Assembly: GCA_034439575.1 (NCBI GenBank)
Contig: JAWXAQ010000015.1
Location: forward strand, 160,001-224,000
From: Leptospira sp.
Lineage (GTDB): Bacteria > Spirochaetota > Leptospiria > Leptospirales > Leptospiraceae
Length of the DNA stretch: 64,000 bases
Direction of reading: 5' to 3'
Shown here: one piece after another, positions 1-64,000 of the stretch
Layout: each line of letters opens with the position of its first letter
Numbering within the stretch: the first letter of the stretch is position 1
The notes under the pieces: generated by a model
Told to the model about the DNA's origin: nothing
Database searches by the model: none
The model's input: only the letters and a program-made list of their open reading frames with translations
Made by a program: the position numbers and the translations under genes

Positions 1-557
1 TGACCTACAGAAACGAAATCACAGTCTAATGCTTGTAATTGCGAAACATCGATGAGTCCCCCACCCTCTTCTATTTCTTCGCGAATTCCGCTAAAACTCA
101 TACCAATCACAGTCGCATGAAGAAGACAAATCCTAACTTTAGATTTTTTCTTCGGTGGAAGTTTTCCGAGTAAATTCGCATAAGATTCTCTATGTGCTAT
201 CGCTATGAGTTCCACTTCGTCATTAATAACTCTATGACTAAAAGGCTCTTCTTCCAAAAATTGAATTTGATTTCCCCAATCAAACATTCTGAATCCTTTC
301 TCCGCATTTTGTCTTCGCAGGGATTCATGATTACCTGGTAAAAAAAATACAGCCCCCGAAAAAGATTTTAATAGATCGATTACTTTAGTCCTAAGTGATT
401 CTAAATCATTATAAGTATCAAAAATATCTCCACATAACAAAAGTGCTTCGCAATTAAGTGTTATGGCTTTGCTTATAATTTCTTTAAGTACTTGTAATCC
501 GTATTCGGGATCATTGTTTTCGGATAAATGAAGGTCGGAAAATTGAAGTAGTTTCAT
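1..557 (-). CDS. Metallophosphoesterase, SbcD/Mre11-like nuclease (runs off the window's left edge)
   Basis: Not in the ORF track; translated by hand from ATG at 557: MKLLQFSDLHLS...LLCGDIFD...PGNHES, giving the DxH, GDxxD and GNHE calcineurin-like motifs. Confidence 0.8.
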   Translation of the reverse strand, partial: MKLLQFSDLHLSENNDPEYGLQVLKEIISKAITLNCEALLLCGDIFDTYNDLESLRTKVIDLLKSFSGAVFFLPGNHESLRRQNAEKGFRMFDWGNQIQFLEEEPFSHRVINDEVELIAIAHRESYANLLGKLPPKKKSKVRICLLHATVIGMSFSGIREEIEEGGGLIDVSQLQALDCDFVSVG

Positions 558-631
558 AGATAGTCTCAAGCCCAATTCTACATTGGACCTGGGACAAATG
601 AATCATGCACTTAAAAAAAAATGCATTGGAC

Positions 632-1819
632 TTAGATGACACGATCTTTTCTAAATACCTCAATTTCTTCTGATTTATAACCCAGGGACTTTAAGATAGT
701 ATCTGTATGTTCGCCATGCTCTGGTGGATCCAAACGATACGAAAAAGGTGTTTCTGAAAAATGAAAGGGGGAACCGAATTGTAACACATCACCATATTTT
801 GGATGTTTGGTTTCAAATACCATTTTTCTCTCACGCCAATGTTCATCTTTAGAAACTTCTTCTAAACTTAAAATGGGTGATAGACAAGCGTCCTCATTTT
901 TAAAAATAGGATCAAGTTCTGTATAGGTTTTTGAAAGGAAAAAATCATTTAATACCTGTTTTATTTTTCCTAAATTTTCTTCGATCATGGGAATTTCTTT
1001 TGTTAGGTTTTCCTTACCAATAGCTCTCAAAAATGTTTGGAAAAACATATCTTCCAAGGCACCTAAGGCAACATATCTGCCTTCTTTGGTTTGATATATA
1101 TTATAATTTGGTAATTTACCGGAAAGAATATCATTACTAGGCTCTGGTGTTTTTCCTGAAGCTGAATAAATACCACCATACAGTGAAATGAATTGTAAGG
1201 AGGCATCCGTCATAGAAATATCCAGCTTTTGTCCTTTTCCCGTTTTTTCTCTATAATACAATGCAGCAAGTATCGCTGATAGAGCGGTTAAAGTCCCACC
1301 GCCAACATCAGCTAACTGAAACCCAGCGGGTCTAGGTGGCAATCCTGTTTGGTGAAGCACACCCGATATTGCTAAATAATTTAAATCATGTCCAGCAAAG
1401 TTAACATACTTACCAGTAGTACCATAACCAGAGATTCCACAATAAATAAGGCGAGGAAATTTTTCTTTCAAAACTTCATAACCTATTCCCATTTTATCCA
1501 TTCCATCAGGACGAAAACCTTCCAGTAGAATATCTGCATCTTCTAATAATTTAAAAAGTATTTCTTTAGAAGCAGGACGTTTTAAATTCAGAGTGATGGC
1601 CTTTTTGTTTCGATTTAACATCATAAACAATGCCGGGTAACCACCGTTACCTTTAAACATAGCTCGCGATCCATCATAAGCTCTTGGGTTCTCTATCTTA
1701 ATCACTTCTGCACCCATATCCGCCAAATGTTGAGAACAAAGAGGACCTGGAAGTAATAGTGACAAATCTACAACTTTTACGCCTGCTAATGGCCCTGAAT
1801 TTTGTGATGAATGATTCAT
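632..1819 (-). CDS. CaiB/BaiF family (class III) CoA-transferase / acyl-CoA racemase
   Basis: GPLAGVKVVDLS..LPGP, LADMGAEVIKIE, NRNKK, GHDLNY and DVGGG motifs. Confidence 0.9.
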   Translation of the reverse strand: MNHSSQNSGPLAGVKVVDLSLLLPGPLCSQHLADMGAEVIKIENPRAYDGSRAMFKGNGGYPALFMMLNRNKKAITLNLKRPASKEILFKLLEDADILLEGFRPDGMDKMGIGYEVLKEKFPRLIYCGISGYGTTGKYVNFAGHDLNYLAISGVLHQTGLPPRPAGFQLADVGGGTLTALSAILAALYYREKTGKGQKLDISMTDASLQFISLYGGIYSASGKTPEPSNDILSGKLPNYNIYQTKEGRYVALGALEDMFFQTFLRAIGKENLTKEIPMIEENLGKIKQVLNDFFLSKTYTELDPIFKNEDACLSPILSLEEVSKDEHWRERKMVFETKHPKYGDVLQFGSPFHFSETPFSYRLDPPEHGEHTDTILKSLGYKSEEIEVFRKDRVI

Positions 1820-1859
1820 ATAATTTAATCCTTTGCTTATGCAAATAAATGGGAAGCCA

Positions 1860-3671
1860 TTATTGTACGTAACCTTGCTTTTTTAAAATTTCGAGGGCAT
1901 CAGTTTCAAGTAGTTCGGTTCTTTGGTAATTTTTAACAGCACCACCTCTAATCCAAATTTGAAAATGATTAGATAAAGAATTTTTTGGAGGTAATATCGG
2001 TGCCTCATACAAACCCATACAATTCATAGAACATCCTTTAGGTGATAGATCAAACATGCCAATACCTAAATTTTCTTCATCCAATTGTATGCCGTCTTTA
2101 AATAATTGAATTTTAGGGAAAGAAACATCAGGATAAACCTCAAAGGAAAATTCTGAACTCTCGTTTGATGTTATTTTATTTTTTTCTATGGATGCCGTAA
2201 TTTGACGAGGAGACAATATAAATTTTATATTGGTATTTTCACCATCTTTAAGACGAAGTTCGCCCGTAGTCACTGTCACTTTAGCTTCTAATGTATGGTT
2301 CAATGATTTTAATTGATTGAATCTAATCGTATAAGAAGGTAAAGGTGGTTCAATTTCTCGCAAATTTTTGAATAATAATTTAATTTTTTCACGTTCTTTG
2401 GATATGGAATTTATTTTTTCTAATTCACTAAGGGATTCAAATCGAATGGGAAATATTTGTAAGGGATCTTTTTTGATATCAAAATAGTAATAAATTTCGC
2501 GGCCCACATAACCTTCCCAAAATTTACCCAGTTCATGAAAACGAAATGATTTTTGTAGTAAAAAATCAGAGCCGAGACCAATGGCTTGCGTGGATCTCGT
2601 TTCACCATAATACAATCTTTTTTGACTTACATTTCCTTGGATGGTATCCATCAAACTAACACCATCTAATTGACTCTTTTTATCTAATCCAAATTCTTCC
2701 AATACAAATGGATATAAATCGACTGACTGCGTTCTCGTGTTAATTATTTTTCCAATTTTTTGATGAGCTTTCTTAACAATTAAAGGAACATGAATATTTT
2801 CTAAAAATAAATCTTGGCCATGCCCATAATAAGTATTTGTTCCAGTAAAAGGAGAAATGGCATGATCAGCTAACATCACTTCGCCGTGATCTGCAGTGAT
2901 AATAATCGTAGTATCATCCCATAAATTTGTTTCTTTCAAATATTGAAAAATATTTTTTAATTGATCGTCAATGTACGCGACTTCACCCAAATAATTGCGT
3001 TTCCTCTCATCCATATTTGGATCAAATTTAACTCTTTCCGCATAACCATTGGGAGGTGTATACGGCTTATGGGGATCATTGAAATTAATAAATAAAAAAA
3101 ATGGATTATCTTTATTTTTTGGCTTTGAAAATTTTTCTAAAATCTCTAAACTTTTTTTTGTAATGAGCGGTGTATCATTTCCATAATTTGAATAATCATA
3201 TAGATCTTGAAATCCCACATCCACACCTAATCCATGCTTATCGGTGAGAAACGGATTATTTCCAACCATCACTGTATGGATTTTATTTTTTCTTAAATAT
3301 TTTGGTAGAGGAAAAGATTCCTTTTCATAAAAAGCTTGGACTTCCTCTTTGGGAGCAGGGTAATCCCAAAAATTGACTGGATTTCTAGAAGCATACTTGC
3401 CCGTAAAAAAAACGAGTGTAGATGGCCTAGTCCATGCCGCATTTACCAAATGGTCAGTAAATACATAACTTTCCTTAGAGAAATTATCTAAAACAGGCGT
3501 TACACCATACTTACCTATAACATCTCCTCGCAGTGAATCTATGACGATCCAAATGAGATTTGGTTTTTTTGATTTTGGCAGAGATGAAAATTGTGAGTTT
3601 TGTTTACAAAATGTAATCAAACAAAAGAAAATGGAAAGAAGTAAGAAAAATGTTGAAAGTTTTTTTATCAA
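1860..3671 (-). CDS. Sulfatase-like / alkaline phosphatase superfamily protein, probable lipoprotein
   Basis: PNLIWIVIDSLRGD, WTRPS, DPHKPY, ADHGE and HVPL motifs; N-terminal signal ending in Cys. Confidence 0.8.
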   Translation of the reverse strand: MIKKLSTFFLLLSIFFCLITFCKQNSQFSSLPKSKKPNLIWIVIDSLRGDVIGKYGVTPVLDNFSKESYVFTDHLVNAAWTRPSTLVFFTGKYASRNPVNFWDYPAPKEEVQAFYEKESFPLPKYLRKNKIHTVMVGNNPFLTDKHGLGVDVGFQDLYDYSNYGNDTPLITKKSLEILEKFSKPKNKDNPFFLFINFNDPHKPYTPPNGYAERVKFDPNMDERKRNYLGEVAYIDDQLKNIFQYLKETNLWDDTTIIITADHGEVMLADHAISPFTGTNTYYGHGQDLFLENIHVPLIVKKAHQKIGKIINTRTQSVDLYPFVLEEFGLDKKSQLDGVSLMDTIQGNVSQKRLYYGETRSTQAIGLGSDFLLQKSFRFHELGKFWEGYVGREIYYYFDIKKDPLQIFPIRFESLSELEKINSISKEREKIKLLFKNLREIEPPLPSYTIRFNQLKSLNHTLEAKVTVTTGELRLKDGENTNIKFILSPRQITASIEKNKITSNESSEFSFEVYPDVSFPKIQLFKDGIQLDEENLGIGMFDLSPKGCSMNCMGLYEAPILPPKNSLSNHFQIWIRGGAVKNYQRTELLETDALEILKKQGYVQ

Positions 3672-4057
3672 GATTCAACATCGAACATCTGTAAAGCGGT
3701 GAGCCAAACACCAACTAAGATAAATCCCATTCCTACCCATTGGGTAATGTTTAATTTTTCTTTGAAAAATAATGCAGAAGCAAGTAAAACGATAATGAAT
3801 CCACTTGATGTGAAAACTGGATAGGCAAGTGATAGTTTGAGTCCCTTTCCTAAAACAAATCGATACCCCAATAGTGCCAAACCAAATGCCGTTAAACCTA
3901 ACATAAAATAAGGATTAAAAATTGTACTAAAGAGGCCATTAGCATTTGCCTGAATAGGTTTCTCGGCATCTTGCAATGAAGAAGTTTTCATTAATATATT
4001 TGCGAGCGCATTGAAGAATACGGCTATACAGAAGACTATGATAATCTGGACTTGCAT
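3668..4057 (-). CDS. Small 4-TM DMT/SMR-type membrane protein (ArnE/F- or EmrE-like)
   Basis: Four hydrophobic helices, LSLAYP and FKEKL motifs. Likely start at 4057 (MQVQII); overlaps the sulfatase-like gene by 4 bp. Confidence 0.75.
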   Translation of the reverse strand: MQVQIIIVFCIAVFFNALANILMKTSSLQDAEKPIQANANGLFSTIFNPYFMLGLTAFGLALLGYRFVLGKGLKLSLAYPVFTSSGFIIVLLASALFFKEKLNITQWVGMGFILVGVWLTALQMFDVES

Positions 4058-4104
4058 GGGATACTGGCAATTTGAAATCTTTTGAGGCAAGGTCAAATAT
4101 AAAA

Positions 4105-4941
4105 ATGAAAACAAAATCCTTCCTTTTTCAAGGTTTAAAACTCGCCTATTACGATTCGGAGGGTAAAAATCCTCCCTTACTCTTTTGTCATGCCAATGGA
4201 TATAGCGCCGGTTGTTATGACTTTTATTTTCAGTCCCTTAAAAACAAATACCGGATCATTGCCCTCGATTTTGTTGGGCATGGAAAAAGTGAATTCAGCT
4301 TGGATTATACGAATTGGAATTTTTTTAGGGACCAAATTTTAGCTTTGATAGAACATGAAAATTTATCTGAGTTAACACTCATTGGACATTCATTAGGTGG
4401 AGCATCGGGCCTCCTTGCTTCCGTTAAAGATCCATCTGTCTTTAAAAAAATCATCGTATTTGATCCAGTTATATTAGGCTGGAAATTGATAACTCTTTCA
4501 AAAATTTTCGGAAACCCACTAGCTCGGGGTGCTGCCAAAAGAAGAAAGGTATTTAGTAGTATAGAGCTTGTCCGACGTTCCTACAAAAAATTTCCCGCTT
4601 TTGCAAATTTTGATCAATCAATCTATGAAAATTATTTAAACTCATGTTTTCGCAAAACAGGAAATGGCGAAGAAGTAGAACTTTGTTGTGATCCCCGTGT
4701 TGAAGAACGAACTTTTTCACATTCTCACTATAGTATCTTCTTACAATTCTATAAAATTAAAACGGAAGTCCATGTTTTGATTCCGAAAGTGTATGAAGTT
4801 TGTAGTCCTAAACTTGCTTATTCAATTACAAAAAAAAATCCAAGGTCTTCCGTTTCCATCTGGGACAATGCCACACATTTTTTTCCCTTTGAAAAACCTA
4901 ATGAAACCTTATCTTGGTTAATTGAAAAAATTGAAAAATAA
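4105..4941 (+). CDS. Alpha/beta hydrolase
   Basis: HANG, DFVGHG, GHSLGG nucleophile elbow and C-terminal HFFP. Start moved to ATG 4105. Confidence 0.85.
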   Translation: MKTKSFLFQGLKLAYYDSEGKNPPLLFCHANGYSAGCYDFYFQSLKNKYRIIALDFVGHGKSEFSLDYTNWNFFRDQILALIEHENLSELTLIGHSLGGASGLLASVKDPSVFKKIIVFDPVILGWKLITLSKIFGNPLARGAAKRRKVFSSIELVRRSYKKFPAFANFDQSIYENYLNSCFRKTGNGEEVELCCDPRVEERTFSHSHYSIFLQFYKIKTEVHVLIPKVYEVCSPKLAYSITKKNPRSSVSIWDNATHFFPFEKPNETLSWLIEKIEK

Positions 4942-5001
4942 AAATTTATGCAGTTTTACCCTTTCCGAAAGTTATATTAAATGAAAAAATGTTTTTCGAA
5001 C

Positions 5002-6756
5002 CTAAGATACATTTACAAATAAATCAATCATCAGAATTTGTTTATTATATTCATAAAGCAAAATTCCATTAAAACTTATAGACAATCCTTTAATTGAACG
5101 TAATAATTTTCTAGTTAAACATTTTCCTTCAGGACCTAACATTAATAATTCGTAATTATCTTCATAACCATAACCATTGGAACTGTCAATAATTAAGACA
5201 ATATGTTTGCCATCAAAAGTCAATAAGTGTGAGACGGAGGATTTTAACTCGGATTGGTAGATAATATTTCCGTCAAAATCTAATATGTGAAAATTTTTAT
5301 AATCATCATAAATACAAAAGGCACTTTCAACAACTAGATAAGGAATTTTCTCAATACTTATGGAATGAGGACCTAAAACATCTGTACAAGTAAAAGGAAA
5401 TGATTTTATAGGTTTCAATTCAGAATTTACAAGTTCAGAGCCATCCATACTAAAAGGAATCATTATATTTCCGTTTGGTAGTGAAATAGGAGGAGTGTTT
5501 AACTCTCTCACCAAACTAATACCAGATGATGTATCATAGGTAAATACTTTGTTTTGTCCGGATAACAGATTATCTACTTTCGCATAATAATAAAAAACAT
5601 TCAGATGCAAATCAATCGCCACTGGATGATAATTGCTTTTGTAATTTGAGACTAAATTCCAATTTGAATCGTAAACCAAACAACCTTTAAGACTCAAAAT
5701 TAAAAATTGTTCATCCTCTGTCTGGTAAAGTTTTCCAGAAAAAACCTGCCCGTCTGGAAGCGCGATTTCTTTGATTTTCTTTTTTTCTACTAGGGAATAG
5801 ATATGAATATTTGATTTATGTGGGAGAAACAAAAGATCATTTAATATCGTAAAACTAAAATTATGTACGAGTCTACATTCGGAATAATCACGTTCTTCAG
5901 TAGAAAGAACTTCATAACTTTTAAGTGCAAGTGGTATCTCTAATAATTTATCCCCATTCAATGAATGGATTACGAGCAAATTTGGTCTATGTAATTTATT
6001 ATAATATTCTGAACCTGATTGGTATCCATGAAAGCTACACAAATATCCGCTTTGATAAAACAAAAAAGGAATTTGTAAGCCTTCGCGAAAAGGAGACTTC
6101 ACAACATTTGACCAGATAACTTTCGTATGTTTTAAATTCAAACATCGCAATTCGAATTGGCTATTATCTTCATGTTCCAAAAATAAGACAAATTCTTCTA
6201 AGGAGATAAATTCAGAAGATAGAACATTTGTATTTTTTTCAATGACAGAATGAACAAGTGCACCTTCGTTAAACCCTGATTGTTTGAATTTGTCATACTC
6301 TTCTGAAAATTCTGATAAAAACCATTTTTCTAACCAATTCTTAGCATCAGAGGGCAAGTCTGGATCTTGTTTGAGGTATAATTCTTTGAGATTTTCTTTT
6401 TCCTTTTCAGAAATAAATTGTAGAACGCTTGAAAAAAAATTATAGGGTAAATTTTCTTTTGTTAGTTTAAGAATGCCATTGAGGGTTGGTTCATAAATTA
6501 TCTTTGCTATCTCACTTGCAATTTTTACTGCTGATTGTTCATAATACTCTGGAAAGGTGGATCTGGGATCTCCAGTACCGCGAGTATGAATCATCCACAA
6601 TGTTTTACAATCATTGCACTTATATAAGTCGGGAAAAACTTCAATAACAGGCGTTAAAATATCATCGATAGGGAAAGTATAGAAGTCATTCTCTTCTGTT
6701 GCAGTAATACTTCGTTTAAAACTTTCCTTTTTCTCTTTGCAATACGGACATGCCAT
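5002..6756 (-). CDS. Hypothetical protein with N-terminal Cys pairs and a probable beta-rich (propeller-like) C-terminus
   Basis: 584 aa ORF; CPYC and CNDC near the N-terminus; repeated short beta-strand/turn patterns later. Confidence 0.6.
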   Translation of the reverse strand: MACPYCKEKKESFKRSITATEENDFYTFPIDDILTPVIEVFPDLYKCNDCKTLWMIHTRGTGDPRSTFPEYYEQSAVKIASEIAKIIYEPTLNGILKLTKENLPYNFFSSVLQFISEKEKENLKELYLKQDPDLPSDAKNWLEKWFLSEFSEEYDKFKQSGFNEGALVHSVIEKNTNVLSSEFISLEEFVLFLEHEDNSQFELRCLNLKHTKVIWSNVVKSPFREGLQIPFLFYQSGYLCSFHGYQSGSEYYNKLHRPNLLVIHSLNGDKLLEIPLALKSYEVLSTEERDYSECRLVHNFSFTILNDLLFLPHKSNIHIYSLVEKKKIKEIALPDGQVFSGKLYQTEDEQFLILSLKGCLVYDSNWNLVSNYKSNYHPVAIDLHLNVFYYYAKVDNLLSGQNKVFTYDTSSGISLVRELNTPPISLPNGNIMIPFSMDGSELVNSELKPIKSFPFTCTDVLGPHSISIEKIPYLVVESAFCIYDDYKNFHILDFDGNIIYQSELKSSVSHLLTFDGKHIVLIIDSSNGYGYEDNYELLMLGPEGKCLTRKLLRSIKGLSISFNGILLYEYNKQILMIDLFVNVS

Positions 6757-6794
6757 TCTTTATATCTGAATGGCTTTTCCTTATTACGTCAAAC

Positions 6795-7622
6795 TTATCT
6801 TAAAATAGCTAATTTTATAAGACCAGAATATACACTATCTGGTAAAAAATTTCTAAGGAACAAAAGAGATTTTGCATCTGGACCAATAGAATAGCGAAGT
6901 TTATTTGATCTATCGGTGGATGCTTTAAATATAACCTTTGCTACCTTCTCTGCTTTGATTGCATTTTTTTCCGAATTTTCGTAACTTTTAAATGCTTTTT
7001 CACAATGATTCTTATAATCGATAGGAGACATTTCTAATGTCGTCTCATTTGATCTTTCATAAAAATCAGTCTTTATCGCACCTGGCTCTATAATTTTTAC
7101 TTTGATGCCAATTGGTTCTAACTCAAATTTTAATGATTCAGAAAATCCTTCTACTGCCCATTTGGTTCCATGATAGAGGCTATAGTATGGAAAGGTAAGT
7201 CTTCCTCCCATTGATGCGACATTTACGATGATACCAGTTTTATTTTTTCTATAATGGGGAAGGATGCTTCGAATCACATTCATTACACCAAATACGTTTG
7301 TATCATATTGTTTTTTAATTTGTTCCGGACTCGCACCTTCAAATGGGCCAATCAAACCATAACCGGCATTATTAATGATCACATCAATTTTTCCAAACTT
7401 TTGAATGGTTTCATCAATTGCACTTTGAATTGATTTTGTATCTGTGACATCCAGTTTCGGAACGATAGTATTTTCCAATTTTGTTAAGATGTTTTCTTTG
7501 GAAGGAGTGCGCATTGTTGCGGAAACATTCCAGCCTTGTTTTTGGAAATAAAGAGCTGTCTCTCTGCCAATACCTGTGGAACTACCAGTAATTAGAACCG
7601 TTTTTGAATTTTCTTTAGACAT
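6795..7622 (-). CDS. SDR family oxidoreductase
   Basis: TGSSTGIG, NNAGYG and YHGTK (YxxxK). Confidence 0.92.
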   Translation of the reverse strand: MSKENSKTVLITGSSTGIGRETALYFQKQGWNVSATMRTPSKENILTKLENTIVPKLDVTDTKSIQSAIDETIQKFGKIDVIINNAGYGLIGPFEGASPEQIKKQYDTNVFGVMNVIRSILPHYRKNKTGIIVNVASMGGRLTFPYYSLYHGTKWAVEGFSESLKFELEPIGIKVKIIEPGAIKTDFYERSNETTLEMSPIDYKNHCEKAFKSYENSEKNAIKAEKVAKVIFKASTDRSNKLRYSIGPDAKSLLFLRNFLPDSVYSGLIKLAILR

Positions 7623-7640
7623 TTTATTTCTCCTTTTTTA

Positions 7641-7697
7641 ATGACTATTGGTCATTTATATATGACTGATAGTCATTATCACATGACTTGAGGTCAG
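7641..7697. promoter_or_regulatory. Three ATGAC-N5-GTCA(T/G) palindromic operators at 21-bp period (probable TetR sites)
   Basis: ATGACTATTGGTCAT (7641), ATGACTGATAGTCAT (7662) and ATGACTTGAGGTCAG (7683), between the divergent SDR and TetR genes. Confidence 0.75.
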
Positions 7698-7738
7698 AAA
7701 CAAGTTTTTTTCTGGAACTATTTATAAGTTTTTTTAAA

Positions 7739-8413
7739 ATGGGGATCGTGAGCAGAATTTCGCAAGTAGACAAAACACCCAGAAAAAGAGCCGTTTTGGA
7801 AAGAGACAAAGTTTCCAAACGATCGAGTATCATTCAGGCAGCCGCGAGTTTACTTTCCAAAAAAGATCTAGCGGATCTATCCATGGATGAAGTGGCGAAG
7901 CGTGCAAAAATTGCAAAAGGAACTCTGTATCTTTATTTTCCGACCAAGGAAGACCTATATTTAAAAGTTCATATATTAGATTATAAAAATTGGTTCGAAG
8001 ATCTTATATCTTATCTTGAAGATAATCAAAAAACAAAACCCAACTTTTTGGACTGGTTTGTTTCTTCTTTTGAAAGACACCCTCGTTTTGTTAAGATATT
8101 GCCCGTTGTTCCTACGATTCTTGAAAAAAATGCAAGCATAGAAACTATCAAAGAATACAAAACAGAATTATTGAATCATTTAAACACTGTTATACCACTC
8201 CTCACTTTGCAATTGGGATTAAAATCAGACGAAGAAACTTTTCTTTTTATGATGCAATGCCATGCGATTGCCATCGGATCCTGGTCTCATGGCTTTCCTT
8301 CGCCAGCTGTAAAACAAGTATTGAACGACAAAGAATTGAATATCTTTTTGGTTGATTATCAACAATTTATAAGATCCTCTGTAGCTACACTCCTTAAAGG
8401 ATATTTGTCCTAA
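7739..8413 (+). CDS. TetR/AcrR family transcriptional regulator
   Basis: HTH MDEVAKRAKIAKGTLYLYFPTKE. True start is probably 7739 or 7748, since the TTG at 7688 lies in the operator array. Confidence 0.9.
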   Translation: MGIVSRISQVDKTPRKRAVLERDKVSKRSSIIQAAASLLSKKDLADLSMDEVAKRAKIAKGTLYLYFPTKEDLYLKVHILDYKNWFEDLISYLEDNQKTKPNFLDWFVSSFERHPRFVKILPVVPTILEKNASIETIKEYKTELLNHLNTVIPLLTLQLGLKSDEETFLFMMQCHAIAIGSWSHGFPSPAVKQVLNDKELNIFLVDYQQFIRSSVATLLKGYLS

Positions 8414-8437
8414 AGAAAAAATTTAAAAAATACGTTT

Positions 8438-9244
8438 ATGAAACCAAAAAAGAAATCGCCTGCTAAAAAAAAATCTTCGAAAAAAACTTTAATCAAAAAA
8501 TCAAATAATAAAAAAGCCATCGGCAAACAAACGGTTGCTAGCCTAGAGCTCAAGGTTGAAGAAAAAAATACAATATCAGAGTTTATTGATACTGTTAGAG
8601 AATATTCAATCGGTCATGAAGTAGCAAATGCGATTACACATGGGATTGGTGGGGCTCTAAGTATTGCTGGTTTATCCGTATTAGTTACTATGGCAGTGTT
8701 ATTTGGAGATTCATGGCGAGTTATTAGTTGTGCCATTTATGGTTCTACACTTGTGTTATTGTACATCGCCTCAACCTTATATCATGCGATACAACATGAA
8801 AAAGCAAAATTTATATTCAAAAATCTAGATCACGCATCCATATTCCTATTAATTGCAGGAACTTATACCCCATTTACTCTTGTTAGTTTGCGAGAAAGTT
8901 CTAAATGGGGTTGGATACTATTTATAGTGATATGGGTTTTGGCTTTTATAGGTGTTACAATCAAGGCACTTTTTCCAAAACGAATGTCACATACCACTGT
9001 TGCTATCTACATTTTGATGGGTTGGCTATGTGTATTTGCCTTAGGCGATATATATACAGTCATTGGGAAAAATGGGATGGTATGGTTGGTTGCTGGTGGA
9101 CTGAGTTATACTTTAGGTGTTATCTTCTATGCTTGGGATAACCTGCCTTTCAATCATGCAATCTGGCATTTGTTTGTGTTAAGCGGTAGTTTTTGCCATT
9201 TTTTTGCAATTTGGTTTTATGTACTACCGATGAAAAATAACTAA
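8438..9244 (+). CDS. PAQR/hemolysin III family membrane protein (TrhA-like)
   Basis: EVANAITHG, STLYH, DHASIFLLIAGTYTP and HAIWHLFV; Lys-rich N-terminal extension. Confidence 0.92.
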   Translation: MKPKKKSPAKKKSSKKTLIKKSNNKKAIGKQTVASLELKVEEKNTISEFIDTVREYSIGHEVANAITHGIGGALSIAGLSVLVTMAVLFGDSWRVISCAIYGSTLVLLYIASTLYHAIQHEKAKFIFKNLDHASIFLLIAGTYTPFTLVSLRESSKWGWILFIVIWVLAFIGVTIKALFPKRMSHTTVAIYILMGWLCVFALGDIYTVIGKNGMVWLVAGGLSYTLGVIFYAWDNLPFNHAIWHLFVLSGSFCHFFAIWFYVLPMKNN

Positions 9245-10275
9245 CTTAGATTTTCGCTAACAACAACTAACTTTGTACTAGGTGTCATCCATGCTTCTTT
9301 TGCATCTGAAAAATTTGCCACTTGGGTAACAATCGGGCCAGGATCGTATAACCCTGATTCAATTAAAGCTAACATCTTTTCCATATATTCTCTAGAATCA
9401 ACACGCGTGATATGGATATGTGCTCCACCATTGTACAATTCGAGATATGGTATTTCCCATCTGTTTGACCAAAAAATGGACGCTGAGGAAAATATCCCAT
9501 TGGGTTTCAAAGATCGTAGTCCCATATCCCAGCCTTCTTTGATCCCACAAGCCTCGCAAACCAAATCAAATTTTCCAAAATTTTTCGGGAAGGATTCTAA
9601 ATATTCTGAAGGGATGCCAAGTTTAGTGGCCATATCTATGCGATTTCGATCGGTATCCACATAACACACATCTCCCGAACCATAAACTTTCGCGAGTAAG
9701 GCGGTATACAATCCGATACTGGATGCAAAACCACCGATCACTAGAGTTTTTAAATTTTTATTTTTCTCTAAAAATTGCCCTGCTAATTTCCATGATTCGG
9801 CAATATTATCTGACAAACTCGCAACAGATACCGAATCTGTACTATCCTTTAAAGGCAATAACATCTGTTTGGCATAAGGCACTAAAACCTTTTCAGAAAG
9901 GGCTCCGCCAAATTTTTCACCACTAGGACCCATCCCAAAACTGGAAACAGGTGGTAGTGAATTGCAAGATTTAGAATCGGATTCTAAACAACTCGGGCAG
10001 ATACCACAAGATATCTGAAATGACACTGCATAACGATTGCCAACATTAATAGTCCCTTTCAAATCATCCGATACTTTTTCTACAAGTCCCACAAACTCAT
10101 GACCAATAGGAAATCCTGGCCGAAATAAGGTTTGCCCTGTAACGATAGGAATATCTAAATCACAACGAGCGACAGCCAAGGGCCGAATGATGACTTGGTT
10201 TTTTCCATTTATCTCTGGTTCTGCGACTTCTTCCCAATCGATAATCCCTTTCTTTATGTACCTCAATCGTTTCAT
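9241..10275 (-). CDS. Zinc-dependent alcohol dehydrogenase (MDR family)
   Basis: CDLD, GHEFVG and structural Zn site CGICPSC...C. Confidence 0.88.
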   Translation of the reverse strand: MKRLRYIKKGIIDWEEVAEPEINGKNQVIIRPLAVARCDLDIPIVTGQTLFRPGFPIGHEFVGLVEKVSDDLKGTINVGNRYAVSFQISCGICPSCLESDSKSCNSLPPVSSFGMGPSGEKFGGALSEKVLVPYAKQMLLPLKDSTDSVSVASLSDNIAESWKLAGQFLEKNKNLKTLVIGGFASSIGLYTALLAKVYGSGDVCYVDTDRNRIDMATKLGIPSEYLESFPKNFGKFDLVCEACGIKEGWDMGLRSLKPNGIFSSASIFWSNRWEIPYLELYNGGAHIHITRVDSREYMEKMLALIESGLYDPGPIVTQVANFSDAKEAWMTPSTKLVVVSENLS

Positions 10276-10308
10276 AAAACCTCTTTCAAAAATGTTATAT
10301 GAGAAAAA

Positions 10309-10707
10309 TTAGAATGGATAGACTTGATTCAAATCTTTCACATTGATTGAATTAAAATCAGGCCAAGTGCCAAACCATACATAATGATAAGATGAAAATA
10401 AGCCAAACATCATTGTTGTAAGTAAAATAAAAATCATCGTCTTACGAAAACCTAAAAGGTTACCCATTTCGACAGTTATTTTTAAAATAAATTTTGTAAA
10501 TCTATCAATAATTGAGAATAAAAAAGCTACTAGCAATAAAACAACTAACATCCCTATCATTGTCACAATAATTTTATGATGAGAGGATTGAAAACTAATG
10601 ATTTTTGCATTGATGATCGTGATGATTAAATCCACAGTCAAAATACAAAGAATTCGGAAATATACATTTAGCAATTTATGTAAAAAACTTGGTTTTTGGT
10701 TAGCCAT
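10309..10707 (-). CDS. Hypothetical 3-TM membrane protein
   Basis: Three hydrophobic segments; likely start ATG 10707 (MANQKP). Confidence 0.6.
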   Translation of the reverse strand: MANQKPSFLHKLLNVYFRILCILTVDLIITIINAKIISFQSSHHKIIVTMIGMLVVLLLVAFLFSIIDRFTKFILKITVEMGNLLGFRKTMIFILLTTMMFGLFSSYHYVWFGTWPDFNSINVKDLNQVYPF

Positions 10708-10804
10708 AGTCTGATTTCTAAATCTTATATATTTTCTTACAAGAAAAGATTTCAAATTTCGGTTGCCATAGATCAGACTATCATAGAAAAATTTATAATA
10801 CAAA

Positions 10805-11278
10805 ATGCATATTGAAAATAAAATACCGACTCATAACAATCTATATGCTATCATACAAAGCCGTAGAAAGTATTCAGAGCTTCCCGCACCGATTCGAGTT
10901 CCCATAGGTTCATTTGAAGTCAATTGGATTGGGCCGAATTGGTTTGTACGACTGGCGGTATTGGCTTTGGGTTTTGCGGGATTTAAAAATTGGTGGGGAA
11001 AGGAATTTATTTCTGATCACCAAGGGATGAATTTATTTATTCAAAATCACTCACCATCATTTTTAAAAAAATTTCCTATGGATATTTCGATTTCTAATTC
11101 AAACATAGATTCTTTCGAATGTATCAAAATTAAATACCCACCTAATGCTGGTTTTCCTTGGTATATAGTGATAGATGAATTTCGAGAACTGGATAAAGAT
11201 ACATTACTTGGCATGAGTTATGTAAAATTTTTTCCTGGTATGGCTTTACCCTTCTTACTTGTGAAAAATGGCTTTTGA
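10805..11278 (+). CDS. Hypothetical protein
   Basis: 157 aa ORF with WWGKEF, IKYP..FPW..VIDEFRELD..LLGM; looks like a conserved small beta-rich protein but family not recognised. Confidence 0.6.
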   Translation: MHIENKIPTHNNLYAIIQSRRKYSELPAPIRVPIGSFEVNWIGPNWFVRLAVLALGFAGFKNWWGKEFISDHQGMNLFIQNHSPSFLKKFPMDISISNSNIDSFECIKIKYPPNAGFPWYIVIDEFRELDKDTLLGMSYVKFFPGMALPFLLVKNGF

Positions 11279-11415
11279 AAGTTAAATAATCGCCATTCCA
11301 TTCGCTTAAATATGAAAAATATTTAATTTTTTATAATGATTCTAAATCTTATTTTGTTCATTTTTCGGAGTTTCCCGCATCATTTTGTTGGATTCTCGAT
11401 TCCTAATTCTTAGGA

Positions 11416-13389
11416 TTGGTCAAAATGGATAGAATTTACGAACATTTCAAAGAGAAATTGCTATTCATTCTGGTTTTTGTCGGAATATCGCAGTTCCATT
11501 TTTTGACAGCAGGTCCGTTTCAAGTTAACCCCTATATAAAAAACCAAGTCCCTTCTGAATGGAAATTCACGATCGAAGGCGAAAACTCACAAAAATCAGT
11601 GATCGTTGGTAAAAGTTTAGTGGATCAAGGGTACCAACCGCCCTTGTCAGGTACATATCGTTTTGAATTTTTTTATCCCGATATAAAAGTTTTTCCAGCC
11701 CAAGGTATATACTTAAATCGCATTCAAGAAGCCGATAAAATTTATTTGAACGGAGTGTTAGTTGGCGAAACAGGAAATTTTGAACCTTATGGCAAATATT
11801 CACCTAACTGGTACTACAAAAGATTGTATTACCTTCCCGATTCACTTTTAGTTCGCGGTGGAAATAATGTTATTGAAATAAAAATTTATTATCAAAACCA
11901 AACTTTCCCAGGCGGTATTTTTAGAAGTATTCCCGAAATAGGAAATTTTGAACTGCTCCAAGGGAATATTTTACGGGAAGATGGTAGAGATTTTTGTATC
12001 CTTATGTTGTTTTTTGGTATAGGTGCTTACCAGATTTTTTCTATTTTACTTAGAAAACAGCCTATTGCTAACTTTTTTCTATTTTGCTCTAGCATCTGTT
12101 TTGTTATGTGGCGTATTCCCTTATTAAATGTCACTCATCTTTATTCTGGATTAGAATTTCAAAGTTTGCTAAAAATATTTTTTATATTCCAAACTTTATT
12201 TCCCGTCGCTTTACTCCTATTTAGTTATGCATTATTTAAAGATCCGCTTAGATTAAAAGAATTTATATTACTTCTACTGATTTCAGTTATAGCGGTGATA
12301 CACCTTTTTAATATAGAAGGAAGTACGAGAATTTTACTCTTAAGAATCTGGGAAGCAGCTCTATTATTTGTGGTCAGTTTTGTTTTGATCGGAGTTTATA
12401 GAGCCTCAAAAGTTTTTAAACAAGAAGCGATTATGTTGGGAAGTGGATTTTTAGTTCTCTGTTTGGCGGGCATAACTGATATTATTATCGATGTCACGAC
12501 GGGGAAAAATATTTATCTGACTCAGTATGGATTTTTAATTTTAATGATATTATCAGCTGTAACCATTTCATTTCGGAATGCCAAAAACGAAAAAGAATTA
12601 TCTCTACTGACAAAGGATCTTGAAGCGAGAGTTCATATTCGTACTGAAGAATTAAAACAAAAAAATCACAACCTCCAACAAGATTTATTTTTTGCCTCAC
12701 AACTCCAAGGTCATTTACTTCCAAAGGAATCACCTTCAATTTCTGGACTTCGGTTACACCCAACGTATTTGCCTATGGAACAAGTGGGTGGAGATTTTTA
12801 CGATTGGGTAGAATTGAACGATAAACAATTGTTATTCTTAATTGCTGATGTAGCTGGACATGGAGTACCTGCGGCTCTTGTTTCATCCATGGTTAAAGTC
12901 CAATTTCGAGAAATTACAAAGGATATCACACATCCAGCAGAAGTATTGGCCCGAATGAACGAGTCCTTAACTCAACTAGTTAGCAAATATTATATCACTG
13001 CCACTTGTGCATTATTTGATTTAGAAAAAAAAACCGTCACAATCAGTTCTGCAGGACATCCAAATCCATTGATTTATAATGTCTACCATCCGCATTTTCA
13101 TTTTTTAAACTTACGAGGATCTATTCTTGGATGGAGAGAATCTTTTTCCTACCAAAGTATAGAAGAAAAATTAAATTCAGGTGATCGCTACTTTTTTTAT
13201 ACTGATGGTGTAACGGAAGCTAGATCAGATGGAAAATTTTTTGGTGAAGCAAATTTAATCAGACTAATACAAAATTTTCGCCAAAAAGACATTCAAGTCT
13301 TGGCAGAAAATATACAAATAGAAATTTTGGATTATTCAGATTCGGAATTAAAAGATGATGTAACTTACGTTATCATTGAAATCATTTGA
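11416..13389 (+). CDS. Membrane sensor phosphatase: sugar-binding-like extracellular domain + 7TM + SpoIIE/PP2C
   Basis: DKIYLNGVLVGETG (galactose-binding-like fold), about 7 TM helices, coiled coil, then VGGDFY, ADVAGHGV, YTDG and DDVT. Confidence 0.85.
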   Translation: MVKMDRIYEHFKEKLLFILVFVGISQFHFLTAGPFQVNPYIKNQVPSEWKFTIEGENSQKSVIVGKSLVDQGYQPPLSGTYRFEFFYPDIKVFPAQGIYLNRIQEADKIYLNGVLVGETGNFEPYGKYSPNWYYKRLYYLPDSLLVRGGNNVIEIKIYYQNQTFPGGIFRSIPEIGNFELLQGNILREDGRDFCILMLFFGIGAYQIFSILLRKQPIANFFLFCSSICFVMWRIPLLNVTHLYSGLEFQSLLKIFFIFQTLFPVALLLFSYALFKDPLRLKEFILLLLISVIAVIHLFNIEGSTRILLLRIWEAALLFVVSFVLIGVYRASKVFKQEAIMLGSGFLVLCLAGITDIIIDVTTGKNIYLTQYGFLILMILSAVTISFRNAKNEKELSLLTKDLEARVHIRTEELKQKNHNLQQDLFFASQLQGHLLPKESPSISGLRLHPTYLPMEQVGGDFYDWVELNDKQLLFLIADVAGHGVPAALVSSMVKVQFREITKDITHPAEVLARMNESLTQLVSKYYITATCALFDLEKKTVTISSAGHPNPLIYNVYHPHFHFLNLRGSILGWRESFSYQSIEEKLNSGDRYFFYTDGVTEARSDGKFFGEANLIRLIQNFRQKDIQVLAENIQIEILDYSDSELKDDVTYVIIEII

Positions 13390-14158
13390 GTAATGAATTC
13401 TTTTTTTCATCTATAGATTCAATCATTCGATCTTTTAGCATTACTCCTGTTAATTTTTTTGAAACAGCTTCTTCTAATAAGTACATAAGTTTCGCTTTTG
13501 CACGTACAAAATCCAATCCATCAGGTCGAATGTTAGATATACAATTTCGACTCTCATCTGTTGTTCCGATTTTTGCATTATAAGTTATATATGCACCTAT
13601 GCTATCCGCAGAACTGAGCCCTGGTCTTTCACCGATCAAAACAAGAACCATTTTAGTGTTAAAAATTTCTGATACAGCATCGCCAATGGCTACCCTTCCA
13701 TTTTCAATGCATACAAGAGGAGCTAAATTAGGGAATAGTTTTTGAATGGATGACTGTATCTCAGCCAACAATGGTACAATATTCAAATTTATCGCATTTG
13801 GTGAGAGTCCATCCACTAAACAAATGCTTAAATCAAATGCTATTGTTTTGTCTTTAATTAGTTTTAATTTTTCAATGGACTTCTCATCGAGTAATCTTCC
13901 TAAATCGGGCCTTAGTAAATATTCTTCCCTTGACTTTGCCTTAGTATGCAACAAAGAAACGGAACCCCAATATTTTAATTCATCGGATATCTTATCCCAA
14001 TCACATTTTCCCCAAACGGCATCCTTTGCTTTTGCATGATCGAACCTAAATTGTAACATATCCTTGGTTCCAATAGATCCACCTGATCTCTGTAAACCGA
14101 TTCTTGCAGATGTAAATTTTTTAAATTGTTCCCATTGTTTTGGTTCTTTATTTTCCAT
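13382..14158 (-). CDS. eutC: Ethanolamine ammonia-lyase small subunit
   Basis: TSARIGL.RSG, YLLRPDLGR, DGLS, IGERPGLSSADS and RNCISNIR; adjacent to eutB. Confidence 0.95.
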   Translation of the reverse strand: MENKEPKQWEQFKKFTSARIGLQRSGGSIGTKDMLQFRFDHAKAKDAVWGKCDWDKISDELKYWGSVSLLHTKAKSREEYLLRPDLGRLLDEKSIEKLKLIKDKTIAFDLSICLVDGLSPNAINLNIVPLLAEIQSSIQKLFPNLAPLVCIENGRVAIGDAVSEIFNTKMVLVLIGERPGLSSADSIGAYITYNAKIGTTDESRNCISNIRPDGLDFVRAKAKLMYLLEEAVSKKLTGVMLKDRMIESIDEKKNSLLK

Positions 14159-15539
14159 TCCACAACTCCGTATAACCAATTAATAGTGGACTACGATTTT
14201 CGGAAGTGATAGGAAGCAATTTTTGATTGAAAATACCCATATTTTGTAACCAAGTTTCAAATTCTGGTGATGGTCTTAATCCTAAACTTTGACGTAAATA
14301 TAGTGCGTCATGAAAAGATGTACTTTGGTAAGATAACATAATGTCATCAGAACCAGGAATACCCATAATAAAATTACATCCAGCTACACCTAACATAGTC
14401 AACAACACATCCATATCATCTGAATCAGCATCAGCGTGGTTCGTATAACAGATATCTACACCCATAGGCAATCCCAATACTTTACCGCAAAAATGATCTT
14501 CTAAACCTGCCCTTGTTATTTGTTTTCCATTAAATAAATATTCTGGTCCAATGAAACCGACGACTGTATTTACTAGTAAGGGAGAAAATTCACGGGCGAC
14601 GGCATATGCCCTAACTTCAAGCGTCTGTTGGTCTACTCCATGATGTGCATTGGCAGATAGGGCACTACCTTGTCCCGTTTCGAAGTACATTACATTATCT
14701 CCCTTAGTATATCTTTTTAAAGATAAGGCTTGTTCTCTGGCCTCTTTTAGGATAGATAGATTGATACCGAAACTTTCATTTAATTTTTGAGTCCCACCAA
14801 TTGATTGAAATACTAGATCCAAGGGAGCATTTTCTTTCATTAACTCCATCGAAGTCGTTACATGCGAAAGAACACAGGTTTGAGTTGGGATATCATATTT
14901 CCTTCGTATCGAATCCATCAATTCAAGTAACTTTCGGGAATTTTGAAGGTTGTCAGTGGCAGGATTAATACCAATCACGGCATCTCCCGCACCTAACATA
15001 AGACCATCGAGTATACTCGCCGCCACACCTGTTATTTCGTCTGTCGGATGATTTGGTTGTAACCGAACGGATAATCTTCCCTTTTCTCCAATGGTGTTAC
15101 GAAATGAAGTGACAACTCTACATTTACTTGCACCTAACACTAAATCTTGAATGGACATGATTTTGGAAACTGCCGCAACCATCTCTGGCGTTACAGCATA
15201 ACGAATGGAAGTCATATTTGATTCTTCCACATCCGCTGAAAGAATCCATTCACGAAATGAACCTACAGTTAAATGACTAATGATAGAAAATGCATTTGGA
15301 TCGAATTGTTGATTGATAAGTGCTGTCACTTCATCATCAGAACTTGGTATTAATTCTGAATTTAAAAAATCTTTAAGGGGCAAATCTGCTAAACAAAATT
15401 GTGCAGCTACTCTTTCTTCCTGATTCAAAGCTGATACACCAGCCAATACATCCCCCGAACGTAAGGGGCTTGCCTTCGCAAGTAAGGTTTTCAAATCCTT
15501 GAACTTATAGATTCTGTTTCCCAGTTTTGTTTGGTACAT
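14148..15539 (-). CDS. eutB: Ethanolamine ammonia-lyase large subunit (AdoCbl-dependent)
   Basis: RSGDVLAG, RLQPNHPTD, YFETGQGSALS, NTVVGFIGPEYL and YTNHA. Confidence 0.97.
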   Translation of the reverse strand: MYQTKLGNRIYKFKDLKTLLAKASPLRSGDVLAGVSALNQEERVAAQFCLADLPLKDFLNSELIPSSDDEVTALINQQFDPNAFSIISHLTVGSFREWILSADVEESNMTSIRYAVTPEMVAAVSKIMSIQDLVLGASKCRVVTSFRNTIGEKGRLSVRLQPNHPTDEITGVAASILDGLMLGAGDAVIGINPATDNLQNSRKLLELMDSIRRKYDIPTQTCVLSHVTTSMELMKENAPLDLVFQSIGGTQKLNESFGINLSILKEAREQALSLKRYTKGDNVMYFETGQGSALSANAHHGVDQQTLEVRAYAVAREFSPLLVNTVVGFIGPEYLFNGKQITRAGLEDHFCGKVLGLPMGVDICYTNHADADSDDMDVLLTMLGVAGCNFIMGIPGSDDIMLSYQSTSFHDALYLRQSLGLRPSPEFETWLQNMGIFNQKLLPITSENRSPLLIGYTELWNGK

Positions 15540-15675
15540 GAATGATAAGGGAAACAGTAATTTGAAAAAGAACAATAAAAAAAGACGATTATATATATAC
15601 TTTTATCAATGCTTAAATTTCGCATTCACAAGAAATGCTTTGAGTATTCTAGATTGAGTGAAATTTTGGATTATC

Positions 15676-16422
15676 ATGGCCGATGAAAAAATATATCAAA
15701 CATTAATCATTGAGGATGAATATCCAGCTAGAATGCTAATGATTGATTTTATACTCAATTGCCCTGAGTTAAAACTTGCAGGTATCGCAGAAGATGGAAA
15801 CAAAGCACTTGATCTATTGTCTGAAAAAGAATTTGATCTAGTTTTTGTGGATATCAATTTGCCTGTATTCTCTGGAATTGACATTATTAAAAAAGCAAAG
15901 AATGATAAAACTTTTTTCATTCTAACAACAGCTTATAGTGAGTATGCGGTGGAAGCTTTTAATTTAGATGCGATAGATTATCTATTAAAGCCCTTTTCAT
16001 TTGAGAGATTTCGCAAATCGGTCGAAAAAGCTATTAAATTTATAAAAGAATCAAACTCTTCCAAAACAATTCAAAATGCAAATAACTCTGGCCAATTAAA
16101 TTTTCAATCGGAATCAACTACTTATTTGCTACCATTTCAAGATATTCACTACATTTCATCACATAACAAAAGCAGTGTGATCCATACAGAAATTAAAGAC
16201 TATGAAACACCAAAACTTTTAAAAGAATTAGAAGAAAAACTTCCACCTACACTATTTATTCGGATACATAAAGGGTTTTTAGTTAACAAAGAGTGGATAT
16301 CTAGTTTAAAATATGATAAGGGAGGGGCGTATATATTACAGTTAAGAAATGAAGACGAAACAGTGTTACCTGTCGGAAGAGTTTATGCAAACTCATTAAA
16401 AGAAACATTAGGATTGAGATAA
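15676..16422 (+). CDS. LytTR family response regulator
   Basis: Receiver (IEDE, VDINLP, DYLLKP) plus LytTR domain (FIRIHKGFLVN, LPVGR). Confidence 0.93.
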   Translation: MADEKIYQTLIIEDEYPARMLMIDFILNCPELKLAGIAEDGNKALDLLSEKEFDLVFVDINLPVFSGIDIIKKAKNDKTFFILTTAYSEYAVEAFNLDAIDYLLKPFSFERFRKSVEKAIKFIKESNSSKTIQNANNSGQLNFQSESTTYLLPFQDIHYISSHNKSSVIHTEIKDYETPKLLKELEEKLPPTLFIRIHKGFLVNKEWISSLKYDKGGAYILQLRNEDETVLPVGRVYANSLKETLGLR

Positions 16423-16549
16423 TAAAACTGTTAATTCCCGCGTACGTAGCGTTTACTCCTTAATACATAGCTAATCCAAGTTATTCGGAATTTACCCTTG
16501 ACTTCGAAGAAAGTTTAATAAGTTTCTGATTTAAGTCGGAGTATATTTA

Positions 16550-16933
16550 ATGCATAAAATTTACCTTTCCTTACTTCTCATTCTGTTTTCTGTTTCGTTC
16601 TCTAACTGTGCTTCTTCGACAGTAGGCATTGCATCGAGCAATAGACCTATACCCGGGACACCTTACGAAACTATAAAAACTGTAGATAAAATATTTACAT
16701 GGTATTCCGTAGATTTCATTATCATCAGCGGAACCACTTCGACTCCACCAACCGAAAAAATATATGGGGAAATGATGGAAGGCGAATCTGCTGATGCCAT
16801 TGTCAACATTCGATATTATAATGAAAAAGCCGTTTTTGGACCTTTGATTCGACACAGATTCGGTATCAAGGGCGACCTAGTTCGTTTTACACAAACTCCA
16901 GCAACCACAACAACCAAAGGCAAAAGCAGGTAA
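16550..16933 (+). CDS. Small lipoprotein (TRL/Bor-like; leptospiral TonB-locus lipoprotein)
   Basis: Lipobox FSNC; ADAIVNIRY pattern. Confidence 0.7.
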   Translation: MHKIYLSLLLILFSVSFSNCASSTVGIASSNRPIPGTPYETIKTVDKIFTWYSVDFIIISGTTSTPPTEKIYGEMMEGESADAIVNIRYYNEKAVFGPLIRHRFGIKGDLVRFTQTPATTTTKGKSR

Positions 16934-16940
16934 ACGAGAG

Positions 16941-17339
16941 ATGTTTTTCTTCAAACACCTAACTTTGATATGGATTGGATTAATAACATTCAATTGTATC
17001 GGAATGAAGTTACGCAGTGAATTGCATCTATTTGATTCTGCGACAATTGTTCAATCAGACAACTACGTAGTATTAGGGAAAGGTGTCGGACAAGATTCGG
17101 CTTTTTTTCTTTTTGGGATGATCCCCGTTACAAAAGAGCCTAACGTAGAATTAGCGATGAGCCAAGCATTAGAAAAATTTCCTGATGGCCGGACATTGAT
17201 TAATATACAAATTGCCAGAGAAGATAGACCCTATTTTCCTCTCGGCCTTGTAACATCAGTTATTGTTTATGCCGATGTTGTAGGTGAACCAAAAATTCCT
17301 ATTGATGAGATACCAACACAAAAGGGATCCAAAAAATGA
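16941..17339 (+). CDS. Small lipoprotein (TRL/Bor-like)
   Basis: Lipobox TFNC; Y.VLGKG.G...FFLFG..P and LINI pattern, which resembles the upstream lipoprotein. Confidence 0.7.
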   Translation: MFFFKHLTLIWIGLITFNCIGMKLRSELHLFDSATIVQSDNYVVLGKGVGQDSAFFLFGMIPVTKEPNVELAMSQALEKFPDGRTLINIQIAREDRPYFPLGLVTSVIVYADVVGEPKIPIDEIPTQKGSKK

Positions 17340-17686
17340 TCGGAAAGTTTTTGAAAATATTTCTTTTGATTACAATGATTGTTTTTTCTTCTTCATGTGC
17401 CCAAGAAGAAGAAAGAGTTCCTGTTAGCGATGCTCAAAGTCAAATTTTAGCTTCTGCAAAATTTTCTGCAGATCGTTGCGGAACTCCTATACCAGAACCT
17501 CCTTTAATCATTGTTAGTGATCCCATAAAACGGAATTTAGACCTCTGTACTATTTCCATCACTCGTACCGGTTGCCCATTTACAGCTTATCCATTACCCT
17601 GTCTGTTAATTTACCTTCAAAAAGATCCAGGGAATATCCCATGGTATGTGAACTTCAATGAAATCAGCAAACAAACAATTAAGTAA
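17336..17686 (+). CDS. Cys-rich lipoprotein
   Basis: Lipobox SSSC; NLDLCTISI...CPF..YPLPC. Confidence 0.7.
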   Translation: MIGKFLKIFLLITMIVFSSSCAQEEERVPVSDAQSQILASAKFSADRCGTPIPEPPLIIVSDPIKRNLDLCTISITRTGCPFTAYPLPCLLIYLQKDPGNIPWYVNFNEISKQTIK

Positions 17687-20165
17687 AGTTATACTAATCT
17701 TTTTAGTGAGTTTTTTATCCTCACCTTTATTCGCGGTTAGCGTCAAAGCGAAGCTATTTAATGCGAAAACAGAAAAGGGAGAGAAAAATTTATCAGTCAT
17801 GGTGTTTGAAACAAAGAAATTTTTTCAAACTGATGACGAAGGAAATGTAAATTTAGAATTTCCAAGTCCAGGGGAATATACCTTACGATTACTGAAAGAT
17901 ACGGGTGCTGTTGATATAAAGTTAACAGTTTCTTCTGATGAACGTCGAACTATTTATACGGATAAAAAAGCTCCGCCAAAAGGTGGGATCACTGTCGAAG
18001 GAGAGCGAGAAAAAACAGTAGCTTCACGAACTAAGGTTCGTTATGACGAAATTAAACGAATGCCAGGAACTTTTGGAGAAGCCCTAAGAGCCCTGGAAAC
18101 ACTCCCAGGTGTGATACCAAATATCGGATTTGGTGGTGGTGCCAATGGAATCATAGTTCGGGGTGCAGATCCACAATCAAATACTTATTTATATGATGAT
18201 TTACCGATTCTCTATGCATACCATTTAGATGGATTAACATCTGTTATTCACAATGATCTAATCAAATCGATTGATTTATACCGTGGTGCCTTTCCAGCTA
18301 ATTTTAACAATGCGACAGGTGGTGTGATTGAGATAGAAACTATCGATACGGTTCAAAAAACAAAAGGTGCTTTTCAAGTGTCTCTTTGGAATACTACTGC
18401 TTATACGGCAACCCCATTCGCCAACGGTAAGGGGTATGTGGCTGTAGGTGGAAAATATGGTTACTTAGATAGAACCTTAGGCCAATCAGGCTTACTTCCC
18501 GAAGGAATTCGTCTCCCTAGATATAATGACTCACAAGTAAAATTTGTATATAATTTTACTCAAGAACACCAAATATCATTCTATAACCTAACAGCTCAAG
18601 ATAACTTTGCAATTAATGTTCCTAATAAACCCGAAAATGATCCTACAAAAGATAGTTTAGGAACTTTCTCGGCCGCTCGTGCCAATTTTGGTCAAAGTTT
18701 TAGAACTACCGCTCTTCGATATTCTTGGATACCGAGTGAAAAATTTCAGAACAGACTTACTCTGATTAACTATGATCCTATCCAAGAGTACAATGTCGGA
18801 ATCGGATCAATTGTTGGAAAAGCATTTACAAGATCGGCTTATTTAGGACTTAGACAAGATGCTACTTGGACAGTAAACACTATGTTTAAAATTGATTTTG
18901 GATCGGAATATAGAAAACTCGCATTCAGAAGTTATGGTGATGAGGTCAAACTTCGAGATCCGACAAATCCTTCGCCAAATCCGTACAATACGACAAATCC
19001 AGATTTTTTCACACAGCCAGCAAGATCTGTCGGTTCCTCAGCATATTACAATGCTTATACGACAGTTCATGTTAAAATGGGTAATTTCGCGTTCGAACCA
19101 GGGGTTCGTTATGATCACTTAGAAGCTACAAAAAATGGAGCTCTAGGACCGAGAGCCACTATTTCCTATACTTTCCCCGAAGTGGGCAAAGGACTTACAA
19201 TTTTTGGAAGTGGTGGAGATTTAGCAAGATTTCCACAAACCACAGTATTTAATCCAGACTCAGGTAATCCTGATTTAAAATTTGAAAAAGTCCGCAAAAC
19301 GGGCGTTGGTTTAGATCAGAAAATTACAAATACTTACGATGTTAAATTTGAAGTCTTTAAAAATGAGTTCAAAGATACAATCGTTAGTGATCCATACGCA
19401 TCCATACCAATTGGCCTAAACCCAGATAAAAACCAATGGCTTTCACAACCTCTTGTTTCAAATCGTCCTCTCAATTATTCAAATAAAGGAAATGGTTGGT
19501 CACATGGTTATGAAGTGATGGTGAGAAAAAATTCTAAACCAGGCGCTAGAGATTGGTTTGGTTGGTTATCATATACTTGGTCACAATCATTTTCAAACAC
19601 AAATATTTATAAAATTTATGATGGTGATACTTTTCAATATTCTTCTGTAGAGCGTAAAGTTTTAGCCGAATATGCTAACAATTCTAAGGAACAACTCGCG
19701 ACCTGGGATAGAACGCATGTTATCAATGCTGTCTATGGTTGGAGAATGACGGAGGAATACCAGTTAGGTGGAAGATGGAGTTATTTGACATCTACACCTT
19801 ACCGACCTATCACTGGTGACGATGGTGGAAAATTCACAAATCCTGCAAATGGCATTACATATTGGAATGATACATATTCAAACAACCCTTATACGGCAGA
19901 ATATGGCAATGTGAAACGTGGAGCCGATTACCATCGATTAGATATAAGGCTAGATATTTTCGAAAACTATTCTTGGGGATATTTGAATTGGTATCTTGAA
20001 ATAGTGAATGTTTATTTGAGAAAAAATACAAATGGACAAAGTTATGATAACTCGAGACCTTTTTCAGCGACCAACCCAACGCCAGCTCAAACATTTGGAA
20101 CATTAGAACTTCCAAATCGAACAATCATACCATTTTTTAACATAGGAATGGAGGCACATTTCTAA
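17658..20165 (+). CDS. TonB-dependent outer membrane receptor
   Basis: N-terminal extension, plug (LPGV...IVRG...IDLYRG), amphipathic beta strands, C-terminal Phe; followed by exbB-exbD-tonB. Confidence 0.92.
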   Translation: MKSANKQLSKVILIFLVSFLSSPLFAVSVKAKLFNAKTEKGEKNLSVMVFETKKFFQTDDEGNVNLEFPSPGEYTLRLLKDTGAVDIKLTVSSDERRTIYTDKKAPPKGGITVEGEREKTVASRTKVRYDEIKRMPGTFGEALRALETLPGVIPNIGFGGGANGIIVRGADPQSNTYLYDDLPILYAYHLDGLTSVIHNDLIKSIDLYRGAFPANFNNATGGVIEIETIDTVQKTKGAFQVSLWNTTAYTATPFANGKGYVAVGGKYGYLDRTLGQSGLLPEGIRLPRYNDSQVKFVYNFTQEHQISFYNLTAQDNFAINVPNKPENDPTKDSLGTFSAARANFGQSFRTTALRYSWIPSEKFQNRLTLINYDPIQEYNVGIGSIVGKAFTRSAYLGLRQDATWTVNTMFKIDFGSEYRKLAFRSYGDEVKLRDPTNPSPNPYNTTNPDFFTQPARSVGSSAYYNAYTTVHVKMGNFAFEPGVRYDHLEATKNGALGPRATISYTFPEVGKGLTIFGSGGDLARFPQTTVFNPDSGNPDLKFEKVRKTGVGLDQKITNTYDVKFEVFKNEFKDTIVSDPYASIPIGLNPDKNQWLSQPLVSNRPLNYSNKGNGWSHGYEVMVRKNSKPGARDWFGWLSYTWSQSFSNTNIYKIYDGDTFQYSSVERKVLAEYANNSKEQLATWDRTHVINAVYGWRMTEEYQLGGRWSYLTSTPYRPITGDDGGKFTNPANGITYWNDTYSNNPYTAEYGNVKRGADYHRLDIRLDIFENYSWGYLNWYLEIVNVYLRKNTNGQSYDNSRPFSATNPTPAQTFGTLELPNRTIIPFFNIGMEAHF

Positions 20166-20683
20166 TGAAAGTTAGCTTATCTATTTTATTATTTATTTTT
20201 GCTTTTTCTTGCCTGATTCAATGTAAAGCGAAAGAGAGCTCTTACCAAGAAGATTACAACAATATAATTTTGTTACAATTGGCGACGGCACCTAACAATC
20301 CGACTCCAGTTTGTGTTAATTTATTAAAAAAACAAACAGAATGCCTAACAGCTCGTGCAACTTCACTTGGCATCATCACACCTCTTAGTTCTGATGAAAC
20401 GTATTCAAATCAGTGTACGACTTTACTTCAATCGAATCAATTCAACACGATGTCGCCAATATCTCAGACTTGCGTTTTAACATGCCAAGAAACAGATTGG
20501 AAAACAAAGGTATCGTCGGGCGAATGTACGACTTCAACTCCAAGTAGTTTGATTGCTTCTAGTAGCTCAAATATAACAGTTAGGAATTGTATACGTTCTT
20601 GTTTTCAAACTACGAATGGTGTCGTTTCAGATTCTGATATTTCGAAATTATTGATTTTTAATTTTATACAAAACGGAGATTAA
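20165..20683 (+). CDS. Cys-rich lipoprotein
   Basis: Lipobox LIQC; eight further cysteines in the mature part. Confidence 0.7.
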   Translation: MKVSLSILLFIFAFSCLIQCKAKESSYQEDYNNIILLQLATAPNNPTPVCVNLLKKQTECLTARATSLGIITPLSSDETYSNQCTTLLQSNQFNTMSPISQTCVLTCQETDWKTKVSSGECTTSTPSSLIASSSSNITVRNCIRSCFQTTNGVVSDSDISKLLIFNFIQNGD

Positions 20684-20684
20684 C

Positions 20685-21299
20685 ATGCAGGAATTTGTTG
20701 AAATCGGAGAAAACTTAGTCTTCTTGGCTATGACCATTGCGAGTGTTGTCGCATTTGCTGTCTTTCTAGAAAGACTACTTTATTTTCGTAAAACTATGGG
20801 AAAAGTAAACGAAACTTTCCTAACAGAAGTTAGAAGCTCTCTACACGAAAAACCTGAAATCTCTTGGGAAGCACCTTTGACACATACTTCCTCCTATTGG
20901 AGATTCGTACACTTTGCCTTAAGACAAATTGGCCTAGGCAGAAAAGGTCTAGATGAAAGTCTTGAAGGACAAATACTTTCTGAAAAACTGGAACTAGAAA
21001 AAAGATTACCGATTCTCAATACTCTAGGAAACAATGCACCGTTTATTGGACTTCTGGGCACTGTTCTTGGTGTTATCAAAGCTTTTTATGGTTTGGGGAC
21101 ACTCGGAGCTTCTGGCGCCGATGTTGTTATGCGATCTATTTCTACTGCACTTCTTGCGACAGCTGCTGGCCTAGGTGTTGCTATTCCCGTTGTTATGGCG
21201 AATAACTATTTTTCCCGCAAAGCTAAAGTAATACTTCAAAACTTGGAAATTTTAAAGAAGGAATTTATCTCGTTTCAAATGAATAAAACGAAGGTATAA
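20685..21299 (+). CDS. exbB: ExbB/TolQ/MotA proton channel
   Basis: APFIGLLGTVLG and ALLATAAGLGVAIP. Confidence 0.92.
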   Translation: MQEFVEIGENLVFLAMTIASVVAFAVFLERLLYFRKTMGKVNETFLTEVRSSLHEKPEISWEAPLTHTSSYWRFVHFALRQIGLGRKGLDESLEGQILSEKLELEKRLPILNTLGNNAPFIGLLGTVLGVIKAFYGLGTLGASGADVVMRSISTALLATAAGLGVAIPVVMANNYFSRKAKVILQNLEILKKEFISFQMNKTKV

Positions 21300-21301
21300 T
21301 C

Positions 21302-21700
21302 ATGGCACAGTCAAGTTCACAAGACGAAGAAATTGGAAGCATTAACATCACACCTATGGTGGATGTGATATTAGTACTTCTTGTTATCTTTATGGTAACA
21401 GCAAACTTTCTTAAAAAAGAAAGTATTAACATTAATTTGCCGAAGGTTCAAGCAGCGGATCCTAATGTTGCAGAATCCATCCAAGTAGCTATGACCAAAA
21501 CTGGTGGTATTTTGCTAGAAGGAAAAGATATACAAATCCCTGCTCTAGTAAAAGATCTTGAACGTAAATCAAAAATTAAACCTAACATGCGTTTGACTTT
21601 ATCGGCTGATGAATCCTTACCTTATGGTAAAATTACTGAACTTATGGGATTGATTCGTAAAGCTGGAGTTACAAAAATCGCACTCAGTGTAAAAAAATGA
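21302..21700 (+). CDS. exbD: ExbD/TolR
   Basis: INITPMVDVILVLLVIFM and ADESLPY. Confidence 0.93.
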   Translation: MAQSSSQDEEIGSINITPMVDVILVLLVIFMVTANFLKKESININLPKVQAADPNVAESIQVAMTKTGGILLEGKDIQIPALVKDLERKSKIKPNMRLTLSADESLPYGKITELMGLIRKAGVTKIALSVKK

Positions 21701-22353
21701 AAAAAGTAAAAAAATATTTAGCTAAGGTTACTCATTCAGTTAGGCAGAACAAGGAACGTCTATTCCATATCTGTTTGATTTTAAGCTTTATATTACATAC
21801 TGGTTCTTATGCGGCTTATAAAATTAGTCAAATGCGAACAGACGAAGAGGTCACAGAATCATCTGAATTCGAAGATGTAGATCTTAATTTTGATGACATA
21901 CCACCTGAACTTATTGGAGGAACTTCTTCACCGGCACCTGTCGAAAAAAGTGAATGGGTTGAAGGAAGTAACAAAGATAAAGAAGATGAGCCTGATAATT
22001 CCGATCTAAATCCGAATCAATTATCAGGCAATGGAACTGATAAAGATGGATTTCTATTTTCATATAACGGTGATAAGCCTCCGACTCCGATAGTCGATTT
22101 TGATTTAAAAGATTATTTTCCACCGCAAGCAAGAGCCGCAAATATTTCAGAAAAAACTGTCATACTTTTAGTACAAGTAAACGAAGATGGAACTTTGGAA
22201 TCTGCTAAAATTGTAAGCGGAAAAGCTGGATACGGTTTTGATGAAGCAGCAATGAAGATTGCTAGCCGATTGCGTTTTAGCCCTGGTTATGTGCAAGGCC
22301 AACCGAGGAAAATGGCCCATCGAATGCCTATCAATTTTAACTTAGAGGATTAA
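21697..22353 (+). CDS. tonB: Energy transducer TonB
   Basis: TM anchor with SxxxH, acidic/Pro linker, TonB C-terminal domain (FDEAA..RFSPG). Confidence 0.88.
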   Translation: MKKVKKYLAKVTHSVRQNKERLFHICLILSFILHTGSYAAYKISQMRTDEEVTESSEFEDVDLNFDDIPPELIGGTSSPAPVEKSEWVEGSNKDKEDEPDNSDLNPNQLSGNGTDKDGFLFSYNGDKPPTPIVDFDLKDYFPPQARAANISEKTVILLVQVNEDGTLESAKIVSGKAGYGFDEAAMKIASRLRFSPGYVQGQPRKMAHRMPINFNLED

Positions 22354-22355
22354 TT

Positions 22356-24278
22356 TTGAATCGGTTTTTGTGGGAAAGGCTCGAGTCCTTTTTAACTAAA
22401 CCGATTTTGGTCATCAGTTTATTTTCTTTAACTATCATCTCTCTATTACATTTTCTAATTCTTTCTCCCATACTTTCTAACCAATCTATCTTTAATTCCT
22501 CCGGAAATACTAAAACTTTTTCATCCGATTCATATTATTTGTTAGGTGACTTACCAAAAATGCCAGATGGGAAATATAATTTCAAATCAACAAATGATAT
22601 ACTTTGGCCAAAATTTGATGTATATGTGGACACGGATTCTTTAGTAAGACTCGCCGCTTCTGAAATTGTATGGATTCGAGTAGATGGTATTGAACTAGAG
22701 GGTTTAGAAGAAAGATATTGTATGATTGATCACAATGGTACTTTCTTTCAAGTATACAATGATTCAGGAGATTTGTTATTTCAGTATGGAGATCCGAATG
22801 AAAAAGACAATCTTCCGAAATTTTTTGACAATGATTTTTCTTGGGTAAATCTTGGTAGTAAACCATCTAAGTTTTATTATGTGAAAAATACACATAGAAA
22901 GGATCAGTTATTCGGTGTTCAACCCGTACAAAATCGAATTGGTTCCAAACACGAAATATTAACAAAATTTGCTAAATCAAATTTACTTTCCTTATATCTT
23001 CATTCGTTCTTTGTCATAATTGGACTCATCTGTTCATTAGTATATTTCACTCAGTATGAAAAAAAGTATTATACTCTTTTGGATTTTTCGGTATTCACAT
23101 TCTTAATTGGTATATTAGGATTCACAAGTAGTGATTTTCTTAGGTTTCTTTCAAACGATAGACATACTTTATATTTAATTTCTACTATTTGCGCTAACAT
23201 AGTTTATATACCGATGCATTCTGGTCTAAAAAGACTATTTGGGCCTGGAAAATGGAATATTTTGACAATATTGATATTTTCTAATATTATAATAGGCATA
23301 TTTAACACTATTCTTGGTTTTAATTTAAATGACAATCCTGATATGATGGTTATTTTTCTAAGATTGCGATTCTTTTATTTGATATTCGCAATTATGAATT
23401 TTTTAGGGCCAATCATTGTAGCCTATTATGCTTGGAAACGAGGGATTGAGATTGCACTCGGGCATGTGATAGGTTTCTCATTCACGCTTGTGCTAGTTTC
23501 CATTGAAATATATTTGTCAATCCAGGACCAAACTTCCCTTACTCATGTAGCATACTGGGGAGTGTTATTTGGTGTTTTTGCACAAGGTTTGGCACTAGAA
23601 AAAATATTCTTTTCAAATAGACAAAGGATGCAACAGTTTGAGGCATCACTTATAATTGCCGAAAAGTCATTACAGGAAGTTCAATTAAAAACTCTACAAA
23701 CCAAACTTAGTCCCCATTACTTATTTAATTCGCTTAACACTATTCATGCGCTTCATCAAACAAAAGCAGAGCATGTTGGCGATGCTATACTCAGGTTAGC
23801 TAACAATTATAGATTTTTATCGGATAAAGCTGATCTCCCTCTTATCCCATTTAATGAAGAATGGTCTTTTATCGAAGACTTTCTACATTTACAAAAATTA
23901 AGATTTTATGATACTGTAAAGATTCATTTAACAAAAGAAGGTGATTTCAATAATGTATTGATCCCACCTTTAACACTTCAACCGATAGTTGAAAATTCCT
24001 TTAAACATGGATTTCGATATTCTAGTTCCACAAATTGGATGATAGATATTACTGCGAAAATTGATAACAAAGGAAACTTACATTTAAAAATTGCCGATAC
24101 TGGTGCTGGTATAGACGACACGATTCCTTTGGATGATGAAAAAATTTGGAGTCGGTCACTTGGAAATATCAAAACAAGATTATTGCATCATTATAGTTAT
24201 GCGAATATAAAAATTACAAAAAATAACCCTTCCGGTCTGGTGACTACAATACTAATCGAAAAACCTAATTCTTTATAA
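22356..24278 (+). CDS. LytS/YehU-type membrane sensor histidine kinase
   Basis: Periplasmic domain, about 7 TMs, SPHYLFNSLN H-box, LQPIVENSFKHG and DTGAG. Confidence 0.88.
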   Translation: MNRFLWERLESFLTKPILVISLFSLTIISLLHFLILSPILSNQSIFNSSGNTKTFSSDSYYLLGDLPKMPDGKYNFKSTNDILWPKFDVYVDTDSLVRLAASEIVWIRVDGIELEGLEERYCMIDHNGTFFQVYNDSGDLLFQYGDPNEKDNLPKFFDNDFSWVNLGSKPSKFYYVKNTHRKDQLFGVQPVQNRIGSKHEILTKFAKSNLLSLYLHSFFVIIGLICSLVYFTQYEKKYYTLLDFSVFTFLIGILGFTSSDFLRFLSNDRHTLYLISTICANIVYIPMHSGLKRLFGPGKWNILTILIFSNIIIGIFNTILGFNLNDNPDMMVIFLRLRFFYLIFAIMNFLGPIIVAYYAWKRGIEIALGHVIGFSFTLVLVSIEIYLSIQDQTSLTHVAYWGVLFGVFAQGLALEKIFFSNRQRMQQFEASLIIAEKSLQEVQLKTLQTKLSPHYLFNSLNTIHALHQTKAEHVGDAILRLANNYRFLSDKADLPLIPFNEEWSFIEDFLHLQKLRFYDTVKIHLTKEGDFNNVLIPPLTLQPIVENSFKHGFRYSSSTNWMIDITAKIDNKGNLHLKIADTGAGIDDTIPLDDEKIWSRSLGNIKTRLLHHYSYANIKITKNNPSGLVTTILIEKPNSL

Positions 24279-24849
24279 TAATTTTACGTAATTGCTCAGA
24301 AATGACATTGGCAGAAGTCCCACCAGGTAAGGCAGCGATTTGATTTATATTTTCATCCAAGATATAGATAAAATTTGAATGCTCAACTGTGTAAGAGTTT
24401 CCAAAATTAACTTTCTTATTGATTAATCCAAATATTTCACCTAACCTTAATATGCTTTCGTTTGTTGGTGATAGGGCTACCAGTTTGCCTCCGGGAAATT
24501 GTTTTGAATAATTCTCTAATAATGTAGGATTATCTCTTTCTGTATCCAAAGTCACAAATACAAATCGCACCTGATTCCCAAGTGGGCCAAGGATCAACGA
24601 GGCTCGACCAAAATTTGTCAAAGCTAAAGGACACATATCTGGACAATGGGAAAAGCCAAAATATAACACGGTGTAACCTTTGTTCCAAAATTCGGGCGAT
24701 AGCAAATTTCCATTCGGTAAGGTAAATTTCAGATGTGAAATCTCTGATTTATCCCTTGAGGCATCACCCAAATAATGACAATTCATCGTAAAACACATAA
24801 GAGATAGAGCTAGGTGAAGATAAAATAATCTCATACTGCCACTATCCAA
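24265..24849 (-). CDS. SCO1/SenC copper chaperone
   Basis: FGFSHCPDMCP (CxxxC) and YTVEHS; true start may be about 24834. Confidence 0.92.
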   Translation of the reverse strand: MDSGSMRLFYLHLALSLMCFTMNCHYLGDASRDKSEISHLKFTLPNGNLLSPEFWNKGYTVLYFGFSHCPDMCPLALTNFGRASLILGPLGNQVRFVFVTLDTERDNPTLLENYSKQFPGGKLVALSPTNESILRLGEIFGLINKKVNFGNSYTVEHSNFIYILDENINQIAALPGGTSANVISEQLRKIIIKN

Positions 24850-25871
24850 CCCATGGCACCATTCTCTGCCATATGTGTTTGGTGGGGATGAAACATATAA
24901 CGACCTTTCTTTGGTAAAGTAAATTCTATGATCGCTCTTTCTGTTGGTCCGAGTGATACGACATCCGAATGCCCATCAGGTTTAGTACTTCCTAAATTTC
25001 TAATGATATCAAATGTTTGGGCATGTAAGTGAAATGTCAAAATAGGATCTCTTTCTAATAAATTCTGAATATAAAAACGAACTTTTGAACCGACGGGAAC
25101 TTTCATCGGATAACGATCATATAAACCTGAAACTCCATTCCAAGTATAAAAATCATTTACCCCTCTGTTTTTTGTGTCCCAGCCAGAAAATGTTAATACA
25201 AATTCATGTGCAGGTGTCCTTGGAATCAATGGATCTACAATCAAAGTACCAAACAATCCTTTAGCTGTATGAAGTGTTAGCGGGGGTACATGACAATGGT
25301 ATGGATGAATTCCAACTGGCCCCGCTGTAATTTTATAAATTTTTTCACCAAAGGCTGGGATAGGTTCCCAACCATCCTCATTGGGATCATGTGATCCATG
25401 AAAATGTATAGAATGAGGATCAGGGCTAGAATTTTGAACTTTAATATTTAAAACATCGTTTAATCGAACTCTAATAATGGGACCAGGAACTAGTCCATCA
25501 AAAGTCCAAGCAGGATAACTTACGCTATGTGCTATATCCACATTTAAAGGAAATACTTTTAAATCAAAATTTTTTACTTTCTTCGAATCCGGACTGTAGT
25601 TTGGAGGAAAATAAAACCTTTCCGCATATTCACTTGTTATATGAAAGGGAGGATGTGCCATGCTCCCATATTGGTTAGTGGCTCTTAAACTTCCATTCGC
25701 ACCAAGGCTACCCGAATAAAGATCTACTGTCGTATTTGGATTTGGAACAGAAGAGCTACAAACATCATTAGATCCATACACGGTATTTGTTGTTTTATAG
25801 GAGCCGAATAATGCCCCAAAAAAACCAGTAGCTCCAAAACCTAATGTTGTAAGAAAACTCTTCCTATCCAT
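24831..25871 (-). CDS. Two-domain multicopper oxidase with Tat-like signal
   Basis: HSIHFHG, YHCH..H...GL, FHLHA and FHPH motifs; N-terminal DRKSFL. Confidence 0.88.
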   Translation of the reverse strand: MDRKSFLTTLGFGATGFFGALFGSYKTTNTVYGSNDVCSSSVPNPNTTVDLYSGSLGANGSLRATNQYGSMAHPPFHITSEYAERFYFPPNYSPDSKKVKNFDLKVFPLNVDIAHSVSYPAWTFDGLVPGPIIRVRLNDVLNIKVQNSSPDPHSIHFHGSHDPNEDGWEPIPAFGEKIYKITAGPVGIHPYHCHVPPLTLHTAKGLFGTLIVDPLIPRTPAHEFVLTFSGWDTKNRGVNDFYTWNGVSGLYDRYPMKVPVGSKVRFYIQNLLERDPILTFHLHAQTFDIIRNLGSTKPDGHSDVVSLGPTERAIIEFTLPKKGRYMFHPHQTHMAENGAMGWIVAV

Positions 25872-25874
25872 GGA

Positions 25875-26189
25875 TTAAATCTGACTGATTAAACTCAATA
25901 TCCAAACTACAACCAACACACCAAATCCACCAAGCACGGCAGTATATCTGAATTTTTTATTCAAATGGGATTGATTTGAAAGTAGAAAAATACCACCACC
26001 AAACATCGGTACGAGTAAGATCACAAAAGACCAGATGGTAGATGTTAAAGTTGATGTTTCCTTTTGTTGCGACAAATCATAAAGCGCTATAGGCGCCCAA
26101 ACAGTAGTTAAAACGAAAGGCAAGTAATATGCGTAAGAACCTAAAAAGTAAGTCCAAGCGCTGGCATTTGATAACATTGTTGATTCCAT
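25875..26189 (-). CDS. Small membrane protein (PLDc N-terminal-like)
   Basis: ALYDL...W...ILLVP.FG pattern, 3 TMs. Confidence 0.7.
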   Translation of the reverse strand: MESTMLSNASAWTYFLGSYAYYLPFVLTTVWAPIALYDLSQQKETSTLTSTIWSFVILLVPMFGGGIFLLSNQSHLNKKFRYTAVLGGFGVLVVVWILSLISQI

Positions 26190-26208
26190 AAAATTCTCCT
26201 TTTTTCCA

Positions 26209-28182
26209 TTAAACCGATGGTGTTGCTACGCGAGTAATCGCATAGACTGCTAAAATTAATATTGTCATAAAGAATCCAACACCACCAAACACGATGACGT
26301 TTGTGAATCTTTTTGGAACTTTACTTTCCTTTGAATACAAAACGACTAATGAACCCAAAAATGGGATTAACATCACACTCCAATAAGAAATATTAAACTT
26401 AATTTCCTTTGATCTATTTACCAAATCCAAAATAGCCATTCCCGTCCAAGCCGCAAAAATTGTAAATGGTAGTAGATATCCGATTATATGAAAAAACCAA
26501 GTTTTAAAAGTTCCTGGATAGTGATTACGCAATCCATTGGTAAAAACTTTTGATTCTTTTTGATACTTATCAATTTCTTGTTTTGTGATCGTTGGTAGAG
26601 TCGCCGTCTCGATTAGATATTTATTTGTTTCGTAAACATCGTGAGCTGGGACTATTTTTGATTCATTTTCTTTCGGCATATTAGTCTGATTAGGTGGTGC
26701 CGGTTGATTTTTGTACGAAGCCAATGTAAAATCACCCAGACTTGCTTGCACAAAAAGTCCAAGAAGACCAATGGTGGAGGACAAATCAGCTACCCAAGGA
26801 TAACGTAACTTTCCACAGCCTTGAAATGTTTCAAGCATTGGTGGGCTACTCACATTGTAATGATTGTTCTCAAAACAATTTCCCACATTGACAGGTCCGC
26901 TCAGAGCGATATCACCTCTTCCTGAAGAAAATACTTTATTATTTCTAATCACATTATTATTTGAAATCCATATATTTTCATCCAAATTCATTGCGACAAG
27001 AATTCCGTAATTATTGTGATTAAAAACGACGTTTCCTTCGACAATATTTTCCAACCCACCTAACAAACCTATTCCATTTCCAATGGAAGGAATTTCTAAT
27101 TTTTTAGATGGGGCTTCCAAATTATTGTTGTCATAAACTAAATTATTTTTAACAACAATGCTTTTTTGAGGAGGTAATAATTCTCGATCTAGTGTATTTG
27201 GTCCTATACCTAACTGGTTTTTTCTCCAGACAGAAGATAATAAATACAAATTACCACTTGCATTCGTTCCAGAATATCCGAGTGCATTATTTTCGGCGAT
27301 AACATCATTAACAATCGCATTACATGGATTACACTGCCCTATATATAATCCAGCATCTGGAGAACCAGAGCCATACGAATGTTCAATTAGACCGTCCACA
27401 GAATCGAATGCATAAATTCCATAATCACCATTATTATATGCCGTGAGATAGGAACCTCGATAACCTTTGACCCCCGTCCAATAAACACCATTCAAAGTAG
27501 CATTTCTGGTTGTTAGGTTTTCGACGGCAACTCCATCTGCACCAACGACCATCACACCATTCCCACGAAGAAATTCACCATCGATGATCGTTTCATTTCT
27601 ATCCTCACCCCGAATGATAAGAGAAGGAGTGGTCACGACAACTTCTTCTTTATAAACACCTTTCGCAATTAAGATCAAATCACCAGGCGAAGCGGCATCT
27701 ACAGCGTTTTGTATTGTTGGATACTGAGCGGGAACCTTTCGTGTTATACGTGACCAAGTTTTTGAAATCTTCGACTTAGCAATGTTTGACTGAGGACTAT
27801 ATGTAGCATCACCTATCACAGCTACACCCGTCATACCAATTTTTCCATCTGGAGAAGAATGAAAGGAACAAAAGAATGGATACACTCCATCTTCAGGAAA
27901 GAACACATCGGTTTGTGCCCCACGAAACATAGCAGACTGACCATAAGTTACTTCTGTTGACCATTTTTTATCAACAGCTATCGCATTATGTGGGTTATTT
28001 CCAATATTAACAAATCGGATCTTTCCACCTTTAAAAGTTTTGATCACAGGTGGACTGAAGGCATTGTCAGTCATCGTTACGTGAACAAAGGCAGAAGATG
28101 CAGGATCTTCTCCACTACATCCCATAACAAAGACCATTCCTATTGCTAAAAATATTAAATAAAATGAATGTTTTATTTTCAT
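26209..28182 (-). CDS. Lipoprotein: cupredoxin + right-handed parallel beta-helix + C-terminal TM module
   Basis: Lipobox VMGC; type-1 Cu ligands HN..., CSFH...M; TIQNAVDAASPGDLILI..GVYKE beta-helix entry; Asn-rich repeats; C-terminal TMs. Confidence 0.85.
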   Translation of the reverse strand: MKIKHSFYLIFLAIGMVFVMGCSGEDPASSAFVHVTMTDNAFSPPVIKTFKGGKIRFVNIGNNPHNAIAVDKKWSTEVTYGQSAMFRGAQTDVFFPEDGVYPFFCSFHSSPDGKIGMTGVAVIGDATYSPQSNIAKSKISKTWSRITRKVPAQYPTIQNAVDAASPGDLILIAKGVYKEEVVVTTPSLIIRGEDRNETIIDGEFLRGNGVMVVGADGVAVENLTTRNATLNGVYWTGVKGYRGSYLTAYNNGDYGIYAFDSVDGLIEHSYGSGSPDAGLYIGQCNPCNAIVNDVIAENNALGYSGTNASGNLYLLSSVWRKNQLGIGPNTLDRELLPPQKSIVVKNNLVYDNNNLEAPSKKLEIPSIGNGIGLLGGLENIVEGNVVFNHNNYGILVAMNLDENIWISNNNVIRNNKVFSSGRGDIALSGPVNVGNCFENNHYNVSSPPMLETFQGCGKLRYPWVADLSSTIGLLGLFVQASLGDFTLASYKNQPAPPNQTNMPKENESKIVPAHDVYETNKYLIETATLPTITKQEIDKYQKESKVFTNGLRNHYPGTFKTWFFHIIGYLLPFTIFAAWTGMAILDLVNRSKEIKFNISYWSVMLIPFLGSLVVLYSKESKVPKRFTNVIVFGGVGFFMTILILAVYAITRVATPSV

Positions 28183-28191
28183 GATTTTCCT

Positions 28192-28249
28192 AAATGTGAG
28201 GAAATCCTCATATTTTAAAGAATCCTAAAGAATAGGAAAAATATGTCAA
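28192..28249 (-). promoter_or_regulatory. Sigma70-like promoter and palindromic operator of the copper operon
   Basis: Minus-strand TTGACA (28249-28244)-N16-TAGGAT (28227-28222); inverted repeat AAATGTGAGGA-AA-TCCTCATATTT (28192-28215, 1 mismatch) just upstream of the ATG. Confidence 0.65.
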
Positions 28250-28261
28250 ATAATATTCGAA

Positions 28262-28894
28262 TTATTTTAAGGATCGGAAATAAATATCCAAAAAAATATT
28301 TAGTTCCTGAATCATTGCTTTTTTATGAGATTTGCTTAAATTTGGCTCTCGCATTAACGAACGGTAAACACCATCCACAGCTTCTACAGTTATCTTTGCT
28401 ACAACCAAAACCCTTTGTTTATTTAACTTCGGAAATAGAGGTAATAAAAGTTCCTTAACCAAAGATTTGGCAAAACGTTCGTTACTTTTAAAATCCAATT
28501 CCATTAAAAAGGGATTAGAATATACGATCGTTTGAACAAGAGGATATCCTTTATTTTCAGAAAGCGAAGTTTCAAAAGCTTCTAGAATTTCTTTTGTTAG
28601 ATTTGAGTCATATTTTTTAAATTTCTTAATTAAATACCTAATTTTCTCAAAAAAAGCATCATGCAAGCTAATATACGTTAATTCAGCCTGGGTATAAACA
28701 ATCGTTTCTTTATTTGGAAAAAATTGATACAATGAACCCACAGAAATGCCAGAGCGAACGGCGATGATATCAGTAGTTAGATTTTCATATCCGATTTCAC
28801 TTAACACATCAAAGGTTACGTCTAAAATCTTTTGAAATCTCTCCTGAGATCTTTTTTGTTTAGGTGCTTTTCTTGGGAAAAGTTTATTTTGCAT
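28262..28894 (-). CDS. TetR/AcrR family regulator
   Basis: PRKAPKQKRS and TTDIIAVRSGISVGSLYQFFPNKE HTH. Confidence 0.92.
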   Translation of the reverse strand: MQNKLFPRKAPKQKRSQERFQKILDVTFDVLSEIGYENLTTDIIAVRSGISVGSLYQFFPNKETIVYTQAELTYISLHDAFFEKIRYLIKKFKKYDSNLTKEILEAFETSLSENKGYPLVQTIVYSNPFLMELDFKSNERFAKSLVKELLLPLFPKLNKQRVLVVAKITVEAVDGVYRSLMREPNLSKSHKKAMIQELNIFLDIYFRSLK

Positions 28895-28922
28895 TTTTGA
28901 ATTAGAATTTCAAAAGATTATA

Positions 28923-29873
28923 TTACCAACTACCCGAACTGCCACCACCACCAAAACTTCCCCCACCGCCACTAAAACCTCCACTACTTCCGCCCGAAGA
29001 CCAACCTGAGCTTGAACCTGATGAAGATCCTCCACTAACAAATGATTCCCTCTCTTCCATTTTTTTGCGCCCGCTAGGTGTTAGGAGAAAATATAATTTG
29101 TAAAGACCTATGCCAATTACATAAATTAAAAATATGGAGACACCGATATTGACACCATGTAATGCGATAGGGAATAAACTCCAGAAAGGAAAAAGAAAAA
29201 AATAAATAAACCAACCTATATAAGGTGTCGTTGCCGCAACGTAAGTAAAAATCCCGAGCACAAAAACAACGAATAAGGATGCAAAAATACGTACTACAAT
29301 AGGAATATTTTCTCCACCTCCATCTAAGGCTCCAAAAAATGATAAGGGGCCAAGATAACTATAATCCTTTGGTGGAGGAATAAAATAAGTCCCACCAATT
29401 GCTCCTATAATGGAATCAATGCCAGCTGTGATTCCTGTTTCAAAGTCACCAGCCTTAAAATGGGGTTTTATTTCTGACTCAATGATACGGTGACACAAAA
29501 CATCCGTTAATACGCCTTCTAATCCGTAACCAACTTCAATGCGCAATTTGCGATCATCTTTTACTATAAGTAAAAGTACTCCGTTATCAGTATTTTTTTG
29601 ACCAAGTTTATTTTTTTCTGCAACTTTGAGTGAGAATTCTTCAATAGATTCGGCGTCTAAAGAGGAAATGATTAATATGGCAATTTGGTTAGTGGATGCT
29701 TTTTCAAAATCAGTCAATTTTGATTCTAGTTGTCTTTGGAATGATTCTGAGATAGTCCAAGTTTCATCAGTCACTCTGGCACGAAGGTTTGGAACATCTC
29801 GTGCATTTAAATTATAAAATGAAAATAGATAACAAGCAAGTGGCAGTAAGTAAAAAAATTTCTTTCTTTGCAT
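28923..29873 (-). CDS. TPM domain (YgcG-like) membrane protein
   Basis: DNGVLLL..DDRKLRIEVGYGLEG and Gly/Ser tail GGGGSFGGGGSSGSW. Confidence 0.92.
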   Translation of the reverse strand: MQRKKFFYLLPLACYLFSFYNLNARDVPNLRARVTDETWTISESFQRQLESKLTDFEKASTNQIAILIISSLDAESIEEFSLKVAEKNKLGQKNTDNGVLLLIVKDDRKLRIEVGYGLEGVLTDVLCHRIIESEIKPHFKAGDFETGITAGIDSIIGAIGGTYFIPPPKDYSYLGPLSFFGALDGGGENIPIVVRIFASLFVVFVLGIFTYVAATTPYIGWFIYFFLFPFWSLFPIALHGVNIGVSIFLIYVIGIGLYKLYFLLTPSGRKKMEERESFVSGGSSSGSSSGWSSGGSSGGFSGGGGSFGGGGSSGSW

Positions 29874-29936
29874 GGCTTTTGCAATAGAAGCCTATGCAAA
29901 GAATCTAAAAAAACAATCTTTTTTCCAAACTTAGAT

Positions 29937-31547
29937 TTAGTTTACCTTGTGCCTTGATGCTTGAGGATGATTTGATACTGGCACTAAATCTTCAAATCCA
30001 TGTATGTTTACCTTTCCTCCATTCAATTCATAATCTCTTTTGAAATCTTGCAAAAAATCAAACGCTGAAAATCCTACAAATTTAATATCTTCAAATTTGA
30101 TATCCACATTTCGACCAAAAGGAATACGATTTAACAGTCGTTTAAGCGAAATCATATTTGAAAAAATCAACGCCTTTTTTACATGAAATTGATATGCATG
30201 GTGGTCTTCTGTGATTCGAATATCAGAAAAAAACAAATTTTTTAATGGTACGCCAAAGGCAATTTGGATAATTATTTTTGCAAGGATACCACAAGCGACA
30301 CCAACTAACAAATCTTCAAAAACTGTAAAAAACACTGTCACCAAAAATACAACGATTTGATCCCAGCCTGTTTTATATGCATGAATGAATTGTTCTGGTG
30401 AAGCAAGTTTCACACCCACCATGATCAACACACCGGCCAATGCCGCGAGTGGGATTTGGTGAATCAGTCCAGGCAAAAATACGATAAACACCAATAAAAA
30501 CAATCCATGAAAAAAATTGGACCATCTTGTTTTGGCCCCATTACTTACGTTTGCTGAAGATCTCACAACTTCTGCAATGATTGGTAATCCACCAATCCAT
30601 CCGAGAAAAAAGTTTCCTATCCCTTTTGCGATAAGTTCTCTATTCATATTGGAATGTCTGTTATGTGGATCAACTTTATCAATGGCTGAAGCGGTTAAAA
30701 GTGATTCAATACTCGCAATTAAAGCGATGGTTACAACCATAAGCCAAAATCCACCTGTTCCTATGAGCCCAAAGTTTGGAAAAATTAGTCCTTCAGATAT
30801 ATGTTCGGGAAGATTAACCAAATTTTTTGGTCCGATTTCATAGGCATTGTTCATTAATGAGTATGTATGAGTTTCATCTAAATTAAAGATCATACCGAGT
30901 CCTACTCCAACTAACACAGCCATGAGTGGTGCGGGTAGTTTTTTAACAATAGGGTTTTTGATACGGCTGAGTATGATCAAAACAAGTATAGTTGAAATTC
31001 CAATAATACCGATCTCTGGATTTATTTTACTCAGACTCTGAGGCATCTCCAAAATCAATCCACTAATAGTTTTTGCTTGCGGTGTAATTCCAAGAGCAAC
31101 ATAGAACTGTTTTGAGATAATAATAATCCCAATTGCCGCCATCATACCATGTACAACTGAAATCGGAAAGTAGACCGTTAAGTTTCCTGATCGAATCAAT
31201 CCAAGTATGATTTGAATGGCTCCCGCGATCACAATCACTGCTAATGTATATTCAAATCCCAAACGATTATCGCCGCCACCGAGTACGGTTATAGAATGCA
31301 ATACAACTGCAATCAAACCAGCGGCCGGGCCATTTATTGTCACATAAGACCCGCTAAATAAGGATACGATGAGTCCACCTACGATTCCAGAAAACAAACC
31401 AGCCATAGGTGGTGCGCCAGAGGCTAAAGAAATGCCTAAGCATAATGGCAAAGCAATCAAAAAAACGATGAATCCGGAAAGTACATCCGACTTCCAGTTT
31501 TGTTTTAGTCCAGAAATCCCATCGAGTGGAATATTTTTTTGAGTCAT
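29937..31547 (-). CDS. SulP/SLC26 anion (probable bicarbonate) transporter
   Basis: SGFIVFLIALPLCLGISLASGAP, GPAAGL, ESLLT and VVRSSAN; short STAS-like tail. Confidence 0.92.
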   Translation of the reverse strand: MTQKNIPLDGISGLKQNWKSDVLSGFIVFLIALPLCLGISLASGAPPMAGLFSGIVGGLIVSLFSGSYVTINGPAAGLIAVVLHSITVLGGGDNRLGFEYTLAVIVIAGAIQIILGLIRSGNLTVYFPISVVHGMMAAIGIIIISKQFYVALGITPQAKTISGLILEMPQSLSKINPEIGIIGISTILVLIILSRIKNPIVKKLPAPLMAVLVGVGLGMIFNLDETHTYSLMNNAYEIGPKNLVNLPEHISEGLIFPNFGLIGTGGFWLMVVTIALIASIESLLTASAIDKVDPHNRHSNMNRELIAKGIGNFFLGWIGGLPIIAEVVRSSANVSNGAKTRWSNFFHGLFLLVFIVFLPGLIHQIPLAALAGVLIMVGVKLASPEQFIHAYKTGWDQIVVFLVTVFFTVFEDLLVGVACGILAKIIIQIAFGVPLKNLFFSDIRITEDHHAYQFHVKKALIFSNMISLKRLLNRIPFGRNVDIKFEDIKFVGFSAFDFLQDFKRDYELNGGKVNIHGFEDLVPVSNHPQASRHKVN

Positions 31548-31567
31548 TTTTTTTCCTTTTGTTGCTT

Positions 31568-33160
31568 CTATTTATTTTGATTCTCAGAGCCAGATTCTAT
31601 GCTGATGATCTCTTGTGCTTTTTTCTTAAATTGATTTGGATTAATGCCTGTTTGTTTTTTAAATTCAAGATAAAAGGCTGATCTAGAACCAAACCCAGCC
31701 ATTTTCCCTATTTCGGCGACATTTAAATCAGATTGTTCTATTAATAACTTTTTTGAATCTTCAATTCTATGTTTATTCATCAATGTAGGAAAATTCATTT
31801 TATATTCAGAATTGATTATTTCACTTAACTGGTGATATGTAATTCCCATTAATTGGGCAACAGTTTCTTCACTGGAAGAAGGATCGAGATGTATTTTCTC
31901 AATTTGGATTAAGCTTTGTAGTTTATTTAAATGATAAGGAACATCTAAAATTTGATATATATTTTTCTGTTTAACAATTACTGATTTTCTTTTTTCCAAA
32001 CCGTGCAGAACTAAAAATGACCCTGCAGATAACAATGGTAAGTAAAAAACAGAAGCATATATAGCAAATTCTTGGTACGGGTAAAAATCAAAATGATACA
32101 ATGTCTTCAAAAATACAAGCGCCTGGAAAACAATCCATCCGATGACATAGAATTTCTCTTCTGTTTTATCTTTTTGGATAAGGTAAAGATGGGTCTTAAG
32201 TAAATATGTGATCAGGCCACTAAAGAGTGTTAGGACTAAAAAAATTCTATATTCATAAAACCTACTCACCAATGGAACAAGAACATACAAACTTCCACTT
32301 ATTGCAAATAACCAAAATTTGATAGATTTGCGTTCAGTTCCGCCTGAATAAGAATCAAAATTGGCAAGATACAAGAAAAACGCAAAATGGTTTAGCGCAA
32401 GCAAAAGGTAATAAGAATGTTTAATGAGATTGTTTTGATTTCCGTAAACTGAGGCGAGCTCCCTGCCGTGAACGAGATATACCAGACTAAAAAATGCTAG
32501 GTAATGTAAAGAAATTCCAAGGAAAACGGCATAGCCCGTTTTACGAAATTCTCTTACTCCCCATAAAAGATAGATAACCGCTAAGGCTGAAAAAAGTACA
32601 AAACTCAAAAAACGGAACATGACGACACCACGGTACATTCCTTCAGATAATAAACGTATTGGGTAATTGAGATCTTGATTGGAAAATACACGGAGGTAAA
32701 AGGTTCTACCTTCTCCAGGTGACAATTCTACATTAAAATGTGGGAAAGGAGAAAGTATTTCATACCAATTTTCCCATTTATAGCCACTATAAACATCTAT
32801 CACTTTTCCTTCCGAATTTTCAGAACACAATTCCACGAAGGGTAAATTGATCCATTGGATTAGGACTGAAAAAAATTCAGACTTTTCCGAAGGATTCTCC
32901 AGAGTAAAACGAAGCCAAAGACCTCTTGGGTCTTGAGGAACCCGAACTGCGTCTATACTTGTGTTTTGCATCCACTCTAGATGTTTCAATTGTTGGATGG
33001 ATGCATGGTCACAAGAAGTGGGATTGGGTAAGTTTTTACCCTGCAGTCGGAATTCTACCAAACTGCTAATGTTTTCTCCGTACACTTTGTCTGCCTTGTG
33101 TAAACAAGTCGTTGTGAGAGCAAATATTACTGAAATTGAACAAAAGCGGACAAAATACAT
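31568..33160 (-). CDS. 7TM-DISM-like membrane sensor with C-terminal AraC HTH
   Basis: Extracellular WLRFTL domain, about 7 TMs, then HQLSEIIN...RIE..K...GFGSRSAFYLEFKKQTG. Confidence 0.85.
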   Translation of the reverse strand: MYFVRFCSISVIFALTTTCLHKADKVYGENISSLVEFRLQGKNLPNPTSCDHASIQQLKHLEWMQNTSIDAVRVPQDPRGLWLRFTLENPSEKSEFFSVLIQWINLPFVELCSENSEGKVIDVYSGYKWENWYEILSPFPHFNVELSPGEGRTFYLRVFSNQDLNYPIRLLSEGMYRGVVMFRFLSFVLFSALAVIYLLWGVREFRKTGYAVFLGISLHYLAFFSLVYLVHGRELASVYGNQNNLIKHSYYLLLALNHFAFFLYLANFDSYSGGTERKSIKFWLFAISGSLYVLVPLVSRFYEYRIFLVLTLFSGLITYLLKTHLYLIQKDKTEEKFYVIGWIVFQALVFLKTLYHFDFYPYQEFAIYASVFYLPLLSAGSFLVLHGLEKRKSVIVKQKNIYQILDVPYHLNKLQSLIQIEKIHLDPSSSEETVAQLMGITYHQLSEIINSEYKMNFPTLMNKHRIEDSKKLLIEQSDLNVAEIGKMAGFGSRSAFYLEFKKQTGINPNQFKKKAQEIISIESGSENQNK

Positions 33161-33306
33161 TCAAATGCCGATTAAATGCATTTGGACAAATTTTACCAGT
33201 TATTTCAATCCGTTCGGACTTTGGTAAAAAAATAATTTTTGTCTATTTTTATATTCTTGGATATTTTTATTGTCTAAATAGCTAATCATAGACAGGAGAT
33301 TCTATC

Positions 33307-34278
33307 ATGCAAATGCAAGGTGTCTTAAACAATTTATTGAACCCGCCAGTCCTTTTCTTTTTCCTAGGCATGGGCGTTGTATTCTTCAAATCAGATCTCA
33401 AAATTACAGATGGAGTTTCTAAGTTCCTATCGCTCTATTTGTTATTTGCGATAGGTTTTAAAGGCGGTCATGAACTTTTTAGTTCCCCCTTTGAACAAGA
33501 GCATTTATTAACCCTCATTGCTTGTATGTTTATGGCATTTTTTGTTCCTATCTATTCCTTCTTTATCTTTCGGCTCAAACTAGACCACCATAACGCAAGC
33601 GCTCTTGCAGGAAGTTTCGGTTCCATCAGTGCTGTCACATTTGTAACTGCGGGTGCATTTCTTCATAGTATGGGATTGGAATTCCAAGGATTCATTGTAG
33701 CAGGAATGGCATTAATGGAATCACCCGCAATTATCATCGCTGTGATCTTGGATAGATTAGGAAACTCAAAATCAAAAGGAGAACAGAAAATAAAATGGAA
33801 GCACCTTCTCCATGAAGCGTTCTTTAGTTCTTCAGTTTATATCCTTATAGGTTCGCTTATCATTGGTTATCTTTCTGGAGAATCAGGATGGAAAACGACA
33901 AAACCATTTACAGAAGATATTTTTAAAGGACTATTGACATTCTTTTTACTCGATAAAGGAATTGAAGCCGCCCGCCAAATGAAAGACTTACGGAAAACAG
34001 GTCTATTTCTTTTGGGAGCGTCACTTTTGATTATGATCTTCAATGCTTTTTTAGCAGTTATTCTAGTAAAAATAATCAGAATGCCTCTTGGTGATTCATT
34101 AATGTTTGTTGTACTCTGCACCTCTGCATCTTACATTGCAGTACCGGCTGCTATGAAAGATTCAATTCCCGAAGCGAATCCAAGTATTTATATAACTGTA
34201 GCTCTATCTATAGTATTTCCGATTAACATAATCATAGGAATTCCACTCTATTTCTATTTACTCAGAACCATCAGTTAG
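33307..34278 (+). CDS. sbtA: Sodium-dependent bicarbonate transport family permease (SbtA/DUF897)
   Basis: LSLYLLFAIGFKGG, GSISAVTF, ALMESPAI and SASYIAVPAA. Confidence 0.88.
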   Translation: MQMQGVLNNLLNPPVLFFFLGMGVVFFKSDLKITDGVSKFLSLYLLFAIGFKGGHELFSSPFEQEHLLTLIACMFMAFFVPIYSFFIFRLKLDHHNASALAGSFGSISAVTFVTAGAFLHSMGLEFQGFIVAGMALMESPAIIIAVILDRLGNSKSKGEQKIKWKHLLHEAFFSSSVYILIGSLIIGYLSGESGWKTTKPFTEDIFKGLLTFFLLDKGIEAARQMKDLRKTGLFLLGASLLIMIFNAFLAVILVKIIRMPLGDSLMFVVLCTSASYIAVPAAMKDSIPEANPSIYITVALSIVFPINIIIGIPLYFYLLRTIS

Positions 34279-34308
34279 CATTCGTCAGTATAAAAGAGGA
34301 GAGATAAA

Positions 34309-36135
34309 ATGAAAAGATTGGTATTATTTATTTTTTTGGTCATTGCTTACTTAGCATCTAATGCAATAATGTTGGCAGTCGAACCAGACTCAATCAAACT
34401 TACATCAACCGAAGAGAAATACAAATCCCCTATGATCGAGAAAGGCATCGACTCAGATTTCACAAAGCACATGTTTATAGAACCCGAACTTGCCGCCAAA
34501 GTAAATAAATCTCAACAGATGTGGATCAATGATATCATTAGGCTCGGAATCTATCTCAGGCCTAGACAAGAAGTGAGAAACAATTTGGACTTTAATCGAA
34601 CTAATTCTGGTTATACGGACAGAACTCTTCAAACTTCATCATTATATCTTTTAATCGATCCAAATCCATATGTAACAGCAAAAATCACTTTTCAAGATGC
34701 CAGAGTTTGGGGCGGAGATTCCCCTGCTTCCTCAGGTGATATTCGCGCCGTTTTTTTTAACAATACGCCAAATATAAGTTCTGCTGGACAAACGACGTCC
34801 ACTTCATTAAACACGACTGGCATTCGCGAAGCATTCGTTATGTTAAAAAAATTGCCATTGGATGCTAAGTTACAAGTGGGTCGACAAATCTGGACATATG
34901 GTGACCAACGAATGATAGGTGGTGCGAATTGGACAATTAATGGACTTTCTTATGATGGAGCACGCTTATTTATAGAACGGCCAATTTTTAAAATTCATTT
35001 GTTTGCTGCAAGGCCATATTGGACACAAAGTGGAGTGAATGGAGTCGTGTCTGCGAATGATCCAAAATCAAATGCAAATGCGAAAGGTAGTGATACTACA
35101 CTTTTTGGAACTTACAATTCTGTTAAACTTTTTGATGTTGTGATGTTAGATTTATATTCTATAAACATTGTAAGGAAATGGATTCCGAATTCATATAATG
35201 GAACTACAGGATTACCCAATGTTTCAAGTGATGATCCAATTGCACAAAATAGAGCAAAACAAAATCAAGAAATTTATACCCTTGGTTTTCGTTTAACAAA
35301 TAGAATTGCCAATAACTTTTTACCGAAAGGGGAAGCTTGGGATTGGACATGGGAAAGTGCTTGGCAAGGGGGTACAACTGGCCGTCGTTTAAATGAAAAA
35401 ATATTAGGTGTTAGTTTAGATCCACCTTATCAAAGTTTAAAAACAGAAAGAGAAAAATATACAGGACAATTCCATGTCATTCAAACAGGATATACTTTCT
35501 TTGAAAAACTCAGATTTGGAGTCCAAGTATTATATGCATCTGGGGACAAAAATCGAAGTGATGGAAGTTCCTCAACATTTCAAACATTGGCAAATCCTAG
35601 ATTTGGCACGATTCCTTTTTTCAATGGTGTTGCAGGCATTTCAGAAAATATCGGAACCAAAAATTTGATTTCTAAAAGTATTTCTGTCTCGTATAACACG
35701 AATGATTGGGGAAATTTTCAACTAAGTTATTTTCAAAATGATAAGGCAGAAAAACAAGATGCATGGTATGCAATCAACGGTGCTAATAATTCGAGTAGTG
35801 ACCTAAGTGCCATAAATAGTTCCCCTGTATCTAGTGCCAAAGGAAGCACAGAAAATTTTTCTGACAACCCTTATACACAATCCTATTCATTAGGAAAATC
35901 CATTTATAATGAAATAGATTTAACTTGGATGGCACTGATAAATGACAATGTCTCTATCTGGTTAGGTGTTGGATATTTGAAAGCAGGAAATTCTATTTCC
36001 AATTACCGGAATAGTCCACTCCTGTATCAAGCGAGCACAAATAGTTACGAACTAAATTCAGATTTTTTTCAAGGCAAGAATAAGGTCGCTAAAGACGGTT
36101 CTATGGCCTATTTGCAACTGAATGCGGCATTCTAA
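34309..36135 (+). CDS. Alginate-export (AlgE-like) outer membrane beta-barrel
   Basis: RPRQE, QDARVWG, GRQ..YGDQRMIG..NW and DG motifs; C-terminal Phe. Confidence 0.8.
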   Translation: MKRLVLFIFLVIAYLASNAIMLAVEPDSIKLTSTEEKYKSPMIEKGIDSDFTKHMFIEPELAAKVNKSQQMWINDIIRLGIYLRPRQEVRNNLDFNRTNSGYTDRTLQTSSLYLLIDPNPYVTAKITFQDARVWGGDSPASSGDIRAVFFNNTPNISSAGQTTSTSLNTTGIREAFVMLKKLPLDAKLQVGRQIWTYGDQRMIGGANWTINGLSYDGARLFIERPIFKIHLFAARPYWTQSGVNGVVSANDPKSNANAKGSDTTLFGTYNSVKLFDVVMLDLYSINIVRKWIPNSYNGTTGLPNVSSDDPIAQNRAKQNQEIYTLGFRLTNRIANNFLPKGEAWDWTWESAWQGGTTGRRLNEKILGVSLDPPYQSLKTEREKYTGQFHVIQTGYTFFEKLRFGVQVLYASGDKNRSDGSSSTFQTLANPRFGTIPFFNGVAGISENIGTKNLISKSISVSYNTNDWGNFQLSYFQNDKAEKQDAWYAINGANNSSSDLSAINSSPVSSAKGSTENFSDNPYTQSYSLGKSIYNEIDLTWMALINDNVSIWLGVGYLKAGNSISNYRNSPLLYQASTNSYELNSDFFQGKNKVAKDGSMAYLQLNAAF

Positions 36136-36199
36136 AAAACTATAGATTTTTTCTTGTAATTCAAAACGATTGCTTTAAAATTCCGTTTAAGGCGATCAA

Positions 36200-36835
36200 T
36201 TGGGAACAGAAACAAAACAACGACGTGTCAGAAATAGTCTCTCTCGAGAAGAGATTAGAAATGTATCATTGTTGATTCTAAAGGAAGAAGGCATTGATGC
36301 TCTTTCAATGCGCCATATTGCCAATAGGCTTGGTTGCAGTGTGGCGAGTCCCTATTCGTATTATGAAAGTCAGATTGACCTTGTAAAAGATCTCATCAAA
36401 CACGGAGAAGACGAGCTATTAGGTATGTTAAAGGAAGCTATTCCTGAAGGAGAAAATATACCGACATTCGAAAAATTAGCAGGTATAGCCAGAGCTTACT
36501 TCCGTTTCGCGAGCATAAACCGTGAACTTCATAAGATAATGTTTGTTACCGATTATGGAGCCCTACATAGAAAAGCGTTTCCACAACTTCCAAAAAGTTA
36601 TCGCTTTTTTTTAGTAACACTTAGAGAAGGATTTGAAACTGGTGAAATACAATACCCAATCAATGAATACACAGCTATTGCCAGACTTATGTGGAGTTGG
36701 ATGTACGGCCTTTTGGTATTAGATATGACTGGCATGTTGCGAAAGCGCAGAGGATCAGAAAATCCCATAGAAGAAGGTATCTCCTATTTTAAAGCGCTTT
36801 TCTCATCGAAACCAAATATGCCGACTAACTTCTGA
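36200..36835 (+). CDS. TetR family regulator (WHG-type C-terminus)
   Basis: LSMRHIANRLGCSVASPYSYY HTH and WSWMYG; TTG start. Confidence 0.85.
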   Translation: MGTETKQRRVRNSLSREEIRNVSLLILKEEGIDALSMRHIANRLGCSVASPYSYYESQIDLVKDLIKHGEDELLGMLKEAIPEGENIPTFEKLAGIARAYFRFASINRELHKIMFVTDYGALHRKAFPQLPKSYRFFLVTLREGFETGEIQYPINEYTAIARLMWSWMYGLLVLDMTGMLRKRRGSENPIEEGISYFKALFSSKPNMPTNF

Positions 36836-37556
36836 TTGTTTCCTTCTCTATCCATTGATCTGTTCCCACATCAATGAGTCTTTCTTCTTTCAATCGTAAA
36901 AATTCGCTCGCGACTATTTCTATTACCATACTAGCATCCATCGGTTCCCAAATCGGATTGCCAATAGAAATGCGTGATTTTTTATTTAAATTATAAGCAT
37001 CGATAAAAATTGGTAGGATCGGAAGATTATATCGTTTGCTTAAAATTGCCATCCCACCATGGAGTTTTCTTGATTTTCGATACCCACGGAAATAAGTTCC
37101 TTCAGGAAAAATCCCAAGTGCCAAATCACCCTGTTGTATCCTTTGCGTAATTTCACGAATGGTATTTGGATCATTTTCATTTCGATTTAAAGGAATTAAA
37201 TCCATAGTTTTGACGATACCCTTTATTAACTGCTCTTTTCTAATTTGAGAAGGTCGTAGCTTCTTGGCACCTTTCGCACGTTTGCCGGCATCATAACTCG
37301 TGATAGCTGTTGCGTATATCCCATGTTTCTTTAGCAAATGCCGAATCATAAACGCGTCGTACGGCATAGAAATCATTCGAAGAAATTTATTTCTGGGTTT
37401 GATATGATTTGAAACAGCAATAAATGATTTTCCTTTTAGTTCTTTCAAAATATGTTCGTTTTGATATTTACAATTTCGGAATCCATAAATTAGCCGCATC
37501 GGCTTAATAATTAAAAGCATCAAAATAAGACCTATGAGTCTTCCTAGTTTATACAC
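36825..37556 (-). CDS. Lysophospholipid/glycerol acyltransferase (PlsC family)
   Basis: VSNH, FPEGT and LPILP motifs; GTG start. Confidence 0.8.
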   Translation of the reverse strand: MYKLGRLIGLILMLLIIKPMRLIYGFRNCKYQNEHILKELKGKSFIAVSNHIKPRNKFLRMISMPYDAFMIRHLLKKHGIYATAITSYDAGKRAKGAKKLRPSQIRKEQLIKGIVKTMDLIPLNRNENDPNTIREITQRIQQGDLALGIFPEGTYFRGYRKSRKLHGGMAILSKRYNLPILPIFIDAYNLNKKSRISIGNPIWEPMDASMVIEIVASEFLRLKEERLIDVGTDQWIEKETIRS

Positions 37557-37652
37557 TTATCTACCTACTTACAAATGATCAGAGTCTTTAAGTCCTACCT
37601 GGTTGCAAAAAAATGAATTACAGGACAGTGACAATTTCTTGAGTGTTATTTT

Positions 37653-38684
37653 ATGTTTCTGAGAGGAATACTTTGCTCCCTTCTAATTTGTTTCATTCAA
37701 TGTTCTCAATTGACCGAGGCAAAATTTAAAAATGAAAAATTAGATCAAAATCTTGTCTTTGGATTGTTACTATCAGGCATCGATTTACAAACAATTGCCG
37801 CGGTAAGGATAGGAGCTCTTCCAAATCAAACGCCAGGAAGTGATTCTGATACATCTGCACAAATTTCATTAGGTGAAAAAATATTTAAAGATAAGTCATT
37901 GTCTTTAAATGGAGTTCAATCATGTTCCACCTGTCACCTGCTAACTGGAAGAAATGCTGGTACAGATGCACAATCCACTTCAAGGGGAACACTTGGCCAA
38001 GTTGGCAGAAGAAATGCATTATCTATTTTTAATGTAGGATTTCAAGAGACACTCTTCTGGGACGGAAGAATAAACACTCTCGAAGACCAAGCCCTAATGC
38101 CGTTTGTGGATCAAAACGAGATGTCTTTACCTTCCATAAGTGAACTCATCAATAGATTAAATACTAACTCTGATTATGTGCAATTATTTGCGCAAGCCTT
38201 TCCTGATTCACCAAACATCAGTACTAGCCATATTAAAAAATCAATTTCAGCTTTTGAACGAAGTCTAATCACACCTTCAAGATTTGATGAATTTATAAAA
38301 GGTGACAATTTAGCCCTAAATATAGCAGAAAAACAGGGTCTTCGTTTATTTTTAGATCTAAATTGTATCAAGTGCCATCAAGGACATATGTTAGGTGGAG
38401 GTAAGTTTGTCAAATTAGATAGCGTTTTTTCTTACAATAACCAAGATTTGGGAAGATATGAATTTACTTTAAATGAATCCGATAAATATTTTTTCCGTAC
38501 TCCTTCACTTAGAAATGTTGCTCTTACTGCTCCTTACTTCCACGATGGAAGTGTCTCTACATTAACAGAAGCTGTTCGTAGAATGAATCATTACGAATCG
38601 CCGAGGACCATTTCCGAATCAGAAATACTAATCCTTGTTAACTTCCTAAAAACACTTTCAGATAAACCTAGGTCTCTCCTATAA
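37653..38684 (+). CDS. Di-heme cytochrome c peroxidase family lipoprotein
   Basis: CSTCH and CIKCH, FWDGR, TPSLRNVALTAPYFHDG; lipobox FIQC. Confidence 0.9.
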   Translation: MFLRGILCSLLICFIQCSQLTEAKFKNEKLDQNLVFGLLLSGIDLQTIAAVRIGALPNQTPGSDSDTSAQISLGEKIFKDKSLSLNGVQSCSTCHLLTGRNAGTDAQSTSRGTLGQVGRRNALSIFNVGFQETLFWDGRINTLEDQALMPFVDQNEMSLPSISELINRLNTNSDYVQLFAQAFPDSPNISTSHIKKSISAFERSLITPSRFDEFIKGDNLALNIAEKQGLRLFLDLNCIKCHQGHMLGGGKFVKLDSVFSYNNQDLGRYEFTLNESDKYFFRTPSLRNVALTAPYFHDGSVSTLTEAVRRMNHYESPRTISESEILILVNFLKTLSDKPRSLL

Positions 38685-38711
38685 ATATTGGCTTGACATA
38701 AAATCTTTTAT

Positions 38712-38835
38712 TTTCAGTCTGGTCATTAATCCTTCAGGGAGGAAACAGGTGAAAATCCTGTGCTGACCCGCAACTGTAATACCATCTGACTTCGGTTAAC
38801 CGAATTTAAGATGGCAAGCCAGATCTTCCCCGCAA
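38712..38835 (+). ncRNA. Cobalamin (B12) riboswitch aptamer
   Basis: GGAA-ACAGG-TGAAAAT-CCTGT (P4/T-loop), TGC-TGACCC-GCA-ACTGTAA (P5/P6), a hairpin CCATCT...AGATGG, then B12-box AAGCCAGA. TTGACA at 38693 upstream; sits in the 5' leader of 39052. Ends are approximate. Confidence 0.88.
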
Positions 38836-38921
38836 AGAAAACCTCGAGGTTCGGGATCTTTGCACACTTACACATAACGATTCTCGTAATGTGTAAAGGG
38901 GCCCCGGAGGAATATCGGGGC
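38832..38921 (+). promoter_or_regulatory. Riboswitch expression platform (three stem-loops)
   Basis: GCAAAGA...TCTTTGC (38832-38863), TTACACAT...ATGTGTAA (38868-38896) and GCCCCG...CGGGGC (38901-38921). Confidence 0.6.
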
Positions 38922-39051
38922 AATTGAATGGATCACAAAAATCGGTACATCTAAATATGTTACACCTAACGGTAAAAAGTATTTGGCGAAGCTTTCACTT
39001 TTGTTTCTATTTTAGTTCCCCTAAATTCACTTTAAATTTAGGAGATTCAAA

Positions 39052-39678
39052 ATGAAAAAAAAATTAACACTCACGGTAACAATAATTATGTTACTACTCG
39101 CAATCAATTGCGCTGAATCTGGTAAAGTTGATGAATCAAAAGCAAATGAAAATTTGTTTGTAGGTTTACTTCTTGGCCAATCAAACGGAAATACCACAGG
39201 TATTAACTCAGTTTTGAATAGTTTAGTTGAAATTCGTGGCATGTGGAAAGATGGATTTTGTAGTGGTGGAAATTGCACAGGATTTACTACTAATTTATCT
39301 ATAGCACAAGATCCATCTGGTTTTGGAATTTGGACAACTGGCTCTGGATACTTCAGAATTATCGAAGCATCTAACACCTCTCGTTATTTGATATATCAAT
39401 ACTTACCAACAGCAACTTTTGGTAATGCGAGCAAATATACTAAAATTCTCTGGACTGCACCTGCGACGACGGATTGCGAAAATGGAGCTTCTAAATGTTT
39501 CTATTATTGTACAGTGCTTAACTCCAGTTTTACGGGATTTTCCACACTTGACGAAGCACGAAATGTTGTGTTAGATGAGACAAAATACAACACCACGGAT
39601 CCAAAACGCACTGGTTGCGGAGGATTTGGTTGGAGTAAGGCAATTTTTGTATCAAATAATCCAACTAATTGGCCATAA
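39052..39678 (+). CDS. Cys-rich surface lipoprotein downstream of the B12 riboswitch
   Basis: RBS AGGAG, lipobox AINC, paired Cys, FYYC and GCGGFGWS. Confidence 0.8.
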   Translation: MKKKLTLTVTIIMLLLAINCAESGKVDESKANENLFVGLLLGQSNGNTTGINSVLNSLVEIRGMWKDGFCSGGNCTGFTTNLSIAQDPSGFGIWTTGSGYFRIIEASNTSRYLIYQYLPTATFGNASKYTKILWTAPATTDCENGASKCFYYCTVLNSSFTGFSTLDEARNVVLDETKYNTTDPKRTGCGGFGWSKAIFVSNNPTNWP

Positions 39679-39686
39679 ATGAAAAT

Positions 39687-39713
39687 CCCTACTCATTTAA
39701 ATAATGGGTAGGG
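39687..39713 (+). other. Intercistronic stem-loop
   Basis: CCCTACTCATT-TAAAT-AATGGGTAGGG (one G-U pair), no U-tract, between the two lipoprotein genes. Confidence 0.55.
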
Positions 39714-39726
39714 TAAGAGATTACAT

Positions 39727-40587
39727 ATGAAAATTAAAATATTCAAAATTATCACATTATCGATACTAATCGTTTTTTTTACAAATTGCGAAGACAAAAA
39801 TAATTCTCAAAATAATCAGGCCGTACTCGGTCTATTACTTGCAAGTAGTCAAAGTACAAATACTGGAACAAACACTAACACTTCTTGTCCGCAAGGTACT
39901 GTACCATCAAATATTCCCATTGCCACTACTGTGGTTTCCGCGAATTCCACAGTGAGTGGTTTTAATAATTCCACAAAGGCTGTGAATGGGATTTGTGGTG
40001 CGGGGAATAATTCTGGAGGCTTGGATGTTTATGCTCTCAATCTAACGGGAGCAGGTGCCACTTTGAAACTTTCTTGGGCAGGAAAATCTGTAAAAAATGT
40101 CTCAGGTATTGATTTTATAGTCTATGAGAATGCCTTCCAAGTAAGTGAAACTAGCGATCGTTATCTGTTAGATCCAATGGTAGTCGAAGTATCTTCGGAT
40201 GATGTAACTTATTGTGGTTTTACTTTAACATATGATTCAACAGCATCTACTCTAAATAAGATTTCTTCTTGGGGAGGATTTGCTGGATTAAGGCCAGTCA
40301 TATACAATATGACTTCTAAAGTATTCACATTGGATGAATTATTCACTTCAAGCGGAGATGGTTTTTTGTTAGGTGGTGGGGACGGGTTTGATTTAGATAA
40401 TTTAATTACAAGCGCTAGTTGCACGACAACGATTAGAGATTCTTTAAAATTGAATGGGATAAAATTTATAAAAATGGTTTCCGCTTCGGCTGTTACAAAT
40501 CCTAACACCGGAAACGTTTATACGTATCCACATGCGTTCGATAATGCCAGTGATATTGATGGTGTAATTGCTAAAAGTGTAGAATAA
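39727..40587 (+). CDS. Surface lipoprotein, BtuH-like / leptospiral LIC13355-like
   Basis: Lipobox FTNC, Thr/Asn linker, N..G.DFIVYENAF, P.VVEVS.D, GDGFDL, IKFIK and DIDG motifs. Confidence 0.7.
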   Translation: MKIKIFKIITLSILIVFFTNCEDKNNSQNNQAVLGLLLASSQSTNTGTNTNTSCPQGTVPSNIPIATTVVSANSTVSGFNNSTKAVNGICGAGNNSGGLDVYALNLTGAGATLKLSWAGKSVKNVSGIDFIVYENAFQVSETSDRYLLDPMVVEVSSDDVTYCGFTLTYDSTASTLNKISSWGGFAGLRPVIYNMTSKVFTLDELFTSSGDGFLLGGGDGFDLDNLITSASCTTTIRDSLKLNGIKFIKMVSASAVTNPNTGNVYTYPHAFDNASDIDGVIAKSVE

Positions 40588-40631
40588 ATAGAATATAAGT
40601 ATTTTCGAATCTTTCAATAAAAATGAATTAC

Positions 40632-41414
40632 TTAAACGGAAATTTCAGCGATGAGGACAGTTATATTATCAGTACCACCTTGTTCATTTGCGGCAGTCAC
40701 AAGGGCATTCACCGTATCGTCACCATTTGTTTCTGATAATATATTAGCTATTTCTTTCGCAGATAAAAGACCATGAAGACCGTCTGAACAAATTAATATC
40801 TTATCTCTAGGTTTAATTTTGATTTTAAAATCGACTGGCTTTATTGTATGCGAAGGGCCTAGCGCTTGTGAAACGACGTTTCTCTGAGGATGACTTTCAG
40901 CTTCTTTCGGAGTAATTTTACCCATGCGAACTAAATTGGAAACAAAGGTTTGGTCTTCACTTATTTGATTGAATTCACCATCTCGGAATAAATACAATCG
41001 GCTATCTCCCACTTGAGCACAATTAGCACTCCCCCCACTCAGATAACAACTCGTAGCCACAGCACCCATTCTTACTAAATCTGGATTTTGCTCTGCTAGT
41101 TTTTTTAAATGTTCATTTGCTTTTTCTAAGGCAACAACGGGAACTCGACTAGATTTTTCTTTTTCGATTTCTAACCAATGTTCTGCGATATAATTTACAA
41201 TACTTTGGCTCGCGATTTGACCACCAGCAAGTCCACCCATACCATCAATTGCGGCGAGAAATATTCCATCACCACGAAGTGATAAATTTGTCCAAGCTTG
41301 TTTATTTTCCGTTTGTGAAATTTCTGAAATTTTACCTCTGATAATGATATAATTATCTTCGTTTAAACTTCTTCTTCTTCCAAGATCACTTTTTCTATAA
41401 ACGGATACCTTCAT
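40632..41414 (-). CDS. PP2C Ser/Thr phosphatase (PrpC/Stp type)
   Basis: GRRRSLNED, DGMGG..GG..AS, VGDSRLY, HPQRN, CSDGL and GGTDNIT; real start ATG 41414. Confidence 0.92.
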   Translation of the reverse strand: MKVSVYRKSDLGRRRSLNEDNYIIIRGKISEISQTENKQAWTNLSLRGDGIFLAAIDGMGGLAGGQIASQSIVNYIAEHWLEIEKEKSSRVPVVALEKANEHLKKLAEQNPDLVRMGAVATSCYLSGGSANCAQVGDSRLYLFRDGEFNQISEDQTFVSNLVRMGKITPKEAESHPQRNVVSQALGPSHTIKPVDFKIKIKPRDKILICSDGLHGLLSAKEIANILSETNGDDTVNALVTAANEQGGTDNITVLIAEISV

Positions 41415-41425
41415 TAGCGAAATTT

Positions 41426-42190
41426 TTATACGGCTGTCCATCCACCATCGACAGGCAGAGCGACTCCCGTTATGAATGAAGCGCCTTCTCCTAGTAACCA
41501 AACACATGTTTGCGCTATCTCTTCAGGTTTTGCTAAACGACCTAGGGGATGCATAGCTTCTATAGCTTTTTTCGTTTCTTCTGGTTTACCAAATGCATTC
41601 ATAATGATATCACTCATATCTGTTTCAATGACACCTGGACAAATCATATTCACACGGATCTTTTTCGAAGCATATTCCAATGCTATACTTTTCGTTAATC
41701 CAACAATTGCATGTTTTGTGGCGGAATATACAGCATTTCCTTTATAACCAACTAAACTAGTAGCTGAACCAACATTGACTATAGAACCACCATTTGTTTT
41801 CATCATTGCGACTTCTTCTTTTAAACAATGCCATGTGCCTTTTACATTCACATCAATGACAGACATTGCTAAATCATCTGGATACTTTTCGATCATAGCA
41901 ATGGTTCCAAGTAAACCCGCGTTGTTTACTGCTAAATCTAATTTGCCAAACTTGGCTTTTATTTCTGAAAACAAATTTATAATTTCTTCATGTTTTGAAA
42001 TATCACATTTTATAAATATCGATTTTGGAGAATGTATGGAAATTTCACTAAGAGCTTTATTTCCCAGTTCTACTCTCCTACCAGAAATCACGACAATTGC
42101 CCCACGTTTTCCTAGTTCACGGGCAATATCCAATCCCAATCCAGATGTACTCCCAGTAACAAGCGCTATTTTACCTTCAAAATCTTTCAT
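41426..42190 (-). CDS. SDR family oxidoreductase
   Basis: TGSTSGLG, NNAG, YSATK and ITG..LPVDGG. Confidence 0.93.
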   Translation of the reverse strand: MKDFEGKIALVTGSTSGLGLDIARELGKRGAIVVISGRRVELGNKALSEISIHSPKSIFIKCDISKHEEIINLFSEIKAKFGKLDLAVNNAGLLGTIAMIEKYPDDLAMSVIDVNVKGTWHCLKEEVAMMKTNGGSIVNVGSATSLVGYKGNAVYSATKHAIVGLTKSIALEYASKKIRVNMICPGVIETDMSDIIMNAFGKPEETKKAIEAMHPLGRLAKPEEIAQTCVWLLGEGASFITGVALPVDGGWTAV

Positions 42191-43036
42191 TCATTTTCTA
42201 CCTTTTGAACCTTGGTTTTTGGGAGCATCCTTTACTTTTCTTTGATAGGCTTTCGCTAATTCTTCCGCTCGGGAAAATATAGAATTTAAATCAGAATATT
42301 TTCCATAATTTAGTTCTTCCGCCAAACTCAAATTATATCTGATTTCATTTAAACAAGCAAACAAGATATCAAGGGCCCTAATCTTTTCACGACGATACGG
42401 GGATTTTCTTGCTCTGGCGGCAGAATTTACTGCTTTTACGCTATATTTGCGAAGTCCAGAGGCTAATATTTCTTGTTCGTGACTTGGCAAATCATTGGCT
42501 ATCGTATATACATTTTTTAGTAGTTTGAGTGTCGTGATCCAAAGTGGAAATCGTTTATACACCTCACCAAATTTACGCATCTCTTCAGAGGTATTCTTGA
42601 TATCTAGTTCTTTTGCCGCAATTAGATCTAAAAATTCCTTTGGAATTGGGACAACTTTCCTTTCTTCATAATTAAAAAATAATACAGAGATACGGACTCT
42701 TGTTACAGAGACCATACCATGATCTTTTGTTAGATGAAAAAATAACTCAAATGACTTTTCACGCAAATTTTCTATAGTAACTTTTGCTTCAACTAAATCG
42801 CCAAAGAGTAGCTCAGATTCGTACGTAACCGTCGCATTACTAAAAATGATGCTACGTCCATAAATGTCCAAAACAGAAAATCCAAGGTATTGGAAAAATT
42901 GCAAATGAGCTTCTAGTACAAGATCGAGTACTGTCGCAAACGAAACATGTAATTCCCCCCAAAGGTCCGTTTTGCGGATTGGGATCTCAGTCTTAAAATG
43001 ATATTTACTTGGGAGTGGTAAATCGACTTTCGCCAT
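42191..43036 (-). CDS. Hotdog (thioesterase-like) domain fused to a four-helix-bundle (23S rRNA IVP/Avd-like) domain
   Basis: aa 1-140 resemble 4HBT/YbgC hotdog proteins; aa ~159-270 match the four-helix-bundle pattern (LW..L..VY..LP..E..L.S.LRK...L.EIRY.L.LA.EL.Y). Confidence 0.7.
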   Translation of the reverse strand: MAKVDLPLPSKYHFKTEIPIRKTDLWGELHVSFATVLDLVLEAHLQFFQYLGFSVLDIYGRSIIFSNATVTYESELLFGDLVEAKVTIENLREKSFELFFHLTKDHGMVSVTRVRISVLFFNYEERKVVPIPKEFLDLIAAKELDIKNTSEEMRKFGEVYKRFPLWITTLKLLKNVYTIANDLPSHEQEILASGLRKYSVKAVNSAARARKSPYRREKIRALDILFACLNEIRYNLSLAEELNYGKYSDLNSIFSRAEELAKAYQRKVKDAPKNQGSKGRK

Positions 43037-43037
43037 A

Positions 43038-43487
43038 TTATTTTACCGAATATCGATTCCTGAATGTTTCAGGTACATTCATGGTTTTTTTATCTTTATA
43101 ATCAAAGAAAATTAACACGGTTTTTGCGACCGAAGCAATTTCGCCATTTTCTTTTTTAACAACTGTAATTAATTCAAACGATTTATTTCCGAAATTGGTA
43201 GGTGTTAATTGGAACGTTAAAACTTCACCAGCTTTCACTTCGCTTTTAAATTCGACTTCCATCTTCGGCACAATGATATTTGAACCAGCTATGTTCCATT
43301 TTGAATCCCCAGTGGATGATAAAAACAAATCAAAGGCTTCATTCACAAGTAAAACCATGTTTTCATATGTCACATGACTTACATAGGCACCAGAAGCGGT
43401 GATAGCACTGCGAGCATCTGCATGCCTTACTGGAAATTTTGTCTCATAAGCAAAGTCAGTTGGTATTTGGATTCCTGTATCAGCCAT
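43038..43487 (-). CDS. Hotdog-fold thioesterase family protein
   Basis: PVRHAD...HV, EVEFKSEV..GE, GNKSFE and FFDYK..K...VPE.FR. Confidence 0.8.
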   Translation of the reverse strand: MADTGIQIPTDFAYETKFPVRHADARSAITASGAYVSHVTYENMVLLVNEAFDLFLSSTGDSKWNIAGSNIIVPKMEVEFKSEVKAGEVLTFQLTPTNFGNKSFELITVVKKENGEIASVAKTVLIFFDYKDKKTMNVPETFRNRYSVK

Positions 43488-43631
43488 ATCACTCCGAATC
43501 TTTAATCGAAATTAAGTTCTTCTCCTCAAATATCGACACTTATATGTACGTTCTTTAAAAAGCAAAAAACTAGCTGGACAAAGCTAGGGAATCACTCTAT
43601 ATAGTAAGCTACTTCAAACCTCGGAGAATCC

Positions 43632-44906
43632 ATGGTAGAAAGAAAAAACCAACGAGTTGTCATTACTGGTATAGGATCTATACTACCGAATGCACTCACT
43701 GTCTCTGATTTTTGGAGTCATCTAGTCAAGGGTGAATCGCAAGTAGATTTTTTGACTAGGTTTTCTACTGAAGATTTGAGAGTCAAAACGGGTGCAGAGT
43801 TACGCCAATTCGACTATAAAGAGCATTTGAAAGATTTAGATCCTGCCCATGCGAAAAATTATAATCGAGAGACATTGGCCATCATGTCCGCATTAAGCGA
43901 TGCACAAAAAGATGCAGGACTTGACAAAAATACAGTCGCACCTAACAGGGTTGGATTTATTGACTCCTCTTCCCGCGCATCACTTGCTTGGTGGGAACAC
44001 GCATGGAATTTATATAATGAATCAAAAGACGATTCACATTTTAATAAATACGCCGTTCTGACTTCAATGGCCTCAAATCCGACCAATCTAACAGCAATTT
44101 ATGCGAACATCCAAGGGTTTGTCACGACAATAACAGCCGCTTGTGTGGGCGGTCATCACGCCGCAGCACTTTGTTTTCAAGCAATCAGAAAAAATAGAGC
44201 TGATGTGATGTATGCGGGAGGGCACGAGTTCCCTCTCCTTAAACCGCTTATGAAAATGTATTCCGATCCTTCTAGTTCAGTGATGTCTCCTGAATCTGTG
44301 AATCCAAAAAATGCCATGCGACCTTATGATAAATCCAGAGAAGGGTTTGTACTCGGTGAGGGAGCCATGTGCCTTTGTTTGGAATCATACGACCATGCCA
44401 TAAATCGTGGTGCTAGAATCTATGCGGAAATAACTGGTACTCTTAGTTACAATGAAGCAAGTCATGCTATGCGAATGGATATGACGGGCGTTAAAGCTGC
44501 CAATGGTATGAGTGATTTACTTCGCATTAGCAAACGCTCTTTGAAAGATTTTGATTATTTTTGTGGCCATGGAACTGCTACGTATAATAATGATTTGGCC
44601 GAAAGCCGCGCTCTAAAATTATTATATGACGGGGCACCAAAAACCACTTGGGCACCACTTGGATCTATCAAACCCATTTATGGTCATACGTTTGGTGCCG
44701 CTGGTATCATCAATTTAGCAGCCTCTGCTCTAATGATTCACAACCAAACACTTTGTCCGACGATTAATTTGAAAAATCCAGATGATGAATGTGACCACGA
44801 TCATGTGGCAGAAGGCTCGAGAAAAATCAAACTCAATAATATTATGTCATTGGCATTTGCCATAGGTAGCCAATCTTCATTCGTCAGTTTAGCCAAAGCA
44901 GATTAA
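43632..44906 (+). CDS. Beta-ketoacyl synthase, FabF/KAS II-like (divergent)
   Basis: RVVITGIG, TAACVGG (Cys), GFVLGEGA, GHGTAT (His) and SIK..YGHT (His); the GFGG motif is replaced by AIGS. Confidence 0.88.
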   Translation: MVERKNQRVVITGIGSILPNALTVSDFWSHLVKGESQVDFLTRFSTEDLRVKTGAELRQFDYKEHLKDLDPAHAKNYNRETLAIMSALSDAQKDAGLDKNTVAPNRVGFIDSSSRASLAWWEHAWNLYNESKDDSHFNKYAVLTSMASNPTNLTAIYANIQGFVTTITAACVGGHHAAALCFQAIRKNRADVMYAGGHEFPLLKPLMKMYSDPSSSVMSPESVNPKNAMRPYDKSREGFVLGEGAMCLCLESYDHAINRGARIYAEITGTLSYNEASHAMRMDMTGVKAANGMSDLLRISKRSLKDFDYFCGHGTATYNNDLAESRALKLLYDGAPKTTWAPLGSIKPIYGHTFGAAGIINLAASALMIHNQTLCPTINLKNPDDECDHDHVAEGSRKIKLNNIMSLAFAIGSQSSFVSLAKAD

Positions 44907-44912
44907 TATTCT

Positions 44913-46667
44913 ATGAACCAAAGAATCGCCAAAAGATTTGAAGACCCTGACCAAATGGTAAAAGAAATGTTACCACTTGGTGCTTCAATCCATTTGGCGG
45001 CGACTATGTCTAGACCCAATGCATTGATATACGCTTTGACTAGACAATTCTTTGATAAAAAGCCAGACTTCACGATCAGTGTGGCAGGTCTTCATTCCAG
45101 TGCTCATGCTCTTACTATGGCAGGTGTGATCAAAAAAGCCATCATAGGATTTGCGGGCGACAATTACCCACGTCCGCAACCAAATGCTCTTTATTCAAAT
45201 ATCTTAAAGGGAGAACCTTTCGAAGTAGAACTTTGGTCTCTCCTAACATTGATTCAACGATTGCAAGCAGGGGCAATGCGTTTACCCGGATTTGTTACTA
45301 ATTCACTATTGAAAACCGACATGATTACAGACAAATTAAATAAAACTGTGCATGTTTATCCTTCACCGGATTCAACGGAGAAGGATCCAAAAAATTTTGC
45401 AGTCGTACAACCACTTAACCCAGATTTTACTTTAATCCACGCAGTTCTTGGCGATGAAGATGGAAATTTACTCCTTACAAATCCTTCAGGTGAAGGAATT
45501 TGGGGAGCCATGGCCGCTACTAAAGGTGTGATAGCAACTTGTGAAAGAATTGTCCCAAGAGGTTCAATACCAGCAGAACTTATATCTATTCCTGGGACCA
45601 GAGTGATATCTATCGCCGAAGCTAAGTTTGGTGCACATCCTCAATCATTGCGCATATTTCCACTCCCTCATCTTGAGATTTATAATGAATTGTCAACTTA
45701 TATGGATGACTACGAGTTTCAAATTGATGCAAACCATGCGGCGGCTGGAGATGAAAAACTAAAGAAACGTTGGATGGATGAATGGGTTTATGGACCGAAG
45801 AGCCATGAAGATTACCTTCGTTATGTGGGCAGCCAACGCCTCAGAAAATTAACAAAACTTCCAGACCCTCAACCCATGTTACCGCCCCAAGATGCAGAAT
45901 CAGTCAATGATTCCGAACAAATGATCATTCTTGCCGCGAGAGCCATTATGGAACATGTGAAACGGCGAGGATATACGACACTCCTAGCTGGAATCGGAGC
46001 CGCACATATCGCTTGTTGGACGGCCGCTCGCCTTCTTGCCAAAGAAGGAATTCCGGTTCACGTCATGACAGAACTCGGTTTTTATTCCATGACACCTTCT
46101 GTGGGAGATGTATTTCTCTTTAGCCAACTTCATGCCAATGGATCACAAGGTCTTTCGGACATCACACAGATTTTAGGTATGCTCGTTCCCGATAAGTGTT
46201 TGGGAGTGATGGGTGCAGCAGAAATAGATTGGTTTGGAAACGTGAACTCTATTGCCACAGCAAAGGGAAAATTTATCGTAGGTTCGGGCGGTGCCAATGA
46301 TATTGCCTCAACAGCAGATTGTATTATTGTAGCAAAAGCGATACGTCAAAGGTATGTAAGAAAGGTCAATTTTATTACCACAAATGGGGATAGAGTCAAA
46401 GAAGCGGTTTGCCAATTCGGTCGATTCAGAAGGGATAAAATGGAACATCTTTTTGAATTCACTAATTGGATAGCCCCTCCCTCAGATCCCGAAATGGAAG
46501 TGGAAGAAGCAGTTTTAAAATTCACAAGTTGGTTTCCTCCAGATGAAATTCCTCCCAAGGATGAGCCAAAGCCCACTTCTGAGGAATTGACAATTCTTAG
46601 ATCACTTGATCCAGATCGAATTTATATAGAGCAGTTTATGGTTTACAGAAGCCTTCCAGGAGATTGA
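44913..46667 (+). CDS. Fused alpha/beta class I CoA-transferase (GctAB-like)
   Basis: PDFTLIHA..GDEDGN and GAHP (alpha part); LAGIG, MTELG, GAAEIDWFGNVNS and GSGGAND (beta part). Confidence 0.82.
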   Translation: MNQRIAKRFEDPDQMVKEMLPLGASIHLAATMSRPNALIYALTRQFFDKKPDFTISVAGLHSSAHALTMAGVIKKAIIGFAGDNYPRPQPNALYSNILKGEPFEVELWSLLTLIQRLQAGAMRLPGFVTNSLLKTDMITDKLNKTVHVYPSPDSTEKDPKNFAVVQPLNPDFTLIHAVLGDEDGNLLLTNPSGEGIWGAMAATKGVIATCERIVPRGSIPAELISIPGTRVISIAEAKFGAHPQSLRIFPLPHLEIYNELSTYMDDYEFQIDANHAAAGDEKLKKRWMDEWVYGPKSHEDYLRYVGSQRLRKLTKLPDPQPMLPPQDAESVNDSEQMIILAARAIMEHVKRRGYTTLLAGIGAAHIACWTAARLLAKEGIPVHVMTELGFYSMTPSVGDVFLFSQLHANGSQGLSDITQILGMLVPDKCLGVMGAAEIDWFGNVNSIATAKGKFIVGSGGANDIASTADCIIVAKAIRQRYVRKVNFITTNGDRVKEAVCQFGRFRRDKMEHLFEFTNWIAPPSDPEMEVEEAVLKFTSWFPPDEIPPKDEPKPTSEELTILRSLDPDRIYIEQFMVYRSLPGD

Positions 46668-46668
46668 T

Positions 46669-47652
46669 ATGAATAGCATGGGTGCAGGACAGTTAAAATA
46701 TTTAGGTGTTGAATTCCGCGGAGTTGGACACTACCTCCCCGAGCGAATCGTGTATAACGATGAAATCCGTTCTCGATTGAAATACCCAGAAATGCACCCA
46801 GCAGAAAAAGCTGTGATCGGAAATATTGGTGTCACGGAACGTCACCGTGTAAATGAAACAGAGACGGTTCCCTTTATGGCAATGAAGGCCGCACAAGACG
46901 CATTAGCTGATGCTAAGATGAAACCGGAAGATATTGATTTATTTATTTTGGCCAATTGGACAGACAGATACTACCTTCCCGATCTCGCACCTCAAGCCTC
47001 AAAACTAACAGGGACAAAAAATGCACTCGCCTTTGATATTTCAACAGCTTGCACTGGTTTTGTGCATGGCGTTCAAATGGCGGCATGTTATTTACAATCT
47101 GGTCGATGGAAAAACGCCCTTGTCATCGGTTCTGAACGATTTAGTGTCAGAACAAGAATGGGTGGATATGGTGAATTTACTGCGGGTGATGCGGCGGCTG
47201 GTGTTGTATTATCGCATACAGGTAGTCAGACGACAGGTCTTATTGATTCATTTTTAGTAGATGAGGCAGACTTAGCCGATATTATCGTGACAGGTCCACC
47301 ACCACAAAGTTATGTGAAAAGTTATCCTGAACTTGTGACAAATGCAGCAGACCTCACATTGAAAGCATTTGATATGCTTATGGAAAAACATGGCTTAAAA
47401 GAAACCGATGTGGATTGGGTAGTTCCTCATCCAGGTACAGATATTGTTGTTCAAGATGTACTAAATCGGATTAAATTCCCGCGCGAAAAAGTATTGGGAA
47501 ATTTTGACAGAGTGGGAAACGCATCGGCGGCTTCAATCCCTATCGTTATATCGGAATATTATAAAAAAGGAATAATCAAGAAAGGTCAGCTGTTGTTAAC
47601 ACCTGCTGTCGGTGGAGGCTTCTATTGGGGTGGCCTTCTTTTCCGTTTCTAG
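46669..47652 (+). CDS. FabH/KAS III-like condensing enzyme (divergent)
   Basis: DISTACTGF (Cys), GDAA, PHPGT (His), GNASAASIP (Asn) and GGGFYWG. Confidence 0.88.
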   Translation: MNSMGAGQLKYLGVEFRGVGHYLPERIVYNDEIRSRLKYPEMHPAEKAVIGNIGVTERHRVNETETVPFMAMKAAQDALADAKMKPEDIDLFILANWTDRYYLPDLAPQASKLTGTKNALAFDISTACTGFVHGVQMAACYLQSGRWKNALVIGSERFSVRTRMGGYGEFTAGDAAAGVVLSHTGSQTTGLIDSFLVDEADLADIIVTGPPPQSYVKSYPELVTNAADLTLKAFDMLMEKHGLKETDVDWVVPHPGTDIVVQDVLNRIKFPREKVLGNFDRVGNASAASIPIVISEYYKKGIIKKGQLLLTPAVGGGFYWGGLLFRF

Positions 47653-47672
47653 TTTAAAAAGAGAGTTAAAGT

Positions 47673-50600
47673 ATGATTTCATTTTCTGGCTACCATATCC
47701 GTAAGCGGATGAATGCTGAAGGTTCACCTTCCCAAGTTTATTTAGGCGTATCAAATGATGACGGTAAAGAAGTCGTCATTAAATTTATCTCTATCTCTGA
47801 TCCTTTACATGCAGCAATTGTTAACTTAAGAAATGAGTTTGAGATCCTCACTTATTTACATGGCCATGGTTTAGGGATTAAACCTTTTGAATTCAGAAGA
47901 TTACCTGATGGGCATGCGCTTGTCATGGATTATTTAAAAGGTTTGTTCCTTCCTGATATCGTTGCAAATAAAGATGACCACCAAATGCCACTCGGCATGT
48001 TTTATGATGTCGCCATTAGTTTAGCCGAAGACCTCGCAGAATTGCATCGCCACAAAGTGATGCATAAAGATATCAAGCCAGATAATATTATTTATTTTCC
48101 AGAAACTAACAAAGCAAAGTTGATAGACTTTGGTATTTCAACTAGACTTTCCAAAGAAGAAAGTGGTTTTTATGCACCTAACCAATTAGAAGGTTCAGTC
48201 CAATACATTTCTCCAGAACAAACGGGAAGGATGAACAGGTCAGTCGACTATAGGACGGATTTTTATTCCTTGGGTATTTTATTTTTTGAATTAGCCGCAG
48301 GTCAATTGCCTTTCAAAGGCTCTGATTTAATGGAAATCATTCACTCTCATATTGCGAAGCCGCCAAAAAATCCAACGGACATAAACTCAAAAATACCTGC
48401 TTCCCTCAATGCTATCATCTTAAAGTTATTAGAAAAAAATGCAGAAAATCGTTATCAAACTTCTTATGGATTAAAATTCGATTTAGAAAAATCCCAAAAA
48501 CTTTTCAAAGATGGCAAACTAGACGAATCATTCCCGTTAGGTGCTAGAGACTTCTCAGAAGAATTTCGTATACCTCAAAAACTTTATGGTCGTGAAGAAG
48601 AACTCAAACAGCTACTTTCTTCCTTTAATAAAGTTGGACTTGAAGGTACAACTGAAGTTGTATTGATTGGTGGCTATTCTGGTGTTGGTAAATCATCACT
48701 CGTCAAAGAAGTTCAAAAACCGATCACTGCTCTTCGTGGTTATTTTTTAACCGGCAAATACGACCAGTATAATCGTAGCGAACCATTTAGTGCCATCTTA
48801 CAGGTATTATCCTCACTTGTTCGGATGATCTTAACTGAACCTCCCGAATCAATTGCAAGATGGAAAGAAAGAATTCTTTCGGCATTAGGTAGCAATGGTA
48901 AGGTGATAACTGACATTTTACCTGATTTGATTCATATTGTTGGAGAACAAAAAAGCGTAGCCGAAATGGGAGCTAGTGAAAACGCAAACCGTTTTTACGC
49001 TGTGTTTTTAGAATTCATTCGAGTGTTTGCTGATCGTGAACATCCACTCGCCATCTTTTTGGATGATATGCAGTGGGCGGATTCTGCATCCTTACAACTT
49101 CTCCGAACACTTTTAGATGATAGATCAACTGGTTCACTATTTATCATGTTAGCATACAGAGATAATGAAACAGATGCGAATCATCCATTTACTTTACTTA
49201 TTGAAGATATCAAAAAAGAAAGTGGATCTCTACCTTCTATCATACTTAAACCACTTTCAAATGCGAATGTTGCCGAATTATTAAGTGACTCACTATATAC
49301 CCCAAAGGCCAATGTACAGCCATTAGCTGATCTTCTCGCTTCAAAAACAGGCGGAAATCCATTTTTCATTACTGAACTACTCAAACAATTAATCCGAAAA
49401 GATTTGATACGTTTCGATGGCTCTGCGGGTTCAGAAGGCCAAGGTGCTTGGATTTGGGATCTCGCCAAGATCAAAGAAGCTGCCATCTCAGACAATGTCG
49501 TCGAGTTGTTATTACAAAGGATGCGTTCTCTTCCCAAAGAAAGCCAAGATTTGCTCCGAACAGCATCAAGTATCGGTAACCAATTTGACCTCTATACACT
49601 AGCTCAAATCACTCATTACAGTTATAGCGAAATAGTAAAGTTAGTTGGTGATACAGTCAGAGAAGAACTTTTCATTCCGCTTGGCGATGATTATCGCAAA
49701 ATTGATTCACTCGGAAATGAAGATAATGATGAAAATAAAAATACTGCCATTTCCATCCGTCTCAGGTTCCAACATGACCGTGTTCAACAAGCTGGTTATG
49801 AATTGTTATCTGCGGATGAAAGACCAAAACTCCATCTTGCGATCGCCAAAGTATTATTAGCCTCCACTTCCAAAGAACAACTCGAAGAGAAAATTTTTGA
49901 TATAGTTGGACATTGCAATAAAAGTGTCAAAGCGACAACCAACAAGGATGATTATCGTCAATTTTTAGACTTGAATTTGACTGCCGCCAAACGTGCCAGA
50001 AGTGCGGCCGCTTATTCTCCATGTCTAGATTATCTCAAAACAGCTGAACTTCTTTTGAATCTTATTTATCCCGACGATAATAAAGTTTGGAGCGCAGAAT
50101 ATGAACTTGCGTATGATTTGTATCGAGGATTAGCGGAAGCTGAATACCTAAATGGAAATTTTGAAGCCTCAGAGAAACTCATTTCAAATATTCTCAAACA
50201 TGTTAAAACTCCATTAGAGAAAGCAGAAACATATAAAATCTTAATTATCCAATATTCACTAAAAGCAGCTTACAAAGAATCAGTGGATGCTGGACTAGAT
50301 GCACTTAGCCTACTTGGGATCAATATTTCCAAAGAAAATGTGGATGAAGCGATTGGCAAAGAAGTAGCCAGAATCAAAGAACTTTCTGAAGGTAAAATCA
50401 CTGAATCACTGATTGATGCACCTTTGATGGAAAATACGGAGATGAAGGTTGCTGTGACTCTCCTAACAGACCTTATGAGTCCATGTTGGAATTCCTATCC
50501 AAACATGTTTCCATTGTTAGTTTTTCGAACTGTAAATCTTTATTTGGAACATGGTTTAAATCCAGTTTCATATGGTTATTCTTGTTATGGTATCATTCTT

Positions 50601-53027
50601 GGAAGTGGATTTGGCCAATTCAAAGATGGTGATGATTATGGAACTCTTGCCTTCCGTATCGCAGAAAAATTTCAATCCAAGTCTGACTTGACAAAAGCGG
50701 CTAACGTTCTTGGTAATTTTACAAGTCCTTGGGTTCGTCACGTTAAACATTCGGAAGAAATAAATAGACAAGGTCTAGAAGCATCATTAGAATCCGGGGA
50801 ATTCCAACACGGGTCTCTTGGGGCAATGAACACACCTGTTTGTTTATTTTTCCAAGGAAAACAACTTTCCGAATTCACAAATGATATCAATAGACTTTTA
50901 TCCTTCGGCAAAAAAGTAAAGAGTATCCTAGCAACCGACACGGTAATGGCGTTTGACCTGATCGTAAATAACTTACGTGGTCTCACCCCTGCCGCATTAG
51001 AATTTAGAAATGCTACAATCACAGAAGAAGAGTATTTAAAAACTTGTGAAGAACACAAAGGTTTGTATTCCATCACACTTTATAATATTCTAAAAGCCCA
51101 AGCTTTATATATTTATGAAGAACCAGAAGAGGCGCTTAGGTTATTAGAGGAAGCAAACAAAAATATCGTTTTCCTATTTGGCCTCGTAAGCAATGCAGAG
51201 TTGAACTTTTTTATATCTTTATGTTTGTCTAGTTTGTACAAAATCAAATCAACAAGCGAAAGAAAAGAGATCATCGTCCGCATCAAAGCAAATCAAAAAC
51301 AGATGAAAATCTGGGCTCAAAATTCTCCTGAAAACTTCTATCACAAATTTCTTCTCATAGAAGCAGAACTTGCTAGATTAGAATACAAAAACTGGAAAGC
51401 TGCAAAGTTATATGACCAAGCAGTAACTGAAGCTCGCGCAGGTGAATTCGTCCAAATGGAAGCGATCATTTCCGAAGTTTCTGCTAGGTTTTGGTTATCA
51501 AAAAAGAATGATCGTAATGTAGCCGAATACTATACCGACGCATACAAGTTATACGAACAATGGGGTGCCACACGCAAGTGTACTGAATTAAAAGAACGAT
51601 ATCCTGATTATATCATTGAAAATCGCCAATTCACTGGCTCCAAAAATTTTGCACTTACCATTTCTGCAACGACCACAGATATTTATTCTGGTCAATCTCT
51701 TGACTTACAATCAGTAGTTAAAAGCTCTGTAGCCATTTCTGGAGAAATTCAATTCGAAAGTTTGATTACAAAATTGATGTCCATCATGATGGAAAATGCG
51801 GGCGCCGAAAAAGGTGTACTGCTTTTACGCGACGGCGAAGGGTTGTTTGTCGAAGCTGAACATTCCGTAGGAAAAGGCGAGATGCGAACTTTGATGCACG
51901 AACCGTTAGAAACATTTATGAATGTTCCACGTTCGGTGATCTATTTTACCGAACGAACTCGTGAGATTTTGGTATTAAACTGTGCGACCAAAGACACTCG
52001 ATTTGCCATTGATAAGTATGTCCAAGAAAACCAAATTAAATCTGTATTTTGCGTTCCGATTTTAAAGCAAGGTGCCTTGTCGGGTATCCTCTATTTAGAA
52101 AACAATTTATCGGAAGGAGCCTTTACACCAGAAAGGCTTCAAACCATTGGCTTACTCAGTTCACAAGCGGCGATCTCCCTCGACAATGCCCTACTCTACC
52201 AAAGTTTGGAAGAAAAAGTTCGTGATCGTACACAAGAGTTAGCTCATGCTAACGATGAATTGGCGGAGAAAAACAAACATATCACAGAATCGATCACTTA
52301 TTCACTTAACATTCAACAAGCGATGTTACCTGCTATGGATGCGCTCAAACAATCATTTAACGATTACTTTGTGTTGTATATGCCAAAGGATATTGTTTCT
52401 GGAGACTTCTTTTGGCATGCCAAAAAAGATGATTGTGTGTTACTCGCTGTTGCCGATTGTACTGGTCACGGAGTTCCAGGCGCACTGATGTCGATGATTG
52501 GTATCAATTCACTTAATGCTATTGTGAATGAAAAAGGTATCACAGATCCTGCAAAAATTTTAGAAGAATTAAATATTCGTGTTCGCACTGTTTTGCGACA
52601 GGCTGAAAATGATGCTAACTCAATGGATGGTATGGATATTTGCCTAATTCGTTATACGGGAAACTCACTTCAATTTGCTGGTGCGAAACGTCCACTTTAC
52701 ATCTATGGGCCAGAAGGTTATAGAGAGTATAAGGGTGATAAGTCTTCCATTGGGGGAAGACAAAAAGAAGAATTGAGAACCTATACAACTCATGAGATAT
52801 CGTATACACCTGGTAAAACGGTTGCATATCTATCCACTGACGGATATACTGATCAATCAAATACGGAACGAGTTCGAGTATCGACAAAGAATTTTTTGAA
52901 AATTGCGGAAGAGAATCTTTCAAAGTCAGGCGAAGCCCAAAAGGATGCCTTTTTGTCCTTTTTACGAAGTCACATGGGAACAGAACAACAAAGAGACGAT
53001 ATCACGATCGCAGGTATCGTGATTTAA
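47673..53027 (+). CDS. Multidomain Ser/Thr kinase - AAA ATPase - helical repeat region - GAF - SpoIIE/PP2C phosphatase (SiaA position)
   Basis: HKDIKPDN, DFG, YISPEQTGRMNR; Walker A GYSGVGKS, Walker B IFLDD; GAF LYLENNL..GAFT; PP2C VSGDFF, ADCTGHGVPGA, TDG and RDDIT. Confidence 0.9.
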   Translation: MISFSGYHIRKRMNAEGSPSQVYLGVSNDDGKEVVIKFISISDPLHAAIVNLRNEFEILTYLHGHGLGIKPFEFRRLPDGHALVMDYLKGLFLPDIVANKDDHQMPLGMFYDVAISLAEDLAELHRHKVMHKDIKPDNIIYFPETNKAKLIDFGISTRLSKEESGFYAPNQLEGSVQYISPEQTGRMNRSVDYRTDFYSLGILFFELAAGQLPFKGSDLMEIIHSHIAKPPKNPTDINSKIPASLNAIILKLLEKNAENRYQTSYGLKFDLEKSQKLFKDGKLDESFPLGARDFSEEFRIPQKLYGREEELKQLLSSFNKVGLEGTTEVVLIGGYSGVGKSSLVKEVQKPITALRGYFLTGKYDQYNRSEPFSAILQVLSSLVRMILTEPPESIARWKERILSALGSNGKVITDILPDLIHIVGEQKSVAEMGASENANRFYAVFLEFIRVFADREHPLAIFLDDMQWADSASLQLLRTLLDDRSTGSLFIMLAYRDNETDANHPFTLLIEDIKKESGSLPSIILKPLSNANVAELLSDSLYTPKANVQPLADLLASKTGGNPFFITELLKQLIRKDLIRFDGSAGSEGQGAWIWDLAKIKEAAISDNVVELLLQRMRSLPKESQDLLRTASSIGNQFDLYTLAQITHYSYSEIVKLVGDTVREELFIPLGDDYRKIDSLGNEDNDENKNTAISIRLRFQHDRVQQAGYELLSADERPKLHLAIAKVLLASTSKEQLEEKIFDIVGHCNKSVKATTNKDDYRQFLDLNLTAAKRARSAAAYSPCLDYLKTAELLLNLIYPDDNKVWSAEYELAYDLYRGLAEAEYLNGNFEASEKLISNILKHVKTPLEKAETYKILIIQYSLKAAYKESVDAGLDALSLLGINISKENVDEAIGKEVARIKELSEGKITESLIDAPLMENTEMKVAVTLLTDLMSPCWNSYPNMFPLLVFRTVNLYLEHGLNPVSYGYSCYGIILGSGFGQFKDGDDYGTLAFRIAEKFQSKSDLTKAANVLGNFTSPWVRHVKHSEEINRQGLEASLESGEFQHGSLGAMNTPVCLFFQGKQLSEFTNDINRLLSFGKKVKSILATDTVMAFDLIVNNLRGLTPAALEFRNATITEEEYLKTCEEHKGLYSITLYNILKAQALYIYEEPEEALRLLEEANKNIVFLFGLVSNAELNFFISLCLSSLYKIKSTSERKEIIVRIKANQKQMKIWAQNSPENFYHKFLLIEAELARLEYKNWKAAKLYDQAVTEARAGEFVQMEAIISEVSARFWLSKKNDRNVAEYYTDAYKLYEQWGATRKCTELKERYPDYIIENRQFTGSKNFALTISATTTDIYSGQSLDLQSVVKSSVAISGEIQFESLITKLMSIMMENAGAEKGVLLLRDGEGLFVEAEHSVGKGEMRTLMHEPLETFMNVPRSVIYFTERTREILVLNCATKDTRFAIDKYVQENQIKSVFCVPILKQGALSGILYLENNLSEGAFTPERLQTIGLLSSQAAISLDNALLYQSLEEKVRDRTQELAHANDELAEKNKHITESITYSLNIQQAMLPAMDALKQSFNDYFVLYMPKDIVSGDFFWHAKKDDCVLLAVADCTGHGVPGALMSMIGINSLNAIVNEKGITDPAKILEELNIRVRTVLRQAENDANSMDGMDICLIRYTGNSLQFAGAKRPLYIYGPEGYREYKGDKSSIGGRQKEELRTYTTHEISYTPGKTVAYLSTDGYTDQSNTERVRVSTKNFLKIAEENLSKSGEAQKDAFLSFLRSHMGTEQQRDDITIAGIVI

Positions 53028-53071
53028 CAAAGATGATAGTATGATATTAGAGGAGAAATGTTAAAAATTAT

Positions 53072-53623
53072 ATGCAAAAAATGGATATCTTAACCTACGA
53101 ACAGTACAAAACCATGTCGGATCACCGACTCCTGATTCACTTTAAGGGTGCTCTATACCAAGACATCCTTACAGAATTAGGCAGTATTATACAGACCTCG
53201 ATGAAGGGTGAAACTAAAATTAAGAAGATTTTTGCCGTTTTTGTCGAACTTGCTCAGAATATTCTTCATTATTCTCTTGAAAGGATAGCGAATCCTGACG
53301 AATCTACATCTGGAGTCGGTATGATTGTGGTGACGGAAAGACCAGAAGGATATTATGTCAGTTCTGGAAATTATATTTCGTCAGATAAAATCACGGGAAT
53401 TGAGGAAAAGATCAAATTTATAAATGAGCTCTCTCCCGAGGAAAAAAAATCATACTACACAAAACAATTGCGCTCCGATCGACCAGACGATAGTAAAGGT
53501 GCTGGAGTTGGGCTTATCGACATTGCTCGAAAGTCTGATGCACCGCTTGAGTATTCGATCGAAAATGTTCCAGAAGGGAAATCCTTCTTTACATTAACCG
53601 CATTTTTCAAGAAGGAAGATTAA
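53072..53623 (+). CDS. siaB: SiaB family protein kinase
   Basis: FVELAQNILHYS, SGN and SKGAGVGLIDIARKS; directly upstream of a SiaC-like gene. Confidence 0.88.
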   Translation: MQKMDILTYEQYKTMSDHRLLIHFKGALYQDILTELGSIIQTSMKGETKIKKIFAVFVELAQNILHYSLERIANPDESTSGVGMIVVTERPEGYYVSSGNYISSDKITGIEEKIKFINELSPEEKKSYYTKQLRSDRPDDSKGAGVGLIDIARKSDAPLEYSIENVPEGKSFFTLTAFFKKED

Positions 53624-53626
53624 TCA

Positions 53627-54001
53627 ATGGAAACGATTCGCATCGCAAGTACAAAAAATTCACCCGAAGTCACTCTCGATTTTGAGAATGGAATCGCTGA
53701 AGTCGCAGGAGAATCTTATCCTGAAAATGCCGTCAGTTTTTTTAAACCCGTTTTCGAATGGCTTAATCATACTATTTCGCAAAAGAAGCCCTTTAAGTTT
53801 TTATTTAAATTAGATTATTTTAATACTTCATCTTCTAAATGCATTATCGATATTCTGGATCTACTTCAAATTTATCATACTAACGGTGGTAAGATTAACG
53901 TCGAGTGGTACTATCGCCAAGACGACGAAGATATGAAAGATACTGGTGAAGAATTTTTAGAAGATGTAGATTTACCTCACGAACTGATTGCTTACAAATG
54001 A
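53627..54001 (+). CDS. siaC: SiaC family phosphoprotein (DUF1987)
   Basis: T..SPEV, GESYPENA..FF.PV..WL, YFNTSSSK and WYY..DDEDM...GEEF. Confidence 0.92.
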   Translation: METIRIASTKNSPEVTLDFENGIAEVAGESYPENAVSFFKPVFEWLNHTISQKKPFKFLFKLDYFNTSSSKCIIDILDLLQIYHTNGGKINVEWYYRQDDEDMKDTGEEFLEDVDLPHELIAYK

Positions 54002-55443
54002 GTGGTGTTTTCGAAGAAGAACATGAAGCCTGGAGCCAAATCCAAGAGGCTCTCAAACAACCAAACCTCAATACCTCAGAATTAAAAAATCTGGCAGATA
54101 CTATGTCTGCTAGATTTGGTAACCTTTTAAAACAAACAGAAAAACTAACAAAAGTTGGCGATTCCGCACAAAATCGATTGATGCGAATCCAAAACGAATT
54201 ACAAAATTCAAATTCAAAATTAGAAAAATCTATACGAAATCTCCACCTACTCTCTGAGTTAGGAAAAGTCATCACCTCTTCGTTAGACGCAAAGAAAATT
54301 TTATCAGAATTATATAATCAACTGAAAGATGAAATGGATCTAGATATCATTTCTGTAGGAAGTTACGACCAAGAATCAGACAGCGTAAAATATAAATTCA
54401 GTCTTAACCAAGGCAGTTATGTGCCTTCGATTTTTTTAGAAAACTTAAATGAGGACAATTATTCTTCTATTTGCATTCGCGGGAATAAAGAAGTCATTTT
54501 AGAAGATTTAAACTTAGAAACACCAGAACGTATTGCAGGCCTTCGCAAACAATGGGGAGAAGAAATTCGATCTATCGTTTTTATTCCATTAAAAGTAGAA
54601 GACAGAGTTGTGGGTGTTTTCACCATTCAAAGTCGCAATGCAAATGCTTACAATTACCAACAACTCAATATTATACGATCACTTGCAAGTTATCTTGGTA
54701 TTGGTCTAGATAACGCAGATGCATACCGTAGTTTATCTAAAAGAAACAAAGATCTAAAATCTTCTTTAGAGAAAGTTCGCTCATTAAATGAAAATTTGGC
54801 GCTCGAACGTCAAAAATCTGAGAATTTATTATTAAACATTTTGCCAGGTCCTATCGCAGAACGCCTCAAAAGTGGTGAAGAAATCATTGCAGACTTTTTT
54901 CAAGATGCTTCTGTTTTATTCGCAGATATCGCGGGTTTTACTGTCCTCAGTTCCAAGATGAATGATGCGACTAAACTAGTTTCAATATTGAATGATATTT
55001 TTCGTGATTTTGATAACATCACCCAAGAGTTTGGTTTAGAAAAAATTAAAACGATTGGTGATTGTTATATGTTAGCTGGTGGAATTCCAAATGCAGCACC
55101 TGATCACTTGGACCGCATGGCTAAAGCAGCCCTTCGTTTTTGCCATGTTTTTGAAAAAATCAAAAATGATTGGGGTCTTGATATCAATGTTCGTATTGGA
55201 ATTCATTCTGGCGAAGTAGTCGCTGGTGTGATAGGAAAGTATAAATTCGTATATGACCTCTGGGGTGATACTGTGAACATAGCTTCGCGTATGGAATCAC
55301 ATGGCCAAGTGGGCAGAGTGCATGTATCGAAAGAAGTTTACAATCGTTTGAAAGATAGTTATCATTTTGAAGCTCGTGGTGAAATTGACGTCAAAGGAAA
55401 AGGAAAGATGGAAACATGGTTCCTTGGCTCTACTAAAAATTAA
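53998..55443 (+). CDS. Coiled-coil + GAF + class III adenylate cyclase (SiaD position)
   Basis: SENLLLNILP, FADIAGFT, EKIKTIGDCYM and YDLWGDTVNIASRMES; K and D specificity residues indicate ATP. Confidence 0.9.
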   Translation: MSGVFEEEHEAWSQIQEALKQPNLNTSELKNLADTMSARFGNLLKQTEKLTKVGDSAQNRLMRIQNELQNSNSKLEKSIRNLHLLSELGKVITSSLDAKKILSELYNQLKDEMDLDIISVGSYDQESDSVKYKFSLNQGSYVPSIFLENLNEDNYSSICIRGNKEVILEDLNLETPERIAGLRKQWGEEIRSIVFIPLKVEDRVVGVFTIQSRNANAYNYQQLNIIRSLASYLGIGLDNADAYRSLSKRNKDLKSSLEKVRSLNENLALERQKSENLLLNILPGPIAERLKSGEEIIADFFQDASVLFADIAGFTVLSSKMNDATKLVSILNDIFRDFDNITQEFGLEKIKTIGDCYMLAGGIPNAAPDHLDRMAKAALRFCHVFEKIKNDWGLDINVRIGIHSGEVVAGVIGKYKFVYDLWGDTVNIASRMESHGQVGRVHVSKEVYNRLKDSYHFEARGEIDVKGKGKMETWFLGSTKN

Positions 55444-56133
55444 TTAAGTTTGAACTTTTATCCCTATTTGAATCAACCGTAATAGAGCAACTAACTGTTG
55501 CTCTATTTTTTTGACATCTTCCTCAGTTTTTGCAGATCGGATGTTCCTTTCGTTTAAGTTAGCAAAACCATGAACAGCACTCCAAACGGACATAGATAAT
55601 GTTTCTGCATCATCATCTTTTTTAAAAACCCCTCTCTCTTGCCCAAGAGCTATGATATCGTAAAGACCCATATATGCCTCGCGACCTACAATGGAAAGCT
55701 CTTCGGGAACAGGTCCTTCTAAATAAATTTCACCACTAAACATAAGTTCGGTGCGTCTTGGATTTTTCCAAGCCAATCTTATATAATTCTCACCAGCCTG
55801 ATTTAATTTTACAATAGGATCGTCACTGAGATTCCAAGCATCTCGCAAGGTATCTCTCAATTCTTTGAAACCCAGGGAAGTGATGGCATAAAGAAGATCT
55901 ATTTTCTTAGGAAAATGGCGGTATGGTGCCGTATGACTCACACCAATAGCTGCCGCGACATCACGTAAACTAAGATTATAAACACCGCGTGCCTCCAAAA
56001 ATTCGCAAGATTTAATTAAAACTAGATTTCGAAGGTCCCCATGATGATAATTTGCCTCTATTAATTGTCCTTTGGATTTTGCCTTTTTTGTTTGAGAGAT
56101 TAGGGATTTTTTTTTAGTAATATTTTTTTTCAT
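55444..56133 (-). CDS. TetR family regulator (WHG-type)
   Basis: YHHGDLR, LSLRDVA..IGVSHTAPYRHF and WSAVHG. Confidence 0.92.
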   Translation of the reverse strand: MKKNITKKKSLISQTKKAKSKGQLIEANYHHGDLRNLVLIKSCEFLEARGVYNLSLRDVAAAIGVSHTAPYRHFPKKIDLLYAITSLGFKELRDTLRDAWNLSDDPIVKLNQAGENYIRLAWKNPRRTELMFSGEIYLEGPVPEELSIVGREAYMGLYDIIALGQERGVFKKDDDAETLSMSVWSAVHGFANLNERNIRSAKTEEDVKKIEQQLVALLRLIQIGIKVQT

Positions 56134-56137
56134 TCTA

Positions 56138-56226
56138 TATATACACTGTATACATTATTTGTTGACAATGGAAACATCTATGTTTACACTGTATATAAAG
56201 TAAATTTTCATTTCCGGCGATGTCAA
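56138..56226. promoter_or_regulatory. Three 17-bp palindromic operators overlapping divergent sigma70 promoters
   Basis: TATATACACTGTATACA (56138), TGTTGACAATGGAAACA (56160) and TGTTTACACTGTATATA (56181). Plus strand TTGACA(56162)-N17-TACACT(56185); minus strand TTGACA(56226-56221)-N18-TACTTT. Confidence 0.75.
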
Positions 56227-56271
56227 TCCAAATTCATAACAGGAAATTAAAGCCGAACCTAAGGAGTCTAT

Positions 56272-57234
56272 ATGCGTATTTTAAATTTTCCCCCTTTAAG
56301 TGATCCAAGATCGGCCAATTATTGGAATCTGATTTTTATGTTCATTTTCACATGTATTCTGATACCACTCAATCTTTTTGATCAGAGCCTTATTTCTGGT
56401 GCCCCAAAATGGATCAAACCATTGAAGTTTTCTATGTCAATCGGTCTCTACTCCATCACATTTCTTTGGATACTCCAATTTATGAATCTGAAAGACAAAT
56501 GGTTAACAAGAATTTCTTGGACGATTACAATCACACTGATCATAGAAATGATAGCCATTTTCGGTCAAGTGGTGAGAGGTGAGGCGAGTCATTTCAATAT
56601 ATCCTCTCCGCTAAATGGATTTATTTTTTCGATCATGGGTACAAGTATAGGAATTATGTGGTTTGCCCATCTAAGTGTAGGTATTTACATATTTCGCCTA
56701 AAGAAGATTAACTCATACCTTAGAGAATCATTGTTATGGGGGATTTGTATTTCTGCATATGGAATGATAATCGGTTTTTTTATGACAGTACCAAGACCAG
56801 AACAAATTGAACTTATGCAACAAGGAATCATGCAAGTGAATGGAGGCCACAGCTTTGGTGCGCCAGACGGGGGTGTAGGTGTTTTATTTTTGGGATGGAG
56901 TACTGTTGCGGGTGATATGCGAGTTCCGCATTTTTTTGGAATGCATGCGATCCAATTTTTTTCTATCCTATCAATTTTCAAATTAGGACTAAAACCCGAA
57001 ACTTCAATAGAAAAAATAAATCGAACAGGCCTTAGATTCATGGCCATGGCTTGGTTTGCCATATCCATACTTATGACCATCCAAGCATTAAATGGTGAAT
57101 CAATATTTAGAACCAGTCAGAATTTTCTAATTGGGTATATAATATCTGGAATCATTGGTATTATTGGAATGGTTTTAAATACTCAAAAATTCAATTTTTT
57201 CTTAAATTCAAATAACAAAACAAAGGTGGCATAA
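56272..57234 (+). CDS. Conserved multi-pass membrane protein
   Basis: WIKPLKF, RG..SHFN, GGH.FG.PDGG and GW...GDMRVPHFFGMHA.Q; adjacent to an ABA4-like gene. Confidence 0.75.
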   Translation: MRILNFPPLSDPRSANYWNLIFMFIFTCILIPLNLFDQSLISGAPKWIKPLKFSMSIGLYSITFLWILQFMNLKDKWLTRISWTITITLIIEMIAIFGQVVRGEASHFNISSPLNGFIFSIMGTSIGIMWFAHLSVGIYIFRLKKINSYLRESLLWGICISAYGMIIGFFMTVPRPEQIELMQQGIMQVNGGHSFGAPDGGVGVLFLGWSTVAGDMRVPHFFGMHAIQFFSILSIFKLGLKPETSIEKINRTGLRFMAMAWFAISILMTIQALNGESIFRTSQNFLIGYIISGIIGIIGMVLNTQKFNFFLNSNNKTKVA

Positions 57235-57235
57235 A

Positions 57236-57673
57236 ATGAATGCATCACAAATTTTTCAAATCGTAAATCCATTAGCTGGAATGGCATGGATACTTCTAAT
57301 TGTCATTCCAAATTGGAAGTATACAAAATTGATAACTTCTGTTATCTTACCTGCATTAATTTTTGCAGGGATTTATGTTTTTTCCTTGGGCCTTTCTTTT
57401 GGTCATTCTGAAGGCGGATTTGGTAGTTTGGAAGAAGTTCGAAGTTTATTCGCGAACGACAACGCATTACTTGCCGGTTGGATTCACTACCTAGCTTTTG
57501 ATTTATTTGTAGGAACTTGGGAGATGGAAGACTCTCAAAAGAATGGTATCTCAAGATTTATTGTCGCCCCATGTATGTTTTTAACATTTATGTTTGGTCC
57601 GACAGGTCTATTGTGTTATACGGTGATCAAATTGATAATAAAAAAAAATCTATCATCCTCCATAAACGTCTAG
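57236..57673 (+). CDS. ABA4-like (DUF4281) membrane protein
   Basis: GFGSL.EV..LF, LAGWIHYLAFDLFVG and LTFMFGPTGLL. Confidence 0.88.
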   Translation: MNASQIFQIVNPLAGMAWILLIVIPNWKYTKLITSVILPALIFAGIYVFSLGLSFGHSEGGFGSLEEVRSLFANDNALLAGWIHYLAFDLFVGTWEMEDSQKNGISRFIVAPCMFLTFMFGPTGLLCYTVIKLIIKKNLSSSINV

Positions 57674-59329
57674 TAAGGATATAATTCTTTCGTATCTTCC
57701 TAGTTTCTCTTCATCTCCTTCTAATTCCGCGATCTCAAGTTCTTCCAGAGCTAGGTCGCGGCCAGTTTTTCCATCCTTATTCTTAAGATTTGCCTTTGCA
57801 CCCGATTCTAGTAATAAAGCTAATATGGCAGAGTGTCCAAATTTGCAACTTTCGTGTAGGGACGAATTGTTATTGAAATCTAAAATATCAACGATAGCTC
57901 CAGCTTGGATTAATTTTTTTGCAAGCGATGGTTCCCCAAAAAGGGCGCACCAATGTAAGGCGGCCATTCGATTTTCTGATTGGTGATTCACGTCTATTCC
58001 AAGACTTATGAAAGTATCCAAAATCGAAAGTTTATCTTGAAGGTGCATTTGACTATTTTGACAAAGTTTAAAGACCGCAGTCTCACCTACAGTGTTTTGA
58101 TAATTTGGATCAGCACCTGCTTCTAACAAAAGCTTGGCGCAATGAAAACCATCTCCAGAAACTGCTTCTTCGAGCAATGAAAAACCCAATGGATTACTGT
58201 CTTCATCGTCCTTTACATAATTGGGCGAAAAACCTGATTCTAAGAGTGCCGCTAGACTTTCAGCATCATCCCTTGTGATCATAGTAACAGGGTCTTTAGG
58301 AATTACGATGCGATGGGAGATATCATCTAGGATTTCCTGGATTTCTTTGGGGTATCTTTTTTTTAAAATTTGAATGTAACTTTCATTTTTATGAGGAGAG
58401 CTTTTTATTTTTTTCTTTAAAGTAATCCAAAAGATCTCTTCGACGATCACTTGATTTGCGATCATAAAAACAATCGCTTCGTTCAATGTTTTTTCAAAAA
58501 GCGGTATCTCAAATAAAATGTTTTCTTGTAAGAATTTTAAATTTTGATCTTCGTTTGTATCATCATTTCTCCAAACATTGATTAGATCTAAAAAAATATC
58601 ACTTTTTTCTTTTTCAGTAAGTCGATTAAAACTATCTTGAACATCAAAAATATTTCCAGAAATAAGTAATACTTTTGACGTTAGTTGGTGTGAAATGTTT
58701 TGTGGAAGAACAACTTTGTTTGCACTATCAATAGTAAAATCTACTATAATAATTTTTGTCGCATGAAATGATCCAAAAATATAACTGTTATGTGAATCAG
58801 GAATCGCTAAATAAATTTTTCCTATCACTTCATGTGGGGAATCTTCCTCGATAAATATGGAAAGTCTATAAGCGGCATGTGCTTTATAGATGTCTGATAC
58901 ATTTAATTCACGATTTAGATTTGGTGGGTCACTGGGTTGAATATCAAATTGAAGGCCTTTTAATTTCTTCGCATCGCTAATTCCTGTGATCGAAATGAAA
59001 TGTTTGGGATTTATGATATCTGATTCATGGATTGGTAAAAATAACACTCGTTTGGCAAACCAATAAACATTAAAACTTTCTATAGATTGGCCACTCAAAT
59101 GACCAGAAATATAATTGTCTGGTATCGATTGATTGAAATCCAAATCGAATGAAATCTCTTTTTTTGAGATTTGATTTTCAGTCTTAATAGAAGATACGGT
59201 TACAACAAAAGAAAAAGGTGTATGTGCTCGACAACGTATACATCGAAATTTTCCTTTTTTGCCATTCACCTTCTCTTCTGAAATTTCATGGTCGGCTAGG
59301 CAATGTTGGCATCGCAATAATACTTTCAT
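57653..59329 (-). CDS. Zinc-ribbon + ankyrin repeat protein
   Basis: N-terminal CQHC...CIRC; C-terminal ankyrin repeats (LLLEAGADPN, ALHWC, SLHESC..GH). Confidence 0.85.
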   Translation of the reverse strand: MKVLLRCQHCLADHEISEEKVNGKKGKFRCIRCRAHTPFSFVVTVSSIKTENQISKKEISFDLDFNQSIPDNYISGHLSGQSIESFNVYWFAKRVLFLPIHESDIINPKHFISITGISDAKKLKGLQFDIQPSDPPNLNRELNVSDIYKAHAAYRLSIFIEEDSPHEVIGKIYLAIPDSHNSYIFGSFHATKIIIVDFTIDSANKVVLPQNISHQLTSKVLLISGNIFDVQDSFNRLTEKEKSDIFLDLINVWRNDDTNEDQNLKFLQENILFEIPLFEKTLNEAIVFMIANQVIVEEIFWITLKKKIKSSPHKNESYIQILKKRYPKEIQEILDDISHRIVIPKDPVTMITRDDAESLAALLESGFSPNYVKDDEDSNPLGFSLLEEAVSGDGFHCAKLLLEAGADPNYQNTVGETAVFKLCQNSQMHLQDKLSILDTFISLGIDVNHQSENRMAALHWCALFGEPSLAKKLIQAGAIVDILDFNNNSSLHESCKFGHSAILALLLESGAKANLKNKDGKTGRDLALEELEIAELEGDEEKLGRYERIISLLDVYGG

Positions 59330-59422
59330 ACGAGGTTGTCTTAAATATAAGAATTGTTACTAAGAAGGAATCAATCTAAATTTGTCTTAGATGAAATTAG
59401 GTCAGAGAAAAAGGAAAGATTT

Positions 59423-60247
59423 ATGAGCGAAAATAAATATCTTGTGATCGGTGGTGCTGGAGAGGCTGGACAAAGTGCAATAGAATACTTTCGAAAAAAT
59501 GACAAAAACTGTCTCATCATTAGTACTACATCAGAGAATTCGAATATTTCTGGTGCTGATGTCATTCTGACCCATATAAAGGCAAATGAAGATATCGTTG
59601 AAAATATCCAATCACAACTTGAAGACAAACTTCTTTCTGGAATTTTTCATACTATAGTTTATACGCCTGCCCTCGGAGAGGTAGGGTATCCAATTCGACA
59701 AACCACAAAAGATGCCCTTGAAGTGGCCCTAGGTATATCGTATTATCCAATGTTAGAACTTGAAAAATTTTACACACCTAAATTCACAATAGCTTATTCC
59801 GCCTTTTATTGGTTATCTCATACACTTGCATTTTATGGAAGTATGGGTTTTGTTAAATTAAGAATGGATGAATGGGCATTGGCTTCACCAACAAATCGAA
59901 GAATCATTCGAGCTGGAACATTTTATTCAAAGAGTGTTCGGGGTATCTCGATTGTATTACAAAGAACTATGAAAACTACGACAGATCCTGATCTTATAAA
60001 ATTAAAAACAGCATTTAACGAATCAGGAAAAAAATTCCAAGACTTCTTTCTGGATTATGCATGGAAACATGAAAAAGAATATTTTTCAAATCCCGGTTTT
60101 AAACAAGCCTATCGACCAACAAATCGTGAAGACCTAACGCGAGGCCTTGGGAATGCGATGAATACCGATGCCCCAATCACAACTGTATTAGGTGATTGGG
60201 AATGGAATGAAAACAAACTTCCTGATCTTCCAGAATGGTTTAAATAA
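59423..60247 (+). CDS. Divergent NAD(P)-binding reductase, enoyl-reductase (FabI-like) signature
   Basis: Rossmann GGAGEAG, YGSMGFVK (YxxMxxxK) and RAGTF; start ATG 59423. Confidence 0.6.
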   Translation: MSENKYLVIGGAGEAGQSAIEYFRKNDKNCLIISTTSENSNISGADVILTHIKANEDIVENIQSQLEDKLLSGIFHTIVYTPALGEVGYPIRQTTKDALEVALGISYYPMLELEKFYTPKFTIAYSAFYWLSHTLAFYGSMGFVKLRMDEWALASPTNRRIIRAGTFYSKSVRGISIVLQRTMKTTTDPDLIKLKTAFNESGKKFQDFFLDYAWKHEKEYFSNPGFKQAYRPTNREDLTRGLGNAMNTDAPITTVLGDWEWNENKLPDLPEWFK

Positions 60248-60323
60248 TTTAAAAATTTAAATTTGACACTGCTCTAAATGGAATCCAAATATAAACAACA
60301 GCTACATTATTATCTCTTCAAAT

Positions 60324-61856
60324 ATGAATTTAAAATTTCTTAAGATAAAAAAAAATACCCTTCCCTATTTATTATTTGGAATCACCATACTTTCAGCTAT
60401 CCCCTTTATCGTGATTGAATTGTTCCATAATACTTTATACACAGTTATGGATGTACCTTCCTATTTGTTATTTCATAATATTGCTGAATTTTTCAGTGTG
60501 ATGGTATCATTTTCCATATTTGGAATAGGATGGTATTCATTTCATCAATCAAAGGACAAACACGCCCTTTTTTTGAGCTTATCATTTTTATTAATCGGGT
60601 TTATAGATTTTTCGCATACACTTGGCTATACGGGTATGCCTGATCTTATCACAGTGAATTCCCCAAACAAATCTACACAATTCTGGGTCATTGCTAGAAA
60701 TTTTTCTGGATTGCTCCTCCTAGCGAGTGCATTTATTTATCCAAATAGTTATAGTAAATTATTAACAAAATCCGTTTTATTAACCATAACTATCTCTCTT
60801 TCAATCTTTATTTTTTTAGCGATTACATTTTATCAATCAGAACTTCCAAGAACTTATATAGTCGGGATAGGCCTCACTCCTTTAAAAAAATATGCTGAAT
60901 ATTTTTCGATTTTCCTATATTTTCTCTGCTTCATTGCATACTTTCGAAGATTTCAATTAACATTTAACAAAACGATTATTTATTTTTTATCTGCATTCAT
61001 AGTAAGCATCTTTAGTGAATTGGTATTTGTTGGATACCAAAGTGTTTTTGACACTTACAATGTCTTAGGTCACATATATAAAATCATAGCTTACTATCTT
61101 ATATATAATGGAATCTTTGTAGCTACCATTAATTTACCGTATAACAAACTCAGAAAAGTGAACCAAAAAATAAACGGGGAAATTTCTAGGCATCTCATTG
61201 CAAAGGAAAATTTATCAAAGTCTCTTCGCGAAAAGGAGACCCTAATCAAAGAATTATATCACCGTACAAAAAATACTCTCCAACTCATTCGTAGTATGGT
61301 ACATATTCAAGCGGGACAATTGGAGCCAAATAAAGATATAGATACTCTCATAAGCAAAACAGATGAACGAATCCAATCCATTTCCCTAGTCCATCAAATG
61401 TTGTACAATTCGAAAGATTTATCAAAGATAAATATCAAAGAATATATCATGGAACTGACTATATTAATCAAAAAGAGTTTTATCATAAACGAAGATCAAA
61501 TTCAAATTGAAATGATAGTAGAAGAACATAATTTGCTTTTGGACACTGCGATACCTTTTGGTTTAATTCTAACAGAGCTGTTAACGAATTCCCTGAAATA
61601 TGCTTTTCCGTTTAACCAAAAAGGGAAAATTTCTATAATGTTGAAAATGCTTGGCAACACACTTCACTTTTCTTACAAAGACAATGGCGTTGGTTTTAAA
61701 ATGGAAAAGCAAGAAATTGACTCATCAAGTCTCGGTCTAAAGTTGGTTGAAACTTTAGCGAAAGAACAAATGCATGGAAATTTCCAAATGAATTCCCATC
61801 CAGGATTTAATTTCGAATTTGAATTTGCTACGGACTTATATCAAGCGAGAGTCTAA
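60324..61856 (+). CDS. MASE3 membrane sensor + HisKA_2-type histidine kinase
   Basis: HNIAEFFS, D.SHTLGY.GMP, N.LGH.YK (MASE3); KELYHRTKNTLQ, ELLTNSLKYAF, DNGVG and SLGL. Confidence 0.9.
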   Translation: MNLKFLKIKKNTLPYLLFGITILSAIPFIVIELFHNTLYTVMDVPSYLLFHNIAEFFSVMVSFSIFGIGWYSFHQSKDKHALFLSLSFLLIGFIDFSHTLGYTGMPDLITVNSPNKSTQFWVIARNFSGLLLLASAFIYPNSYSKLLTKSVLLTITISLSIFIFLAITFYQSELPRTYIVGIGLTPLKKYAEYFSIFLYFLCFIAYFRRFQLTFNKTIIYFLSAFIVSIFSELVFVGYQSVFDTYNVLGHIYKIIAYYLIYNGIFVATINLPYNKLRKVNQKINGEISRHLIAKENLSKSLREKETLIKELYHRTKNTLQLIRSMVHIQAGQLEPNKDIDTLISKTDERIQSISLVHQMLYNSKDLSKINIKEYIMELTILIKKSFIINEDQIQIEMIVEEHNLLLDTAIPFGLILTELLTNSLKYAFPFNQKGKISIMLKMLGNTLHFSYKDNGVGFKMEKQEIDSSSLGLKLVETLAKEQMHGNFQMNSHPGFNFEFEFATDLYQARV

Positions 61857-61857
61857 C

Positions 61858-62232
61858 TTGTATTCAAACTTGAAAGTTTTATTAGTAGAAGACGAAGCTC
61901 TCACAGCTATGTATATGCAAAAGGAGCTCAAAAGAGAAGGATTTACGATTACAAGAACGGTAAGCACTGGCGAAAACGCGATTTCTACTGCTCTTTTGGA
62001 AAAACCTGATCTCATATTAATGGATATTTTGTTAGGTGGAGATATCGACGGCATTGAAGCTGCCTCTACAATTCAATCTTCGAATGAGATTCCTATTATT
62101 TTTACTTCTGGCTATGATACTCAGGCCTTATTAAAACGAGCTTCCGTAATTAAACCACATATTTTTCTAATCAAACCGATAGAAATCACAGAGTTAACAT
62201 CTGTTATGAAGTCGTTACTTATCAATAGCTAA
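61858..62232 (+). CDS. Single-domain response regulator (receiver)
   Basis: VLLVEDE, PDLILMDI, DGI and KP; start uncertain (TTG 61858 or 61819). Confidence 0.88.
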   Translation: MYSNLKVLLVEDEALTAMYMQKELKREGFTITRTVSTGENAISTALLEKPDLILMDILLGGDIDGIEAASTIQSSNEIPIIFTSGYDTQALLKRASVIKPHIFLIKPIEITELTSVMKSLLINS

Positions 62233-62359
62233 TTAATTTCCCTAATTTTTATTCAAAACATATTATTGCAAAATCGCTTTGTATAAGAATTTGGTATTAT
62301 CATTACACTTATTTATTTATAAAACACGATTGATAGGCAATACCTATGTTCTCTAATTT

Positions 62360-62389
62360 ATCGGATGAAAGATTAAATTTTCATCCGAT
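62360..62389. terminator. Hairpin, probable terminator between convergent genes
   Basis: ATCGGATGAAA...TTTCATCCGAT, an 11-bp perfect stem. Confidence 0.6.
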
Positions 62390-62401
62390 TGCAAATTTTA
62401 C

Positions 62402-62785
62402 TTATTCAGATTTTGATTTAAAAAGTGGAGCAAACGTTTTTCGATAATAGTAGCCGATAAAACTGTTTCCTAAGACCAAAAAAATCGCAACGGGAAGTGT
62501 GGCTCTATCCAAAAAGACGTGAACAAAGAATATATTAACGATGACTGGGGAAATGAGAATTGCCGCGAAAGGCACAAATCTACCAGATAAGAATAGAACA
62601 CCTACCACTAGTTCTGTGGCCTTAACTAAGTTCAATAAATACCCAGAAGCCGCCATACCTTCATTAAATGTCTTCATATCACCTGTCAATTCTGGTTTTG
62701 GAAATAAATCTGCAAAATATGCGACTGAACCAAAAATAAACAAAGCACCCATCAATGTCCGAACAATTACTACAGCTATTTTCAT
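62402..62785 (-). CDS. DoxX family membrane protein
   Basis: VRTLMG..F, GYL..LVKATE and P..VNI..VH; RBS GAGG. Confidence 0.82.
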   Translation of the reverse strand: MKIAVVIVRTLMGALFIFGSVAYFADLFPKPELTGDMKTFNEGMAASGYLLNLVKATELVVGVLFLSGRFVPFAAILISPVIVNIFFVHVFLDRATLPVAIFLVLGNSFIGYYYRKTFAPLFKSKSE

Positions 62786-62849
62786 GCTAACCTCAAACGA
62801 ATTTTATTTTTACTGTATCCTCTTCCTCCTGTTTTTTTTGCAATACGAT

Positions 62850-63272
62850 TTAATTTTTGTTACTCCCTGCTTTAGGATGTTTACGCCCTATAAATTGTTT
62901 TAAGCCAAGATCATTTTTTTCTTCCATATCTCTTTCTTGGATATCAGTAAGATATGAATCCAATTGATTAAGGCGAGATTCCCATATTTTACGATACGGT
63001 GCAAGCCACTCACTTGCGTCTTGCAAAGGTTTTGTTTGTATCTTGCAAGGACGCCATTGTGCATCTCGACTCCTTTCGACTAGACCAGCCCTTTCCAATA
63101 CTTTCAAATGTTTTGAGATCGCCGGTAAACTCATTGGAAACGGATTGGCCAATTCATTCACACTTTTTTCGCCTGTCGAAAGCAATTGGAGAATGGCTCT
63201 TCTTGTAGGATCCGCCAATGCATTAAAAATCAGACTAAGAGAATCGGTATCTGTAGTTTCCTGTATTCGCAT
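62850..63272 (-). CDS. ArsR/SmtB family regulator (SRPBCC-associated type)
   Basis: FNALADPTRRAIL, SLPAISKHLKVLERAGL and WESRL..LD.YL; real start ATG 63272. Confidence 0.9.
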   Translation of the reverse strand: MRIQETTDTDSLSLIFNALADPTRRAILQLLSTGEKSVNELANPFPMSLPAISKHLKVLERAGLVERSRDAQWRPCKIQTKPLQDASEWLAPYRKIWESRLNQLDSYLTDIQERDMEEKNDLGLKQFIGRKHPKAGSNKN

Positions 63273-63276
63273 TTCA

Positions 63277-63322
63277 TTATTTAACTCATTGGTAAAATAA
63301 GAATTTACACTAAAAATGTCAA
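63277..63322. promoter_or_regulatory. ArsR-type operator overlapping the arsR promoter
   Basis: TTATTTAAC-N6-GTAAAATAA (63277-63300, 1 mismatch); minus-strand TTGACA(63322-63317)-N17-TATTTT. Confidence 0.6.
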
Positions 63323-63351
63323 TGTTAATTATGGAAAAAAAGGAGATTCCC

Positions 63352-63837
63352 ATGACAATCATTCACGGAATACAAATCAATCCAGACCTTGACTTACTTT
63401 TTGAAAGAGAAATCGATGTTCCAACTGAGTTAGTCTGGGCTGCCTGGACACAACCAGAGCATTTAAAAAAATGGTTCACACCAGCACCATGGAAAACGGT
63501 AGATTGCGAAATCGAACTTAAAGCAGGTGGCATCTTTCGTACTGTTATGTTGTCCCCAGAAGGCCAAGAGATGAACAATGTCGGCTGTTATTTAGAAATC
63601 ATTGAAAATAGAAAATTGGTTTTTACAGATACACTCCTTCCAGGTTTCAGACCATCAGAAAATCCATTTTTTACTGCGATAGTAATTTTCGAACCAACAA
63701 AGCTAGGAACAAAGTATGTCGCTATCGCAAGGCATGGTAAAGCTGAAACGTGCAAACAGCATAAAGATATGGGCTTTTTTGAAGGATGGGGGGCTGCCCT
63801 TGATCAATTAGTAACACTCACAAAAACTATGAAGTGA
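63352..63837 (+). CDS. SRPBCC/AHSA1 family protein
   Basis: [22 protein letters not shown] and H..MGF.EGWG.ALDQL; RBS AGGAG before 63352. Confidence 0.9.
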
Positions 63838-63861
63838 ATTTGTTTAAATATTTTTTGGTAT

Positions 63862-64000
63862 TCATTTAAAAAACATTTTTTGAAAGTCGGCTATTATTGC
63901 CGGCTTACTTATATAATCATACATTCCGGCGTCTAAACATCCTTCCTTTTCACCTAACACTATTCCTGCGGTCACGGCTTTGATCGGAACTTCTTTAACA
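63862..64000 (-). CDS. C-terminus of a receiver domain (hybrid kinase or response regulator), entering from the right edge
   Basis: Translated by hand: ...VKEVPIKAVTAGIVLGEKEGCLDAGMYDYISKPAIIADFQKMFFK*, matching the PIIAxTA...CLxAGMDDYxSKP receiver pattern. Confidence 0.7.
   Translation of the reverse strand, partial: VKEVPIKAVTAGIVLGEKEGCLDAGMYDYISKPAIIADFQKMFFK

Follow-up and report, generated by a model that had tools for sequence, protein, structure and literature searches.

Organization of the locus

Seven close-packed genes in two divergent arms lie within a 64,000-nucleotide stretch of Leptospira sp. DNA (the window; contig JAWXAQ010000015.1, positions 160,001 to 224,000) (Table 1). 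Neighbouring genes of the right arm are 6 and 1 bp apart; in the left arm, the gaps between the hotdog, fusion and SDR genes measure 1 and 0 bp. Pfam and NCBIfam back all domain assignments of the seven-gene cluster. A start of the PP2C gene at Met32 (41414) leaves an 11-bp gap to the SDR gene, and the longest open reading frame gives an 82-bp overlap with it. The two arms, their gaps and the shared 144-bp region are as given in a preliminary description of this DNA, with the 11-bp gap holding from the Met32 start. An eighth gene, absent from that description, starts 20 bp after the KSIII gene and encodes a kinase-AAA_16-GAF-SpoIIE(PP2C) protein.

Table 1. Features of the cluster and its surroundings (window positions)
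Feature	Position	Strand	Basis
PP2C-type Ser/Thr phosphatase (Stp1/IreP-like)	40632..41414 probable; longest ORF to 41507	-	Pfam, NCBIfam
Classical SDR, probable ketoreductase	41426..42190	-	adh_short_C2 208.6 bits, KR 57.1 bits
Hotdog (4HBT_2) thioesterase-like + four-helix-bundle fusion (23S_rRNA_IVP / TIGR02436)	42191..43036	-	Pfam, NCBIfam
Stand-alone hotdog (4HBT_2) thioesterase-like protein	43038..43487	-	Pfam 4HBT_2 49.1 bits
Divergent intergenic region, 144 bp	43488..43631	.	between arms
FabF-like ketosynthase (KS), 'triad' clade, pamA position	43632..44906	+	PF00109, PF02801
Fused alpha-beta family-I CoA-transferase, pamB position	44913..46667	+	PF01144
FabH-like KSIII, 'triad' clade, pamD position	46669..47652	+	PF08541, PF08545
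Ser/Thr kinase-AAA_16 (STAND)-GAF-SpoIIE/PP2C signalling protein, 1784 aa	47673..53027	+	domain matches

The region between the arms has a mean identity of 81% to that of two close relatives, with an invariant core, GCTGGACAAAG. It contains a conserved TGGACA-17 nt-TATATA element that faces the KS arm. A general promoter scan showed no excess over shuffled sequences (38 found, 37.4 expected).

The top PDB match of the SDR is a generic SDR (7djs, 178 bits), and actinorhodin ketoreductase scores 144 bits; 23 of 31 spirochaete loci carry this gene. The hotdog fusion, found in 21 of these loci, resembles 4-hydroxybenzoyl-CoA thioesterase 5wh9 in its N-terminal domain (E 9e-5) and 2gsc in its C-terminal domain. 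A PDB sequence search with the stand-alone hotdog protein returned zero matches, and in pathogen-type loci this protein has weak matches only (22–29% identity), which overlap the fusion gene.

The ketosynthases

Both ketosynthases share folds and catalytic triads with the housekeeping enzymes FabF and FabH, which are also their best-scoring named families and solved structures. They differ in scoring below the curated cut-offs, in forming separate clades, in their changed loop signatures and in their patchy distribution. The KS scores 278 bits against the fabF model TIGR03150 (cut-off 493.75), and the KSIII 198–199 bits against the fabH model TIGR00747 (cut-off 292.1). Identity of the KS is 43–48% to the KSs of the actinobacterial KS-CoA-transferase-KSIII triads and 29–33% to FabFs; that of the KSIII is 37–45% to actinobacterial triad KSIIIs and 29% to E. 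coli FabH.

In trees from quick searches, with SH-aLRT as the only support measure, triad KSs from Leptospiraceae and from actinobacteria group together in one clade (98), separate from 13 housekeeping FabFs and from the type II KSs of Streptomyces. Among the KSIIIs, the triad members likewise form one cross-phylum clade (100) that excludes FabH, including the FabH of this genome. Catalytic residues C-H-H of the KS and C-H-N of the KSIII are kept. Where FabF has FGFGG, triad-clade KSs have (F/Y)A(I/F)GSQ, and where FabH has PHQAN, the KSIIIs have PH(P/S)G(T/N/S). The changes of GFGG to AIGS and of PHQAN to PHPGT, pointed out earlier for this locus together with the catalytic residues, are real and are conserved signatures of whole clades.

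The KS is the sole FabF/B-type gene in the genome, the next PF00109 match being a thiolase, and a true FabH is encoded elsewhere. Separate housekeeping fab genes, which the preliminary description proposed to look for, therefore exist for FabH and not as a second FabF-like gene. On scores and phylogeny the KS, though the only FabF-like copy, is not FabF. Streptomyces with a triad KS also carry a true FabF (497–505 bits). The proposal that both KSs are non-housekeeping agrees with their placement in cross-phylum clades apart from FabF and FabH. It was to be abandoned if the KSs grouped with housekeeping enzymes and were also the only copies; because both grouping and sole-copy status are required, it stands, the KS being a sole copy outside the FabF clade and FabH lying elsewhere.

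Carrier protein, FabD and distribution

The window had been described as having no ACP, FabD or PPTase, and this holds. In the genome (4.1 Mb, 99.98% complete) the single PP-binding match and the single AcpS match lie on two other contigs (C29 and C8), and no FabD is found above the cut-off, the best match (on C35) having 32.6 bits against 260.9. Two acyl-CoA carboxyltransferases are encoded, and therefore (methyl)malonyl-CoA should be available. No true FabF was found in 61 Leptospiraceae genomes.

These data bear on a role in fatty acid synthesis, in which the KS and KSIII would be divergent ACP-dependent elongation enzymes that replace the missing FabF/FabB, use the housekeeping AcpP and produce or modify a specialised fatty acid. 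The sole-copy status of the KS, its best matches to FabF, and the presence of ACP, AcpS and a true FabH in the genome fit such a role. Nevertheless, we consider it unlikely. The KS lies far below the FabF cut-off, and it clades with secondary-metabolism KSs of Streptomyces, hosts that have a true FabF as well. No FabD scores above the cut-off, and the KS and KSIII have lost the basic residues found at what we take to be the ACP-docking positions of FabF and FabH in E. coli. Distribution inside Leptospira is patchy: a sample of 11 further genomes from the genus yielded no copy of the cluster and no FabF either. The cluster is thus not housekeeping, and the KS is not the essential elongation enzyme of the lineage. 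Even with no ACP gene of its own, the cluster might draw on the housekeeping AcpP, and the pam cluster considered below itself has an ACP.

The CoA-transferase

PF01144 matches the N-terminal half of the CoA-transferase with 127.6 bits, and the C-terminal half falls under the Pfam cut-off (20 vs 23 bits). A family profile searched against the PDB matches GctA with the N-terminal half and GctB with the C-terminal half (60 and 48 bits). The nearest solved relative is glutaconate CoA-transferase, which acts on dicarboxylates. In an hhalign comparison of the C-terminal half with E. coli AtoA (probability 87.6%), Glu387 aligns with the Glu of S-E-N-G. This catalytic residue lies within T-E-L-G-F, and a GSGGAND motif is at 457–463; E387, G389 and G457–D463 are invariant among 11 sequences from three phyla. 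In comparison with GctAB (PDB 1poi) and other family-I CoA-transferases (SCOT, AtoDA, PcaIJ), the N-terminal half matches GctA, the C-terminal half matches GctB or AtoA, and the catalytic Glu and GxGG are conserved. The similarity is remote, however, and the Leptospira halves are fused in a 584-residue chain, its gene being in every case linked to one for a KS.

Since the 3-oxoadipate CoA-transferase PcaIJ belongs to the same family (TIGR02429, 40.8 bits) and fatty-acid beta-oxidation sustains Leptospira, a catabolic cluster might be envisaged, with the CoA-transferase and thiolase-fold enzymes breaking down a 3-oxoadipate-like 3-oxo-dicarboxylate or a different keto acid and the KSs acting in cleavage. 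This is very improbable: the KSs keep the triads of decarboxylative condensation and not thiolase residues, the characterised relatives of the cassette context are all biosynthetic, and ordinary thiolases are present in the genome.

The cassette in actinobacteria

Full-length actinobacterial homologues exist for the KS, the CoA-transferase and the KSIII (37–48% identity). The KS gene is directly upstream of the CoA-transferase gene in all 47 actinobacterial loci, and a triad-type KSIII gene follows within 2.5 kb in 41. One locus, L086 of S. alboflavus, has seven KS genes, a TetR regulator and an MFS exporter. Its first, divergent arm consists of KS, KSIII and ACP genes (corresponding to pamF, G and C), and its main arm reads KS, CoA-transferase, KSIII, KSIII, SDR, KSIII, KS, a 520-residue SDR and SDR. 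The same order is found in the published pam layout, as far as the sources give it (PMC10644645, PMC8176718). By gene order and species rather than by a named record, L086 appears to be a pam-type locus, which would place the cassette at pamA-pamB-pamD; none of the matched database sources labels these proteins PamA or PamB.

The pam and Leptospira clusters have KS, CoA-transferase and KSIII genes in the same order and orientation (44%, 44% and 37% identity to the L086 proteins). Each uses discrete FabF- and FabH-type KSs, and both types are monophyletic with those of Leptospira. The pamamycin route is described, in the parts of the literature accessible to us, as passing through 3-oxoadipyl-CoA, made from malonyl-CoA and succinyl-CoA (PMC10731712). 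The pam cluster, whose product is a macrodiolide, adds to its seven KSs and its ACP (pamC) several KRs, an exporter and an aminotransferase/methyltransferase pair; in Leptospira the three-gene core is joined by a single SDR, by one or two hotdog proteins and by proteins of Ser/Thr signalling. Since the Leptospira cluster lacks an ACP and any additional KS, its product must be much smaller than pamamycin. Condensation of succinyl-CoA with malonyl-CoA was reportedly assigned to PamA by Rebets et al. in 2015, and a role of PamB is likewise said to have been given there; the open papers found name neither role.

The cassette is also located in other actinobacterial multi-KS 'noniterative type II PKS' clusters that incorporate succinate. 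Loci of the S. griseus clade (L047-type) hold the triad among five KS genes together with an enoyl-CoA hydratase, and their 17.7 kb contain no PP-binding open reading frame. A locus collinear to L047 in a complete Streptomyces genome has no ACP within 125 kb, the closest PP-binding domain being ~128 kb away. This resembles the non cluster (nonactin/macrotetrolide) of Streptomyces griseus, for which the accessible text gives five KSs and four KRs, without an ACP (PMC10817512), and whose discrete KSs are described there as acting on CoA esters (PMC10817512, PMC9582728). The L047-type order shows no one-to-one match to the non genes nonS, L, D, E, M, J and K tabulated in the supplement of PMC10817512. 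Leptospira has neither the additional KSs of the macrolide clusters nor their NonS/PamS-type enoyl-CoA hydratase, and its product must therefore differ. In another locus, L044, the cassette adjoins an AfsA-type butenolide/butyrolactone synthase, a non-macrolide setting.

A possible pathway

The reading we favour, with a probability of about 0.5, is that the cluster encodes a specialised, non-housekeeping pathway whose KS-CoA-transferase-KSIII core carries out ACP-independent, succinate-incorporating chemistry as in pam-type clusters. The KS would condense succinyl-CoA and malonyl-CoA to 3-oxoadipyl-CoA, and the KSIII would join an acyl-CoA to it. The CoA-transferase, via a Glu387 thioester, would then shift CoA off the C1 carboxyl and onto the distal one; the beta-keto acid set free in this way may lose CO2, leaving the succinate end as the new thioester. 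The SDR might reduce a keto group, and one or both hotdog proteins might release the acid from CoA. CoA esters would serve as substrates throughout, and no dedicated ACP would be needed. BioZ, the 3-oxopimeloyl-ACP synthase, offers a functional analogy, as it is FabH-type and takes a dicarboxylyl-CoA primer with a free distal carboxylate. It lies outside the KSIII clade, however, and is far more distant than FabH (9j6e, 79.3 bits, vs 163 bits for an ordinary FabH), and its product goes to ACP.

A tentative alternative, less probable than the succinate pathway and clearly more so than fatty acid elongation, is that the same cassette works without succinate: the CoA-transferase would activate a free acid (such as a 3-oxoacid or dicarboxylate) as starter or extender, and the KSs would form a pyrone-, resorcinol- or beta-keto-acid-type product. 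Family-I CoA-transferases, judged by the matched family names, typically use acetyl- or succinyl-CoA to activate free acids, and stand-alone KSs acting on CoA esters are well known. None of the present data fixes the substrate, and in L044 the cassette has its non-macrolide setting. On the other hand, in the literature as far as it was accessible, the sole characterised context of the cassette is a pathway via 3-oxoadipyl-CoA, and the KSIII scores far under the cut-offs of the DarB (55.5 vs 550) and StlD models (58.6 vs 450), with FabH a closer match in the PDB than PqsD or CorB.

With the pam-type reading, the earlier proposal of a specialised pathway, most likely on CoA esters, gains support. 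It is not wholly undescribed as then thought, as the core is homologous and syntenic to pamA-pamB-pamD, and the suggestion that the CoA-transferase supplies a starter or extender gives way to a model in which CoA would be moved on a dicarboxylate intermediate. The core enzymes are closely related to the cassette with which Streptomyces build pamamycin and other polyketides that contain succinate, and spirochaetes, among them pathogens, therefore probably make a small molecule via this cluster.

Signalling genes

The PP2C protein scores 202.8 bits against NCBIfam Stp1_PP2C_phos (cut-off 230), with the match beginning at residue 39, and 41.9 bits against Pfam PP2C_2. Of 31 spirochaete loci, 19 have its gene and 23 the kinase-AAA_16-GAF-PP2C gene downstream of KSIII; neither was found in the 47 actinobacterial loci. 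The two are Leptospira-specific additions to the cassette, with a probable role in controlling the pathway or in responding to what it makes.

Organization of the cluster

The seven open reading frames lie where the preliminary description had placed them, in two divergent arms, and each of its domain calls is matched by both Pfam and NCBIfam. The plus-strand arm encodes a FabF-like ketosynthase (KS), a CoA-transferase (CoAT) and a FabH-like ketosynthase (KSIII), here termed the triad or cassette. Intergenic gaps are 6 and 1 bp in this arm and 1 and 0 bp in the minus-strand arm, where SDR and PP2C are separated by 11 bp provided that the PP2C start is Met32; 144 bp are common to both divergent arms. 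The catalytic triads claimed for the ketosynthases, C-H-H in KS (aligned to C164, H304 and H341 of E. coli FabF) and C-H-N in KSIII (aligned to E. coli FabH), are intact, and the two loop deviations are real. A giant kinase gene, which had been overlooked, begins 20 bp past KSIII.

Features of the cluster, its surroundings and sequences compared with it
Feature	Sequence	Position	Strand	Remark
Upstream neighbours	window	34309-40587		alginate-export-type porin, TetR regulator, PlsC-type acyltransferase, di-haem cytochrome c peroxidase, 208-aa ORF, LIC_13355-family lipoprotein
Minus-strand arm	window		-	PP2C, SDR, hotdog + four-helix-bundle fusion, second hotdog; Pfam/NCBIfam domains agree
Hotdog fusion	window	42191-43036	-	
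Raised G+C	window	43500-47500		KS-CoAT-KSIII arm
18-bp palindrome	window	43570-43587		
TGGACA-17 nt-TATATA element	window	43570-43610		about 45 bp upstream of KS start
Plus-strand arm	window	43632-47652	+	KS, 584-aa CoAT, KSIII; Pfam/NCBIfam domains agree
KS	window	43632-44906	+	
CoAT	window	44913-46667	+	
KSIII	window	46669-47652	+	
Giant kinase	window	47673-53027	+	1784-aa kinase-AAA_16-GAF-SpoIIE(PP2C) protein
True FabH	contig C27 of the same genome	112627-113619		
KSIII at pamD position	locus L086, S. alboflavus	9757-10716		
KSIII	locus L080	9739-10698		
AfsA-type gene	locus L044, Streptomyces alanosinicus	11650-12660		A-factor/butenolide synthase

The TGGACA-17 nt-TATATA element has a -35-like core (GCTGGACAAAG) that is conserved in two close relatives, and it is likely to be the promoter of the plus-strand arm. 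A general scan for promoters and terminators gave no excess over shuffled sequences. The palindrome overlapping this element was considered as an operator and rejected, as its arms diverge among close relatives.

Relation to housekeeping ketosynthases

A housekeeping role would be expected to show itself in ketosynthases that group with FabF and FabH and are the only copies in the genome. KS is indeed an only copy, but neither it nor KSIII groups with the housekeeping enzymes, and a separate true FabH is present. Against the FabF equivalog model TIGR03150, KS scores 278.3 bits, under the cut-off of 493.75, and true FabFs reach 500–640 bits in other Spirochaetota and 497–505 bits in Streptomyces. 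KSIII scores 198–199 bits against the FabH model TIGR00747, under the cut-off of 292.1; the true FabH of the genome scores 328.5 bits. In quick IQ-TREE maximum-likelihood searches, with SH-aLRT as the only support, a branch with a value of 98 splits KS from 13 FabFs of E. coli, Streptomyces and spirochaetes, and one with a value of 100 splits KSIII from the genome's own FabH.

The assembly (4.1 Mb, 37 contigs, 99.98% complete) has KS as its sole FabF/B-type ketosynthase, at 278 bits with the next match at 22, and the only other notable PF00109 match is a thiolase. This reflects a lineage without FabF and not a housekeeping role. None of 61 sampled Leptospiraceae genomes has a FabF above 493.75 bits; 45 of the 61 have a match to the FabF model at E <= 1e-20, and these are mostly orthologues of the window KS at about 280–307 bits. 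True FabF (500–640 bits) is present in 31 of 37 sampled Spirochaetota outside the Leptospiraceae. KS and CoAT were each detected in every sampled genome of three other genera (11/11, 11/11 and 4/4), the two with 11 genomes being large Leptospira genera, and in 0/11 further genomes of the GTDB genus to which the window belongs; at least 8 of these 11 had 2–7 kb of bases outside the comparison. KS cannot be an essential elongation enzyme, because close relatives without KS also lack FabF. Taking an only copy to be a housekeeping enzyme would therefore have misled, since the whole lineage is without FabF. Biflexa-type saprophytes are absent among the named Leptospira matches in the CoAT protein search.

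The claim that the cluster is ACP-less holds for the window, and the genome as a whole has a single PP-binding match (contig C29) and a single AcpS match (contig C8). No FabD above the cut-off was found in this genome, the best match being a divergent 389-aa acyltransferase on contig C35 (32.6 vs 260.9 bits), yet AcpP, AcpS and the true FabH are retained. A Leptospira set lacking both FabF and FabD would be an incomplete type II fatty acid synthase. This fits the dependence of leptospires on external fatty acids; Leptospira is considered to have little secondary metabolism and to be incapable of fatty acid synthesis.

A cassette found in two phyla

A protein search with CoAT shows a family of three groups: Leptospiraceae (47–90% identity), many Actinobacteria (40–46%, full length) and one myxobacterium. 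The window proteins were mapped by tblastn on 78 loci collected around CoAT homologues. The named loci with the cassette include L. interrogans.

Genes found in loci around CoAT homologues
Feature	Actinobacterial loci	Spirochaete loci
Triad-type KS directly upstream of CoAT	47/47	10/31
Triad-type KS anywhere in locus	47/47	26/31
Triad-type KSIII in locus	42/47	24/31
KSIII <= 2.5 kb downstream of CoAT	41/47	24/31
Giant kinase	0/47	23/31
Hotdog fusion	0/47	21/31
SDR at window-type threshold (>= 200 bits)	0/47	23/31
PP2C	0/47	19/31

The window KS is 43–48% identical to actinobacterial triad KSs and 29–33% to FabFs; for KSIII the values are 37–45% to actinobacterial triad KSIIIs and 29% to E. coli FabH. 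The KS tree has 47 rows, after leaving out two ORFs that duplicate another locus and matches aligned over < 300 residues. One clade (98) unites the triad KSs, 10 from spirochaetes and 11 from Actinobacteria, and the opposing clade (98) consists of the 13 housekeeping FabFs together with Streptomyces type II KSs. The KSIII tree (33 rows) leaves out one partial ORF and matches aligned over < 270 residues; here the triad KSIIIs group together (100), and the FabHs of E. coli, Streptomyces and the window's genome all fall outside their clade. Signatures common to both phyla are ACVGGHHA, HGTAT, KPIYGH, (F/Y)A(I/F)GSQ and PH(P/S)G(T/N/S), which include the loop deviations. The triad clades lack basic residues at FabF R127/K128 and R206 and at FabH R249, which we take to be ACP-docking sites, and this loss lends slight support to ACP independence.

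Two other relationships were considered for KSIII. It falls far below the models for DarB (55.5 bits, cut-off 550) and StlD/DarB (58.6 bits, cut-off 450). Its PDB matches rank FabH 2ebd (163 bits) over PqsD 3h76 (98.6) and CorB 4yuc (86.6), so that by PDB match score it is nearer FabH.

Pathogenic and intermediate Leptospira (L016–L031 and L074) have KS relocated past PP2C to the outer side of the minus-strand arm, in the order KS(+) PP2C(-) SDR(-) hotdog fusion(-) CoAT(+) KSIII(+) kinase(+). For the stand-alone hotdog, pathogen-type loci give weak matches (22–29% identity) that overlap the fusion gene; intermediate-type loci have a separate hotdog (45–51%). In the fusion gene, the hotdog domain is joined to a four-helix bundle of the '23S rRNA intervening sequence protein'/Avd-like family, an arrangement kept in pathogenic and intermediate loci (tblastn, about 250–280 residues covered).

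Four Leptospiraceae metagenome-assembled genomes (L035, L037, L038 and L082) have CoAT homologues of 50–51% identity with no triad KS or KSIII within the <= 8 kb checked on each side. Either the cassette is split in these lineages or CoAT is used alone. A KS-CoAT fusion in Streptomyces, hinted at by a long ORF, was dismissed: KS is in a different frame, and the ORF owes its length to being extended too far upstream.

The G+C content is 0.40–0.44 over the KS-CoAT-KSIII arm, compared with 0.35–0.38 in the flanks and minus-strand arm. This could indicate foreign origin, or it could stem from amino-acid composition. Any transfer between phyla would be old, because the trees show the two phyla to be reciprocally monophyletic.

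Actinobacterial contexts

In the pam-type locus of S. alboflavus (L086), a TetR regulator and an MFS exporter accompany a minus-strand arm of KS, KSIII and ACP and a plus-strand operon of KS, CoAT, KSIII, KSIII, SDR, KSIII, KS, 520-aa SDR and SDR. Altogether the locus contains seven KSs and a single ACP. S. alboflavus is reported to produce pamamycin (PMC12984230). From its position in this locus, the triad corresponds to pamA-pamB-pamD. The window cassette, with its 6- and 1-bp gaps, is collinear with it, and both KS (SH-aLRT 98) and KSIII (SH-aLRT 100) are monophyletic with the pam-locus proteins. PamA, in work by Rebets in 2015, is said to make 3-oxoadipyl-CoA from succinyl-CoA and malonyl-CoA; no statement on the roles of PamA or PamB was found in the open-access literature. 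Database names do not carry the labels PamA or PamB, and CoAT has generic CoA-transferase names only.

The KSIII at the pamD position of L086 has Gln at the FabH catalytic Asn274 (R-G-Q-T-T-S); the Leptospira proteins retain Asn. The L080 orthologue, compared in the tree only, is nearly identical to it there.

Nonactin and pamamycin are described in the NaPDoS2 paper as noniterative type II PKS products that involve several type II and III KSs and incorporate acetate, propionate and succinate (PMC9582728). The non cluster is described as having five KSs, four KRs and no ACP (PMC10817512). In L047-type loci, from the S. griseus clade, the triad belongs to a set of five KSs accompanied by an enoyl-CoA hydratase, and 17.7 kb of such a locus contained no PP-binding ORF of at least 75 aa. 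L049, a locus from a complete Streptomyces genome, is collinear with L047, and the nearest PP-binding domain in that genome is about 128 kb from the triad. The L047-type locus is at most a candidate for the non cluster itself.

A third context is found in Streptomyces alanosinicus (L044), where the triad is beside genes for MaoC, acyl-CoA dehydrogenase, HAD, an AfsA-type synthase and P450, with an ACP and KS pair 6 kb off. The triad is 0.8 kb upstream of the AfsA-type gene. In some actinomycetes the cassette may supply a pathway to signalling lactones. The several distinct cluster contexts point to the triad as a portable module.

As wholes, the pam and non clusters differ from that of Leptospira. 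They have extra KSs, a NonS/PamS-type enoyl-CoA hydratase and several KRs for tetrahydrofuran hydroxy acids, whereas the Leptospira cluster has no further KS in the window or genome, no enoyl-CoA hydratase and one SDR. The pam cluster has an ACP and the Leptospira cluster does not, though AcpP could serve. None of the downstream macrolide genes is present in Leptospira, so its product must differ from theirs.

The preliminary description saw in the cluster an undescribed small-molecule or lipid pathway. A specialised, non-housekeeping pathway, probably based on CoA esters, remains the preferred interpretation of the sequence comparisons, but 'undescribed' does not fully hold, as the core is recognizably related to the pamamycin-type cassette. 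Three features appear to be new: the cassette occurs in stripped-down form throughout the Leptospiraceae, it is coupled there to genes of Ser/Thr signalling, and KS-CoAT-KSIII is recognized as a module that spans phyla. No paper on the Leptospira cluster was found among open-access papers. The three genes form a portable module in two phyla and several cluster types, and their association with Ser/Thr signalling in Leptospira suggests that this important zoonotic genus makes a metabolite not yet recognized.

The CoA-transferase

CoAT matches CoA_trans (PF01144) over residues 10–236 with 127.6 bits, against a cut-off of 23; the C-terminal half, at 20 bits, stays below it. The family profile compared with PDB aligns the N-terminal half with GctA and the C-terminal half with GctB of glutaconate CoA-transferase. 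An hhalign comparison with AtoA of E. coli (probability 87.6%) pairs T-E387-L-G-F with S-E-N-G-F and GSGGAND with GMGGAMD. The S-E-N-G Glu of the beta-subunit and the GxGG oxyanion motif are, as we take them, the family-I catalytic motifs, and the corresponding CoAT residues are invariant in all 11 aligned family members. The alignment to E. coli YdiF covers the N-terminal part only (56% probability) and does not span the catalytic Glu region. By homology, CoAT belongs to the family-I enzymes and has its alpha and beta parts fused in one chain. It should be catalytically active, given the profile match, the aligned Glu387 and GSGGAND, and the invariance of these residues.

Proposed pathway and product

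The proposed mechanism has its basis in cassette homology and synteny, in catalytic residues that are intact in all three enzymes, and in a cluster without ACP. The genome has carboxylases for (methyl)malonyl-CoA. KS would join succinyl-CoA and malonyl-CoA to give 3-oxoadipyl-CoA, with which KSIII would condense an acyl-CoA. CoAT would shift CoA to the distal carboxyl. This would turn the succinate end into a reactive thioester and leave a free beta-keto acid able to decarboxylate. We infer this CoA 'flip' because both succinate ends need activation and the nearest solved CoAT relative acts on dicarboxylates. SDR may then reduce a keto group, and the hotdog proteins, remote relatives of 4-hydroxybenzoyl-CoA thioesterase, may release the acid. 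The cassette can be looked at as a minimal, tractable system for ACP-free succinate incorporation into polyketides.

The giant kinase-GAF-PP2C protein and the separate PP2C suggest, as conjecture, regulation by the product or of it. A more specific scheme, which we consider unlikely, is that the ACP-free cassette in Leptospira, pathogens included, uses succinyl-CoA, malonyl-CoA and a fatty-acid-derived acyl-CoA to make a short 4,6-dioxo or 4-hydroxy acid, possibly a gamma-lactone, and that this is a diffusible signal read by the co-inherited giant kinase-GAF-PP2C and PP2C proteins. If true, spirochaetes would have a butyrolactone-like hormone system with a biosynthetic core in common with Streptomyces developmental signals. 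The tie to Streptomyces comes from pamamycin, which induces aerial mycelium, and from the one cassette beside an AfsA-type synthase.

Flanking genes and environmental occurrence

No link was seen between the upstream neighbours (table) and the cluster. The 208-aa ORF has no family match, and its synteny, like that of the LIC_13355-family lipoprotein, is limited to the two closest relatives.

The listed sequencing runs that carry the window stretch are all DNA, with no RNA runs among them. The stretch is fully present in several microbial-mat metagenome runs and partly in lake, groundwater, river and wastewater metagenomes; the source genome appears to be that of an environmental (metagenome-assembled) Leptospira.

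Follow-up and report, generated by a model that had tools for sequence, protein, structure and literature searches.

A probable Sia-type partner switch with a predicted adenylate cyclase output in Leptospira

Can a Sia-type partner switch control an enzyme that makes cAMP? This question is raised by a four-gene locus in a window of 64,000 nucleotides from an environmental Leptospira sp. (GCA_034439575.1, JAWXAQ010000015.1:160001-224000), the whole stretch of DNA analyzed here. To our knowledge, work on the Sia switch, a phosphorylation switch in biofilm control, has been confined to its regulation of a single c-di-GMP enzyme in Pseudomonas, and our literature search, with most subscription journals outside its coverage, found no paper connecting SiaB or SiaC with Leptospira or with an adenylate cyclase. 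An earlier note on this DNA had described the locus as a rewired Sia switch and had proposed HMM searches, a structure prediction of SiaC with the cyclase N-terminus and a survey of siaBC neighborhoods. Based on our analysis, the locus probably encodes a Ser/Thr partner switch of the SiaABC type that has a homodimeric class III adenylate cyclase as its output, in place of a diguanylate cyclase.

All four genes lie on the + strand: a gene for a 1784-aa kinase/AAA_16/GAF/PP2C protein in the SiaA slot (47673-53027), a SiaB-family protein kinase gene (183 aa, 53072-53623), a SiaC-family phosphoprotein gene (124 aa, 53627-54001) and a helix-GAF-class III cyclase gene (481 aa, 53998-55443). The order is thus phosphatase, kinase, SiaC and output, with siaB ending 3 bp before siaC, and the ORF coordinates bear out the tight linkage noted earlier (44 bp between the first two genes, 3 bp between siaB and siaC, and a 4-bp overlap of siaC with the cyclase gene). 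A consensus scan located a terminator-like hairpin with an 11-bp stem and a T run at 55481-55507 (+), starting 38 nt after the cyclase stop and falling within the 3' end of a convergent ORF with a Pfam TetR match (TetR family, 55444-56133, - strand). This hairpin is likely the 3' end of the four-gene unit, and we keep it as a hint. A promoter scan was uninformative, giving 32 promoter-like sites vs 39.2 +/- 6.9 in shuffles.

In two metatranscriptome runs from one study (X22 and X24), short contigs mapped to siaB, to siaC and to the 3' end of the PP2C gene. The siaB/siaC junction was bridged by one contig in each run, and a contig at the siaC/cyclase junction was not counted as bridging because only 14 letters lay on the cyclase side. 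These contigs came without a silent-stretch control, such libraries can contain DNA, and neither transcription nor an operon is shown by them.

The SiaB protein matched Pfam DUF6272 (1.3e-41) and the NCBIfam model SiaB_fam_kinase (NF038262) at 170.4 bits against a cut-off of 85, and its sole PDB match was 6KKO chain A (8.3e-23), which upholds its reading as a SiaB kinase; on the equivalog kinase_SiaB it scored 102.2 bits, below the cut-off of 225. The SiaC protein matched PF09345 (DUF1987) at 141 bits (cut-off 24.5). Because it reached 107.3 bits on the NCBIfam equivalog phos_prot_SiaC, below the cut-off of 150, we treat it as a family member and not as an equivalog. Its PDB matches were 6KKO_C and 6K4F (3.3e-21), in alignments that pair the NTSS motifs. 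The phospho-acceptor motif YFNTSSSK, which the earlier note had called intact, occupies residues 64-71, and Thr67 (codon 53825-53827, +) aligns with the NTSS threonine that is the acceptor in P. aeruginosa SiaC. Residues N66, T67, S68, S69 and K71 were invariant in 21 homologues. The protein is single-copy within its own genome and 93% identical to the SiaC named for L. ryugenii. For the PP2C, SiaB and SiaC parts alike, the PDB relatives were the P. aeruginosa Sia proteins only.

The 1784-aa input protein resembles SiaA at one end. From the N-terminus, it carries a Hanks-type Ser/Thr kinase (aa 16-263, nt 47718-48461, +; Pfam Pkinase 2.3e-35) with the motifs VVIKF, HKDIKPDN, DFG and SPE, an AAA_16/STAND NTPase (aa 303-491, nt 48579-49145, +; Pfam AAA_16 1.2e-38) with the Walker A motif GYSGVGKS, a helical repeat region, a GAF domain (aa 1362-1503, nt 51756-52181, +; Pfam 4.2e-11), a coiled-coil linker and a SiaA-like PP2C domain (aa 1586-1779, nt 52428-53009, +; Pfam SpoIIE/PP2C 1.8e-19). 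In the PP2C domain, the catalytic motifs SGDFF, DCTGHG, STDGY and RDDIT are conserved. The last 285 aa had a single PDB match, 6K4E (SiaA-PP2C, 8.5e-45), and the likeness includes the linker before the domain. In the NCBIfam SiaA model, only positions 384-653 of 658 matched, at 206 bits against an equivalog cut-off of 700, and the N-terminus consists of kinase and AAA_16 instead of the membrane anchor of a HAMP-PP2C protein. No N-terminal hydrophobic segment was seen in Kyte-Doolittle 19-residue windows; the most hydrophobic window (1.74, residue 1165) lies inside the helical repeat region, and this hydropathy is a crude window average and not a membrane-helix predictor. The input protein is probably cytoplasmic. 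The claim of a soluble protein with both a kinase and a PP2C domain stands for the two domains, and its "soluble" part is only roughly supported by hydropathy.

The output protein combines a GAF domain (aa 97-238, nt 54286-54711, +; Pfam GAF_2 5.6e-11) with a class III nucleotidyl cyclase catalytic domain (aa 301-476, nt 54898-55425, +; Pfam Guanylate_cyc, PF00211, 4.2e-62, 209 bits), which is preceded by a conserved LLLNILP linker element. The Pfam scan matched no GGDEF domain in this protein, which sets it apart from a SiaD-type output. Alignments to the mammalian adenylyl cyclases 5, 8 and 9 gave a complete catalytic set, namely the metal-binding Asp310 and Asp355, the adenine-specifying Lys351 and Asp420, and the transition-state Asn427 and Arg431, all six invariant in 6/6 aligned Leptospiraceae orthologues. 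In class III cyclases, such a Lys/Asp pair specifies ATP. Guanylate cyclase identity was rejected on the same residues, Lys351/Asp420 not being the Glu/Cys-type pair of guanylate cyclases, and the best PDB relatives are adenylate cyclases. The GAF domain, the class III domain and the ATP-specifying residues were thus as the earlier note had read them, and we infer a class III adenylate cyclase with cAMP as its predicted product. An AF2 monomer of low confidence (mean pLDDT 71, pTM 0.41), used for the order of secondary-structure elements only, placed a long helix (26-94) leading into the GAF domain and a second (220-279) leading out of it.

The link between switch and enzyme is suggested by the N-terminal part of the cyclase, a putative SiaC-docking module (aa 1-95, nt 53998-54282, +). 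Its core motif, LLKQTEKLTKVGDSAQNRL, spans aa 43-61 (nt 54115-54183 cover aa 40-62), and the helix quoted in the earlier note, which was said there to resemble the SiaC-docking helix, corresponds to residues 40-61. We searched aa 1-95 with phmmer (E<=0.01) against 3627 ORFs from the window, L001 and 80 SiaC loci. The window's own gene was retrieved from both the window and L001; a further 19 ORFs, spread over 17 loci, were matched, and all 19 adjoin siaB/siaC. Five of them are Leptospiraceae cyclases; the other 14 comprise 3 GGDEF proteins, 5 HisKA/HATPase_c kinases, 3 class III cyclases, 2 ORFs without a Pfam domain and one that was outside the domain scan (L013:2409-2735). The three cyclases beside siaBC belong to Ignavibacteria (L021), Cloacimonas (L033, a weak match with E 0.007) and Acidobacteriota (L017) genomes. 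At 63 of the 80 siaBC loci, mainly in Bacteroidota, neighboring ORFs lacked the module, which makes it evident that SiaC also has partners of a different kind. Among the matches listed, the module also occurs on histidine kinases, the commonest partners, GGDEF proteins, PP2C phosphatases and kinases, with 7 PP2C phosphatases and 3 kinases among the best 150. It is absent from the copies of Pfam and NCBIfam that we searched.

Conserved positions in the module alignment are Phe5, Glu8, Tyr/Phe40, Leu43, Asp55, Gln58 and Leu61, and Asp55 and Gln58 are invariant across Leptospiraceae. A profile of 20 modules found the stalk of SiaD (7E6G_A) as its best match among 177,635 PDB sequences (E 0.0055, 20 bits; second-best E 0.13), so that by sequence the cyclase appears to carry a SiaD-like output stalk. 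The alignment falls at LEKVARISDRYQQM, a stretch that includes SiaC contact residues according to the accessible text of PMC8457831; 12 of the 13 SiaD contact positions given there, carried through the alignment, fall within the predicted cyclase interface described below. This profile match is modest, and coiled-coil-like helical sequence can inflate such scores. Coiled-coil noise was considered as the source of the N-terminal matches and rejected, because 19/19 lie beside siaBC, specific positions are conserved and SiaD is the best match.

A predicted complex of two stalks and two SiaC chains scored 0.82 in each of three runs, and the best of three controls scored 0.01; 58 of 80 solved complexes reach the mark used, as do 2 of 110 mismatched pairs. 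Between runs, >=96% of contacts were shared, with partner pLDDT >=91. The predicted interface on the cyclase comprises residues 3-7, 45-46, 49-60 and 62, and modeled Thr67 touches stalk residues 50, 51, 53, 54, 55 and 57 on both helices. The model was built from our own alignments with a 2:2 stoichiometry unlike that of the tool's calibration, and because a like complex (7E6G) has been solved, its pass may reflect likeness only. The model may also be a reproduction of 7E6G. Taken together, model and sequence support the predicted docking of SiaC on the N-terminal stalk of the cyclase. The resemblance put forward in the earlier note is in this way backed by the profile match, the occurrence beside siaBC only and the controlled complex model.

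We further analyzed how widely the unit is conserved. SiaC was present in 71 of 114 Leptospiraceae genomes, and the helix and GAF part of the cyclase in 65 of 114, always directly downstream of siaC; the adjacent cyclase therefore accompanies SiaC in 65 of 71 genomes, and in the remaining 6 it was not found with the helix and GAF query. The GAF-PP2C end of the input protein had an orthologue-grade match in 68 genomes, 61 of them with this end 300-1500 bp upstream of siaC. Two large genera have the unit in every genome (22/22 and 24/24); judging from species names, we take them to hold pathogenic and intermediate Leptospira. A unique rewiring event was also considered, and it is ruled out by this family-wide conservation together with the module cyclases of L021, L033 and L017. 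Of the rewired switch that the earlier note had claimed, the parts stand; the emphasis moves from a singular rewiring to a conserved Leptospiraceae unit and a widespread portable module.

In L. interrogans, a species different from the window organism, the counterpart of the unit is by inference lic12324-lic12327, an identification made from the listed domains, the spacing of locus tags and the coordinates of insertions, and not from an annotated record. The available text of PMC5100919 lists the domains of lic12324 as PK, AAA_16, GAF and SpoIIE and those of lic12327 as GAF and AC/GC; two locus tags lie between, and the 3.8 kb that separate the insertions agree with the layout of our L. interrogans locus (L006). 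In the Tn-Seq study reported there, transposon mutants of both genes lose fitness in hamsters, and lic12327 mutants are described as attenuated (PMC5100919). Loss of the phosphatase and loss of the cyclase thus act in the same direction, as an activation model predicts; polarity on downstream genes could also account for the lic12324 phenotype. The main text of PMC5100919 contains 0 mentions of lic12325 and lic12326 and no link to Sia, and it treats lic12324 and lic12327 as separate signaling genes, whereas we read them as one unit.

How the switch may work is proposed here by homology at every step. SiaB would phosphorylate SiaC on Thr67, and the C-terminal SiaA-like PP2C domain of the 1784-aa protein would strip this phosphate. 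Unphosphorylated SiaC would dock on the helical stalk at the N-terminus of the cyclase, two copies per dimer, with Thr67 inserted at the KLTKVGDSAQNRL motif between the parallel helices of the stalk pair. Docked SiaC would stabilize the stalk dimer, which, via the GAF domain, the following coiled coil and the linker, would set the catalytic domains into an active dimer making cAMP from ATP. Because phospho-Thr67 would not fit the stalk, the kinase would turn the cyclase off. In SiaD the stalk leads directly into the catalytic dimer; because a GAF domain lies between the two here, the SiaD mechanism does not carry over without change, and this GAF domain may serve as a second, ligand-dependent input. 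Since the PP2C domain ends a probably cytoplasmic kinase/STAND/GAF protein, the balance of phosphatase and kinase is most likely governed by a ligand or a nucleotide state inside the cell.

The sign of this control might be reversed, with unphosphorylated SiaC holding the cyclase inactive or sequestering its stalk and phosphorylation releasing it. Given the intervening GAF domain, clamping of the stalk need not activate, and on the module-bearing PP2C phosphatases and kinases a logic of activation by dimerization is not obvious. We nevertheless regard the reversed sign as unlikely, since class III cyclases, like GGDEF domains, require a catalytic dimer. The only studied SiaC, moreover, activates by stabilizing the stalk dimer, as described in the accessible text of PMC8457831, and the lic12324 phosphatase and lic12327 cyclase mutants shift fitness alike, although a polar effect would do the same. 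Another reading places the cyclase under its GAF ligand only, with SiaB, SiaC and the giant PP2C protein acting elsewhere and the linkage reflecting co-expression. The many siaBC loci without the module on their neighbors would fit this reading, as would the kinase and NTPase of the giant protein, which have no assigned role, but it is rendered quite improbable by the retained docking motif with its invariant Asp55 and Gln58, the confinement of the module to siaBC neighbors in our survey, the complex model that passes its controls, the single SiaC copy and the cyclase always following siaC in 65 genomes.

The product might also differ from cAMP, if the enzyme were a guanylate cyclase, another nucleotidyl cyclase or catalytically silent. 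Specificity was inferred from two residues only and promiscuous class III cyclases exist, but with six canonical residues present and invariant in 6/6 orthologues, Lys351/Asp420 among them, and with adenylate cyclases as the best PDB relatives, we see very little chance of this. We therefore retain the partner switch with an activated adenylate cyclase as the preferred reading.

A broader proposal, to which we give even chances, is that SiaC is a general plug-in controller whose targets are marked by the docking module of ~90 residues, and that lic12327 is the output of a cytoplasmic sensor. If so, histidine kinases, diguanylate and adenylate cyclases, PP2C phosphatases and Ser/Thr kinases of many phyla would be switched by Thr phosphorylation, and the infection-relevant lic12327 would be the output of a kinase/STAND/GAF/PP2C sensor, the first defined upstream pathway for leptospiral cAMP signaling. 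The module lets SiaC targets be predicted from sequence and would link Ser/Thr partner switches to cAMP, c-di-GMP and two-component signaling. For lic12324 and lic12327, which have so far had an infection phenotype without a mechanism, the Sia-switch reading supplies a testable one and predicts that the intervening kinase and SiaC genes, both unstudied, are the control point.

Among known systems, cyanobacterial CyaB1 and CyaB2 connect one or more N-terminal GAF domains through a helix to a class III catalytic domain and are regulated by cAMP binding to GAF. The Leptospira cyclase shares this arrangement and helix link; we know of no partner-switch protein or SiaC-docking helix for CyaB1/CyaB2. 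STAS-type switches on diguanylate cyclases, HptB-HsbR-HsbA-HsbD of P. aeruginosa and BgrSTUWV-BgrR of Sinorhizobium, are alike in that a Ser/Thr phospho-switch protein binds and modulates a second-messenger cyclase, and differ in using STAS domains and a c-di-GMP output instead of DUF1987/SiaC, as far as the accessible text of PMC8457831 describes them. With SiaABCD of P. aeruginosa (PA0172-PA0169; 6K4E, 6KKO, 6K4F and 7E6G), the Leptospira unit shares the PP2C domain, SiaB, SiaC and the acceptor Thr, the order phosphatase-kinase-SiaC-output, an output with an N-terminal stalk and SiaC-binding motif, and, as predicted on the Leptospira side, a 2:2 clamp with the Thr between two helices. None of the Leptospira proteins reaches the equivalog cut-offs for SiaA, SiaB and SiaC. 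SiaD has two docking motifs and the Leptospira cyclase one, and Ser82 of SiaD, which bonds Thr68 in the crystal according to the accessible text of PMC8457831, corresponds to Gly54. SiaA is a membrane HAMP-PP2C protein, whereas the Leptospira PP2C is a C-terminal domain without the N-terminal part of SiaA, and the GGDEF output of SiaD is replaced by a GAF domain with a predicted class III adenylate cyclase. In the Leptospira unit, the three-part Sia switch and its docking motif are joined to a predicted cAMP-making enzyme and a very different, probably cytoplasmic sensor.

The window carries four linked genes on the forward strand: a giant kinase/PP2C gene (47673-53027), a gene for a SiaB-family kinase (53072-53623), siaC (53627-54001) and a gene for a protein with a GAF domain and a class III nucleotidyl cyclase domain (53998-55443). 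These ORF coordinates, with gaps of 44 bp and 3 bp and then a 4-bp overlap, agree with the arrangement described in an earlier note on this DNA. The HMM searches proposed there were run with Pfam and NCBIfam, which assigned Pkinase, AAA_16, GAF and SpoIIE/PP2C domains to the giant protein, the SiaB family to the second (170 bits, cut-off 85, NCBIfam), SiaC to the third (141 bits, cut-off 24.5, Pfam), and a GAF and a cyclase domain (4.2e-62, Pfam) to the fourth. The three switch proteins scored below the respective NCBIfam equivalog cut-offs (SiaA, SiaB, SiaC), and we therefore regard them as family members rather than strict equivalents. The only PDB relatives were Pseudomonas aeruginosa proteins for SiaB (6KKO_A, 8.3e-23) and SiaC (6KKO_C and 6K4F, 3.3e-21), and SiaA-PP2C (6K4E, 8.5e-45) for the last 285 residues of the giant protein, with the helical linker before the PP2C domain included. 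The motif YFNTSSSK, earlier described as an intact phospho-acceptor site of SiaC, is present, and its Thr67 aligns with the NTSS-motif threonine of P. aeruginosa SiaC, which is the phospho-acceptor Thr68 according to the available portions of PMC8457831 and PMC7647112.

Alignment of the cyclase with bacterial adenylate cyclases and with mammalian adenylyl cyclases 5, 8 and 9, together with motif positions, located the metal aspartates D310 and D355, the adenine-specifying pair K351/D420 and the transition-state pair N427/R431. All of these residues, among them the ATP-specifying Lys and Asp noted from the sequence, were unchanged in six of six Leptospiraceae orthologues. In class III cyclases, a Lys/Asp pair specifies ATP as the substrate, and by this established rule the predicted product of the Leptospira enzyme is cAMP. 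A monomer model of low confidence (mean pLDDT 71, pTM 0.41) orders the cyclase as a short helix (6-19), a long helix (26-94), the GAF domain, a second long helix (220-279), a short helix (284-291) and the catalytic domain.

To survey siaBC neighbourhoods, as the earlier note had suggested, we compared cyclase residues 1-95, here called the docking module, with every ORF of 60 aa or more (3627 in all) in the window, in its own locus (L001) and in 80 loci encoding SiaC relatives; the 80 were the best of 589 confirmed loci, a set biased to relatives of the Leptospira protein. At E<=0.01, and not counting the cyclase gene of the window itself (present both there and in L001), 19 ORFs in 17 loci matched, 15 of them at E<=0.001, and all 19 adjoin siaB/siaC in this set of the best 80 of 589. 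Five are Leptospiraceae cyclases. By Pfam, the 14 non-Leptospiraceae matches comprise three GGDEF proteins (L007, L008, L010), five HisKA/HATPase_c histidine kinases (L008, L009, L013, L015, L020), three class III cyclases without a GAF domain and two small proteins without a Pfam domain (L012, L032); one short ORF by a contig end (L013:2409-2735) was left out of the Pfam scan. The three cyclases come from Ignavibacteria (L021), Cloacimonas (L033, E 0.007) and Acidobacteriota (L017, in divergent orientation). A Chloracidobacterium MAG (L008:9809-12926) has the order siaC, GGDEF gene, siaB, histidine kinase gene, with the docking module on both enzymes, so one SiaC may control two outputs.

The consensus of 20 aligned modules is F..E...L, about 30 residues, and Y..LL.Q..KLT.[IV][GSA]D..Q..L. 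When the 20-module profile was compared with the PDB, the top match was P. aeruginosa SiaD (7E6G chain A, E 0.0055), and the runner-up was a designed helical protein (E 0.13). The SiaD segment aligned with the profile is LSERYHKQLRRLEKVARISDRYQQMMRD; a weaker alignment covers the first SiaD motif, which ends in RIARISDGFQ. In the portion of PMC8457831 available, the SiaD residues contacting SiaC are given as R74, K77, V78, R80, I81, S82, D83, R84, Y85, Q86, M88, R90 and D91, with SiaC Thr68 inserted between two parallel SiaD stalk helices; through the alignment, these contact positions fall on cyclase residues 46, 49, 50, 52-58, 60, 62 and 63.

We then modelled two copies of cyclase residues 1-95 with two copies of SiaC, each with its own alignment, in three runs with three controls. 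The 2:2 model scored 0.82 in all three runs, against 0.01 for the best control. In calibration, 58 of 80 solved complexes and 2 of 110 mismatched pairs attained the score mark; the stoichiometry and custom alignments used here depart from that calibration. At least 96% of contacts were common to the runs, with partner pLDDT of at least 91. The predicted interface involves cyclase residues 3-7, 45-46, 49-60 and 62 and SiaC residues 31, 35-36, 64-68, 70-72, 74-75 and 102-113, taking in 12 of the 13 contact positions mapped from the reported SiaD residues, and Thr67 touches stalk residues 50, 51, 53, 54, 55 and 57 on both helices. The earlier note had pointed to a likeness between the cyclase N-terminus and the SiaC-docking helix and proposed predicting its structure with SiaC; the PDB ranking, the location of the matches beside siaB/siaC and the modelled complex bear that likeness out. 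Because a like complex has already been solved, the model's high score may reflect likeness only. The complex model supports binding of SiaC to the cyclase stalk, short of demonstrating it.

The module extends well beyond these loci. Among 1.84 billion representative proteins, its profile matched 1052 at E<=0.001, of which 266 reached E<=1e-10. In the best 150 of the 1052, the match starts within the first 26 residues in 148 cases, and 61 proteins are shorter than 200 aa, many of which may be fragments. Pfam classification of these best 150 at E<=1e-5 gave HATPase_c (41), HisKA (38), GGDEF (21), Response_reg (9), Guanylate_cyc (7), SpoIIE (7), Hpt (4) and Pkinase (3). With 7 Guanylate_cyc proteins among these 150, cyclases make up a minority of the outputs in a large modular family, and only one of the seven, of the Leptospiraceae type, has an intercalated GAF domain. 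No Pfam or NCBIfam model covers the docking module in the window's cyclase. Two representatives carry the module together with a Sia protein: in P0215 the module (aa 131-216) comes after a SiaC domain (aa 11-120), and in P0227 the module (aa 2-72) comes before a SiaB (DUF6272) domain (aa 258-428). If they are real genes and not merged calls, these fusions tie the module to SiaB/SiaC independently.

Across the 114 Leptospiraceae genomes surveyed, SiaC was found in 71: in 22 of 22 and 24 of 24 genomes of the two largest other genera, 8 of 8 in a third, and 5 of 41 in the window's own GTDB genus, the window included. A 260-aa query covering the helix and GAF part of the cyclase matched 65 of the 114 genomes at E<=1e-10, in every case directly 3' of siaC on the same strand; at this threshold it had no match in the SiaC-bearing genomes G032, G051, G087, G088, G097 and G110, and a contig end breaks G032 there. 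Full-length cyclase orthologues within the window's genus were limited to 4 of 41 genomes. Orthologue-grade matches (E<=1.5e-83) to the giant protein's GAF-PP2C end occurred in 68 of the 114 genomes, and in 61 of these the match lies 300-1500 bp upstream of siaC; the other seven matches are on different contigs, six of the seven in assemblies of 90 to 660 contigs. SiaC, cyclase and GAF-PP2C are thus distributed together, the four genes being retained or lost as a set.

Paralogues of the giant protein (31-36% identity) occur at other places in many Leptospiraceae genomes, and those of about 1760 aa were seen in genomes of the family. Nine matches to the cyclase at E<=1e-40 lie on several contigs of the window's genome, which thus has many class III cyclase paralogues. 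At L006:4064-9406 (L. interrogans ATCC 43642), the giant gene is read as a 1633-aa and a 132-aa ORF rather than as a single ORF of about 1790 aa; a frameshift, an error in sequencing or a genuine break may account for this.

Directly upstream of the giant gene are three tightly linked genes of fatty-acid type, namely KAS II-like (beta-ketoacyl synthase), CoA transferase and KAS III-like genes (43632-47652, forward strand). The KAS III-like gene ends 20 bp before the giant gene, and it keeps that position in L002 and in the L. interrogans locus L006, the two other Leptospiraceae loci whose upstream sequence reaches far enough. Given this linkage and conserved position, the transcription unit may exceed four genes, and a functional tie of lipid metabolism to the switch is possible. 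The cyclase gene is followed by a terminator-like hairpin and a convergent TetR-family gene. The window also encodes a protein of 558 aa (57653-59329, reverse strand) that has a zinc ribbon at its N-terminus and ankyrin repeats at its C-terminus; its gene is adjoined by an ABA4-like membrane protein gene (57236-57673).

Other siaC loci are organized differently. Two or three siaC copies occur in the Bacteroidota loci L036, L041, L047, L050, L052 and L078; a second siaB forms tandem siaB-siaC pairs in L036, L041, L047 and L052, one siaB precedes two siaC in L050, and L078 carries its second siaC some 2.7 kb upstream. Elsewhere among the Bacteroidota, the gene after siaC in many loci is not a same-strand enzyme gene but a convergent one encoding about 1030 aa. 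In two Cyclobacteriaceae loci (L053:1149-4196 and L080:10423-13458), the protein encoded after siaC has some 1010 aa and joins a TerB-like N-terminus to an ABC-2 type transporter; phmmer did not detect the docking module in these two proteins.

Genetic data from L. interrogans may bear on the switch. The available part of a transposon sequencing study (PMC5100919) annotates lic12324 as "PK, AAA_16, GAF, SpoIIE" and lic12327 as "GAF, AC/GC"; the insertion sites in these genes are 3.8 kb apart, which fits the L006 geometry of giant gene, siaB, siaC and cyclase; by our inference, SiaB and SiaC correspond to lic12325 and lic12326. That part reports reduced hamster fitness for both lic12327 and both lic12324 mutants, attenuation with normal culture growth for lic12327 mutants tested singly and, citing earlier work, induction of lic12327 at physiological osmolarity; it contains no mention of lic12325 or lic12326 and no tie to Sia. 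A switch model predicts the same direction of effect for the phosphatase and cyclase mutants reported there, but polar lic12324 insertions would lead to that outcome as well.

Sequence, context and modelling give good support to a cAMP-wired Sia switch in Leptospira, the biochemistry of which we infer. By homology to the Pseudomonas proteins, SiaB would phosphorylate Thr67 of SiaC, and the C-terminal PP2C domain would remove the phosphate. Free SiaC would clamp the dimeric N-terminal stalk of the cyclase, docking being barred to phospho-SiaC, and the signal would travel from the stalk along the GAF domain and the coiled coil until it reached the catalytic dimer, where cAMP would be made.

The literature searched yielded no paper connecting SiaB/SiaC with adenylate cyclases or with Leptospira. 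In the portions available, one comparative paper (PMC9239204) cites SiaABCD merely as a c-di-GMP case, and an eLife paper (PMC8457831) makes the general proposal that DUF1987 proteins act as modulators of adjacent proteins. The interest of the Leptospira unit lies in its changed messenger, its unusual sensor and the ease with which it can be linked to genes that matter for infection in pathogenic Leptospira. Compared with the Pseudomonas Sia switch, the messenger would differ, and the GAF domain of the cyclase would be a new, second ligand input. In place of the membrane/HAMP part of Pseudomonas SiaA, the Leptospira protein has a Hanks kinase, a STAND-type NTPase whose Walker motifs are intact, a long region of helical repeats and a GAF domain.
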